NCBI RefSeq assembly: GCF_006345805.1 | Contig: NC_042997.1 | Span: forward strand, 107,074,001-107,138,000 | Length of the DNA stretch: 64,000 nt | Direction of reading: 5' to 3' | From: Octopus sinensis | Lineage: Eukaryota | Shown: in pieces, positions 1-64,000 of the stretch | Layout: every line of letters starts with the position of its first letter | Position numbering within the stretch: the first letter of the stretch is position 1 | The notes under the pieces: generated by a model | The model's input: only the letters and a program-made list of their open reading frames with translations | What the model was told of the DNA's origin: nothing | The model's database searches: none | Program-made: the position numbers and the translations under genes

Positions 1-1540
1 CATCTAAGCTAACTCTCTCTCTAATTAATTGGGCTATAACCCTCTCCGTAACCTTCATTACCCGATCCAGCAGCTTGATACCCCTGTAGATATTTGTATC
101 TAGGGCGTCACCTTTACCTTTGTAGCAGTTGACTATTATGCTGCTACACCAGTCATTGGGTATGACTCCTTCGTGTATCACCTGGTTAACTATACGGGTG
201 ACTAGGCTATAGCCGACACTACCAGATATTTTGAGCATCTCTGCAGTAATTCCTGATGGGCCTGGAGCTTTCCCTGTTTTCATGCTTGTAATTGCCTTAA
301 CTACTAAGGAACTGTTAACTCGGATTGCTGGTCCCTCTGTTGGGTCGACATTCGGCAGACTCTCTTTATCCCATTCATTTTCCTCATTCAGCAACCTTTC
401 ATAGTGGCATCTCCAAGCCTCTCTCTTTGCATCCTCATTTAGCGCAAGTGAACCGTCATCCTTGCGAACACATTTCTCTCCTACCACGTCACGATTCTCT
501 CTCACACACTGTCTTGCAACACAAAATACCTCAAGTCTTTCATCCTCATGGCGCAGGACATTGGCAAATTTTTTCTTATCTGCTTCCCCTCTGGCTAGAT
601 AGACCTGTCTCCTAGCTTCCCTTCTGGCAGTCTGATACACTTCCCTGCTACCACCGTTCTTCCAGTCCTTCCAAGCCTGTTTCTTTTGTCTAATAGCCCT
701 GTCAACAATATTGTTCCACCACCACGTTATTTTGGGTCTTAAGGGGACTTTGCACCAGCCACAGATCTGGTCAGTGGCCTTCAGCAGGTTGTCCCTCAGA
801 AGCGTCCAGTTGTCTTCTACCCCATGTGTAGCTATACCCCCTTCCATTTCGTCAAAGGCTTCAAGTAACATGTCTCTAAATCTCTGTCCATTCGCAGGGT
901 CTTTAAGCTTCCAGACCCTTCTTCTCCATGTTGGTTGTCTTCTAGTCGCCCTCTTAGTCCTGATCCTAAAGTCACTAACTACCAGTCTATGTTGTGGGGT
1001 GCATTCTTCGTCTGGGAAGGTTTTGGCATTTATAAGCAGCCATCTTTCCCTTTTTCTGGCAAGGATGTAGTCGATTTGGCTAGTATGCCGGCCCGATCGG
1101 TAGGTAACCAAGTGGCTTGTCGGTTTCCTGAAGTTAGTGTTGCAAACCATAAGACTATTCGCATCGCAGAACTCCAGCAGCCTGGTTCCCTCCTCGTTGC
1201 GGGAACCATAACTGTAGCCTCCATGTATGCCATGGAAGCCCCCAGCATGTCGTCCAACATGCCCATTGAAATCACCAGCCACAAAGAGAAGGTCCCTGTC
1301 GTTCGTCAATGAGGTGGTCTGCAGTAGGGTGTCATAGAAACTGTCTTTCTGTTCATCGGGTAGGCCTGGCTGAGGGGCATAGGCCGATATAATGGTTGCT
1401 AATCTATGATGAAGCACTATTCTAATCTTAAGTATTCTGTCACTTACTCTGATTACCTCAATTACTTTATCTACCCATTTCTCAGCGATAAGTATACCCA
1501 CGCCACCAACCCCGTCAATGTTCCCTGCCCAGAAAATACA
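1..1540 (-). mobile_element. RTE (BovB-like) LINE fragment: AP endonuclease and start of RT, continuing off the window
   Basis: Manual minus-strand translation gives GGVGILIAEKW..ISAYAPQ, GDFNGHVG, NEEGTRLLEFC, SQIDYIL and YKGKGDALDTNIYRGIKLLDRVMKVTERV. No long ORF in the track, so it is disrupted. Confidence 0.9.
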
Positions 1541-1544
1541 TTTA

Positions 1545-1960
1545 TATCGAACGGAACAGTCATATCAATGAAGAGGCATGATTTTTGTCTGAAGTCTTCC
1601 TTTCTGGCCTTTCACATCTGTCTTTCTGTCAGTTTGAATGAAGTCCCACAGGAGTGAAATGCAATCATATTCAAGCACTGGAGATAGTTTGTATTTCCTC
1701 CAGTTTTTATCATGGGGCAGGTCCAGGTTTTTGCAAATTACCCAGTGAATATATTGTGCTGCTCTTTCATGCCTGTTGAGATACACTGTAGGCACACGAA
1801 GACTGCACATGGAGACAACATCATGATCAATGGTTTCATTTTGTTGTTGACATGTGGGCAGCAGCTGTTCTTTAATATGTTGGCCTGGTGGTTTCTTGTA
1901 GGTAAGCATTGACCTTGGGCTGCTATGATAAACCCTTCTGTTTCCGATTAGAGTTCAACC
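1545..1960 (-). mobile_element. R4/Dong-like (RLE-type) non-LTR retrotransposon, C-terminal fragment
   Basis: EGFIIAAQ..., CQQQNETIDH..C, YLNRHERAAQYIHWVICK and LLWDFIQTDRK match the CCHC/RHD region upstream of the restriction-like endonuclease. Confidence 0.75.
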
Positions 1961-2189
1961 ATTGATGGTTAGTGTCTTATGACTAGCTTAGGTCTTATGA
2001 CTATCTACTACTAAATCCGGGTCTTAGAACTATTTATTGACAACTAAATCAGGTCTTTGAGCTTCTGTTACTATGTCTTTCCCACATTTTATAATTCCTA
2101 AGTTCTAGTACTTTACTCGGTTCAAGTTCATACCATTCATCAGTATGTTCAAACCCTAACCTTCTCTATAACTCTCAGTGGCTTACTCT

Positions 2190-2480
2190 TTAGGCTGTCA
2201 TGTCTTTTCTTGTATTCTGTCTGTGCCAGCATGCTACATTCACTATGAGCAACACTTTCCTGTTTTGAGTTGCATAATCTACATTGGGAATCTACTTGGT
2301 TTTATGTCTATCTTGGTTTTTATCTAATTAGTCATTAATGCTTAATCCTGTGCTGCTACCACCAAACTTTCCACCTCCCTTTGTAAGCCTTTCTTTCTGC
2401 AACCATACCCATGTCTCGCTTCTACTATTTGCTGCATTATCTTTGGGAATCTACCACCATAGTCTTCTCTTGCCAGTTAC
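2190..2480 (-). mobile_element. Second, more decayed R4/Dong-like fragment
   Basis: Frameshifted translation ..EVESLVVAAQD..CRLCNSKQESVAH..CSMLAQTEYKKRHD. Confidence 0.6.
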
Positions 2481-2529
2481 ATAATTTCTGTGCTTTTGTT
2501 CTAGTTTTTAACTTTATTCCTTCATTCAT

Positions 2530-3065
2530 TTACTATTATTATTATTATTATTATTATGATCACCATCATTATTATCACTATTATTAAGAGGATGATGGTG
2601 AGATAATGAAAATATTACTGAAAACTTTCATAATTTATGATGAATTTTGCGTATAATAATAAATACTCATAAAAACAAGATTAACAACAAGTTTAGGATG
2701 ATAACTGTAATAACAAATAGAAGAGATGCAGCTGATGATGAAGTCAATGATGAAAAGGTTGATGTTGTGGATGATGATGATGATAAAAAAATAAATTTTG
2801 AAAGTAAATCCAATGACAGATGAGAATGATAATTATGGTAATGAAGATTATGATGGAGCCGTTGGTGATGATGATGATGGCAGTAGATGTGGTCATGCTG
2901 GTAGAGGTTATGCTGATGGTGAAGATGTGTTAGAGTAGTGGTAATGGTGTTGGTGGTGATTGTGATATGATGTGGACGAAGGTGGTAGTGACGACGAAAA
3001 TATGATGTTAATGATGGCGATGATGTTGAATAATTATGACCAGTGACAACAACAACAACATGAGC
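2530..3065. repeat. Low-complexity (TAT)n/(GAT)n/(GGT)n tract
   Basis: Degenerate trinucleotide repeats, visible directly. Confidence 0.85.
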
Positions 3066-3272
3066 AAGAACAATGTGGATAATCCACAAGGTTTTTTTTG
3101 TTTTTTATTGTTTATTTCCTCCTTGTGTTCCTTTCTCTTGAAGAGAATAGGCTCAAAACATAAGACTTCTTCACTTACTCAAACATCAAACTAATACACC
3201 TGTTTGTGGTTTATACACCTGCCATCGTCTTTTGTTTTTCTGCATATTTCAACTATATATGTATATATATAT

Positions 3273-3347
3273 AGCGGTGTGCCCCAGCATGGCCACAGCT
3301 TGTGAGCTGAAACTAGAATCAATCAATCAATCATATGTACATATGTA

Positions 3348-3412
<65 letters not shown>

Positions 3413-3465
3413 TCTTTTACTTGTTTCAATTATTTGACTGCAGCCATGCTGGAGCACCTCCGGTA
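3273..3465. repeat. Two oppositely oriented SINE 3' ends around a (TA)n microsatellite
   Basis: ggtgtgccccagcatggccacagc..gaaactag on +, (TA)n at ~3350-3405, then gactgcagccatgctggagcacc on -. The same tail occurs at ~56685-56725. Confidence 0.65.
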
Positions 3466-4039
3466 CAGCAGTTTAATACCAGAGGTAGGGGTATAAATTA
3501 CAAATTAAATAGAGAAATACAATTGACAATTTAACAATTTATTTACATAAGAGAGGATAACATAAAGAAAAAAACAAAAAGCCAACAATTTGTTTCAACA
3601 TATACAATATTTGATTTATAAGTCACTTCAGGGAATTGGTTCAAAAAGACAGATAAAATTCCATACACAAGGAATGTTACATTACAAAATACTCGTTCCA
3701 AATCCCTTTGTGTTGACAGTTCAAATATATAAAAGAACAAAATGAAAACATAAAAATAATTACAGAATTTTACAACAGTCAAAATGTTGTTATGTATCTC
3801 CAATAATATTAATCTAAATGTATTTAAGTCGAATTCCTGACCAGTTTTAATAATATATGATAGCAACAATATAGAGATAAATAAAGTATCAAATTTTCAA
3901 TTAGTTTCAGAGACAGTAATAGATTTATTTTCTATAATAAATCAAATTTTATTTTACAAATATGTGTATGCGAGTTTGAAAGAAAGAATTTCTAGTATAT
4001 CAACCAACTATTTAGTTATGTGCAACTTTCTCATTTACT

Positions 4040-4230
4040 TCAATAAACACCTCAAAACAACTAACACATAATTGGTCTTAGTTACATATTCTACCAAAGG
4101 GAGAACTCCATAAAAAAACAAAAAAAACAAAAACAAACATGTATATACATTTTTAGAGATATAACTCCCATTGCTCTAGTTTCTACCGGACTTGGCAGTT
4201 ACATTTGGGAATTGAAAGACAAAACGTTAC
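4040..4230 (+). mobile_element. Penelope-like element GIY-YIG endonuclease remnant
   Basis: tctaccggacttggcagttacatttgggaattgaaagacaaa translates to STGLGSYIWELKDK, resembling the ST.L..YIW.LK motif of PLE endonucleases. Confidence 0.5.
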
Positions 4231-4299
4231 AGTTACAACAAGATCATTTTCCTTTACTATTGATACAACCAGTGCCTTCTGACACAAATGAGATGGTTT

Positions 4300-4672
4300 C
4301 ACCTATTGATGCCTAGAAATTATTTGTAACGGATAATATGATGGCACACATAGTAACTAGGAAGTCATTTCTGTCACAGTGGTTCCCAACAAATAATGAT
4401 GAATTGATGAAGATTTTGGGGATCATCATTAGTATGGAAGATGTCAACATGCCAACATTGGAGCATTACTGGTCAAAGAAGAAGGTATACAACTATAACT
4501 TCGTAAAGGATAGTATAACAAGAAACCAATTTTTCTTGCTTCTATGAATGTTGTACTTCAATGATAAACAAACTTTTGAAAAAAAACCCACAGAAGATTG
4601 CATAAAATTCAACCAGTCCTTGATATGCTAAAAACCAACTTTAAATCTGTGAACTCTTTCAGGTGAAAAACT
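4300..4672 (+). mobile_element. piggyBac (PGBD-like) transposase remnant, part 1
   Basis: WFPTNNDELMKILGIII.M..P.LEHYWSK..ITRNQFFLLL*MLYFND..RLHKIQPVLDMLKTNF. Confidence 0.75.
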
Positions 4673-4674
4673 AG

Positions 4675-5395
4675 TGAATTATAGAGGAAGGCAGACCGCC
4701 AATATGTTTTGCATGTGGAGTAAGGGGTCACATGAAAGCCAAGTGTCCCCAGATACACGAACAGGAGGAGGCAGAAAAGGAGAGATTGTAATGGCAGAGG
4801 AGGAAAAGGAGTTGACAGTGGTAGAAAGGAAGAGAAAGAACATTGAATCTCCAGCTAAAAATAAAAGGCTGAGGAAAATAAGAATGAGAAAAGAAAAAAG
4901 GAGGAATCAAAGAGAGAACGAACACAAAGACCAGAGCTTTCAACGAGTAAGGAGGAGGAAAGAGGGCTGAAGAGACTAGAAAGTGAGAAAGAGGAACAAA
5001 TAGAGAAAGAAATAGTAACAACAGAGGCAGAGAGTGAAGTGATAGAGCTGAGAAAGCCACTGAAGGGGAGATAGGAAAGAGTTCTGGTTGCATATGGAAA
5101 TAGAGAAAAGAAATCCCACGATGAAAGGTGTAATAAGGATTAAGATGGCAGAAGAGGAGGGGAAATGGAATGAGAAAGCAGTGTTGTTTGAAGATGAGAG
5201 AGAGCAAGAAGATTGAGAGAAATATTCAGAGACAGGATAGAAATAACAGCATTACGATTTAGATATGACGAACTACCATCAGTGATAGAGTTCGTGGAAT
5301 TAATAGAATTTATGGTGTGAACAGGATACAAACTGGTAAAAACAATTATTTAAAAACAGTAAAATAGAACTTCCTACTTTGCGGGGGTAGGAAAG
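4675..5395 (+). mobile_element. L1/Tx1-like ORF1 fragment with CCHC zinc knuckle, inserted in the piggyBac remnant
   Basis: About 4686-4752 reads EGRPPICFACGVRGHMKAKCPQ (CX2CX4HX4C), followed by purine-rich E/K/R-coding sequence. Confidence 0.6.
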
Positions 5396-5429
5396 CCATT
5401 TCATTCTCATTATTTTCATAATTCATTCG

Positions 5430-5848
5430 TTATTTGTACAGCAAATGGATACACATCAAATGTGCAAGGTTAGGTTACTGGTAACCTAACCAAAGAACCA
5501 GAGCATGATCATTCAGAGTCTAATGTCCTGCAACTGGCAAAACCTCTTCTTAAAAAAGGGATGACCATTTATGCTGAAGATTTTTATTCATCTTTACCAC
5601 TACAATTGGGGTTGACAAATCTGACCAAACAACTTGTAACTCCATCCTCAGAAAAAATATACAAGTGGTACAGACAACTTCGTCTTGAACTACTGTTAGC
5701 AACATCAATGGTGAATACCTGGACGATATATAACCAATTTTTCCAGCAGACAGAGAAAAAGATAAGAAAGCGTTCACATGTCTAATTTGTGGAATCACTC
5801 AAGAGAAATTGAAACCAGTGTTTCTAGAAAGCGCAAGTCTCACGAGCT
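5430..5848 (+). mobile_element. piggyBac transposase remnant, part 2 (internally deleted)
   Basis: VLQLAKPLLKKGMTIYAEDFYSSLPL (cf. Y.DNFYTS) and KWYRQL..ELLLATSMVNTWTIYN. Confidence 0.75.
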
Positions 5849-7344
5849 AAAACTCAGAAAGGGATAAAGGCTCTTTGATGTAGTGGTAGCTAGTTATCTA
5901 GTCCAGCAGACAGCCAATTTTGACTTTAAAAACAAATGAGACATAACTCCATTGGACCTCCTTAAAAATGCGAAGTCCAAAGAAAAATTAAAGACATTAT
6001 TTCCACCACAAATACTATGTAGGTTGTGTGAAGTTAATACATGAAATTCCATTCCAGGGGTCATGTTAAAAAGTAAATCATAGCAAGTTCAGACTCCAAA
6101 CATTAAAGAAAAGGAAGTCCAAACAGTGGCAGAGTAAGTTGAGACTTCAAAGATTGAAGAGAAGAAAGTCCAAATGGTGACAGCAATATGTGTGTGTGTG
6201 TGTATGGAGAAGGTCCTCACGACATCACAGACAGTCGAATGTGCAAAGGTCGGGGACAAGAAAGTACAGACCGTTTGACAGCCATTAGAGGCTACATCCC
6301 AGTAAGTTGATTCCTAAAACCTCGAAGAGAAGGATCTCCTGAAGGTGTCACTTCAGTTAGGAAGTAATTGGTAGCAAGTAGCTATTTTCTTGGGAATTAT
6401 AACTATTGACCTGCAAATTAACAAGCATAACAATCCTTTGAACATTGTCAAAAAGATCTACCAAATGCTGTTCAAATGGTATCGAAGTTGTAATCTAGAA
6501 AAACGGCGACACAAATCATGAAAAAAGGCTTTTAAAGAAACTGAGTATTTAACTGCCCTTGAATGTCTATCATTAGACAAAGAAGGGAGATGTGTGTAAA
6601 TATTGTTGCTCTTTAGTCCCAGGCCTAACTTCACTAAACAGTGACCCATGATTAAATTCCTTCAACCAGAAAGATCCTTTCTTTTCCTAAATGTAAACGA
6701 TCCACAACCACATTGCCCAACATATTCTTTAAGGTGGTAAGGTATGAATTGAAGAGGATTTAGCAATTAAATCTTGCAGATCTCTACCATGTATTGCCTC
6801 CTTTAATAGTTTGGCTACCTTATTTGAGATTAACCTTTGAACTAAACAAGTTTGAAATATTCAAAAAAGAAAAAAATGTTTTAAAACATTACCCCGCTTC
6901 CCCACTATCAGACTGAAAGTCGATAGTATAACAAACGAGAGTATAAAGCAAATGTCCCAGAAAAGCCGTGTTAACAAGAACTAAATGTTCATACAAGGGC
7001 AAGAAAAAAGCTAATCAAATGAAGTAGGAACAAACATGGCAAACACTTACTGTGACACTTGCAATGAGAAGCCATCTCATCGTATAACATGCTTCAAGTT
7101 ACAGCAATCCAAGTAATCAGGGAAAAAAATAGGCTAACGATTTCTGTTGGTAATTTGCTGAAGGAAAAGTTTATTCTATAACATTTTGGGATCTATATTT
7201 GTTGATTTGTCTTTTCTTATTATTGATCAGTTTTGATAATGAATCAGGAATATGTTATAAATTTGCCAAATCTAGTTATTGTCCTTCATTTCTAAAACAT
7301 AAATCATACAGAGTTCATTAAAATATCAGTTTGTAAAAATTTAT

Positions 7345-7768
7345 ACTGTGTACCAATAGTGGTACATGATGCATAATGGGGCAGTTACCAATGTACCATA
7401 TATGGCGCACGATGTGGTTAAATTGTTAAGAGAACACATGATCAAGCGATGCTTCAATTGGACCTATGCACAGTAACCAAGTGGCCAGATGAGTGTCCGT
7501 ATGGCTCACGATATCCACAACCGGGACAGCATCAAGGTCACTGCATCACAGCCTTGCCACTGAACTGCATGATGTGGATATTCAGAAAAAAAAAAAAAGA
7601 CACCATTGCTTGAAGCCGTTTCCCACGGTCACCTAGGAATGAAACAAGCTAATAGCCCTGGGTGCAGACATAAATGCTGTTGATGGTGATGGTAAAAGCT
7701 GTTTTCACCTTGCTGTGAAAAGAAAAGTTTTTAATTCCGAGGGTGCATCCATGGATTTACTAAACGGA
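7345..7768 (+). pseudogene. Ankyrin-repeat segment ending at a GTAAGT splice donor
   Basis: KTPLLEAVSHGHLGM, one frameshift, then KLIALGADINAVDGDGKSCFHLAVKRKVFNSEGASMDLLNG followed by gtaagt at 7769. Confidence 0.7.
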
Positions 7769-7829
7769 GTAAGTTTTTAAATTGTTTGCGTATATATGTG
7801 TGTGTGTGAGTGTGTGCGTGTGGCTGTGT

Positions 7830-8540
7830 GATTTTGCCCTCCCCCACCAAAGGAAAAGGAAGTTGTCACGGAGCCCCATAAGAAAGGAGAACCAGACAGA
7901 AAGGGCAGCAACTGAAGAGGAGGAGATCCAGCAAGAGTGGGAAGAAGGGAAAAAAAAAAGGGAAAAGAAAGAAAAAAGAAAACAGTACGAAAACCCAACC
8001 CACCCACGCCCTCTGAGTCCCATCCTTCTCCTGCAAACAGCGATTCCACCCACTCCCCGCCTACAAGAAAAACTAAAACAAGTGCAGACACACAGAACGA
8101 ACAAAGCCCCAAGTCCTATTTTTATGTGTTGTGAAGGAAAAGGACACGCAGAACTCGAAAAGGTTGGTACATAAAGACTTATGGCGCGAACATGAAGATG
8201 GTAGTTACGCGGTTTTGGAATATGAACTTATGGAGATATTGGTGAGGAAGTGTGAAGAAGAAGGTATAAAGTGGATGACAGCGCCAATGCAGGATGAAAT
8301 AATAGAGATGTATGAAAGGGAAACAAAGGGTGTGATAAGAAAGGACGGAATTGTAATTGGAAATGGGTGATAAAGGACAGGTAAGTGATGCTGGCAGATG
8401 GGGCCGTTAGCATCGCTTTTCATATTATCATTTTTTCATTTAATTATTCATTGGTCATAATTTTAATTATAATGTTCTTTGTCCCCAATGTTTTGTAATG
8501 TCCCCTCTTCGTCGCCCCTTGTGGGTGATAAAGAAATAGT
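7830..8540 (+). mobile_element. Probable L1/Tx1-type retroposon remnant interrupting the array
   Basis: Purine-rich charged-residue ORF pieces, then a tail (tgtcccctcttc..cttgtgggtgataaagaaat) like the tails at ~29930-29950 and ~33760-33775. Confidence 0.4.
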
Positions 8541-9089
8541 GTGTGTGTGAATTTGTGTATTTGTGAGTCTTTGTGTGAGTGTGAGAGAGAGACAGACAAA
8601 CTTTGCTTGTCATGTATCAATTATCCCCTATCAACTCCATCCTCCATTACCATTCCGTGATCCAGTCTCCCTTTATGACCCGAGTGATATTATGTAACAA
8701 ACAATATTCCATCTCCTTTCACTCTCAAAGATGTCGTCTCACCACGGTCGAGAGGGGACCCATCTCGGTTGTTGGCCATATAAACACAGCCATCACAATG
8801 TGACGGAGAAGTGGCCTATTTAATACATGAGATATTATTCTCAATTAACAATGATGCAGGATAGAAGAGATGTCAGCTTTATAGTGCTGGTGCCATGGTA
8901 AATACATCCAGTCCATTCTATGAAGAATTCTGAGTGAAACTGCTCTCTATCCTACTTCTTGTACATGACATGAATCCACTGACTTCTTGTGGATATGTCA
9001 TAAGAATGTTGTGGTTAAGGTGTTAAGAGAACACATGATAAAGTGATGCTTCAATTGGACCTATGCACAGTAACCAAGTGGCCAGATGA

Positions 9090-10150
9090 GTGTCCGTATG
9101 GCTCACGATATCCACAACTGGACTGAATCCCGGGACAGCATCAAGGTCACTGCATCACAGCCTTGCCACTGAACTGCATAATGTCGAGGTGTGTAACCAG
9201 TGTTTTTTTGCTGTGTCTCAGGGACACTTTGGAATGATGCAGAGGTTGATAGCTAGGGATGCAGACATAAATTCTGTGCCTCAGGGTCATCTCGAAATAA
9301 CACACAGATTAATAGCTAGGGATGCAGACACAAATTCTGTGTACAAAGAAGGCAACAATTGTTTGTACCTGGCTGCAAAGAAGGGGTTCCATTCTCAGGT
9401 GGAATACATAACCATGTTAGATCAATACTGCAAAGAGCTAAAACTCAGAAAAGGACAAAGGCTCTCTGATGTAGTGGTAGCTAGTTATCTAGTCCAGCAG
9501 ACAGCCAATTTTGACTTTAAAAACAAAGGAGACATAACTCCATTGGACCTCCTTAAAAATGCGAAGTCCAAAGAAAAATCAAGACATTATTTCCACCACA
9601 AATACTATGTAGGTTGTGTGAAGTTAATACATGAAATTCCATCCCAGGGGTCATGTTCAAAAAGTAAATCATAGCAAGTTCAGACTCCAAACATTGAAGA
9701 AAAGGAAGTCCAAACAGTGGCAGAGTAAGTTGAGACTACAAAGATTGAAGAGAAGAAAGTCCAAATGGTGACAGCAATATGTGTGTGTGTGTGTGTGTAT
9801 GGAGAAGGTCCTCACGACATCACAGACAGTTGAATGTGCAAAGGTCGGGGACAAGAAAGTACAGACCGATTGACAGCCATTACAGGCTACATCCCAGTAA
9901 GTTGATACCTAAAACCTGGAAGTGAAGCATTTCCTGAAGGAGTCACGTCAGTTAGGAAGTAATTGGTAGCAAGTGGGAATTTTCTTGGGAATTAAAACTA
10001 TTGACCTGCAAATTATCAAGCATAACAATCCTTTGAGCATTGTCAAAATAGATCTACCAAATGCTGTACAAATGGTTCAGAAGTTGTAATCTAGAAAAAC
10101 GGCCACACAAATCACGAAAAGAGGCTTTTAAACAAACAAAGAAGGGAGAT
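9090..10150 (+). pseudogene. Best-preserved array unit (194-aa ankyrin ORF, then frameshifted RING and Death segments)
   Basis: ORF 9090-9674 has 3-4 degenerate ankyrin repeats, a frameshift near 9578 and an in-frame TAG at 9967. Confidence 0.75.
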
Positions 10151-10289
10151 GTGTGTAAATGTTGTTGCTCTTTAGTCACAAACCTTACTTCACTAAACCG
10201 TGACCAATGATTAAATTCCTTCACCCAGAATCATCCTGTCTTTTCCTAAATGTAAACAATCACAGGTTCAATAGTCAAACATTCTAGAG

Positions 10290-12461
10290 CAGGGGACTCC
10301 AAAGTACGGCCCGCGGGCCGGATTCGGCCCGCCAAGGTTTTTAATCCGGCCCGCCGAGCCATCCTCCAAAATTATAAAACAAATGTCGAAAAACAAGCCT
10401 TGCTGAAATCATACAAAAACAAATATACTTTACACCCCTTTTAATACGTTTGACAAATATAGTACAGCAAATAGACGCAAGACGACGCTAATTGATTTGC
10501 CATCAATTAATGTCTTTAAATTGCGCCGGCGAATTAAAAATTTATACACTAAACTTTAGTGTAAATATAGGTTCTTTTCCACTCCCCCCGTTCTAACTGA
10601 CCCATCAGAACCACCATAAAATGAATTAACTTCGCTATGGAGCTACCTATCATTCATCTTAGATAATAGGCGATTGTCAGTGAGATGGATGGTGCTGCTT
10701 ACAATGAAGCAGAGATTCAATTTCTAGCTTTATTGATGTCTCAGAAAAGTCAACCTATTCCGTCAACTGTCGAGAGAGCAGATACGACAAGTATGACGTT
10801 AATAAAAGTCCCGTGCCTAGTATAATAAAAGAAGACAAATATCGATTTATCGATGTTACCTACATCTCACGAGCGATGAATAGAGAGGGTTGAGCCTGAC
10901 GTTGTGTGGTGGTTTCTAATCCTGGTGCAGTCGCCCAGCACAGACTTGGCGTTTTCGTTGTGCACAAGTGTGAGTCATTTGTCGTCGTCGCTGCCGAAGT
11001 GAATGCACGTATCGAGTGACCTGTGAATATTGTTTTTACTTGTTTCGTCCTTTTACATATATCGTCGAGCAAAATCTGTCGACCCATGGTAAAAATGTTA
11101 GCTCAAGGAAGAAAACGAAAAATCGACTCTGAGTGTAAAGTTTTTAAGGAACAATGGAACATAGACTATTTTGTCATAGAGTCAAACAACAAGGCACTAT
11201 GCGTTATATGCACCGACACAATTGCAGTACTTAAAGAGTACAACATTCGGAGACATTATGAAAAAAAGCATTCATCACAGTACTACCAATTCATTGGACA
11301 GCTACGTAAAGAGAAATTTGACAAATTAAAGAAGAATTTATCATCAATGCAGTTTGTTTTCAAGAAGAAGGCTGTAGAAAAAGAGAGAGCAACAAGAGCA
11401 AGCTTCCATGTTGCTAACCTTTTGGCGAAGAAAGGTAAGCCATTTACAGATGGTGAACTTATTAAAAAGTGCTTGAATGAGGTAGCTAAGGAAATGTGTC
11501 CAGAAAACGTAGATTTATTTTCCGCAATTAGTCTTTCTGCGAACACTGTTGCTCGTAGGGTTGAACATATTGAAAGAAATATTAAATCACAGCTAAAAGA
11601 CAAAGCCAGCAAGTTTGTATGCTTTTCTGTTGCACTTGATGAGTCAATTGATGTATCAGACACATCCCAATTGTTATTGTTCATCAGAGGAATAAATGCC
11701 AATTTTGAGATTACTGAGGAACTTGTATCTGTGCACAGCATGCATGGAACAACAACAGGCATAGATATTTTTAGAGAAGTGGAAAAGTCAGTGGCTGAGT
11801 ATAATTTGGAATGGAAAAACTAAAATGCATAACAACAGATGGTGGCAGAAATATGTGTGGAACCAAAAAGGGCTCAGTTGGGCAAATTAACAAAGTAATT
11901 GAGAATTCCGGTGGATTGAAACCTTTGGTATTGCATTGTATTCTTCATCAGCAAGTACTGTGTGGAAAGCATCTTGATTTATCATCTGTATTAGATCCTG
12001 TGATTTCCACTGTTAACTACATAAGATCTCATGGACTCAAACATCGCCAATTTCGTGATTTCTTGGAGGAAATGAATGCTGAGTTTCCAGACCTACCTTA
12101 CTATACTTCAGTAAGATGGCTTAGCTATGGAAAAATTCTGGCTAGATTTTTTGAGCTTCGAACTGAAATTGAAATATTTTTAAATGAGAAAAACCATTTA
12201 CAGGTGTTGCTCAAAGACAGTGAATGGCTCTGGAAATTAGCATTTTCAGCCGATTTAACTATGCATCTCAATGATTTCAACCTACGGATACAAGGTGAAA
12301 CTTCACTCATCTGTGATTTGTACTCAAAGGTGAAAGCTTTTCGTAAGAAATTAATACTATTTGAAAGTCAGTTAACAAGAAGCTGCTTTACTCATTTTTC
12401 ACGATGTGACAAATATAGACAGGAAGCTGCCACTCCATTTCCAAACTTGTTTGCTCAAGAT
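10290..12461 (+). mobile_element. hAT (Buster/SPIN/Charlie-like) DNA transposon, 3'-truncated
   Basis: Starts CAGGGGACTCC..ggcccgcgggcc directly after the target TTCTAGAG (10282-10289). No right TIR; array sequence resumes at 12462. Confidence 0.92.
11086..12461 (+). pseudogene. GTF2IRD2/SPIN-like hAT transposase with one frameshift, C-terminus missing
   Basis: BED finger CVIC..NIRRHYEKKH, ALDES, TTDG, CILH and VRWLS. Frame change in the A-run at ~11815; no catalytic E or dimerisation domain. Confidence 0.92.
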
Positions 12462-13762
12462 GTCCAAAGAAAATCTTAAAGACATTATTCCCACCACAAA
12501 TACTATGTAGGTTGGGCTGAAGTTAATACATGAAATTCCATCCCTGGGGTCAGGTTCAAAAAGTAAATCATAGCAAGTTCAGACTCCAAACATTGAAGAA
12601 AAGGAAGTCCAAACAATGGCAGAGTAAGTTGAGACTTCAAAGATTGAAGAGAAGAAAGTCCAAATGGGGACAGCAATGTGTGTGTGTGTGGAAAAGGTCC
12701 TGACGACATCACAGACACTTGAATGTGCAAAGGTCGAGGACAAGAAAGTACAGACCAGTATAGGCTACATCCCAGTAAGTTGATTCTTAAGACCTGGAAC
12801 AAAAGCATCTACTGACACAGACACTTGAATGTGGAAAGGTCGAGGACAAGAAAGTACAAACAGATTAACAACCAATAGAGGCTACATCCCAGTAAGTTGA
12901 TTCTTAAGACCTGGAACAAAAGCATCTCCTGAAGGAGTCACGTCAGTTAGGAAGTAATTGGTAGCAAGTTGGAATTTTCTTGGGAATTAAAACAATTCAC
13001 CGGCAAATTATCAAGCATAACTATCCTTTGAACATAGTCAAATAGATCTACCAAATGCTGTTCAAATTGTATAAAAGTCGTAATCTAGAAAAACGGCCAC
13101 ACAAATCACGGAAAGAGGCTTTTAAAGAAACCGAATGTTTCAATGCACTCAAATATCTATCACTAGACAAAGAAGGGAGATGTGTGTAAATGTTGTTGCT
13201 CTTTAGTCACAAACCTTACTTCACTAAACCGTGACCAATGATTATATTCCATCACCCAGAATCATCCTGTCTTTTCCTAAATGTAAACAATCACAGGTTC
13301 AATAGTCAAACATTCTAGAGGAATACTGCACTGAGCTCAAACTCAGAATGGGATAAAGGCTCTCTGATGTGGTGGTTGCTAGTTATCTAGTCCACCAGAG
13401 AGCCTATTTTGACTTCAAAAACAAAGAAGACATAACTTCAGTGGACCTCCTTATAAATGTAAAGTCCAAAGAAAAATTAAAGACATTATTCCCACCACAA
13501 ATACTATGTAGGTTGTGTGAAGTGAATACATGAAATTCCATCCCTGGAGTCATGTTCAAAAAGAAAATCATAGCAAGATCAGACTCCAAACATTGAAGAA
13601 AAGGAAGTCCAAACTGTGGCAGAGTAAGTTGAGACTTCAAAGATTGAAGAGAAGAAAGTCCAAATGGTGACAGCAATGTGTGTGTTTGTGTGTATGTGGA
13701 GAATGTCCTGACGACATCACAGACAGCTGAATGTGCAAAGGTCGAGGACAGGAAAGCACAGA

Positions 13763-13862
13763 NNNNNNNNNNNNNNNNNNNNNNNNNNNNNNNNNNNNNN
13801 NNNNNNNNNNNNNNNNNNNNNNNNNNNNNNNNNNNNNNNNNNNNNNNNNNNNNNNNNNNNNN
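13763..13862. other. Assembly gap (100 N)
   Basis: Run of N. Confidence 1.
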
Positions 13863-16800
13863 AAGTAGGAATTTTCTTGGGAATTAAAACCATTCACAGG
13901 CAAATTATCAAGTATAACAATCCTTTGAACATTATGAACATAGTTCAGGAATGATTTGCGATGATTCAGAAGTTGTAATCTAGAAAAACGGCCACACAAA
14001 TCACGAAAAGAGGCTTTTAGAGAAAGTGAGTGCTTAACTGCCCTTGAATATCTATCATTAGTCAAAGAAGGGAGATGTGTGTAATATATTTTGTCTCTTT
14101 AGTTCCAGGCCTAACTTCACTAAACAGTGACCCATGATTGGATTCCTTCAACCAGAAACATCCTGTCTTTTCCAAAATGTAAACAATCCACAACAACATT
14201 GCCGAATATATTCTTTAAGGTGGTAAGTTATGAATTGAAGAGGATTTAGCAATTAAATTTTGCAGATCTCTACCATATATTGACTCCTTTAATAGTTTGG
14301 CTCCCTTATTTGAGATTAACCATTGAACTAAACAACTTTTAAATGTTCAAAAAAGAAAAACAATACTGATTCACATCGCTACCCGCCAGCAGATTGAAAG
14401 TCGATAGTATAACAAACGAGTATAAAACAAATGTCCAGGAAAACACGTGTTTACAAGAACTAAATGTTCATACAAAGGCAAGAAAAAAGCTAATCAAATG
14501 AAGTAGGAGCAAACATGGCAAACACTTACTGTAACATTTGCAATTAGAAGCCATCTCATCGTATAACATGCTTCAAGTTACAGCAATCCAACTAATCAGG
14601 GAATAAAATATGCTAACGATGTCTGTTGCTAATTTGCTGAAGGAAAAGCTTATTCTATAACTTTTTGGAATCTATAATTGTTAATGTGTTTTATTCCTGA
14701 TTCATTATCAAAACTTATCAATAATATGTTATAAATTTGCAAAGTCTAGTTATTGTCCTTCATTTCTAAAACATAAATCATACAGAGTTCATTAAAATAT
14801 CAGTTTGTAAAAATTTATACTGCGTACCAATAGTGGTACATAATGCAGGTTGGGACAGTTAACCATGTACCAAATATGGTGCACAATGTGTTTAAAGTGT
14901 TAGGAGAACATATGATCAAGCGATGGTTGAATTGGACCTATGCACAGTAACCAAGTGGCCACAACAGTGTTCTTATGGTTCACGATCTCCACAACTGGGC
15001 TGAATCCTAGTACAGCATCATGGCCACTGCATCACAGCCTTGCCACTGAAATGTATAATGTGGAGGTCTGTCAGCAGTGTTTTTTCGCTGTGTCTCAGGG
15101 ACACTTCGGAATGATGCAGAGGTTGATAGCTAGGGATGCAGGCAAAAATTCTGTAAAAAATGAAGGCAACAATAGCAAATAAAATATGCTAAGATTGTCT
15201 GTTTCTAATTTGTTAAAGGATAAGTTAATCCAATAACTTTTCTTTATCTATATTTGTTGATATTTTACTTTATTATTATTGATAAGTTTTGATCAGGCGT
15301 CGGCAACCTGTGGCACATAAGTTCAACCAGCATTGCTGCTGAATTGCATAACGTAGAGGTGTGTTATCATTACTTTTTGCTGTGTCTCACGGTCACCTCA
15401 GAATAATGCAAAAGTTGATAGCTAGAGATGCACAAATAAATTCTGTGCCTCAGGGTCATCTCAGAATAACCCACAGATTAATAGCTAGGGATACAGGCAC
15501 AAATTCTGTGAACAAAGGCAACAATTATTTGCACCTTGCTGTAAAGAAGGGGTTCCATTCTCAGGTTCAATAGTCAAACATTCTAGAGGAATACTGCACC
15601 GAGCTCAAACTCAGAAACGGATAAAGGCTCTCTGATGTGGTGGTTGCTAGTTATCTGGTCCACCAGTGAGCTAATTTTGACTTTAAAAACAAAGGAGACA
15701 TAACTGCAGTGGACCTCCTTATAAATGCAAAGTCCAAAGAAAAATTAAATACATTATTCCCACTACAAATACTATGTAGGTTGTCTGAAGTTAATACATG
15801 AAATTCCATCCCTGGGGTCATGTTCAAACAGTAAATCATAGCAAGTTCAGACTCCAAACATTGAAGAAAAGGAAGTCCAAACAGTGGCAGACTAAGTTGA
15901 GACTTCAATGATTGAAGAGAAGAAAGTCCAAATGGGGACCGCAACATGTGTGTGTGGAGAAGGTCCTGACGACATCACAGGCAGTTTAATGCGCAAAGAA
16001 GAAGAAAAGAAAGTAATGACTGATTCACAGCCATTAGAGGCTACATGCCAGAATGCTGATTCTAAAAACCTGGAAGAGAAGGATCTCCTAAAGGTGTCAC
16101 GTCAGTTAGGAAGCAATTGGTAGCAAGTTGGAATATTCTTGGGAATTAAAACTATTGACGTGCAAATTATCAAGCATAACTATCCTTTGAACATTGTCAA
16201 ATAGATCAACCAAATGCTGTACGATGTAATCTAGAAAAACAGCCATACAAACAACAAATAGAGGCTTTTAAAGAAAGTGAGTGCTTAACTACACTTAAAT
16301 ATCTATCACTAGACAAAGAAGGGAAATGCTTCAATTGGACCTATGCACAGTAACCAAGTGGCCACAACAGTGTCCTTATGGTTCACAATATTCACAACTG
16401 GACTGAATCCCGGCACAGCATCAAAGCCACTGCATCACAGCATTGCCACTGAACTGCATAATGTTGAGGTGTGTAACAGAGTGCTTTTTGATGTGTCTCA
16501 GGGATACTTCGGAATGATGCAGAGGTTGATAGCTAGGGATGCAGGCAAAAATTCTGTAATCAAAGAAGGCAACAATAGCAAATAAAATATGATAAGATTG
16601 TCTGTTTCTAATTTGTTAAAGGATAAGTATATCCTATAACTTTTTGTATTTATATTTGTTGATTTGCTTTTTGTTGATATTTTACTTTATTATAATTGAT
16701 AAGTTTTGATCAGGCATCGGCAACCTGCTGCACATAAGCTCCACAGAGCGTTGCTACTAAACTACATAACGTAGAGGTGTGTTATCATTAGTTTTTGCTA

Positions 16801-19341
16801 TGTCTGAAGGTCACCTCAGAACAATCGAAAAGTTGAAAGCTAGAGATGCACACATAAATTCTGTGCCTCAGGTTCATCTCAGAATTACCCACAGATTAAT
16901 AGCTAGGGATGCAGACACAAATTCTGTGAACAAAGGCAACAACTGTTTGCACCTGGCTGTGAAGACGGGGGTTCCATTCTCAGGTTCAATAGTGAAACAT
17001 TCTAGAGGAATACTTCACCGAGCTCAAACTCAGAAACGGATTAAGGCTCTCTGATGTAGTGATTGCTAGTTATCTAGTCCACCAGAGAGCCTATTTTAAC
17101 CTCAAAAACAAAGAAGACATAACTTCAGTGGACCTCCTTATAAATGCAAAGTCCAAAGAAAATTTAAAGATGTTATTCCCACCACAAATACTATGTAGGT
17201 TGTCTGAAGTAAATACATGAAATTCCATCCCTGGAGTCATGTTCAAAGAGTAAATCATAGCAAGATCAGACTCCAAACATTGAAGAAAAAGAAGTCCAAA
17301 CTGTGGCAGAGTAAGTTGAGACTTCAAAGATTGAAGAGAAAAAGTCCAAATAGTGATAGCAACGTGTGTGTGTGTGAGTGTGTGTGGAGAATGTCCTGAC
17401 AACACCACAGATAGTTGAATGTGCAAAGGTCGAGGACCAGAAAGTACAGACCGATTAACAGCCAGTAGAGGCTACATCCCAGTAAGTTGATTCTTAAAAT
17501 CTGGAAGAGTTACGTCAGTTAGGAAGTAATTGGTAGCAACTTGGAATTTTCTTGAGAATTAAAACTATTCACCGGCAATTTATCAAGCATAACTATCCTT
17601 TGAACATAGTCAAATAGATCTACCAAATGCTGTTCAAATAGTACAAAAGTTGTAATCTAGAAAAACAGCCGCACAAATCACGAAAAGAGGCTTTTAAAGA
17701 AACCGAATGTTTCAATGCACTTAAATATCTATCACTAGACAAAGAAGGGAGATGTGTGTAAATGTTGTTGCTCTTTAGTCACAGGCCTTACTTCACTATA
17801 CAGTGACCCATGATTATATTCCTTCAACCAGAAACATCCTGTCTTTTCCTAAATGTAAACAATCCACAACAACATTGCCGAATATATTCTTTAAGGTGAT
17901 AAGTTATGAATTGAAGCGGATTTAGCAATTAAATCTTGCAGATCTCTACCGTATATAGACTCCTTTAATAGTTTGGCTCCCTTATTTGAGATTAACCTTT
18001 GAACTAAACGACTTTTAAATGTCCAAAAAAGAAAAACAATACTGATTCACATCACTACCCGCCAGCAGACTGAAAGTCGATAGTATAACAAACGAGTATA
18101 AAACAAATGTCCCAGAAAAACGTGTTTACAAGAACTAAATGTTCATACAAGGGCAAGAAAAAAGCTAATCAAATGAGGTAGGAACAAACGTGGCAAACAC
18201 ATACTGTAACATTTGCAATGAGAAGCCATCTCATCGTATAACATGCTTCAAGTTACAGCAAGCCAACTAATCAGGGAATAAAATATGCTAACAATGTCTG
18301 TTGCTAATTTGCTGGAAAAGTTTATTCTATAACTTTTTGTGATATATATATGTTGATGTGTCTTTTCTTTTGAAAATGAATCAGGAATATGTTATAAATT
18401 TGCAAAATCTTGTTACTGTCCTTTATTTCTAAAATATAAATCATACAGAGTTCACTAAAATATCAGTTTGTAAATATTTATACTGTGTACCAAAAGTGGT
18501 ACATGATGTCGGTGGGACAGTTACCCATGTACCATATATGGCGCACGATGTGGTTAAAGTGTTAAGAGAACTTATAATCAGGCGATGCGCCAATTGGACC
18601 TATGCACAGTAACCGAGTGGCCACAACAGTGTTCTTGTGGTTCACAATATCCACAACTGGACTGAAATCCGGAACAGCATCAAGGCCACTGCATCACAGC
18701 CTTGCCACTGAACTGCATAATATGGAAGTGTGTAACAAATGTTTTTTGCCGTGTCTCAGGAACACTTAGGAATAATGCACCAGTTAATAGCTAGGGATGC
18801 AGGCACAAATTCTGTGAACAAAGGCTACAATTGTTTGCATCTTGCTGTGAAGAAGGGGTTCCATTCTCAGGTTCAATAGTCAAACATTCTAGAGCAATAC
18901 TCTCACAAGTTCAGACCCTGAAAGGGATGAAGGTTCTCTGACGTGGTGGTTGCTAGTTATCTAGTCCACTAGAAAGCCAATTATGACTTTAAAAACAAAG
19001 GAGACATTACTCCATTAGACCTCCTTAAAAATGCATAGTCCAAAGGAAAATTAAAGACATTATTCCCACCACAAATACTATGTAGGTTGACTGAAGTTAA
19101 TACATGAAATTCCATCCCTGGGGTCAGGTTCAAAAAGTAAATCATAGCAAGTTCAGACTCCAAACAGTGGCAGAGTAAGTTGAGACTTCAAAGATTGAAG
19201 AGAAGAAAGTCCAAATGTGTGTGTGTGTGGAAAAGGTCCTGACGACATCACAGACAGTTGAATGTGCAAAGGTCGAGGACAAGAAAGTACAGACCAGTAG
19301 AGGCTACATCCCAGTAAGTTGATTCTTAAAACCTGGAACAA

Positions 19342-22300
19342 AAGCATTTCCTGAAGGAGTCACGTCAGTTAGGAAGTAATTGGTAGCAAGTGGGAATTTT
19401 CTTGGGAATTAAAACTATTGACCTGCAAATTATCAAGCATAACAATCCTTTGAGCATTGTCAAAATAGATCTACCAAATGCTGTACAAATGGTTCAGAAG
19501 TTGTAATCTAGAAAAACGGCCACACAAATCACGAAAAGAGGCTTTTAAACAAACAAAGAAGGGAGATGTGTGTAAATGTTGTTGCTCTTTAGTCACAAAC
19601 CTTACTTCACTAAACCGTGACCAATGATTAAATTCCTTCACCCAGAATCATCCTGTCTTTTCCTAAATGTAAACAATCACAGGTTCAATAGTCAAACATT
19701 CTAGAGCAGGGGACTCCAAAGTACGGCCCGCCAAGGTTTTTAATCCGGCCCGCCGAGCCATCCTCCAAAATTATAAAACAAATGTCGAAAAACAAGCCTT
19801 GCCGAAATCATACAAAAACAAATATACTTTACACCCCTTTTAATACGTTTGACAAATATAGTACAGCAAATAGACGCAAGACGACGCTAATTGATTTGCC
19901 ATCAATTAATGTCTTTAAATTGCGCCGGCGAATTAAAAATTTATACACTAAACTTTAGTGTAAATATAGGTTCTTTTCCACTCCCCCCGTTCTAACTGAC
20001 CCATCAGAACCACCATAAAATGAATTAACTTCGCTATGGAGCTACCTATCATTCATCTTAGATAATAGGCGATTGTCAGTGAGATGGATGGTGCTGCTTA
20101 CAATGAAGCAGAGATTCAATTTCTAGCTTTATTGATGTCTCAGAAAAGTCAACCTATTCCGTCAACTGTCGAGAGAGCAGATACGACAAGTATGACGTTA
20201 ATAAAAGTCCCGTGCCTAGTATAATAAAAGAAGACAAATATCGATTTATCGATGTTACCTACATCTCACGAGCGATGAATAGAGAGGGTTGAGCCTGACG
20301 TTGTGTGGTGGTTTCTAATCCTGGTGCAGTCGCCCAGCACAGACTTGGCGTTTTCGTTGTGCACAAGTGTGAGTCATTTGTCGTCGTCGCTGCCGAAGTG
20401 AATGCACGTATCGAGTGACCTGTGAATATTGTTTTTACTTGTTTCGTCCTTTTACATATATCGTCGAGCAAAATCTGTCGACCCATGGTAAAAATGTTAG
20501 CTCAAGGAAGAAAACGAAAAATCGACTCTGAGTGTAAAGTTTTTAAGGAACAATGGAACATAGACTATTTTGTCATAGAGTCAAACAACAAGGCACTATG
20601 CGTTATATGCACCGACACAATTGCAGTACTTAAAGAGTACAACATTCGGAGACATTATGAAAAAAAGCATTCATCACAGTACTACCAATTCATTGGACAG
20701 CTACGTAAAGAGAAATTTGACAAATTAAAGAAGAATTTATCATCAATGCAGTTTGTTTTCAAGAAGAAGGCTGTAGAAAAAGAGAGAGCAACAAGAGCAA
20801 GCTTCCATGTTGCTAACCTTTTGGCGAAGAAAGGTAAGCCATTTACAGATGGTGAACTTATTAAAAAGTGCTTGAATGAGGTAGCTAAGGAAATGTGTCC
20901 AGAAAACGTAGATTTATTTTCCGCAATTAGTCTTTCTGCGAACACTGTTGCTCGTAGGGTTGAACATATTGAAAGAAATATTAAATCACAGCTAAAAGAC
21001 AAAGCCAGCAAGTTTGTATGCTTTTCTGTTGCACTTGATGAGTCAATTGATGTATCAGACACATCCCAATTGTTATTGTTCATCAGAGGAATAAATGCCA
21101 ATTTTGAGATTACTGAGGAACTTGTATCTGTGCACAGCATGCATGGAACAACAACAGGCATAGATATTTTTAGAGAAGTGGAAAAGTCAGTGGCTGAGTA
21201 TAATTTGGAATGGAAAAACTAAAATGCATAACAACAGATGGTGGCAGAAATATGTGTGGAACCAAAAAGGGCTCAGTTGGGCAAATTAACAAAGTAATTG
21301 AGAATTCCGGTGGATTGAAACCTTTGGTATTGCATTGTATTCTTCATCAGCAAGTACTGTGTGGAAAGCATCTTGATTTATCATCTGTATTAGATCCTGT
21401 GATTTCCACTGTTAACTACATAAGATCTCATGGACTCAAACATCGCCAATTTCGTGATTTCTTGGAGGAAATGAATGCTGAGTTTCCAGACCTACCTTAC
21501 TATACTTCAGTAAGATGGCTTAGCTATGGAAAAATTCTGGCTAGATTTTTTGAGCTTCGAACTGAAATTGAAATATTTTTAAATGAGAAAAACCATTTAC
21601 AGGTGTTGCTCAAAGACAGTGAATGGCTCTGGAAATTAGCATTTTCAGCCGATTTAACTATGCATCTCAATGATTTCAACCTACGGATACAAGGTGAAAC
21701 TTCACTCATCTGTGATTTGTACTCAAAGGTGAAAGCTTTTCGTAAGAAATTAATACTATTTGAAAGTCAGTTAACAAGAAGCTGCTTTACTCATTTTTCA
21801 CGATGTGACAAATATAGACAGGAAGCTGCCACTCCATTTCCAAACTTGTTTGCTCAAGATGTCCAAAGAAAATCTTAAAGACATTATTCCCACCACAAAT
21901 ACTATGTAGGTTGGGCTGAAGTTAATACATGAAATTCCATCCCTGGGGTCAGGTTCAAAAAGTAAATCATAGCAAGTTCAGACTCCAAACATTGAAGAAA
22001 AGGAAGTCCAAACAATGGCAGAGTAAGTTGAGACTTCAAAGATTGAAGAGAAGAAAGTCCAAATGGGGACAGCAATGTGTGTGTGTGTGGAAAAGGTCCT
22101 GACGACATCACAGACACTTGAATGTGCAAAGGTCGAGGACAAGAAAGTACAGACCAGTATAGGCTACATCCCAGTAAGTTGATTCTTAAGACCTGGAACA
22201 AAAGCATCTACTGACACAGACACTTGAATGTGGAAAGGTCGAGGACAAGAAAGTACAAACAGATTAACAACCAATAGAGGCTACATCCCAGTAAGTTGAT

Positions 22301-23161
22301 TCTTAAGACCTGGAACAAAAGCATCTCCTGAAGGAGTCACGTCAGTTAGGAAGTAATTGGTAGCAAGTTGGAATTTTCTTGGGAATTAAAACAATTCACC
22401 GGCAAATTATCAAGCATAACTATCCTTTGAACATAGTCAAATAGATCTACCAAATGCTGTTCAAATTGTATAAAAGTCGTAATCTAGAAAAACGGCCACA
22501 CAAATCACGGAAAGAGGCTTTTAAAGAAACCGAATGTTTCAATGCACTCAAATATCTATCACTAGACAAAGAAGGGAGATGTGTGTAAATGTTGTTGCTC
22601 TTTAGTCACAAACCTTACTTCACTAAACCGTGACCAATGATTATATTCCATCACCCAGAATCATCCTGTCTTTTCCTAAATGTAAACAATCACAGGTTCA
22701 ATAGTCAAACATTCTAGAGGAATACTGCACTGAGCTCAAACTCAGAATGGGATAAAGGCTCTCTGATGTGGTGGTTGCTAGTTATCTAGTCCACCAGAGA
22801 GCCTATTTTGACTTCAAAAACAAAGAAGACATAACTTCAGTGGACCTCCTTATAAATGTAAAGTCCAAAGAAAAATTAAAGACATTATTCCCACCACAAA
22901 TACTATGTAGGTTGTGTGAAGTGAATACATGAAATTCCATCCCTGGAGTCATGTTCAAAAAGAAAATCATAGCAAGATCAGACTCCAAACATTGAAGAAA
23001 AGGAAGTCCAAACTGTGGCAGAGTAAGTTGAGACTTCAAAGATTGAAGAGAAGAAAGTCCAAATGGTGACAGCAATGTGTGTGTTTGTGTGTATGTGGAG
23101 AATGTCCTGACGACATCACAGACAGCTGAATGTGCAAAGGTCGAGGACAGGAAAGCACAGA
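19342..23161 (+). repeat. ~3.8-kb near-identical duplication, copy 2
   Basis: Matches 9925-13762. Confidence 0.93.
19707..21860 (+). mobile_element. Second copy of the same truncated hAT insertion (transposase 20485-21860)
   Basis: Same target site, frameshift and 3' breakpoint as copy 1, plus an 18-bp deletion between ggcccgc repeats near the 5' end. Confidence 0.92.
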
Positions 23162-26100
23162 CTGATTGACAGCCAGTAGAGGCTACATCCCAGTAAGTTG
23201 ATTCTTAAAACCTGGAAGAAAAGGATATCTGGAAGGAGTCTCATCAGTTAGGAAGTAATTGGTAGCAACTTGGAATTTTCTTGAGAATTAAAACTTGCCC
23301 TGCAAATTATCAAGCATAACAATCCTTTGAACATTGTCAAATAGATCTACCAAATGCTGTTCAAATGGCATCAAAGTTGTAATCTAGAAAAACGGCCACA
23401 CAAATCACGAAAAGAGGCTTTTAAAGAAACCGAATGTTTCAATGCACTCAAATATCTATCACTAGACAAAGAAGGGAGATGTGTGTAAATGTTGTTGCTC
23501 TTTAGTCACAGGCCTTACTTCACTAAACCGTGACCAACGATTAAATTCCTTCACCCAGAATCATCCTGTCTTTTCCTAAATGTAAACAACCACAGGTTCA
23601 ATAGTCAAACATTCAAGAGGAATACTGCACTGAGCTCAAACTCAGAATGGGATAAAGGCTCTCTGATGTGGTGGTTGCTAGTTATCTAGTCCACCAGAGA
23701 GCCTATTTTGACTTCAAAAACAAAGAAGACATAACTTCAGTGGACCTCCTTATAAATGCAAAGTCCAAAGAAAAATTAAAGACATTATTCCCACCACAAA
23801 TACTATGTAGGTTGTGTGAAGTGAATACATGAAACTCCATCCCTGGAGTCATGTTCAAAAAGAAAATCATAGCAAGATCAGACTCCAAACATTGAAGAAA
23901 AGGAAGTCCAAACTGTGGCAGAGTAAGTTGAGACTTCAAAGATTGAAGAGAAGAAAGTCCAAATGGTGACAGCAACGTGTGTGTGTGTGTGTGTGTGTGG
24001 AGAATGTCCTGACGACATCACAGACAGCTGAATGTGCAAAGGTCGAGGACAGGAAAGCACAGACTGATTGACAGCCAGTAGAGGCTACATCCCAGTAAGT
24101 TGATTCTTAAGACCTGGAAGAAAAGGATATCCGGAAGGAGTCACGTCAGTTAGGAAGTAATTGGTAGCAAGTAGGAATTTTCTTGAGAATTAAAACTATT
24201 GCCCTGCAAATTATCAAGCATAACAATCCTTTGAACATTGTCAAATAGATCTACTAAATGCTGTTCAAATGGCATCAAAGTTGTAATCTAGAAAAACGGC
24301 CGCACAAATCACGAAAAGAGGCTTTTAAAGAAACTGAGTGTTTAACTGCCCTTGAATGTCTATCATGACTCAAAGAATGGAGATGTGTGTAAATATTGTT
24401 GCTCTTTAGTCACAGGCCTTACTTCACTAAACACTAACCCATGATTAAATTCCTTTAACCATAAACATACCGTCTTTTCCAAAATGTAAACAATCCACAA
24501 CCACATTGCCCAACACATTCTTTAAGGTGGTAAGGTATGAATTGAAGAGGATTTAGCAATTAAATCTTGCAGATCTCTACCATATATTGACTCCTTTAAA
24601 AGTTTGGCTCCCTTACTTGAGATTAACCTTTGAACAAAAGAACTTTGAAAGGTTCAAAAAAGAATAAAAATAATGTTTTACAACATTACACGCCAGCAGA
24701 CTGAATGTCGATAGTATAACAAACGAGTATAAAACAAATGTCCCAGAAAAACATGTTTACAAGAACTAAATGTTCATACAGGGGCAAGGAAAAAGCTAAT
24801 CAAATTAGGTAGGAACAAACATGGGAAACACTTACTGTGACATTTGCAATGAGAAGCCATCTCATCGTATAAAATGCTTCAAGTGACAGCAATCCAACTA
24901 ATCAGGGAATAAAATATGCTAACGATGTCTGTTGTTAATTTGCTGAAGGAAAAGTTTATTCTATAACTCTTTGGGATCTATATCTGTTGATGTGTCCTTT
25001 CACATTATTGATAAGTTTTGAAAATGAATCAGGAATATGTTATAAATTTGCAAAATCTAGTTATTGTCCCTCATTTCTAAAACATAAATCATACAGAGTT
25101 CATTAAAATATCAGTTTGTAAAAATTTATACTGTGTACCAATAGTGGTACATGATGCAGGTTGGGACAGTTACACATGTACCATATATGGCCCACGATGT
25201 GGTTAAAGTGTTAAGAGAACATATGATCAAGCGATGCTTCAATTGGACCTATGTACAGTAACTGAGTGGCCACAACAGTGTCCTTATGGTTCACAATATC
25301 CACAACTGGACTGACTCCCGGAACAGCATCAAGGTTACTGTATCACAGCCTTGTCACTGAACTGCATAATGTGGAAGTGTGTAACCAGTGTTTTTTACTG
25401 TGTCTCAGGGACACTTTCGAATAGTGCACCAGTTAATAGCTAGGGATGCAGGCATAAATTCTGTGTCTCAGGGTCAACTCAGAATAATAGCTAGGGATGA
25501 AGACACAAATTCTTTGAACAAAGGCTACAATTGTTTGCACCTTGCTGTGCAGAAGGGGTTCCATTCTTAGGTTTAATAGTCAAATATTCTAGGGGAATAC
25601 TGTAACGAGTTCAAATTCAGAAAGGGATAAAGGCTCTCTGATGTGGTGGTTGCTAGTTATCTAGTCCACTGGAAAGCCATTTATAACTTTAAAAACAAAG
25701 GAGACATTACTCTATTGGACCTTCTTAAAAATGCAAAGTCCAAAGAAAAATTAAAGACATTATTCCCACCACAAATACTATGTAGGTTGTCTGAAGTTAA
25801 TACATGAAATTCCATCCCTGGAGTCATGTTCAAAAAGTAAATCATAGCAAGTTCAGACTCCAAACATTGAAGAAAAGTAAGTCCAAATAGTGGCAGACTA
25901 AGTTGAGACTTCAAAGATTGAAGAGAAGAAAGTCCAAATGGTGACAGCAACTTGTGTGTGTGTATGTGGAGAAGGTCCTGACAACATCACAGACAGTTGA
26001 ATGTGCAAAGGTTGAGGACAAGAAAGTACAAACAGATTAACAACCAGTAGAGACTACATCCCAGTAAGTTGATTCTTAAAACCTGGAAGAAAAGTATCTC

Positions 26101-28351
26101 CTGAAGGAGTCACGTCAGTTAGGAAGTAATTGGTAGCAAGTAGGAATTTTCTTGGAAATTATAACTATTGACCTGCAAATTATCAAGCATAACTATCCTT
26201 TGAACATTGTCAAATAGATCTACCAAATGCTGTTCAAATGGATTAGAATTTGTAATCTAGAAAAACAGCCACACAAATCACGAAAAGCAGCTTTTAAAGA
26301 AACCGAGTGTTTCAATGCACTTAAATATCTATCACTAGACAAAGAAGGGAGATCTGTGTAAATGTTGTTGCTCTTTAGTCCTAGGCCTAACTTCACTACA
26401 CCGTGACCTATGATTAAATTCCTTCAACCAGAATCATCCTGTCTTTTCCTAAATGCAAACATTCCACAACCACATTGCCGAATATATTCTTTAAGGTGGT
26501 AAGGTATGAATTGAAGAGGATTTAGCAATTAAATCTTGCAGATCTCTACCATATATTGACTCCTTTAAGAGTTTGGCTCCCTTATTTGAGATTAACCTTT
26601 GAATAAAAGAACTTTGAAAGGTTCAAAAAAGAAAAAAAATAATGTTTTACAACATTACCCGCCAGCAGATTGAAAGTCAATAGTATAATTAACGAGTATA
26701 AAACAAATGTCCCAGAAAAACGTGTTTACAAGAACTAAATGTTCATACAAGGGCAAGAAAAAAGCTAATCAAATTAGGTAGGAACAAACATGGCAAACAC
26801 TTACTATGACACCTGCAATGAGAAGCCATCTCATCATATAACATGCTTCGTGTTACAGCAATCCAACTAATCAGGGAATAAAATATGCTAACGATGTCTG
26901 CTGCTAATTTGCTGAAGGAAAAGTTTATTCTATAACTTTTGGGGATCTATATTTGTTGATGTGTCTTTTCTTATTATTGATAAGTTTTGAAAATGAATCA
27001 GGAATATGTTATAAATTTGCAAAATCTAGTTATTGTCCTTTATTTCTAAAACATAAATCATATAGAGTTCATTAAAATATCAGTTTGTAAAAATATATAC
27101 TGTGTACCAATAGTGGTACATGATGCAGGTTGGGACAGTTACCCATGTACTATATATGGCGCACGATGTGGTTTAAGTGTTAAGAGAACATATGATCAAG
27201 TGATGCTTCAATTGGACCTATGTACAGTAACCGAGTGGCCACAACAGTGTCCTTATGGTTCACAATATCCACAACTGGATGACTCCCGGAACAGCATCAA
27301 GGTCACTGTATCACAGCCTTGTCACTGAACTGCATAATGTGGAAGTGTGTAACCAGTGTTTTTTGCTGTGTATCAGGGACACTTCAGACACAAATCCTGT
27401 GAACAAAGGCAACAATTGTTTGCACCTTGCTGTGAAGAAGGGGTTCCATTCTTAGGTTCAATAGTCAAACATTCTAGAGGAATACTGTCACGAGTTCAAA
27501 CTCAGAAAGGGATAAAGGCTATCTGATATGGTGGTTATTAGTTATCTAGTCCACTAGAAAGCCAATTGTGACTTTAAAAACGAAGGAGACATAACTCCAT
27601 TGGACCTCCTCAAAAATGCAAAGTCCAAAGAAAAACTTAAAGACATTATTCCCACCACAAATATTATGTAGGTTAACTGAAGTTAATACATGAAATTCCA
27701 TTCCTGGGGTCATGTTCAAAAAGTAAATCATAGCAAGTTCAGACTCCAAACATTGAAGAACAGTAAGTCCAGACTGTGGCAGAGTAAGTTGAGACTTCAG
27801 AGATTGAAGAGAAGAAAGTCCAAATGGTGACAGAAACTTGTGTGTGTGTGAGTTTGTGGAGAAGGTCCTGACGACATCACAGACAGTTGAATGTGCAAAG
27901 GTCGAGGATAAGAAAGTACAGACCGATTGACAGCCAGTAGAGGCTACATCCCAGTAAGTTGATTCTTAAAACCTGGAAGAAAAGGATCTCCGGAAGGAGT
28001 CACGTCAGTTAGGAAGTAATTGGTAGCAAGTAGGAATTTTCTTGGGAATTAAAACCATTCACAGGCAAATTATCAAGTATAACAATCCTTTGAACATTAT
28101 GAACATAGTTCAGGAATGACGTGCAATGGTTCAGAAGTTGTAATCTAGATAAACGGCCACACAAATCACGAAAAGAGGCTTTTAAAGAAAGTGAGTGTTT
28201 AACTGCCCTTGAGTATCTATCATTAGTCAAAAAAGGGAGATGTGTGTAAATGCTGTTGCTCTTTAATCCCAGGCCTAACTTCACTAAACAGTGACCCATG
28301 ATTAAATTCCTTCAACCAAAATCACCCTGTCTTTTCCTAAATGTAAACAAC

Positions 28352-29950
28352 CCATCGAGAAACTGGTCTACAAGTTGCAAACGTGCGCCACATCAGGCAG
28401 GAGTATCCATAACAACCTCCATCTGATACACTACATCATAGACAGGGTAGTTAAGGGACCTGGCACAGGCGGCGAGCTGATCAATTTGGATCAATCCAAA
28501 GCTTTCAATAGGCTAGACCATCGATACTTGGAGACTGTCTTCATAGCAGCTGGTCTCAGTACTGTTTTTCGTGGTTAGATTGCTACCTTATACAACGCCA
28601 TCCGTTCAGTAGTTTGTGTGAATGGGCATCTCTCTAGACCATTTGACATTGCCTGTTTGGTCCATTAGGGATGCCCCCTCTTGTCACTTCTGTACGCATT
28701 GACTCTTCTGTCGAAGCTGGCAATGTTAAGGGGCATCCCTCGAGAATTGGATGACATGCTAATGTCCAGCAACGGCCATATCGATCTGGTCGGCAAGACA
28801 CTAAAAAAACACATAGCAGAAATGGGAGCAAAAGTTAACTGGGAAAAGTCAGTGGGCTTGCAGCTTAGAACCTGGAGAAGCAAGCCCATGCCGTCCAACT
28901 TCATCTCAGTCATGAGACTCTGGACTGCTGGACCTGTTAAATTACTCGGGGTCTGGACCTCCAAATGGAGAAGTGGGACGAGGTAACGAGTAGGGTGGCT
29001 ACTCTCACCCAGCAATTAGCCGAAAGGAAGCTATCCTTAGAAGACTTAATTGGAATTTCAGAGGAAAAGAATGGAAAAGAGTATGAATATGTATGTGTTT
29101 TGTTAAGTCACTATTTTGATAGTGTAGAGGAGGTATGACGATGATCTTGGAGAGAACCTGGGTGTCGACAAATACCTAACCTGCCTGTTCAGGACATTTG
29201 GGCCAGGGCCTATGGACAACTTCCAGAGATCCCTGGCCTGGCAGTGCTAACGAGAAGCACCACCTGTTTGAGATAAGCTCTACAGGCATGGCTCTAGAAG
29301 CACCGAGTCAACCTGCCCGAGATACAGTCAGAGCGACGAATCCGTTCTGCATGCACTCGCGCAATGTCAAACCATTTCCAACCTGTGGGCTTTTGTCGAA
29401 CAACTGTTATGTCGCGTATGGGACAAGTTGGTTTATCAGCCTAGTCTATCGTTGATATTGCCCCGCCTCCTTACTTCAAACGGGAAGGAAGAGCTGTTTT
29501 CAGTGTACTAGTGGCTATGGCAAAAGAATGTGTATGGTGGACGCATTTGAAAGGCCTTGAAACAAAAACTTCCCTCTTTGGTCAATCACTCATCAACTTT
29601 TTCAAGTATCACTTGAAAAGGAAGGTGAGAGTATAGAGGGAAGTTTTGCCTAGTGAATGTTTCACGAAAAGATGGGTGAATGTAGCAAGGATGGAACCAC
29701 CTTGAGCATAGTTCTATGAACCACAGAGAAAGAGAGTACTTCACTAAGGTACTTTTGTATTTCAATGCCCGAGGTTAGCATGGGCTTTTCTGTCCAAGGA
29801 TAAACCTAATGTGTTTTTTCACATTTTTACTGGGATACACAATCCCTTTTGATCGGAAATTTATTTTCTTCTTTTTCACTCTATTTTCTTTCTTCTCTCA
29901 AAAAGAAAAGCTCTACATGGTATTTTGTCTCCTGTGTGGCTAATAAAGAA
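28352..29950 (+). mobile_element. L1/Tx1-clade LINE, 5'-truncated decayed RT and 3' end
   Basis: QTCA.SGRSIHNNLHLI..INLDQSKAFNRLDHRYL, GCPLS.LLY and GAKVNWEKS; tail with aataaag near 29942. Confidence 0.85.
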
Positions 29951-30039
29951 AGTTAGGAGTCATATCATTCTATTAGGTTTGCTGAATTTGGTTTGTTCAG
30001 CAAGACTAGCCTCCACACTATGGCATCTATCCAGCTTTG

Positions 30040-30720
30040 GTATTACGGAACTATAACCATACATTTACAATTTAAGTTCGTTCCAATACATTCCAGTAAT
30101 TTACACATTTGCTGTGACATATCCACTGGTTTTATCAGACCTTTTGTGCCAGAGAAACATAGACATATTTTCTCTGTATTACATAATCTTTCTCACCCTG
30201 GATAGGCAGCAACAATTAAATTTATTAGCAATCATTTTGTTTGACTCGGAATGAACAAGGACATATGTACATGGGCACAATCCTGTTTAAAATAAAAGTC
30301 TAAAGTACATTGATAAATCAAAACACCTCTTGGTACTAATGCAAATCCAGATGCTAGGTTCCAGCATGTTCACAGTCGTTGTGGCTCCTTTACCATCCGT
30401 GAATGGTAATTCTTATTTGTTGACCTGCATCAACTGTGTTTCGAGCTGACCAAAAGCCACAACAATCAAGGACATATCACCAACAACAATTGTACAAACT
30501 TTTTTAAAAAAACTAGCTTCACTTTTTTTTTTTCAAATTCATTAATTTCTTAGGTTTACATAGAATCACAACAGATCATCCCCAAGCAAACGGAATGATT
30601 GCAAAGACATTTCACAAAAAATGGTCAGAAGCTCAACCTCTAATATTATTAAGGATAAGATCCACTAGCATACGGTTAAATGTTTGAAGAGTCAATCCAT
30701 GTGCTGCAACATAATCCTAC
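30040..30720 (+). mobile_element. Decayed Gypsy integrase fragment related to the element at 59.7-64 kb
   Basis: [50 protein letters not shown] parallels ~62980-63250. Confidence 0.8.
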
Positions 30721-31179
30721 AGATTAGATTTCCAGACTCCGACGATTTACATCCAATTTATCCATCTTTCCATTTACAGACACCAAAGGCTCACATTCCT
30801 TCAGACATTAAAACATCTGCATTCAAGAATATGAAAATACAATTGGAAAAGATTACCAAAACATGTGATCCTGATATTAAAATAAAACAATAGCATCAAG
30901 GCTAACATCCTGAAACATTGTTTGAGACAGGAAGGGCCACGTAGCGAGAATGAGAGAAACGAGGATGCTGCACCAAATTTTATATGGTGAACTTTCCACT
31001 GGAAGAACGCTCTGTGACCATCCCTTCCATCGATACAAGGATCAGCTGAGGCAAAGGCTAAAACTGACTGGCATCAATCCCAAAGCCAGGGATATTGAAG
31101 CTGGGGACAAACTTGAAAAATAAACAAGAGAAACACAAATGCAAACCATTTCCTCCACTCTGCGACAAGGGATTAAGAT

Positions 31180-32230
31180 CTGCAGAAGGAGTGGTAGTAC
31201 CAACTGCATCACAGAAACAGATTTTACATGAATTTCATAATGGACACCTGAGGATGTCGAGAATGAAAGCTTTGAAAAGGAGTTGTGAGTATTGGCTGAC
31301 ACTGGACCAGAACATTGAAAATTTGGTTAAATCTTGTAGCCAAGGCACCACAAGTGAAATACCAATCATGGCCTGAGACAGACAGAGTCCAATGTCTGAA
31401 GTCCATATAGACTACACTGGACCAGTGAATAGAGACTACTACTTGATCGTTGTTGATAGCTTTATCAAGTGGTCGAAAGTCTATGGGTGCAGTCAACCAA
31501 CCTCAAAGTTCCTGCATCAACTTTTTGCTCGATACAGTATTCCAGACACCATAGTATTGGACAATGGAACATAATTTACAGGATATGTTCAAGAAATTGT
31601 ACAAAATGCATGCTATCAAGTATGTTTACCCCACTCTACACCCGAGGTCAAATGGGCAAGCACAACGATTTGTAGATACTTTCAAGTAAGTGTTAGAGAG
31701 AGAGAGAGAGAAAAAAGAAAAAAAGGAATGAGTTAGGAAACGATGAAGTACTAACTAAATTCTTATGGGTGTACAGAATAACGCTCAATCTGAATATCAG
31801 CTCAGGCATGTTGCCTGCAGATCTAATGTTCATTCGAAAGATTAAATCGATCATCGACAAATTGTTGCCAAAGAGAAAAATGTATAAAGACAGAAAAAAT
31901 TCAATGAAACATTTTGATGTCAGAGACAAAGTTCATTTCGAAGTCTACAAAAACGGTACACGGAGTTGGCAGGATGGTGTAGTGATTAAAAGAATTGGTA
32001 ACATGATCTATTTAATAAAGGGCCAACACTGGGCACATAAACAACACCTAAATCAAATATAGAATACACATAGAATACACATACAGAAAAAAAGGAAGGA
32101 AATTCCAAGGAAAGTGCTTTACGAGATGTTCAATGTGCCACCACCGAAAGAGATTGAGCAGTAACAGAAAATTTAAATAGACTAAATATTCAGATATAAT
32201 TCCTAAGCAGAAAAGGTACTGAACTCCCTA
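31180..32230 (+). mobile_element. Decayed Gypsy integrase fragment of a second lineage (K02A2.6/Mag-like)
   Basis: VVVPTASQKQILHEFHNGH.RM.RMKAL, VHIDYTGP, YLIVVDSF.KW, PDTIVLDNGT, HPRSNGQAQRFVDTFK. Confidence 0.8.
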
Positions 32231-33570
32231 AGGAACAAAATTCTGCCTGATTTTTATATAGGACCGGATTTAAACTGAAGGGAACCCTGGGCATTTCAAA
32301 ACTGGTGGGCCTCTCAGAGACCAGACTGAAAATTTTGGAAAATCAATCTTAAACTCGTATATTGCTGTAATTTACTTTAATTTTTGTAGGACTATTTCTT
32401 GTCACCTTATCGCACTAATTGGTAATTTATATAAATAGATTTATAGAAACAAATATCTGAAGTTCTAAAATAATTAAAACATAGAATTTTAAAAAAATGT
32501 AGTCTAATTCGACTTGAGTTAAAAGACTATACCTCTGTAGGATGGTTGAAAATGTTATGACTGATACCTTAAAAATATCTTAAAAACACAGAACTTTGTA
32601 GGGAGTTCTGAGTGAAGCACACCATTTAATCCATTGTAACATTTTATTTTGGGAGCATTTTCAGAAATTTTTGGCGAATTTGTGTTCTAAACAATTTCTC
32701 TATGATTATACAAAAAATTTTGACATTGCATCTGTTATTTGGAAATCGTTATATCTCTCCTATTTTTTTTATTAAGGCATATCACTTCCCATTGTGACCT
32801 TTAAGGGAGATTTAATTGTTTCTGACATCCCACAACCACCTGGAACATTCCTCATTTCTTTGTCACTGACATGTATTGATGGGTTTCAAAATTTTGCTCC
32901 CCATCATTTTATCAAATGATGATTCTGAAGTAACATGAGTTTTTTTTCATCCCAAGGGTGGAACACTGTTCCGAAGTAAGTGAAAAAAAAAATCAACACC
33001 ACACAGAATAAAGGCAGTCCATTAGTGTGTGTGTGTGTGTGTGTGTGTAAGAAAAAAAGATATTTACTAACTGATAATTATGCTATCAAAACAATTTATC
33101 ATTTACATACGTCTGAAATCTCTGCAGAAATCCTAGCAAAGTCCTTTTCACTGCCACTATGAAAAATACCAGTGAAGTCTAATTCAAGAATCTGCAAAGT
33201 TTTATGGGGTGGGGCTGGCTTAGATGAAAACATTTAAGCCAAAAAAATATATTTTGCATAATCGTACGAGATATTTCAAAACACAGATTTGTAAAAATTT
33301 TCAACACCAAAAAGCTAAAAATTCATCACCCTTTACATGGTGTCATTCAATCTGTAATTAATAATAGGAGGCCATGTGCATGCGCAAGTTTTAAAAATTT
33401 TGAATTTGGATTTCCTATGAATTCAAGCATAATTTATATGAAAGGCTTCTTTCAGTTTCCATCTACCAAATGGCTTCACAAGGCTTTAATCAGCCCATGT
33501 GGTTGAGAAGCAAACTTCTTAACCACACAGCCACTCATGTAGACAATGAAAAAATAGATATAGGACTAAA

Positions 33571-33779
33571 GATATAGGCGGTGAGCTGGCAGAAACGTTA
33601 ACACGCCGGGTGAAATGCGTAGCCGTATTTCGTCTGCTGTTACGTTCTGAGTTCAAATTCCGCCGAAGTCGACTTTGCCTTTCATCCTTTCGGGGTCGAT
33701 AAATTAAGTACCAGTTACACACTGGGGTCGATGTAATCGACTTAATCCATTTGTCTGTCCTTGTTTGTAATAAAGAAGC
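33571..33779 (+). mobile_element. tRNA-derived SINE with 15-bp target-site duplication
   Basis: Head ggcggtgagctggcagaa, B-box-like gagttcaaattcc; agatataggactaaa flanks it at 33556-33570 and 33780-33794. Confidence 0.85.
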
Positions 33780-34801
33780 AGATATAGGACTAAAAAATTA
33801 TACAAATATCAAGAGACAAATCGTCCTAAATCTCTAAAAATATTACCAGCCATTGCAGGTCTCCCCAAGCACTGTGACTACAAGATGAGCACTCACTGAG
33901 TCTGGTTTCACTAACAGCATGGTTCTTGGAGGCCTTCAACAACAACCAATGAATCTGCAAAGGAAATTCAATCAACACGTTTAAATATTATAAAGCAAAA
34001 AAAAAAAAAAAAAGAAAGAAAGGAAGCAGTGAAGTATATAACTGTAATGGTATTACCAGTTTAAATGTGTGTGGTACGTTTGGCTTTGTAAATAAATCAT
34101 TCACTGTTTTGTCATGTGTTTCTCCATGACAAAACAGTAAATCAAAATGTGCCACATGCAAATATGAACTGGTAATAACATTGCATTTAAAGTAGAACCC
34201 TTCTGTTAAAATTTGCCGTTAATTTATCTTCCAAACACCAGATTAATACTGATAAAGTTATTTTATTATTAAATCCTTTAATATTCTTGAAATTTATGGA
34301 AATAAAAGCATGTATTTGAACAAAAATATAGTAATGTAAAGGATTAAACCTTCATCCACTTCATTAAAGCATATTTTCTATGACCAGTTTGCTCTTCCTG
34401 TCATCATAGCTCACATGTTAGCAAGAAAATATTTCCTGTAGAAATCACTCAAACAGCACAATGGCCAAAAATAATTTCATGACAGACTGCAAACAAACAA
34501 CACTGCTTCTATGACAGTGACATTTGTTTACAACTAGCACAATCTCAACATAAATAGACACAAACATACACACTATACTCATGCAGACACACACAATGGG
34601 CTTTTTTTCAGCTTCCATCTACCAAATCCTCTCTCAAGGATTTAATGGGTTAGAGACTTGGTGTAGAAGAAACTGGACCACAGCATCATCCAATGGAAGT
34701 GAACCCAAAACCACAAGGTTGCAAAACAAGCCTCTTAAAAACACACTCACAGTTACATCTATGTTACTGTAATAATGAAATTTGCAGCAATCTTTTCTTA
34801 C

Positions 34802-34957
34802 CTGGGCTCAAGATGCAACTGCAACACTAGTCCCATTGCTAACATTCATTGCACCTGATTTGTCAGCAGCCATTTAGACATCGTTCTTCTCTTTGTCATT
34901 CAGCAAATCATGAATGGCTTCATTGTAAATCTCAAGGAAGGACACATTGAATTCATA
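34802..34957 (-). pseudogene. Kinesin motor-domain exon (kinesin-14/KIFC1-like) with two in-frame stops
   Basis: tttcag|YEFNVSFLEIYNEAIHDLLNDKEKNDV*MAADKSGAMNVSNGTSVAVAS*AQ|gtaag. Confidence 0.85.
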
Positions 34958-36056
34958 CTGAAATAGAAAAGTAAAGACTAGATGAACGAACAGCAACAAG
35001 AGCAACCAGAGATCAACAGATTTTGTTTTAATGAGAGGAGCTATATCCTATTACACAAAGTGTAATATGGTTGACAAAGGGAGAATAAGAATAAGGATCA
35101 GGTTAAAACCCTAAGCACATTCCTTTTGGTCACTTAAGCCCTTTAGCATTTGAACTGACAATATTTGGCAGAAATAGTCTACCTGTTTTATGTCCAAATT
35201 GGCCAAATCCAACCTCTCACACCTACCAAACAATGTTATTCTAAAAATAATCACATCATTGTAAAATCTTGGAGCTTCAGTATAATTCATGATTAATTGA
35301 AAATAATGTGAATAAATAGGCATTGCATTGCATAGAATTATCTGAATGCTAAAGGGTAAAAAAAGGCCGTGTCCAGTCCAAATATTCCACCTGTTTTACA
35401 TTCCAACCACTCAAATGCTAAAATTAAAGTGTATTCTAAAATGGATGTGTTACAGGATTTTAAATAAAAAGATTTCATTTCAAGATTACATGGCATCTTG
35501 GACCTACAACTAGATTGAAGAACACAGACAAGCCATGACACATTGAGCCTGAAGAAATCAAAGTTACAAAAGAAAAAAAAATGAATCAATCACCATCCTT
35601 TGCTTCCGATATGTATTACCCCAGCAAATTGCAATTTGAAGGAAAAATGCTCCTTTAACCTAGGATTTGGCAAAAGGGTCAATATTAACCCCTGCAGGTC
35701 TATATAACAATGAAACAATTTTGAACATTAGGGGTGCTAACAATTTAGCACCCCTAAATCTGGAAGAACAGTAAGTTGAAGCTAAAACTGCCAAATATCA
35801 ATGTAATAACTAGTCTTCAAATATTCCTCCAATATCAATAGAATATGACTAAATTTTTGTTGCTCTTTCGCAATTTCATTTAATTTCTTTAAATATTAAT
35901 TAGATAAAAAAAAAGAATGGAAGAATTATTTTCTAACTGGGAAATCTTTTTATTATCATTTCTAATTTTTGATTTAGAAATTTATATGATGGGGGTCAAT
36001 AAGTTATTAACGACTGCAAGAAAGGGACAAGGACATAAATTTGCTGCCAAACCCCA

Positions 36057-36314
36057 TAAAAATATGAGAGAAAGAAAATGGAATTCATGAGAATCTTTTA
36101 TTATTTGCTATGATCACTATGACTCATCAGGGGGGATGCTATACAAATAGGTGCATCATAGGGGTGGATGACTTACAAAAAGCTATCTCATCTTAATCTG
36201 TTTCACTTATTTCTATTGAAATACATTTTGGTAGTCATGTGTAACTTGTCTACATGATCAGAGTGAATAATAGAAGGGTCTCGTGATTTCCATTTTCTTT
36301 CTCTCATATTTTAT
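36057..36314. mobile_element. MITE-like inverted repeat
   Basis: aaaatatgagagaaagaaaatggaattcatgaga pairs with tctcgtgatttccattttctttctctcatatttt. Confidence 0.6.
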
Positions 36315-36824
36315 AAACTCAATGGACACAAAGGAATTCCTGAAATAAATCCAGTGGCATATACATCCATACTATTAATGACATCAGGGAACCAAATACC
36401 AGAAACAGGCTTTAAACAGCATATTACAATGAGTTTATCTGCCATTTACTGAATCTGAGACATTTTCGGGTAAGTTACAAGTGCATTTTTAGGGTTTTCT
36501 GCCAACCAACCAATTCAATGATTTTACTAAGATTTGGTGTACAGGAAGTACTTGTGCAGATGAATAATTTCCAGTGGGTGTAGCTTGCACTGCACTACCC
36601 TCACCTATTGGCTGAAGAAGACTTTTTAGCTGGTGTGACATGAAAATTGGCAAAACCAAGAACTTCCAAGTTTTATTTCGGAGATTTCCTTCTTCTAAGT
36701 TAAAGAGCTTCTACCTGCCCAAGAGGTAAGCTATCCCATTTTAGGCACCAAACCGACACCTAAACACTCTATAAAATGATTGAATATTACAGATATACAC
36801 ACATACATGCATACACACAATAGA

Positions 36825-37150
36825 GTTGACAGAGGAACAATAATTGTCAATGTCTATTTATAAGAATTTATATTTATCCTTATTTTGAATGTTAGTAAAC
36901 CAACTAATAGCCTTAACTATTTAACCACAGTTCAAGAGATACTTTATTTCTAAGCATAGGTATGGATTTATCTAAAATTGTTTTACTTAATCTACCTAAG
37001 TCCAACTTACCAGGGCATCTAACCTTTGGGTCAATTTGGAAGTTATCACTATGGTCTTGTTTGTTTTGTCCAAGTACACAATAATTCCATCCTTGGATTT
37101 TAGGTTTGTTATTAAATCCTTGGGTTTTTTTTCTAGTGTGCATTTACTCT
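36825..37150 (-). mobile_element. Penelope-like RT fragment
   Basis: DH.DNFQIDPKVR..PGK.DLGRLSKTILDK..LRNKVSLELWLNS, then in a shifted frame ISWFTNIQNKDKYKFL*IDIDNY.SSV. Confidence 0.7.
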
Positions 37151-37791
37151 AAGTGGATGTTTGAGAAATTTAATATGTTTGATTTACAGTCCATAATTGA
37201 GTGTGTCTGTCTGTATCAGAATAACCGTTATGACGAGATACAACTGCATATACACACCAATTTAAAATATCCTCAACCTATGAGCATTGATTGATTGATT
37301 CTTGAACTGCATGTTTTTTAGGGTTTTTTTTATATGTGTAAATGTCTATGTATTTACACTTTTTTTTATCTCTCATAATGGGATATTTTAATTCTGTTAT
37401 TTATTTTACATTTATATTATTCATTTAAAATTTTCTTTATTTTAATTTTACTTTTTATTTTATTCTTTACCTTATTACTCATATTCCAAATGATCTGTCA
37501 ACCATTCACCCACACATAAGAATACAAAAATAATAACTCCTTATTTAGTCTGCTTGCAAGAATGGAAGGGTCCACGTGTAATATCTTCATGTATATCTTT
37601 CTCTGATGAAATTATGCTCATAACACATAAATGCAAACTTAAAGCATAAATTCGTAATTTACCTATTGAGCACTAATGGAAATGGCTGTAAGAAGTAAAG
37701 ATTAACAATCTTTTAATGATAAATAATTATCTTAACTCTCCAGTTTCTTTCCTTCATTTAACTGAACATAAACTTTACACACACACAAACA

Positions 37792-38003
37792 CAAGGGGTG
37801 CTGAAAAGTTCCTGGTTTTAAGTGTATCATGAAAGGCTTGGCTGGAGGCCCAACCTTCTTAGTTCTTTTATAGGGCTTAGAAAAACTGAAGGACCATTGC
37901 AAAAAGTGTGTGAATCTGAGAGGTGAATATGTTCAATAAAATCATAACTGTTCCCCAATGTATTTTCTTTTACCCAAAATCAGGAATTTTTCAGTACCCC
38001 TCA
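37792..38003 (+). mobile_element. Mariner-derived MITE retaining the transposase C-terminus
   Basis: TIRs caaggggtgctgaaaagttcctg and caggaatttttcagtacccctca; internal GLEKLKDHCKKCVNLRGEYVQ*. Confidence 0.8.
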
Positions 38004-38287
38004 TATAAAATAGTGTGTAGAATATCAGGCGTAAAAAGAAAAGGCCCTTTGAATAGGAAAGAGTTAAAGGCTGCCCATGAGACAGACGCATTTGTCGTAT
38101 TAACAGATGTGGGTTGACCTTTGTTCCATCGAAGGATTTCTTTTAACCCAATATTCTACTTGCTGTTATTGAAAGCTTTATCTATTTTGAGTTCCTCCAT
38201 GAAAAAAAATTTACTTCAATTCTCATAAATTTTTAAAATTCTTATAATGTAAGCATATTATTCATATACATGTGTGTGTATATATAT

Positions 38288-38535
38288 ATCATCATCATCA
38301 TTTAATGTCCATTTTCCATGCTGGCATGGGTTGGATGGCTTGACAAAGGTCTGGAAAGCCAGCGGCTGTGCCAGGCTCCAATCTGATCTGGCAATGTTTC
38401 CACAGCTAGGTGCCCTTCCTAACAACAATCACCCCGAAGAGTGTAGTGGGTGCTTTTTACGTGCCACCGGCACAGGAGCCAGTTAGGCGAGCCTGGCATC
38501 GATCATATTCAGATAGTACTTTTTACATGCCTTTG
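38288..38535 (-). mobile_element. RTE-tailed retroposon/SINE 3' fragment
   Basis: (CAT)n tail then ttttccatgctggcatgggttgga; similar remnants near 39295 and 53455. Confidence 0.55.
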
Positions 38536-39400
38536 GCACAGAGATATATACACACACAAATACATGAAAAAGTCCTTCCCATGACATGGGCTCATAAAAC
38601 CAATATCTTGAATTCTGTGGCGTATATATTCTCCCACTCCTGGATAAGATGCCAGTCTGTCACAGGATTACTCATCTTTGCCAGCAGCAACATGAAATTA
38701 AGTGTTTTGCTCAAGAACACAATGCATCACTCATTCCAGGAATCAAAACCACAATTTTATGATCATGAATGCAGCACCTGTGTGTGTGTGCCATTACTTA
38801 ACTGAATAAGTTTTCACAACATTGAGTAAATAATTGTTACTTTTTATGTTATCAAATGGTTTGACAAAACAGATTAGTAAAAGTTAAAATATATGATAAG
38901 CCTGCGATATTTGAGTATATACACACACACACAATTTCCATAAAATTACGATTGACAAATCAAGAATGGAAAATCTTTAATCTCCATCATTCAAATGAAA
39001 ATTTAAATGTCATTTATTACTTTACATATATACTTTTCTCCCTCAAGACCTGTTTCTTAAAAATAACTTCCAGCCTAAATGCTACCGGGATATTTCCCAT
39101 GATAAAAATTGCTTTACTGTCCTTTTTTTTTTCATTTCCATTTTTGTTGTTCTTAGTCCTAAGTAATCAAGAACCTGACCTTTTTCCTATTGATTAAAAA
39201 TAACTCAAGGCTTCTGTCCTATGTTGTTCAAACATTTAAAATAGAAATCAAAATAGGTTATCACAGATTTCATTTCTGATAAAATCAAAATCATCATCAT
39301 CGTTTTCAAGTCCTCCACCTTTCCATACCTGCATGGATATCAGAACATCTAATATCTTAAATTCACAACAGCAACATTTAATAACATCTTAAATTTTCAG

Positions 39401-40335
39401 AAACCCAGTTTTCAATTTACAGCTGTTAATACATGGTACAACTTCATGTCAGCCAAAATATTGTGGCATGAGATACAATGATGAAGTTATGTAGTTAGTG
39501 TGGGACTAGATACCAGATAACCACAGATAACTTCAGTTCATAAGAACAACATTTAACAATGCCCATGGTTTGGGTTTCAGTTCAACCACACATAGTTGCA
39601 CGTTGGGCCAAGTGCTTTCTACCACAAGCCCTGAACAATCAAGGCCTTGCAAGTGGATTTGGTAGGCAGAAACTGAAAAAATCCAGTTGTACACGTGTGA
39701 CCTTATCTAGACATCATCATCATACAAAGGTTATTTGTTTCTAGTTTTCCATGAAAAACATGGCTAGCTATCAAAAAATGTTACCTTGCTTGCAAACAGA
39801 CAAGAGATAATGACAAGAGGGGCATCCAGCAAAAGAAAATATGCCTCAACAAATTCCATCTGACTCATGTAAGAAATGAAAAGTGGACATTAAATGACAG
39901 TCACAATGATGACATGTACAACAGGTTTTATAGTTTCCAGCTCACAAATTCTTTCTCAAGGTCTTGTTTAGCCTGCATTTACTTGCCTATGGTGCCATGC
40001 AATAGGACTGAATCAGAAATCACACATTGCTGGCAACATCCTTCTAAATTTGAAATTTTAACCTGCCAAGGATAACTTTACATATTTCTTCCTCTGAGAT
40101 TTAAGGAAATTAGTATAAAAAAGAATATAGTCTATGTGGCCCAACGACATTAAACGACCAGAAAGAAATTGCTGACAACACAGCTAGTTATGTGGTACTA
40201 ATGAATTCAAAAACCCAGTTTTCAATTTACAGCTGTTAATACATGGTACAATTTCATGTCAGCCAAAATATTGTGGCATGAGATACAATGATGAAGTTAT
40301 GTAGTTAGTGTGGGACTAGATACCAGATAACCACA
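39401..40335 (+). repeat. 125-bp direct repeat (39401-39525 and 40211-40335)
   Basis: aaacccagttttc...gataaccaca occurs twice, offset 810, with one visible mismatch. Confidence 0.9.
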
Positions 40336-40631
40336 AGTGGGATGGTTGATAGATCAGATCTAGACAGCAAATCAAAATAAGAACCACTGAGGATATCAAA
40401 TAAAAAATTTCAAATGAAGATAAATAATCACTGTTGAACTGACAAACAACAGATTAGACAATTGACTCAGTTAAGGAAACAGCAGCTAAAACTATACAAG
40501 GCAGCATATTTTAACAGAAAAATAAAACCATACCAATATTCACAATCAGTTATAAACTCTTGAATAATCACCAAGAAGATTCACAAAATGTAAGATTTTT
40601 TTATATATCAGGTTTTTAAATAGAAACTTAC

Positions 40632-40803
40632 CGTCTAACCTTTCTCAACTAATAATTCAACTGTTTCAAACACCTGAATAGCAGCTCTTGGAATCATACC
40701 CATCATCTCATCTTCTACATTACCAACTACCATTGTATATGCTTTACCAGGACCAGGGCAGCCATATCCAAAGATGCAAAACATTATAGTCATTGAGTGC
40801 ACA
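40632..40803 (-). pseudogene. Kinesin-14/KIFC1-like P-loop exon, disabled
   Basis: tttcag|CALNDYNV, +1 nt, [28 protein letters not shown]..EKG*T|gtaag, against canonical [30 protein letters not shown]..KGW. Confidence 0.88.
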
Positions 40804-40982
40804 CTGAAATAATAAAGTAATATATATATACTCAATACAGAGATGGATGGAGGGGAATATAGATAGAAAAATCGATAGAGCACCAAACAAAATATCTTTG
40901 TGCTATTTAGTTATGTTCCCTTACGTTCCGAGTTCAAATATCACCCAAACCAAATGTATCTTTTGCCTTTCTGAGATTGATA

Positions 40983-42718
40983 CGAGGGGCGTTCAATAAG
41001 TAATGCCCCTGACCCACTTCCCATAGCAGTAGAGGAACGAAACTTGGCACAGTTATTAGTCTTTTCCTACATAGGAAGCACCCAGAGTTACGCATTTCTC
41101 CCATCGTTTGATGCAGCTCTGAAGACCGTTTTTGTAGAAGACCCCAGCTTGGTCCTCCAACCACGACGTGACTTCAGAAATCAAGGCTGCATCACCTGGG
41201 AAACGTTTTCCTTTCAAAAACAACTTCATGGCTGGGAAGAGGTGAAAATCAGAGGGTGCAAGGTCAAGAGAGTAGGGGGATAGGGGAGGAGTTCATAGCC
41301 GCACGCCTGTGCTTCTGATCTGGCGACACGCAAGTTGTGGACCGGAGCGTTGTCCTGCAGGAGGAGGATGCCTTTGCTGATCTTGCCCCGCCTCTTGATT
41401 TTGATAGCTTCTCTTAATTTCCTCAAAAATGAAGCATAATAGGCTCCTGTAATTGTGGTACACTTTGCCAGGAAATCTGTCATCACTACTCCATCCTGGT
41501 CCCAGAAGACTGTGAGTATGTCCTTGCCAGTGGAGGGCTGCACCCATGCCTTTTTTGGAGGAGGTGAGTCACGGTGCTTCCCTTGCATTGACTGGGCTTT
41601 GGTCTCTGGATCATAGTGATGGACCCATATTTCATCCTGTGCAATCAGTCTTTTGAAAAACTTTGACTCATCTTCTTGGCACATCTCCAAATTCATCCTC
41701 GAGCACTCGACGCGTTCTTGCTTCTGAAAAGGTGTGAACAACCTGGGAATCCATCTGGAAGACAACCTTTGCATATGCAAAGGGTCATGAATGATAGTTT
41801 CCACAGACCCGGTACTAATCTTGACCTAATGGGCTATTTGGTGAATAGTTATGCGCCATCTTCCAAAATGGCGGCCTCAACTTGACGGACAGATGCCTCA
41901 TCAATGGCAGAAGGGGGCGACCAGATCTGGGAGCCTTTTCCACAGAGTTCCGACCATGTTTGAATTCACGATGCCAGCGTTTTACAAGGTCATATGATGG
42001 GGCATCATCACCAGAATTTCTTCTCTTTATTATTTTTTTTTTTTTGCGAAATATGTACAAAAATACGGAGTTTATGATTCATGTGTGAGTGTGTGTTCTT
42101 GATACTCGTTTAGAACAAGTAGTTTTACACCAATTACACTATTTTTTCTTAGTTTAAAGGCCGTGGACTGAAGATGTGAAATTTCCGAAGCCTCTCCCCC
42201 ACCCCCCTTTCGCGAGCGCGCATTTTTTTCATGATAGTCGTTTAGAGCAAGTTGTTTTACACCTATTACGCTGTTTTTGTTTTTGTGCCCGGTTCAGACA
42301 CTTTCGGAAATTCCCGATATAAATTTTCCGAGGCCTCTCCCCCACCCCTCTTTCGCGAGAGCGCATTTTTTTTGTCATATTCGTTTAGAGCAAGTTGTTT
42401 TACACATATTACACACATTTTTTTTTGATTTTCTGATATGCGTAACGCCCTATATTAACCGAGTTACTTTCATTTCATCAAAAGTCTCCCATGGTGTGCG
42501 TCCTTTCAAATACAAAAAACGGATCACTGCTCGACACTCTAAAGGCTCCATTTCACACTTGACTAAGTTCAAACACCTGGAAATCAGAAACCACAATTAG
42601 TTCAGAGCTGTAATTCGCCATGTAATCCATAGAGATATGAATAATTGCACATGTAAAATTTCAGCAAGATCAATCAACTGCAAGTGGGTCAGGGTCATTA
42701 CTTATTGAACGTCCCTCG
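40983..42718 (-). mobile_element. Mariner (DD34D) transposon with both TIRs and TA duplication; transposase disrupted
   Basis: TA|cgaggggcgttcaataagtaatg ... cattacttattgaacgtccctcg|TA. ATG at 42551 gives MEPLECRAVIRFL, then WIPR, QDE, QDNA and YSLDLAPSDF after a frameshift. Confidence 0.93.
42014..42461. mobile_element. Unclassified ~450-bp insertion in the mariner ORF, with internal repeats
   Basis: Splits MKVT/(Y)GDDAPSY; tcgtttaga.caagt.gttttacac occurs three times (~42106, 42238, 42381). Confidence 0.7.
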
Positions 42719-42764
42719 TAAGTAGCAATCATCTTCTACATTACCACCTTGCAGGTACCTTACA

Positions 42765-43130
42765 TAGCTAGAAATAGATGTCAAAATCCCGAACATATCA
42801 TAGACAACTGTCTTCCATAGGTAGAAATAGCAGCCAAACCCGCACAAATCAAGGTCATCTCATATTCATAAAACAGAGAACAGACACAAAGAATTGAGAC
42901 GCCAAAAACCGAAAGTCTCCAGAATTAAAAGCATTGAATTGTTTAATACTTACGGAAATGATTCATAAAGGATAGTGTTGTTGTATATGTAGTAGTTGAG
43001 AAATGCATTATAATGCTTTATTTTGAGCTGAATTAAGAGAAACTCAGACGCCAGACATTTTACTGCAAGTCATCAAGAAGGCGGAAGCAGGTTCAATGCG
43101 CATGCGTCTCTCCTGTCCCGGAATATTTAA
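42765..43130 (-). promoter_or_regulatory. Paralog of the putative zinc-finger promoter/first non-coding exon at 55550-55990
   Basis: Colinear similarity by eye; minus-strand donor GTAAGTA at 42953, TGCGCATGCG at 43097-43106, CGGAAG at 43082. Confidence 0.55.
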
Positions 43131-43252
43131 TGCTGCAAACACTAATTTTTTGCGTGGAATCAAATACCTAGTTCTTTACTAGGATTTTTTCCTTTTGAAC
43201 GGCATATGTCAACACAATTTCTAGTTAACTAAACACTTTTAAATACCCTTCG

Positions 43253-43750
43253 GGCAATGTTTCGTTTGTAGTACCACACGTTTCCGTCGATTTCCGTAAA
43301 AAACTTTTATTTTTTTACATATGGCTTTGTGGGAATATTTGAAGTAATGAGAGCGAAAGAGACTAAGAGGAAGGGAATTTCTTTTTGAAGTCCCCGTGTG
43401 TGTGTTTGATGGGGTGTGGGAGACAGACAGTGCTTCTGTTAGTGTGTGCGAAGAGACAGAGAGAGTAATGTGTGAAAGAGAGAGATAACTGAAATTTTTT
43501 ACTCGGTGTATGTGTATATGTATGTGTGTGTGTGTATGTATCTATGTATGTGTGTGTGTATGTATGTGTGTATGTATCTGTATGTGTGTGTGTATGTATG
43601 GCCGATTCAGTGTAATTTTTTACTCGGTGTATGTGTGTGTATGTATCTATGTATGTGTGTGTGTGTATGTATGTATGTATGGCCGATTCAGTGTTTACAT
43701 TTTTTACGGAAATCGACGGAAACGTGTGCTACGACAAACGAAACATTGCC
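43253..43750. mobile_element. MITE with ~50-bp TIRs and internal (GT/GTAT)n
   Basis: ggcaatgtttcgtttgtagtac.acacgtttccgtcgatttccgtaaaaaa pairs with ttttttacggaaatcgacggaaacgtgtgctacgacaaacgaaacattgcc. Confidence 0.85.
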
Positions 43751-43774
43751 ATATGGCAATGTTTCGTCAAGTAC

Positions 43775-43949
43775 CCGGATTAAGTCGATTACATCGACCC
43801 TAGTGCGTAACCGGTACTTAATTTATCGACCCCGAAAGGATGAAAGGCAAAGTCAACCTCGGCGGAATTTGAACTCAGAACATAACGGCAAACGAAATAC
43901 GGCTACACATTTCGCCCGCCATGCTAACGTTTCTGCCAGCTCGCCGCCT
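43775..43949 (-). mobile_element. tRNA-derived SINE, same family as 33571-33779
   Basis: Reverse-complement match to the 33.6-kb copy. Confidence 0.85.
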
Positions 43950-43951
43950 TA

Positions 43952-44430
43952 GCGTGGAATCAAATACCCTGACCTCCTAACATACTGCAAACTTATTTTT
44001 GTTCGTAAAAAGGGGGTGGGTGGGAAACCGTCCCCCACCCCTTATTCCGGAATCATTGGAATTTTTTTTTCGTTGAATGAATTCCGGTAACCTCCTAATA
44101 TGCCGCAAAACCCTTTTTGGGGTCCAGAAAATGGGATGGGGTGGAAGCCTCGGAAATTTCCCCACCCCTACCCCCATTGATCCTTTCACCCGCACGATTT
44201 TCACTAAGAAAAAAAAAAACTCGGATTTTTTGCGTGGAATCAAGTACTTTACCTCCTAATATGCTTCGGAAAAAAAGGGGGGGAGTTGGGAAACCGGATC
44301 CCCCCATTCTGGAATCTTTGGATTTTTTTTTCGTTGAATGAATTCCAGGGACCTCCTAATATGCCACAAAACCCTTTTTCGGGTTCGGAAAACGGGGTGG
44401 AATGGAACTCTCGGATATTTTACCCATTCC
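43952..44430. repeat. Internally repetitive interspersed element (~275-bp period); related copy inverted at ~53735-53915
   Basis: gcgtggaatcaa.tac..acctcctaa and tttttttcgttgaatgaattcc.g each occur twice. Confidence 0.65.
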
Positions 44431-44569
44431 CAACATTTTACAGAAATACAATTTCCAAAGTGTGAGTTACATGGTTGGTTATTAAATATATAGAGAATGT
44501 GACATATTGTGTATATTTTACGCTGAATATATTTTTTCTGAAGTCGTAGTGTATGCATATATATATATA

Positions 44570-44871
44570 TCTTTATATATAAAACTGAAGTTGTGTGTGT
44601 ATCTGTCTACTCCGATTTAGATTCCTAATTACTCCCACATTTTGCGGTGCAGTTTAACCAAAAGCGGGTATCTTATAGTCGTGATTCATATCGAGCCCTT
44701 CTGGGAATTAGCGCGCGTCTATGATGAGTCTACGATTTTAAAAAAATTTACCATAATTTTTCCGCATTTTTAATGCATTTTTTGCTCGGTTTATATAAGG
44801 GAAGTAACTCTAAAAATGCTTATATAATTATTTCCTTTACAAATCCGAGCAACGCCGGGTGATACTGCTAG
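44570..44871 (+). mobile_element. Non-autonomous Helitron
   Basis: A|TCtttatatataaaa ... GC-rich ccgagcaacgccggg ~10 nt before CTAG|T; no TSD; inserted in (AT)n. Confidence 0.75.
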
Positions 44872-44954
44872 TATATATATAGTATGTACATATATATAGA
44901 CAAATTACTACTTACCTCTTTGCCTACCTATAAATGGATTAATTCTGAACAAAA

Positions 44955-45360
44955 TACACTTTTCTTTTTCGACAAATATATTCAGCTTTATAGCAGCGTT
45001 TTAGGGAAAGCAAAAGTCTTTCCCGCCCGAACTAATTTTTGTTTGAGGAGGAAAAAAGAGCAAAAATAAAATTTGTCTCTCTACAAAGAAGCAATTTAAA
45101 ATAAATATACTTTTATGCTTCTGATCTCTCTCACACACATACCAGTCTGTTAGGATGTTTTGTTTTTTTAAAGATACTTTATTTCATCATCAGAATATAT
45201 ATATTTTCTCACACAACTAAGGTATATTTATTTTAAATTGCTTCTTTGTAGAGACAACTTTTATTCCACCCGACCCCCACACAAAAATGAGTTCAGGCAT
45301 GAAAGATTTTTTTCTAAAATGCTGGTATAAAGCTGAAAATAGTCGAGAAAAAAAGTGTAA
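44955..45360. repeat. ~400-bp imperfect foldback
   Basis: Inner arms tctctacaaagaagcaatttaaaataaatatac and gtatatttattttaaattgcttctttgtagaga; looser pairing extends outward. Confidence 0.75.
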
Positions 45361-46312
45361 AAACTTTTCTCATGTGCAACTTTTGACATTTTTTTGCAAA
45401 ATGTGGTGGTGTGGAGGGTCCCTTCAGTTTTATCGATTTTTCTCCTAAATGTGGGTATCTCTAGGCATCAGTAATGCAGTAGTGACCTGCCTGGATAAAT
45501 TTGCCAGTTAATAAAAAAAAAAACATCAAAATCGGATGAAAAATGTGGAACAACTGGGGTGAAAAACCTTGGAGAAGCCACAAAAGCATCACAGGGGATG
45601 CAGCAATTGAATGTAAGCTGGCCCTAAAGCGTTTGACCTCATTGACTGGTTGAAATTGCCGAAATGCAAGAAATTAAAGACCAAATATCTTACAAACTAT
45701 AGAATTTTCTCAATAAAGCCAAGAGAAAAAGATGTTTTATAAACACATTCTACCAGTATACGAAGTTTTAAATTTTTTAGTTACCTAGAAATTATGTTAA
45801 AAATTTGCCGCTCAAAGTGAAAAGATCCGAAGAATGTAAAAAATTAGGAAGATTCATCTCTTTTTAAATATTTTATATTAAAAAATAAAACACACAAAAT
45901 GGGAACTCGTATCAGATATTATTAATGATACGAGGGGCCCAACAATAACGTTAGTGTAGCACACGCTGCTACTACGCGACAGCTATTCGCAAATACCTGT
46001 TCAGTGGTAGCAAGACGTGCTAGAAATACCAGCCAAATCGGTTAATGCTTACAAGTACACCAGCATGTCAACCCCCCATCACTTTTCTTTCTTTCTTTTC
46101 CAGCAGATTCCTGTTTTCGATCACGGACATTCCAATTATGCAAAAAAAAAATAATAAAATATCTCCCATTTTCAATTCCCTGTTCCTCACCAAATTTTTA
46201 CATTTTAACTTTTTTCAAAATAATTTCTTACTTCTTGTCTAATGTGGGCGCCAAGCAATCTTTTACATTGGTTCAGTTTAAACATGCCTTACTTTGGGTC
46301 CATGCAGTGTCA

Positions 46313-48060
46313 CATCATCATCATCATTGTTCGACCGTGGTCAAGACAATGGAATTTACCATGCTACGCCAGACTTCACGGTCCATCATGGCATTATGGA
46401 GGTCCTGTTGCTGGATGCCTGTATCCCTGGAGATTACATCAGGGTAGGAGAGTGTGCGCCCTCTGGTATTGCGAGTAGATGGCTTCCAGAGGAGAAGAGT
46501 AGAAATTACCTCTTTTTCAGCTCTACAACAATGTCCAGCAAACTGGACTCTCCTACCTTTCACAAGAGATGACACAGGTGGTAGTTTCCCATATATTTGC
46601 ATTTTGGTTGGATGGCGCTTCCACGAGAGATTTTGAGCTCTCATAAGGAGGCGAGTGTAGGTTCCATCCAACCGCCTCTCAAGCTTCTTTGATAACGTCC
46701 AGGTTTCTGAGCCATATAGTAGAATTGGTTCGACTGTGGCTTTGAATATTTCAAGTTTGAAGTCTCTACTTAGATTTGATGACCAGATCTTATGCATGAC
46801 ATTACAGGCTGACCAGGCCATACCCTTTCTAGTTAGAAAGTCTTTTCCAGATGATGATATGTATGACCCAAGATATTTGTAATCAGAAACCATATTTAAG
46901 GGCGTATTGTTGAGAGTATGGATGATGCAATCACTGTTGGACAGGCACTTGTTTATGTATTCAGTCTTGGCCTCATTGAGGTAAAGACCTACACAATTTG
47001 AGGCTTGTTCAAGAGATTGTAAAAGAGACTGGGCATTGAAGAGAGAATCACTGATAAGAGTGATGTCGTCAGCAAAGTTAGTGTTTGTCAAGTACTCAGC
47101 TGGGTGTCTGGAACTTCTTGGTTTTATTTCAAAGCCCTTGCCAGAGATGTTATCAACTGACATACGTAGCACATAATCAACAACAATGATGAAAAGAAAT
47201 GGGGAGAGTGTGTCTCCCTGCAGTATTCCAGCTTTGATTGAGAAAGATGATGTTTCTCCGTCAGGGGTTAAGATGGTTGAAGACGTATCTGTGTAGAGGA
47301 CTTTGATGGCAGAAATGATTTTGTCTGGTATCCCACAGAGCTTAAGGATTTCAAACATCTTGTACCTATCTACAGAATCGAACGCTTTAGAAAAGTCTAT
47401 AAATACCATTGCAAGATCGCGATTAAATGCTTTTGATTCTTCAATAAGTCTGTGTAGGCATAGTATCTGGCTCAGCGTTGAGCGCCCATGTCTGAATCCA
47501 TTTTGGTTCTTTCGGAGCAAAGGTTCAACAAAAAGGACAAGACGATTTAGGATCAGTTTGTTGTACAGTTTTGCAGCAATTGACATTAGAGATATACCCC
47601 TGTAGTTGGTGACGAGGGATAAATCGCCTTTTTGGGGTATTGGGATGATTTGAGATTAGTGCCAAATCTTTGGAGCGACAAAGGTGGAAAGTGTGTGGTT
47701 GCAGAGGTTGAGCAAAAGTGTGTGAAATCTATCATCCTTCCAAATTATAGCTGGGATGTTGTCGGGACCAAATGCTTTTGAGGCTTTTAGTTGCTTGGTG
47801 GCTGCTGTTAGTTCAAATATGGTAAAAGGGGAGGTGTTGATGTCCAGCGTGTCTGATATAGGCACACTTGGAAGAGTGGGGTTATCAGGGATTTTGGCAT
47901 TCTTCCCAAGGAGGTTTTTAAAATGGGTTGACCAATTTTCTAAACGCTTCTTAGCTGATCCCCCTTTAATTCTAATTGATGACCCAGAATTTTTGCCTGA
48001 TAGGTCTTTGATGGATTTCCAGGTGAGATGGTGTTTTTTACTAATGTGCTCTGTTGGATA
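46313..48060 (-). mobile_element. RTE-like LINE, 5'-truncated, with a 420-aa open RT ORF (46324-47586)
   Basis: QNGFR, FIDFSKAFDSV, GILQGDTLSPFLF, NFADD, YKYLGS, LLYGSETW; (GAT)n tail right after the stop; lesions at 47590-47660. Confidence 0.92.
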
Positions 48061-48212
48061 GTTTCACAGTGTCACAGGCCCAAAAAAACGTTCAACTTCT
48101 TGCCTAATGCGAGCCTAGAGCAATCTCTCATCTCTTACATTATTTCAGTATTACGTCTCTATTGTAATGTGAGACAATACTTTCAGTTTGAAAGAAGTCT
48201 GTCCTATATAGG

Positions 48213-48775
48213 ATATTCCTGAAGGGGTGTGTGGTGAGTTTGCCTTCCTACTTACTAGAACTTTGGTCTTTGCCACATTGACTCTAAGGCCTTTTGATTC
48301 TAAACCTAGCTTCCACACACAAAATTTCTTCTCTAGTACTGGTAGTGATTCTGCTACGAGGGCTAAGTCATCAGCATAGAGGATGTCCCAGGGGCAATCC
48401 ATCTTGAATTCCTCTGTTATTGCCTGGAGGACTATGAGGAATAAAAGGGGACTGAGGGCTGAATCTTGGTGGACCCCTACTTCTACCCAGAATTCTTCAC
48501 TATACTCTTTGCCAATCCTAACTTTGCTAATGGCCTCTCTGTATAGGGCCTGTATAGCCCTAATTAACCATTCGTCAATCTCCAGTTTCCGCAGATAAGG
48601 GATCGGGGGAACCCTGTCAAAGGTTTTCTCCAAGTCCACGAAAGCTATGTAGAGGGGTTTATCTTTAGCTAGGTATTTCTCATGCAATTGTCGAACCAGG
48701 AATATGGCATCAATGGTGCTTTTATTCGGCACAAAACCAAACTGCATCTCATCTAAGCAGACTCTCTCTCTGATG
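48213..48775 (-). mobile_element. RTE-BovB-like RT fragment, same family as 1-1540
   Basis: MQFGFVP.KSTIDAIF, FVDLEKTFDRVP, GVHQDSALSPLLF, LYADDL. Confidence 0.9.
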
Positions 48776-50062
48776 AGATGATATATGTTTGTTCATGTAT
48801 ATATACGTATGAACTGTATGTGACTGCTGATTATATATATATATATATATTTGAATGTGTGCATGAAAATCTATTTATATCCCTCTCCTTGCTTCTTAAG
48901 GATAATCCGTGATGCTCCTGATTAATATCTAATGGGAAATTCCTTACATCTTTACGTATGTAAATTGCAATGAGAAAATGAAATATGAGGAATCAACACT
49001 AAAAACATTTCTATTTTCCTGTTATACATATACACATATATGTACACAGCTGCATGTGTGAGTGAGTTCGTATATCCCTTTGTCCCCATTAATAATCACA
49101 GGTGTTGTTTACTTGTTTTGCACATTGTAACTATGTCTAGGTTCCTTGACGTGTACAGACATACTGTACGACCTTTGTGAATATAGGGTTCTTTGAAATG
49201 GTGTCTTCAGTTTCCAGTTCTCCTTATAACCATGTTAGGTCTGTCTTTTGCATGAGAGACTGGGAGATTTATTACTTGACTTGGAACAGACTAGGAAATC
49301 TTGCAGACAAGCTCTAAGTCTCAAATCACTAACTGCCAGCCTATGTTGTTAAGTTCATTCGTTACCTAGGAAGAACTGGACATTCACAAGTTCTCCTCTG
49401 TCTCCCCTGTTTTCTCATGAGAAATTAGCCAGTCTGGCTTGTGTATCACCAGATTCATAGTTGAACAAGAGGCTGGTAGGTTACCTCGAGTTCTGAAGTT
49501 AGTGTTGATAAAAACAGGCTGGGGTTGAGAATAAGAATCTCCTCCAAAATGTTTGTTCTCAATTTTATGAAAATAATCCTTATCTGGACATTTGAAAACT
49601 CATCTCTGTAAAGTTTAATTTAAAGAAACCATTATTGAAAAGCTAACAAGGAATCAGTCTGGTGTGGGGCACTAAACTGTACTTATGCCTCATGTTCTTC
49701 CTTTGTGTCTCTTCTGTTTTGTATTTGGGGGTCATTGTTTATGTACATATTTGACAACTTTACAATATTCCTGAGTATAAAATAATTAATAACTTATGTC
49801 ATTGTATAACGTATTTAATGAGTAAAGCATTTAAAATACAATAAACAATAAAATATGCTGTAATTACAGGATGCGATATTCAAGAAAGAATAAAAGAATA
49901 ATGTGTGGGGTTGTCAGGAGGAGGAGATTTGGTATAGAGGCCCTTACATCATGGAAAGGAAACTGCATAAACAAATGGAAAAAATCTAAAATTCTTGGAA
50001 ATACTTTCATCACAATTTACAACACAGGAATATTAAATATAGCAAACAAGAAACCATAGAAA

Positions 50063-51691
50063 CTACCCTTTTCCTTTCACCCCTGTTTGAATATGTTTAT
50101 GTCTTTTGAAGTCAGTACTTTGAGAGAATGATTTACCACAGACATCACAGTGATATGGCTTCTCTCCTGTATGAGTACGTTTGTGTATAGATACAGCACT
50201 CTGTTGAATGAATGATTTACCACAGATATCACAATGATATTGCCTCTCTCCTGTATGAATAGGTTTGTGTTTCTTTAAGTCATTACTTTGAGAGAATGAT
50301 TTACCACAGATATCACAATGATATGGTTTCTCTCCTGTATGAAGACGTATGTGTTTTGTTAAGTTACTATTGTCAGAGAATGATTTACTACAGAAATCAC
50401 AATGATACGGTTTCTCTCCAGTATGAATATATTTGTGTGTAGATAAGTGACTACTGTTAGAGAATGATTTACCACAGATATCACAATGATACGGTTTCTC
50501 TCCAGTATGAAAACGTATGTGTTTTGTTAAGCTATTATTGTAAGAGAATGATTTACCACAGATATCACAATTATATGGTTTCTCTCCAGTATGAATATAT
50601 TTGTGTGTAGATAAGTGACCATTGTTAGAGAATGATTTACCACAGATATCACATTGATATGGTTTCTCTCCTGTATGAATACGTTTGTGTATAGATAAGG
50701 CACCACGTTGAGAGAATGATTGACCACAGATATCACAATATGACCTCTCTCCTGTATGAGTACATTTGTGCACTGCAACCTGACTACTGTTAGAGAATGA
50801 TTTACCACAGATATCACAATGATATGGTTTCTCTCCCGTATGAAGACGTACGTGTTTTGTTAAGTTACTACTGTCAGAAAATGATTTACCACAGATATCA
50901 CAATGATACGGTTTCTCTCCAGTATGAATATATTTGTGTGTAGATAAGTGAACACCGCTAGAGAATGATTTACCACAGATATCACAGTGGTATGATGTCT
51001 CTCCTGTATGAATACGTTTGTGTTTAGATAAAGTACCACGTTGAGAGAATAATTTACCACAGATATCACAATGAAATGGTTCCTCACCAGTATGAATACA
51101 TTTGTGTCTTGAAAATTGACTACTGTCAAATGATTTACCACAGATATCACAGTGGTATGATGTCTCTCCTGTATGAATACGTTTGTGTTTAGATAAAGTA
51201 CCACGTTGAGAGAATAATTTACCACAGATATCACAATGAAATGGTTCCTCACCAGTATGAATACATTTGTGTCTTGAAAATTGACTACTGTCAAATGATT
51301 TACCACAGATATCACAGTAATATGGCTTCTCACTAGTATGAATATGTCTGTGTCTTAATAAGCTATTACTGTAAGGGAATGATTTACCACAGATATCACA
51401 ATGATATGGTTTTTCTCCCGTATGAAAACGTGTGTGTTTTGTTAAGTTACTATTGTCAGAGAATGATTTACCACAGATACCACAGTGATATGGTTTCTCT
51501 CCAGTATGAATATGTTTGTGTGTAGATAAGTGACTACTGTTAGAGAATGATTTACCACAGATATCACAATGATACGGTTTCTCTCCAGTATGAATACGTA
51601 TGTGTGTTGTTAGGGTACTACTTGCAGAGAATGATTTACCGCAGATAACACACTGATATGATTTCTCTCCCGTATGAATATGTTTGTGCAT
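50063..51691 (-). CDS. Tandem C2H2 zinc-finger protein, 542 aa (18 complete fingers plus one degenerate)
   Basis: Uninterrupted ORF of CDICGKSF..H...H with TGEKP-type linkers; the last finger ends HKHIQ. The true start is uncertain. Confidence 0.93.
50964..51318. repeat. Perfect 165-bp in-frame tandem duplication (two fingers)
   Basis: Units start at 50964 and 51129; fingers 5-6 are repeated as 7-8. Confidence 0.92.
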
Positions 51692-52157
51692 AATTGGGTT
51701 ACTTTTTCGAAAAAAGGATTTGCACAGATACCTCAGTCATATGATCTCATCTCTTTTATGAGGTGTTAAGGGGAAAATCTATTCTATAATTTTTTTCTCT
51801 CTCTTTTCTGTTACTTTTCCTCTCAAATCCCAGTTAATATATTTTTCTTGCTTTTGTTTTTATACTTTGTTCCTTACATACACTTCTGCTGCTGTATTTC
51901 TGTCCAATGTTACCTTTGTTTAGCAACACTTTCATAAATTTATCCAACTTTAATCAGCACACAGTCTTATCTTCTTGACAACTCTAGTCAGCAATGTTCA
52001 GAAATTTGGCTAATAATATTATTTCAGAGCAAAAGTTTCAGAGGAATTCTTCCACAGATTTGTAAAAACCACGTTATGCATCTGTTTTGTATAATATTTT
52101 CCTTTAGTCTTTAAAACACGGTAGATATTGAGGATGCTTCTTCTGTCATCTGATGTT

Positions 52158-52175
52158 CTGAAATTATAGAGAAAC
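52158..52175 (-). other. Putative splice acceptor of the zinc-finger exon
   Basis: Minus strand reads tttctctataatttcag|aacatc; the exon would start at 52157. Confidence 0.5.
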
Positions 52176-54680
52176 AGCAGTGTAAAGTGTAGAGGCTACT
52201 TATAAAATAGAGATTCAATTCTATGGAGATAAACTGCAGAAACAAACATTTACTTTAACGAAGGAGTTCCATAAAGAAATGCCAATCTCTCAAAGTAGAT
52301 GGAAGTGGGACACCCAAGAAGATATGGGAGAGTTTCAGGTGATATGATAAAGACAAAGATGCCTGGCACCCAGCTGTACCCAAGAAGACCTGTACTCCTC
52401 AGAAATATTCAGACTCATCCGTCTGGTGGCAAAAAACACTTGTGACCTTTCTTCATAAAAGCAGATGTGCAGTGCCATGTCAAAGTGGCACCACATAAAA
52501 GCAACATGTGAACTGTGAGGTGGTTGGCATGAGGAAGGGCATTTAGCTCTCGGAACCATAAAAATTCACACTGGAGTGTGCTGCAACTCCCCAGCTTGCC
52601 AACCCAGCTCAAACCATCGAATCGCTTCCAGTATAGACAACATATATCAAAAGATGACAATGAACTTCATTTATTAAAATTTACATCATAGAATATTGTG
52701 TGAAGCTTCTATATTTGTAAACTCCACTGACACCTTCACATTGTGTAAGAGTTTTAAAATAAAACTACAGAATGGTGGACACTAACATTAATCTTTCTCC
52801 AGAAATATAACTTGACATTGTTGTTTAGATCCAGGTCAGTTCTCACAGGAGCAGACATGTGATCATAGACATTCCATCCATGAACATCCTGTCTATTTCT
52901 CTAACATTCTATATCTATAATTATGTCATTCAATACAGTCTTCAATATTTGTAACCCATAGGAGAAATTGAAGAGAAATGTGCTGTTATTTCTAGTAGGT
53001 CATGTTGTCACATGGAGAACTGCTGGAACTACATTTTTTATGATAGATGAAGCAAGAATAAACATTAATGAATGATGAAAAGCCAAGAAAATTAGGTAAA
53101 AAAAATTTGAACAACTTTGTTTTCCAACCATGTGATTTCAAGTTCAGTCTCACAGAGCAGCACCTTGAGCAAGTGTCTTCTTTAATAGCAGCAGTGCATC
53201 TAAAGCCATCTGAGTGGATTTCATACACAGAAACTCAAAGAAGGTAGTCCTGTGTGTTTTTGTGTCTTCATATCACTTAACACATGTCAATGCACATCAA
53301 CATGAAAATATGTGCAGACATGGGGAAATATTACCTTGCTTGGAAACTAGTGAGGGTTCACAAGAAGAAGGCCATCTGGCAGAAAAACGTCTGCCTGACC
53401 CACAAAAGAATGGAAAAGTGGTTTTTCTTAGCGGGTACTTGTTTTGCACATCATTATCATCACCATCGTTTTATTGTGAAAATTTTTATGCTTGCATGAG
53501 TCAAATTCTTTTTCTGTACTATACACTTAAACGGGTAGGGTAAAAAAAACTCTTTTTAAACACACACACAAAAAAAGGCCATGAAATTGATGAAAATTGC
53601 TGAAGTATATATCCATCAATTAATTTTTGTTTGTGTCGATAAATTATTCTTTCATTTGTATCAGAAAAAAAGTTATGGTAAATTTTGATCCAATTCTCTT
53701 CCCCAGTCTCATCTGCAAATGAAACATCACTTAGGTATTATTTGATTCTTTCACTCGCACGATTTTGAGTAAGAAAAAAAAAATTCCAATGATTCCGGGA
53801 TATGGTGGGCGAACCCCCTCCCCACTTTTCGGAACAAAAATAAGAACTTTGCAGCATACTAGGAGGTCAGGGTACTTGATACCACGCAAAAAAATCCGAG
53901 TTTTTTTTTTTTTGTGGGGCCGGATTTGGTAGACAGAAACTGAAAGATCCCCGTCGTACACAAACACACACACGTGTGTGTGTGTTTGTGTCCCGTGACC
54001 GCTTGACAATCAGTGTTGCTGTATTTAGTTCTTCATAGCTTAATGATTCGTCAAAAGGCAACAACAGAATAAGAACTAGGCTAAAAAAAATAAGTTCTGA
54101 TGGCCATAGTCAGGTGATTGAATCAAGTAAAAGAGTAATTCCACATCATCGTCTTCCTTCTTCGTGAACATCCATCGTCCTTCTATAGTCTGTGTATGGA
54201 TGCTGTCATCATTTGGATCAACAAAACTGAGTGAATCGCTGACAATTTAACGGGGGTATACAAGTTGCCGAGACCCACACAGGAACACCCCAATCGAATA
54301 TCAAACGGGTTTCATGAAATATTCGTATATTACTGTCGCCACTTCTGGTTTCTATCGTAAAATACACTTTTTGAAGGACAATTTACTTTCATAGAATATA
54401 GATTTTTTATTTAACAACAGATTTTTAGGGAAAGAAAGAAAAAAACCATTAAAAGTATAAAAGATTAAACCCCCCGCCACCCATCTTCTACTGGTTAATC
54501 CTTTCCCACTTCTTTCGTTCCCTTTGTTTCGTTGGTGAAGTAATTCCCTTTTTCTTCTGTCGATTATTTCACCTTTTAATACTTTCTCTTTCACCATCTA
54601 AAAATATTTTGCCAAATAAGAATTTATATTTTATTAACGAACAAAAACAAATTCATCCTTTAACGACGGTAAACATTATT

Positions 54681-54882
54681 AGGCGCAACTTCGATATGGG
54701 TACCGGAAGTACCGGATACATTTCAAGAAAGTGTTTTTTTTTTTATATATATATGGGGGGTTAGGGTTTGTGTTATGGGTGGGAGAAAAGGGTTTCTGCT
54801 ATCTTCGGAAATGTAAACAAAACCACGTCCTTTACTTATGGTACCTATACCGACGGATCGCCCATAAGGCGAAGTTTCGCCT
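54681..54882. mobile_element. Possible small MITE
   Basis: aggcgcaacttcgatatggg pairs imperfectly with cccataaggcgaagtttcgcct. Confidence 0.45.
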
Positions 54883-55230
54883 GTGCTACTACAACCGAAA
54901 CTATGCCCCCCAGGCAATCGAAACTATGCCCCCCAAATTTTCAAATGAGTGGTGAAGATAATTTTTAAAAATCCCCCTCAAAATGAATAATATCCAACTT
55001 ATGTGGATGAGCTATTTCGACACTTGGCCTTATTTTTCAGCATAATTTTCAATCTACAGGTATGAGGAAATAAACTCGACGTGTATAAATTATCCACAAC
55101 CTCCATTCAGTTGTACTTTTCTTTTCACAACAAATTCCTACTTAATCCTTATCTCCACCATCTGAAAAGGTACTTTCAGAAAGTTATGAGGAAACAAATT
55201 ACTAGTTGGTTGGACACACATCGAAATTAA

Positions 55231-55402
55231 GGTACTATTTATAAAGAGTGGTCCCGGTGCGCGCACTCGCTCATTCGCGCTAGCTAGTCGTGACTAGTCG
55301 ATCCTACAACGACTATCTAGCAAAATAAATAAAAAACAAAAACAGAGAGTAAGCGCAGATGCGCGAGTACGCGCACCGGGACCATTCTTCTTAAATAGTA
55401 CC
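55231..55402. mobile_element. 172-bp hairpin MITE
   Basis: ggtactattta..agagtggtcccggtgcgcgcactcgc pairs with gcgagtacgcgcaccgggaccattct..taaatagtacc. Confidence 0.8.
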
Positions 55403-55549
55403 CGATAGTAATAGCGAGAAACAATCGATAAATTAAAATAAAGTATTGGTTTCCAAACATTTCAGTGGTTGGAAAGTATTTCGGAATATCTCTCAAACTA
55501 AAACACACAACAATCTAACCATGCAACGACGGAGAGGGCAGAAGGTAGC

Positions 55550-55990
55550 TTCCATAGCTAGAAATAGCAGCCAAATCACGAACAGATCATAGACATCTTT
55601 TTTCTATAGTTAGAAATAGCAGCCAAATCTCGCACAAATCATAAACATACCTCTTTCGTAGCTATAAATAGCAGCCAAATCTTGCACAAATCATGGACAT
55701 CTCGCATTCATAAAAGAGCGAAGAGGAGCAAAGAATTACGCGCCAAAAACCAAAAATAAAAAAAAAACATTGAATATTTTCATTGTTTAATACTTACGCA
55801 AATGTCTCGTAAAAGATAGTGTTATTTATATGTGTATGTGTTGGTTGAAAAATGCATCATAAGTCCTTATTTTAAGTATTATAAACATATCATTATTATT
55901 ATCAGCTGATTAAAAGAAATTCATTCAAAGGACATTTGACCGGAAGCCAATATCCTTGAAGCACGTTTAATGCGCATGCGTATTTCCCCT
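55550..55990 (-). promoter_or_regulatory. Putative promoter and first non-coding exon of the zinc-finger gene
   Basis: NRF1-type TGCGCATGCG at 55971-55980, ETS-type CCGGAAG at 55940-55946, minus-strand donor GTAAGTA at 55797; same strand as and upstream of the ZF exon. Confidence 0.55.
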
Positions 55991-56335
55991 CCTGTAATAT
56001 TCCAAACAGCAAAGTCTAATTATCTCCCTTTACCTATCTTTATATGCTTTTCTATTTTAGGCACAAGGCCCAAAATTTTGGATGAGGGTGTAGTACTCAA
56101 CAGGCCCTTAATTTATCGACCCTAAAAGGATTAAAGTCGATCTTTTATTTATTTATATTGAGAGCATTCAGTGTGCGTGCTGTCGTATTTCAAGTATATT
56201 CCGAAATGTTGTATCAGACTATGGATAATTAAATTATAACAGTTATTATAGTGCTCTGTTGTGCCATTCAAGACACTTTATTTTTTTACAAACAATACAC
56301 AATGCTTCAAGCGAACTACAATACTCTCCCATATA

Positions 56336-56728
56336 GGAGTGGCTATGTGGTAAGTAGCTTGCTTACGAACCACATGGTTCCGGGTTCAGTCCCACTACGT
56401 GGCACCTTGGGCAAGTGTCTTCTACTATAGTCTCGGGCAGACCAAAGCCTTGTGAGTGGATTTGGTAGACGGAAACTGAAAGAAGCCCGTCGTATATATG
56501 TATATATATATGTATGTGTGTGTATATGTTTGTGTGTCTGTGTTTGTCCCCCCAACATCGCTTGACAACCGATGCTGGTGTGTTTACGTCCCTGTAAACT
56601 AGCGGTTCAACAAAAAGAGCTCGATAGAATAAGTACTAGGATTACAAAGAATAAGTCCTGGGGTCGATTTTCTCGACTAAAGGCGGTGCTCCAGCACAGC
56701 CACAGTCACGTGACTGAAACAAGTAAAA

Positions 56729-56730
<2 letters not shown>
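56336..56730 (+). mobile_element. tRNA-derived SINE with CORE-like segment and microsatellite
   Basis: ggagtggctatgtggtaag..gggttcagtccc (A/B boxes), ccttgggcaagtgtctt, tail ctccagcacagccacagtc..gaaacaagtaaaag followed by (TA)n. Confidence 0.85.
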
Positions 56731-56800
<70 letters not shown>

Positions 56801-57035
56801 CAAATTGAGATAGGGGTTGCAAATTCAACCCTCCATATTTATATTTATATCTATTTATATTTATTTATTTATATCCTCTTATAATGATTGTACCAATTGT
56901 ATTGTATTACTCATTCATGTACGCTGTTTTGTTTAACCTTAATGTTCTTATGTAGTGGTTCAATAAAATATGTGATTGGGTATTATCTGGTAGTTGATTA
57001 ATGATTTAGATGTATTTCTCCATTTTCTGATTTTG

Positions 57036-57080
<45 letters not shown>

Positions 57081-57484
57081 CTAATGATATAAAAGTTTTA
57101 GTAAGAGTGTGGGAGAATGTTGGGTTGGAGAGAAGGCAGAAGAAGCAGTGTTTTATATAGATGCTTCTCGAAGTGTCCTTTCATTCACAACCGAAAAACT
57201 ATAAACTTTGAAGGACTTGCTTTCTGTTTCTAGAAAGATGTGAGAAAATATGTTGGTCTCTTTCTTTTATAAATTCTTCTCAATTGTCCTTCAAATTTTT
57301 ACATGACAAACATAGTGAATTGAAAGTCACACGGCTTCTGTTTCTAGAATGAAGAATACCACGTATGGGAAAAGATTTTAGAAATGTTTCTTAATGTCCC
57401 TTTTAATTATTTAATGAAAACAAATGCCAATTTGAGGGCAGTTGGCTGTTATTTCTAGCATAATGTGAAATCATGTTGAGGACA

Positions 57485-58100
57485 TGATTTTTCTTCCTTC
57501 ATTTCTCTCATTCTTTCCTTCTTTCATTTTCGTTATTTCTTTATTTTTCTTTCTGTTTTTCATTTCCTTCTTCTTACCCTTCATTCTCTTTTCTTTTCTC
57601 GCTCTTATCTCTCCTTCTCCTTTGCTTCTTTCCTCTTCCTTCTTTTTTCTCTCTCTCCCTCTCGCCCTGTTCTTATCTTTCTCTTTTTTTTCCTTCTTTT
57701 TTCCATCTTTCCTTCTTTCTTCCTTTCTTTCTTTCCGCTTTCATCCTTTCTATCTTACCTTCTTTTCCCTTTCTATTTTTTCTTTCTTTCCTTTCTTTCT
57801 ATCTCGCCTTCTTTCCTTTTCCTTTCTTTCTCCCTTCCTTTCTTTCTTTCTCGCCCTCGCTCTCATCTTTTTGTCTATTACGGAATCACTTCGCTTTCTT
57901 TCTTTCTTTCTTCCGCTCTCATTTCATGCATTATTACAGAATCACGTTACTTTATTCCTTCCCTCCTAGCTTCTTTCGTTCCTTCTTTATTCTCTTTTCT
58001 TTCTCTCTCTCTCATTCTCTTTCCTTCTTTTTACTCTCTCTCTCTCACTCTCTTTCATTCTTTCCTTCTTTTTACTCTCTCTCATTCTCTTTCTTTCTGC
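57485..58100. repeat. Polypyrimidine (CT/CTTT) low-complexity tract
   Basis: Base composition. Confidence 0.9.
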
Positions 58101-58129
58101 GATGGTGTGATGTCTTGAATTGAGCGTGA

Positions 58130-58795
58130 CATGAATTAAAGTGAGCGATGGTTGCACAATAGCATCTGGCTCACTCTCTCGGCCCTTCCTATGTGATTCC
58201 AGTTGAAGGATGAAGTCAAGAAAACTACAGACAGGTTGCAGTTCACCCTCCACAAAGCTTGCTGGTCCGTTGAGCCTGTCTAGTGGTTTCCTCAGCACAC
58301 TCAACCGGTTCACATCCTTAGGTAGACAAGCCCTAGACCACCAATGGTTAAAGGCCGTTTGCTACCCTTCCCATGGTTTACCCAGCCTGTGGAAGACGTG
58401 GCCCTGGGTGTGGATACTATTGCATGCAGATACCATTGATGACTCACAGATGAGAGGTGGGTGTCACAGGAGGACCAAAGCGGTTGGACTACTCCAAAGA
58501 ACATTACATATTCCCTTGACAGAGGTACTAATTGACCCAGATACATCTTGCACCCTAGAAAAGGATTACAAGGGCAAAGAAAGCTTGAATGATGCGGGTC
58601 CAAAACCGACTCTTTGCTTTCACACCCAGCAGACAACCATTGCCCGACCTGTGGCGGAAACTTCCCAGCACGTATCGGACTGGACGACCACTGCCGGACA
58701 CACCTTTACCCATCTCCTTCTCCCATGTAATGTATTTGGTCATCGTCGACAACGACGGAAGAACTAATACCCGCCTCTGACTTGCTATTCTCAAA
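58130..58795 (-). mobile_element. Decayed L1/Tx1-like LINE fragment (post-RT region)
   Basis: Minus-strand pieces such as KRPLTIGGLGL resemble the ..GGLGL motif downstream of L1-clade RT. Confidence 0.5.
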
Positions 58796-58807
58796 CGATG
58801 AAAAATG

Positions 58808-59200
58808 ACTCTCTCTCTCTCCTACCTGTCTCTGGCACCGTTGTGTCACCCGTCCCTCTCTTCCTGCCTGTTTGTCTCTCTCTCTCTCTCTCACTCGCAC
58901 TCTATCTCTGTCTTCCTCTCTCTTTCTTTCTCCTCTTTCACACTCTGTCTCCCTCTATCTCCCACTCTCTATCTTACTCATTCTCCATCTCTCTTTGTCT
59001 CTCACTCCCACTCTATCTCTGTCTTCCTCTCTTTCTCTTTCTTTCTCCTCTTTCTCTCTCTGTCCCTATCTGTCTCCCTCTCTCCCCCCTTCTCTTTCTC
59101 CCACTCTCTCTCTTACTCATTCTCCCTCTCTCCCCCCTTCTCTTTCTCCCACTCTCTCTCTTACTCATTCTCCCTCTCTCGGTTTGTCTCTCTCTCTCTC
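58808..59200. repeat. (CT)-rich minisatellite-like tract
   Basis: CT-rich, with a duplicated ~48-bp unit at ~59075-59178. Confidence 0.85.
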
Positions 59201-59709
59201 CAATGCCTGCCTGATAGCCAGCATAATTCCTCTCTCTGTGTTCCTGTTATTGCCCCGCGACTCGCAGTTTTCTATTTCCATCGAGCGACATCGAGAAACA
59301 AAACAATCAGATGGACACACTGAACAGAGCCAGCAACCAGAGAAGGGCGCTAATGAGGCTCCAGCTTGGGTTCGACAAATACTGATATCTTGACGTTGAA
59401 GATGCATATTCTGGTGGGTAGAACCATCTTTTCCGGCATCGTTCAGTTTTGATGATTTCCCGAGTTGTAAGAATTAGCACTTCCTTCTCAAAGCTTGGAT
59501 TCGAAATCAGACCCAAGAATCATTGGTCGTAAAATACCAATGCACAAAAAGGCGCGAAATCAGAATCTCTTTGTTCTGACAAAAAATGATGGATCGTCTC
59601 CCTTCGACCTCTGACCCGAGCAGGTCAGGCGAAGTTTAACAGGACGACCAGCGACCTACTGTACGCAATAACACTCTTGCGGTATATCTATTTTTCTGGC
59701 TATTTGAGA

Positions 59710-60052
59710 TGTTATAAATAGAACGGAGAAATAGGTAACCAGAGAGAAGCCGAACCAACGTTTAAGAGAACGTCACGCATTTATGAGGACGACGAAAGAA
59801 TATTCAGAAAGGTGACTCTGTCATGCATGATTTACACACACGCACACACACACACACCATCAAACATATTCTGCTTTAATGTGTATCCTGTATTATGCAT
59901 TCCTTTAATATGTATTATTTGCAACCACTATTTAATATGCATTTTGTACAAGCGATGTGTAACATTGCTTACAAATTGATGTAGTGATAATAAATCTTTA
60001 ATTTATTACAAAGCACTTATGTATTTATTAATACATCCACGCATCCACTACA
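59710..60052 (+). mobile_element. 5' LTR of the Gypsy element (start inferred)
   Basis: TGT...ACA, aataaa near 59989, PBS 2 nt downstream. The 3' LTR is outside the window, so the left edge is unconfirmed. Confidence 0.7.
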
Positions 60053-60054
60053 TT

Positions 60055-60065
60055 TGGTGACCCCG
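60055..60065 (+). other. Primer-binding site for tRNA-Trp
   Basis: TGGTGACCCCG is complementary to the tRNA-Trp 3' end (..CGGGGUCACCA). Confidence 0.8.
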
Positions 60066-60208
60066 TAAAACGAATCGCGCCTTCCCTGGAACCAGCTTCA
60101 TCAACCGCGTCGAAGAATTACAGTTTGCACATCACCAGCAACGAAGCAACTGAGAATTCCGACGAAAACAATGAATCTCCGGAACAAAACCCAGCGGCCA
60201 ACATCGAC

Positions 60209-61038
60209 ATGGCATTCCAAGCGGCGATCTCGTTAAAAATTCCACCATTCTGGACCCACGACCCGACATTGTGGTTTCACCATATAGAGGCACAGTTTGC
60301 CTCTCACAGAATATCGAGCGATGCGGCTCGACTTTCTCACGTTATCAGTTCTCTGTCACCAGAAATAACGAACGTGATACGCGACCTTATCATGGCACCA
60401 CCCGGTTCTGCTTCATATGAAGTTTTTAAAACCACGTTAATAAACAGAACCTCAGAATCCCAACAAAAAAGACTTCACCAGCTTCTGATATCGGAAGAAT
60501 TGGGTGACAAAACGCCGTCCCAGCTTCTTCGGAGAATGAAACAGCTTCTCGGAGATGAGACGCTCCCAGAAAAAATCTTCAAGCAACTTTTTCTCCAGCG
60601 TCTGCCCTCCAATACCCAGGTTGTTCTCGCGTCCACCAGAGAAAACACATCCCTTGAAGAACTGGCGGAGCTAGCTGACAAAATAGCCGAAGTACCGCAC
60701 AGATATCCAACGGTATCGACGGTGACGCCAGCCGCTCCCAGTACCAATCCTTTCCGTGCACAAACCAGTTCTTCAGAGATTTGCGTGCATTAATGACGCA
60801 GCAAGCTGCGCAAATACAAATTCTCACAGCCCAAATACAAGCCCTAAAGTTTAGTCCCCAGCGTCGAAGCACCAGCCGATCTCGACGAGATGGCAGACGG
60901 TCCCGAAGCCCTAGTGCTACCCGCGGCTCGCATGACACGTGTTGGTACCACCGAACATTCGGAACACGGGCACAAAAATGTACGGTACCGTGCTCGTTTT
61001 CCTCACCCAGTTCGGGAAACGGGACAGCCAGGAATTGA
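60209..61038 (+). CDS. gag: Gypsy (CsRn1-clade) Gag with one apparent frameshift near 60775
   Basis: [36 protein letters not shown], then in a shifted frame the CHCC knuckle [18 protein letters not shown]. Confidence 0.85.
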
Positions 61039-61076
61039 ACGCGACGGAAGTTCCTGGTTCGCACCCACACAGTCGC
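61014..61076 (+). other. -1 programmed ribosomal frameshift signal (G GGA AAC plus predicted pseudoknot)
   Basis: Heptamer in gag phase, 6-nt spacer, stem 1 61027-61036/61049-61058, stem 2 GCGAC 61041-61045 / GTCGC 61072-61076. Confidence 0.8.
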
Positions 61077-64000
61077 CTGTTTTTCGTTTGCGATCGTGTA
61101 ACAGGCACGCGTTTCCTGGTTGACACAGGTGCGGAAGTCAGCATCATCCCAGTCTCCAACACTTCTGGAAAAAGAAAAGAGACATCAGTCTGTCTTCAGG
61201 CAGTCAACCATTCACCCATTCCAACCTACGGTGAACAGTCCCTAACATTAAACATAGGACTACGCCGCACATTTCAGTGGGTATTCGTCGTCGCTAAACT
61301 GCCGACCCCTATCTTAGGAGCCGATTTCCTGCATCATTTCGGTCTCCTGGTAGACATAAAGAACAGACGACTTGTCGACACCACCACCAAGCTTACTGTG
61401 CGCGGTATAGCCGCTCGAATGGACACAGTCAGCCCAACTGTAATGCTTACGACAACGACTCGTCACAGTTCCATCCTGAATGATTATCCAGATGTCGCCC
61501 GGCCAGTTTTTCATAACCAGCCGATAAAGCACGACGTTACCCACCACATCAAAACCAGCGGTCCACCTGTTGCTGCAAGGCCCAGAAGGTTACCACCTGA
61601 TCGTCTCCAGGCCGTCAAGCGGGAATTCCAGCACATGCTCGACCTCGGAATCATCCGCGTTTCCAGCAGCAACTGGTCCTCGCCGATACACTGCGTCCCA
61701 AAAAAATCATCGACCGATTGGCGGGTTTGCGGCGATTATCGATCACTGAATAAAAGCACTATCAGTGATGCCTATCCGGTGCCTTTTCTTCAGGACTTTT
61801 CGAGCTCGCTGCATGGAGCTCGCATCTTTTCAAAAATCGACCTGGTGCGAGCATACAACCAAATCCCAGTCGAACCTGCAGACATCTCAAAGACAGCAGT
61901 GACTACACCTTTCGGAATGTTTGAATTCCTGCGTATGCCTTTCGGTTTACGAAACGCGGCACAGACATTCCAAAGGTTTATCGACATGGTGACTAGAGGT
62001 TTGCCTTTCGTCTATGCCTACATAGACGACATACTCGTGGCCAGTAACTCGGACGAAGAGCATAATCAACACCTTCACCTGCTATTCGAACGTTTACGTA
62101 AATTCGGAATTGTTATCAACCCTACTAAATGTTTGTTCGGAGTTGCTTCCCTTCATTTTCTCGGCCATATAGTCGATAAAAATGGAATTCGTCCCCTTCC
62201 CGAGAAAGTCAAGGCCATCGTGGATTTTCCACCACCCACATCTCTCCGCAAATTAAGGGAATATCTCGGTCTAGCGAATTTCTATCGACGGTTCGTGCCC
62301 CACCTCGCTGAAATAGCGCAACCGCTCACGGATTTGCTACGTCAGCGAACCTGCAAAAACGCAGATATAGCTCTGACCGAAGATCAACTCGTTTCTTTCG
62401 CTGCCCTGAAAAAAGCGTTATCTAGCGCTACCATGTTGGTTTATCCAAAACCAGACGCCCCACGATGTTTACTCGTTGATGCATCCGATTCCGGAATCGG
62501 AGGTGTGCTACAACAGCTTGTTGACGGTATATGGCAACCGTTGTCTTTCTTTTCTAAGCGGTTAAAACCCGCGGAAACCAAATACAGCACATTCAGTCGG
62601 GAATTATTGGCGGCATACCTGGCCGTTAAGCATTTCCGTCATATGCTAGAAGGTACCAATTTTGCCATATATACCGACCACAAGCCATTAGTATACGCAT
62701 TTAACACCAAACCGGATCGCCATTCGCCGAGAGAAATTCGTCACCTCGACTTCATATCGCAGTACACGACGGATATACGCCACATCAAAGGGACGACCAA
62801 CGTGGCAGCCGATGCACTTTCACGTGCGCAGATCAATGCTATCCACACCACGTCTACAATTGATCTGGCACGTATAGCAGCTGACCAGGAGAATGACGAA
62901 GAACTTCTAAAGCTCCGGAATTCGTCATCTCTGAAATTTCAGCATGTTCCACTACCATCATCCACAGCCCATATATGGTGTGATATTTCCACTGGTTACC
63001 AACGCCCTTATGTACCACAGAAATATCGTCGAGAAGTTTTCTCCGCTCTACATTCTCTGTCACATCCTGGTATTCGCTCCACTCAAAAGCTAATATCGAC
63101 CCGTTTTGTGTGGACCAGTATCAACAAGGATATCAGAGAATGGACCAAGTGCTGTGTTGCGTGCCAAAAAGCGAAAATCCACCGGCACATAAAATCACCA
63201 ATCGGTTCATTTTCGCAGCCCGATGCACGATTTCAGCACGTTCACATTGATATCGTTGGACCCCTGCCACCTTCGCAGAACTATTCATATCTGCTAACTT
63301 GCGTAGATAGGTTCTCGCGATGGCCCGAAGCCTGGCCCCTATCTGATATATCAGCAGAAACGGTCGCTAAAACGCTGATATCACAATGGGTTTCGCGTTT
63401 TGGCACACCTGCAACAATTACCACCGACAGAGGACGTCAGTTCGATTCCCACCTTTTCACCGAGCTGACTCGTCTCCTCGGGTGTAAACACACCCGCACT
63501 ACAGCTTACCACCCTGCAGCAAATGGCATGGTGGAACGCTTTCACCGCCAACTCAAGGCATCTATAAAAGCAGCTCCAGACAGTTCTCACTGGTTGGAAC
63601 ATCTCCCTCTCATCCTCCTTGGAATTCGATCCACGATTAAGGAAGAACTGGGATATACTCCGGCCGAACTCGTTTATGGCACAACACTCACCTTACCTGG
63701 GCAGATGATCGAACCTGTTTCACAAAACTTCCCTGACCCACAACAATATGTGCACCGATTACGAACATCCATGTCGCAAGTATCACCCTCAGGCCCTAGA
63801 CAACAGAACGTCGTTTCACGTGTCCCAAAAGATATCAACACATGGACTCATGTCTTCGTGAGGAATGATGGGATACCCTCTCAACTTCGACCACCATATT
63901 CCGGGCCCTACAAGGTCATCAAAAGAGAACCCAAGTATTTCGTCCTCGATATTGGAGGTAAACGAAATACGGTCTCGATTGATCGTTTAAAAAAAAGCTT
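61017..64000 (+). CDS. pol: Gypsy Pol (PR-RT-RNase H-IN), open to the window end
   Basis: [25 protein letters not shown] (62019), [35 protein letters not shown] and VSIDRLK. Frame checked identical at 61017, 62019 and 63972. It is absent from the ORF track, consistent with no stop being reached. Confidence 0.93.

What the first reader, a model, noticed from the sequence alone, without database searches (positions are those of the whole stretch)
5845..28350. A ~22.5-kb satellite-like array built from a dead ankyrin-RING-Death-domain gene
Seen: at least 12 head-to-tail copies, as long ~2-2.6-kb units and short ~0.9-kb units. Every readable Death segment has the same in-frame stop, aat tgg TAG caa (near 6372, 9967, 12962, 16121, 17534, 19384, 22360, 23263, 24165, 26134, 28024). 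Most copies also share RING-region lesions and a variable (GT)n. Known: ZZ, ankyrin and RING domains are the mind-bomb E3 ligase architecture, and canonical MIB1/2 lack a C-terminal Death domain. Inference: the parent is a lineage-specific Ank-RING-Death ligase family, possibly in immune or apoptotic signalling, and amplification happened after inactivation. The array may be neutral, or it may act as a small-RNA source or gene-conversion donor for live paralogs.
Basis: partly seen in the sequence, partly recalled or inferred. Interest (0 to 1): 0.75.

Follow-up and report, generated by a model that had tools for sequence, protein, structure and literature searches.

The report
Octopus retrocopy pseudogene turned tandem array
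An intron-less, broken copy of an octopus ankyrin-RING-death-domain gene, likely pasted in from its messenger RNA by a retrotransposon, is repeated head to tail in two arrays on one chromosome; it is most likely neutral debris, though probably transcribed.

Summary
The array is real: 13 whole or partial units, with the same Death-domain TAG at 11 sites. The unit core is a processed pseudogene of the octopus Ank-RING-Death ('MIB2-like') family. It crosses at least 6 exon junctions without introns, lacks the 5' third, carries a 5' inversion and ends in an A-run. It sits in a piggyBac relic; the 'ZZ' is that transposase's cysteine-rich tail. RING frameshift, RING deletion and several stops are shared, so it died before amplifying, and later changes look neutral (omega ~0.8, p=0.2). 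A ~56-kb duplicate 65 Mb away holds a second, 9-unit array, homogenised around a unit that captured an exon and intron from a live paralog. Contigs from three probable RNA runs cover the array; strand is unknown. The retro part is only ~70% like any live gene found, which argues against small-RNA or donor roles; the captured exon is the exception. About 3.7 kb beside the N gap may be double-counted. The scan had noted the live family on other DNA, not this array.

The parts
4281..5782 (+). piggyBac transposase relic, 5' and middle part (host of the retrocopy)
   Evidence: Pfam DDE_Tnp_1_7 E 3.7e-13 and 8.7e-5; profile positions 94-478 of 567 in order
5842..6863 (+). Unit 1: retrocopy 3' part (last ankyrin, broken RING, linker, Death with TAG at 6372, 3' UTR up to the A-run)
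6863..7008 (+). Piece of a dispersed repeat that has its own A-run at the join; present in long units
   Evidence: 74-92% to four other loci
   Evidence: profile of 22 piggyBac C-termini, iE 5.4e-5; the five copies are the top hits; no ZZ in Pfam
7205..7435 (.). Dispersed repeat piece in the spacer of long units
   Evidence: 78-84% to C17, C4, C7 loci
7575..9010 (+). Captured genomic piece of a live paralog: ankyrin exon, splice donor and intron, split by a 0.7-kb insertion, flanked by a ~170-base duplication (7413-7578 / 9010-9187)
   Evidence: 90% (exon) and 94% (intron) to G000:C1:41553413-41554186, the gene of P0010; duplication
9103..9208 (-). 5'-inverted retrocopy segment (mRNA 507-631, across two exon junctions); also at 7521, 14980, 16383, 18642, 25291, 27260
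9201..10261 (+). Unit 2, forward part from ankyrin residue ~214 to UTR; chimeric near 9900
10290..12460 (+). hAT (SPIN/Buster-like) transposon, 3'-truncated, one frameshift
   Evidence: Pfam Spin-doc zinc finger E 1.7e-9; ORFs; family name beyond the Pfam hit is recalled
12462..13762 (+). Units 3 and 4 (partial); same sequence as 21861-23161; possibly double-counted
13763..13862 (.). 100-N assembly gap
13863..19678 (+). Units 5 (partial), 6, 7, 8 with spacers; mostly 9-13% apart
19707..21860 (+). Second hAT copy, 99.95% like the first
21861..26625 (+). Units 9-12 (0.9-kb short units at 22732, 23632; long unit 25291-26625)
26602..26639 (+). AATAAA (26602) and A-run (26625-26639) where homology to live 3' UTRs ends
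   Evidence: a perfect AATAAA is in 1 of 5 window long units
27260..28354 (+). Unit 13, cut off by a LINE
28355..29760 (+). LINE reverse-transcriptase relic bounding the array; shared with the second array
   Evidence: Pfam RVT_1 E 3.1e-8; L1/Tx1 clade is my recalled reading

Best explanation
The array is built from one intron-less, 5'-inverted, broken copy of an octopus ankyrin-RING-Death mRNA, likely inserted by a LINE reverse transcriptase and likely multiplied by unequal crossing-over after it was already dead; it most likely has no selected function. Steps: (1) shown: the unit is colinear with spliced mRNA, 5'-truncated, inverted at its 5' end and ends in an A-run; inferred: LINE target-primed reverse transcription with twin priming. 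(2) shown: it lies between two consecutive parts of a piggyBac relic. (3) shown: RING frameshift, RING deletion and several stops are shared; inferred: they arose in the single copy. (4) shown: tandem units 4-13% apart, with chimeric units and internal deletions; inferred: unequal exchange. (5) shown: one unit type holds an exon plus intron of a live paralog; inferred: templated repair from that gene. (6) shown: a ~56-kb duplicate carries a second array whose 9 units are 0-3.8% apart; inferred: later homogenisation by the capture-type unit. (7) likely: read-through transcription without a product.
For: The live gene of P0002 has 12 coding exons and 11 introns of 0.8-4.5 kb. Units align through junctions 557, 594, 804, 980, 1222 and 1294 with no intron, and more loosely through 1120 and 1171; other paralogs have introns at the same places. 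The inverted piece is mRNA 507-631 and the forward part resumes within about 15 bases of it. Homology to the live 3' UTR stops at the A-run. Shared lesions. Neutrality: 54 of 186 variants synonymous against 24.9% expected from the array's own mutation spectrum, omega ~0.81, p=0.20; 70/64/61 variants by codon position. Host. Capture. Duplicate: window -4425..52222 against C1:41728392-41780747, 2-6% substitutions in unique flanks, no N in the stretches fetched around its ends. Tree: the 9 second-array units group with window units 1 and 2, support 100/100.
Against: No target-site duplication: the longest word shared by the flanks is 6 bases in 25 of 25 pairs. The A-run may partly belong to the repeat it joins. 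No close parent was found: best 70.5-70.8% over ~1.1 kb, 72.5% for the last exon among 25 live loci, so an intron-less parent is not formally excluded. A naive count that ignores mutation bias gave pN/pS 0.65, p=0.009; it fell to non-significance with the spectrum. Probable transcription in three studies is more than pure debris needs. Tracts of 0-0.5% difference between the two loci may be real conversion or assembly mixing.
Confidence: 0.75

Rival explanations
1. The arrays are a regulatory RNA source, like Drosophila Su(Ste): read-through or antisense transcripts yield piRNAs or siRNAs that damp live paralogs, chiefly the P0010-type subfamily through the captured exon.
For: Contigs from probable RNA runs X3, X5, X9 (three studies) cover 28, 28 and 26 of 30 bins of 22690-28700; the LINE-only last bin is 9.6, 11.8 and 0 there, against 1234 in the genome-sized run X18. 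The captured exon shares exact stretches of up to 28 (window) and 56 bases (second array) with live genes. The capture-type unit is the one that spread in the second array. Each long unit holds ~105-125 antisense bases.
Against: The retro part has 1 exact match of 21 bases or more to 25 live loci in unit 12 and none in unit a2. The captured exon is sense, and no long hairpin forms: best perfect arms 9-10 bases. No small-RNA or strand data. Run type is a guess and contig depth is a poor measure of expression.
Confidence: 0.12
2. Much of the copy number is an assembly product: the block beside the N gap is counted twice, and the second array is the other haplotype placed elsewhere.
For: 3.7 kb identical but for 1 mismatch and one gap, ending at the N gap. 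7079-9879 differs by 0-0.5% from the second locus amid 2-6% flanks.
Against: Most window units are 4-13% apart, far above sequencing error. The second locus has no N over C1:41.71-41.80 Mb, its homology ends on both sides inside continuous sequence, and it differs by transposon insertions. Variants of several unit types occur in public runs.
Confidence: 0.08
3. The unit is a DNA-level duplicate of an intron-less member of the family, or of a gene that lost its introns while alive.
For: No close parent found; no target-site duplication.
Against: Every live locus examined at these junctions has introns; the 5' inversion is itself spliced and abuts the forward part, as twin priming predicts; the first three exons are absent.
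Confidence: 0.03
4. The shared TAG is recoded to tryptophan by A-to-I editing, common in cephalopods (recalled), and the units make a Death-domain protein.
For: The stop replaces a TGG of live genes and is kept in 20 of 20 readable copies.
Against: Other shared stops include TAA and lie upstream in the same frame, with a frameshift and no start or promoter. A>G and T>C lead the change counts in the DNA-like run as much as in the RNA-like runs. Changes are neutral.
Confidence: 0.02

Closest known systems
Processed pseudogenes with 5' inversion (twin priming; PMC12016303, passages seen)
   Same: No introns, 5' truncation, 5' inversion joined to a forward part, A-run at the 3' end.
   Different: Invertebrate host; no target-site duplication left; the copy was then tandemly amplified.
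D4Z4 macrosatellite with the DUX4 retrogene (PMC2965761, start of abstract in a search listing)
   Same: Kilobase tandem units, each with a retrotransposed gene copy.
   Different: DUX4 is a coding gene; here every unit is dead and changes neutrally.
Segmentally duplicated retrocopies: equid LCORL (PMC10249811, abstract) and great-ape CICP (PMC13015009, abstract)
   Same: One RNA-derived insertion spread afterwards by DNA duplication; LCORL copies are transcribed.
   Different: Those are segmental duplicates; here the spread is head-to-tail with 0.9-3.6-kb periods plus one 56-kb duplication, and includes a captured genomic exon.
Drosophila Su(Ste) and PCKR repeats (PMC7874207, passages seen)
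   Same: Tandem, frameshifted gene copies with a DNA-transposon piece in the unit, transcribed, no protein.
   Different: Su(Ste) has shown antisense transcription and piRNAs against Stellate; none is shown here, and the retro part is ~70% like its nearest live gene.
Octopus 'MIB2-like' ankyrin-RING-Death genes (P0001-P0019)
   Same: Parent family: ankyrin tail, C3HC4_3 RING, 51-base linker exons, Death domain, 3' UTR.
   Different: Live members have introns and open frames; none carries ZZ or Mib_Herc2 in the 5 scanned.

Membership tests
Processed pseudogene | Introns of the parent gene are absent | tested here: met
   6 clear and 2 looser junctions crossed without intron; the other 3 of 11 lie in the missing 5' part
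Processed pseudogene | Ends in poly(A) where the mRNA ends | tested here: inconclusive
   Homology to the live UTR stops at an A-rich run in all 5 window long units; AATAAA perfect in 1 of 5; the adjoining repeat has its own A-run
Processed pseudogene | 5' truncation or 5' inversion | tested here: met
   mRNA 507-631 inverted, forward part follows, nothing upstream of 507
Processed pseudogene | Target-site duplication (69.6% of 23 human cases in PMC12016303) | tested here: inconclusive
   No shared word above 6 bases, but unit 1 lost its 5' end and the other units' left flank is a duplication junction, so the original site is not preserved
Processed pseudogene | Disabled reading frame, neutral change | tested here: met
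Mind bomb MIB1/MIB2 | N-terminal Mib_Herc2/ZZ module (recalled) | tested here: not met
   CDTC motif is a piggyBac tail; no ZZ hit in units or in 5 of 5 live relatives
Mind bomb MIB1/MIB2 | Ankyrin repeats followed by RING | tested here: met
   Met in live relatives; in the array only as a remnant lacking the second half of the RING
Su(Ste)-type small-RNA repressor array | Antisense transcripts and piRNAs | not testable with these tools
   Only contigs could be laid; no strand, no small RNA
Su(Ste)-type small-RNA repressor array | High identity to a live target | tested here: inconclusive
   Not met for the retro part (~70%); partly met for the captured exon (exact runs to 28-56 bases); only 25 of ~100 live loci were compared
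Retrogene macrosatellite (D4Z4 type) | Kilobase tandem units each with a retrocopy | tested here: met
Retrogene macrosatellite (D4Z4 type) | Intact coding retrogene in the unit | tested here: not met
piggyBac transposase relic (for the 'ZZ') | DDE core and C-terminal cysteine-rich domain in order on one strand | tested here: met
   profile positions 94-478 before unit 1 and 529-562 after it

The most novel reading that the evidence does not exclude
A dead retrocopy array has been re-aimed: by capturing an exon of a live paralog and spreading that unit through a second array, it now makes RNAs that repress one subfamily of a ~100-member octopus ankyrin-RING-Death family, a Su(Ste)-like brake that updates its target by gene conversion.
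Probability: 0.1. Interest if true: 0.75.

Novelty: new variant of a known kind. Interest (0 to 1): 0.38.

Why it matters
As it stands it is a clear worked case of how a macrosatellite is born: retro-insertion, decay, tandem growth, exon capture, duplication and homogenisation can all be read in one locus. It also points to twin-primed retroposition of host mRNA in an octopus. In practice it warns annotators: two arrays add about 20 false members and a false ZZ domain to a large, little-studied family. If the transcripts prove to be a small-RNA source, it would be a self-updating repressor of a probable immune or cell-death gene family.

Tried and rejected
ZZ domain: no Pfam hit at E<=1 in the frames scanned; explained as piggyBac tail. 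A DNA and a protein search for intact copies of the host piggyBac in G000 found only the two array loci; a word search for its relatives found none, so the HMMER search was used. The ESM Atlas gave no answer. Close parent: none above ~75% in own-genome DNA search (40 of 46 candidates scored), 150 of 159 protein candidates or 19 proteins. Purifying selection: apparent in the naive test, gone with the mutation spectrum; the five control frames gave omega 0.89-1.00. Target-site duplication: none found. Hairpin from the inversion: no long arms. RNA editing of the stop: rejected. A 30-base loose end seen in X5 and X9 is not in G000. Literature: listings showed no paper on this locus or family; only titles and abstract starts were seen, and subscription papers are missing. 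No supplements were consulted.

Full report
Observation. Self-comparison shows head-to-tail copies from 5838 to 28354. Mapping modules along the window gives 13 whole or partial units with periods of 0.9, 1.4, 1.9-2.0 and 3.6 kb, two 2.2-kb hAT copies and a 100-N gap. Pfam finds ankyrin repeats clearly and Death weakly. The nearest proteins are octopus 'MIB2-like' proteins of 448-545 residues with ankyrin, zf-C3HC4_3 and Death and no ZZ. All 17 hits of a second search are named Octopus.

The live family. A search of G000 with one Death segment gave 126 matches from 150 of 159 candidates scored. By my count 27 rows belong to the arrays or a fragment of them; 97 of the other 99 have no stop. Some may be haplotype duplicates on unplaced contigs. 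Earlier notes of this scan describe that family on other DNA; none describes this array.

The unit is a processed pseudogene. The gene of P0002 has 12 coding exons and 11 introns of 0.8-4.5 kb, and other paralogs have introns at the same places. Units align to the spliced mRNA at 70.5-70.8% over about 1.1 kb and run through junctions 804, 980, 1222 and 1294 without introns, more loosely through 1120 and 1171. Loose junction patterns occur 8, 12, 12 and 11 times in the window and 8, 9, 9 and 9 times in the second array. Just before the forward part lies mRNA 507-631 in reverse, itself spliced across junctions 557 and 594. That geometry is the one described for twin priming in LINE retrotransposition (PMC12016303, passages). 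Homology to the live 3' UTR ends at an A-rich run, with AATAAA 23 bases before it in one of five long units. Two cautions: the repeat that follows has its own A-run, and no target-site duplication survives. The LINE mechanism is therefore inferred; the intron loss and inversion are shown.

Host and the 'ZZ'. Upstream of unit 1 is a piggyBac transposase relic. A profile of 28 related full-length transposases matches positions 94-478 before unit 1 and, weakly, 529-562 after it. A profile of 22 C-termini hits 7006-7101 at iE 5.4e-5, and the five long-unit copies are its top hits in the whole window. The CDTC motif is thus the transposase tail, and the retrocopy sits inside the relic.

Death before amplification. 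The RING frameshift, the loss of the RING's second half and the following TAG are in 21 of 21 pieces covering them. The Death TAG is in 11 of 11 window and 9 of 9 second-array units. Window units are mostly 4-13% apart. Variants among 15 representative pieces (of 25 aligned; near-identical copies left out) gave a naive pN/pS of 0.65, p=0.009. With the array's own mutation spectrum this became omega ~0.81, p=0.20, close to the control frames, with 70/64/61 variants by codon position. I read this as neutral.

Exon capture. Bases 7575-7830 and 8539-9010 are not retro-derived. They are an exon, its splice donor and intron, 90% and 94% like G000:C1:41553413-41554186 and 85-95% like three other loci. 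That locus is the intact gene of P0010. The piece is flanked by a ~170-base duplication and joins through short shared words. The direction is live gene to array, since only this unit type has it. Templated repair is inferred.

Second array. The own-genome search found 9 more units at C1:41.735-41.763 Mb. They lie in a duplicate of window -4425..52222, with 2-6% substitutions in unique flanks and no N in the fetched stretches. Those units are 0-3.8% apart and group with window units 1 and 2 at 100/100; most carry the captured piece. The P0010 gene lies about 170 kb from this array. The simplest order is: array, capture, duplication, then homogenisation of the second locus. Tracts of 0-0.5% difference between the loci are either conversion or assembly mixing. 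The 3.7-kb block ending at the N gap repeats elsewhere with 1 mismatch and one gap and may be counted twice.

Expression. No listed run is on record as RNA. On 22690-28700, contigs of probable RNA runs X3, X5 and X9 (three studies, two organism codes) cover 28, 28 and 26 of 30 bins, with array depths up to 91, 272 and 429. The LINE-only last bin reads 9.6, 11.8 and 0, while the genome-sized run X18 gives 1234 there and at most 116 on the array. DNA carry-over would favour the LINE, so transcription is likely. Contigs show neither strand nor level, and some variants are of the unit-1 type, so the source array is open. Loose ends in X5 and X9 match the piggyBac-to-unit-1 join.

Function. For a small-RNA role the retro part is too diverged: one exact match of 21 bases or more to 25 live loci in unit 12, none in unit a2. 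The captured exon shares exact runs of up to 28 and 56 bases. No long hairpin forms. I give neutral read-through 0.75 and a regulatory role 0.12.

Comparison. Retrocopy macrosatellites (D4Z4; listing), duplicated retrocopies (PMC10249811 and PMC13015009, abstracts) and dead tandem repeats that make piRNAs (PMC7874207, passages) are all known. This locus is a new variant: a twin-primed, dead retrocopy grown into two arrays with a captured exon. Searches listed no paper on it. Interest 0.38.

Noticed in passing
G000 genome-wide: About 97 stop-free Death last exons of the parent family, many on C27, C29, C8, C26 and unplaced contigs: a very large expansion.
   Followed up: partly
L037:5377-5675 (G000:C3) and L049:4801-4941 (G000:C9): Isolated pieces of the array on other chromosomes: ~300 bases identical to unit 7, and ~140 bases spanning the inversion junction at 92%. 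The array donates short templated inserts.
   Followed up: partly
window 50063-51736 (-): C2H2 zinc-finger ORF of 557 residues with about 19 fingers, inside the 56-kb duplicate; the other copy looks shorter. Its 3' end points toward the array, so read-through would be antisense.
   Followed up: no
window 3079-3479, 5879-6279, 7079-9879: Tracts of 0-0.5% difference from the duplicate locus amid 2-6% background: ectopic conversion over 65 Mb or assembly mixing.
   Followed up: partly
window 24826 (runs X5, X9): Loose ends of 197-255 bases joined to the piggyBac tail; the 30 bases shown are absent from G000. Also a join from 24926 back into a Death segment in both runs: unit types not in this assembly.
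   Followed up: partly
window 10290-12460 and 19707-21860: hAT element with two long ORFs split by one frameshift and no 3' end; looks young.
   Followed up: partly
window 46324-48063 (-), 41226-41825 (-), 60032-60793 (+): A LINE with a 443-residue reverse-transcriptase-like ORF, a mariner-like transposase relic and a gag-like ORF of an LTR element (names recalled from the sequences, not scanned).
   Followed up: no
window 1-1537: 97% like a stretch of L080 (G000:C8471), inside a paralog of the parent family; probably a young repeat.
   Followed up: no
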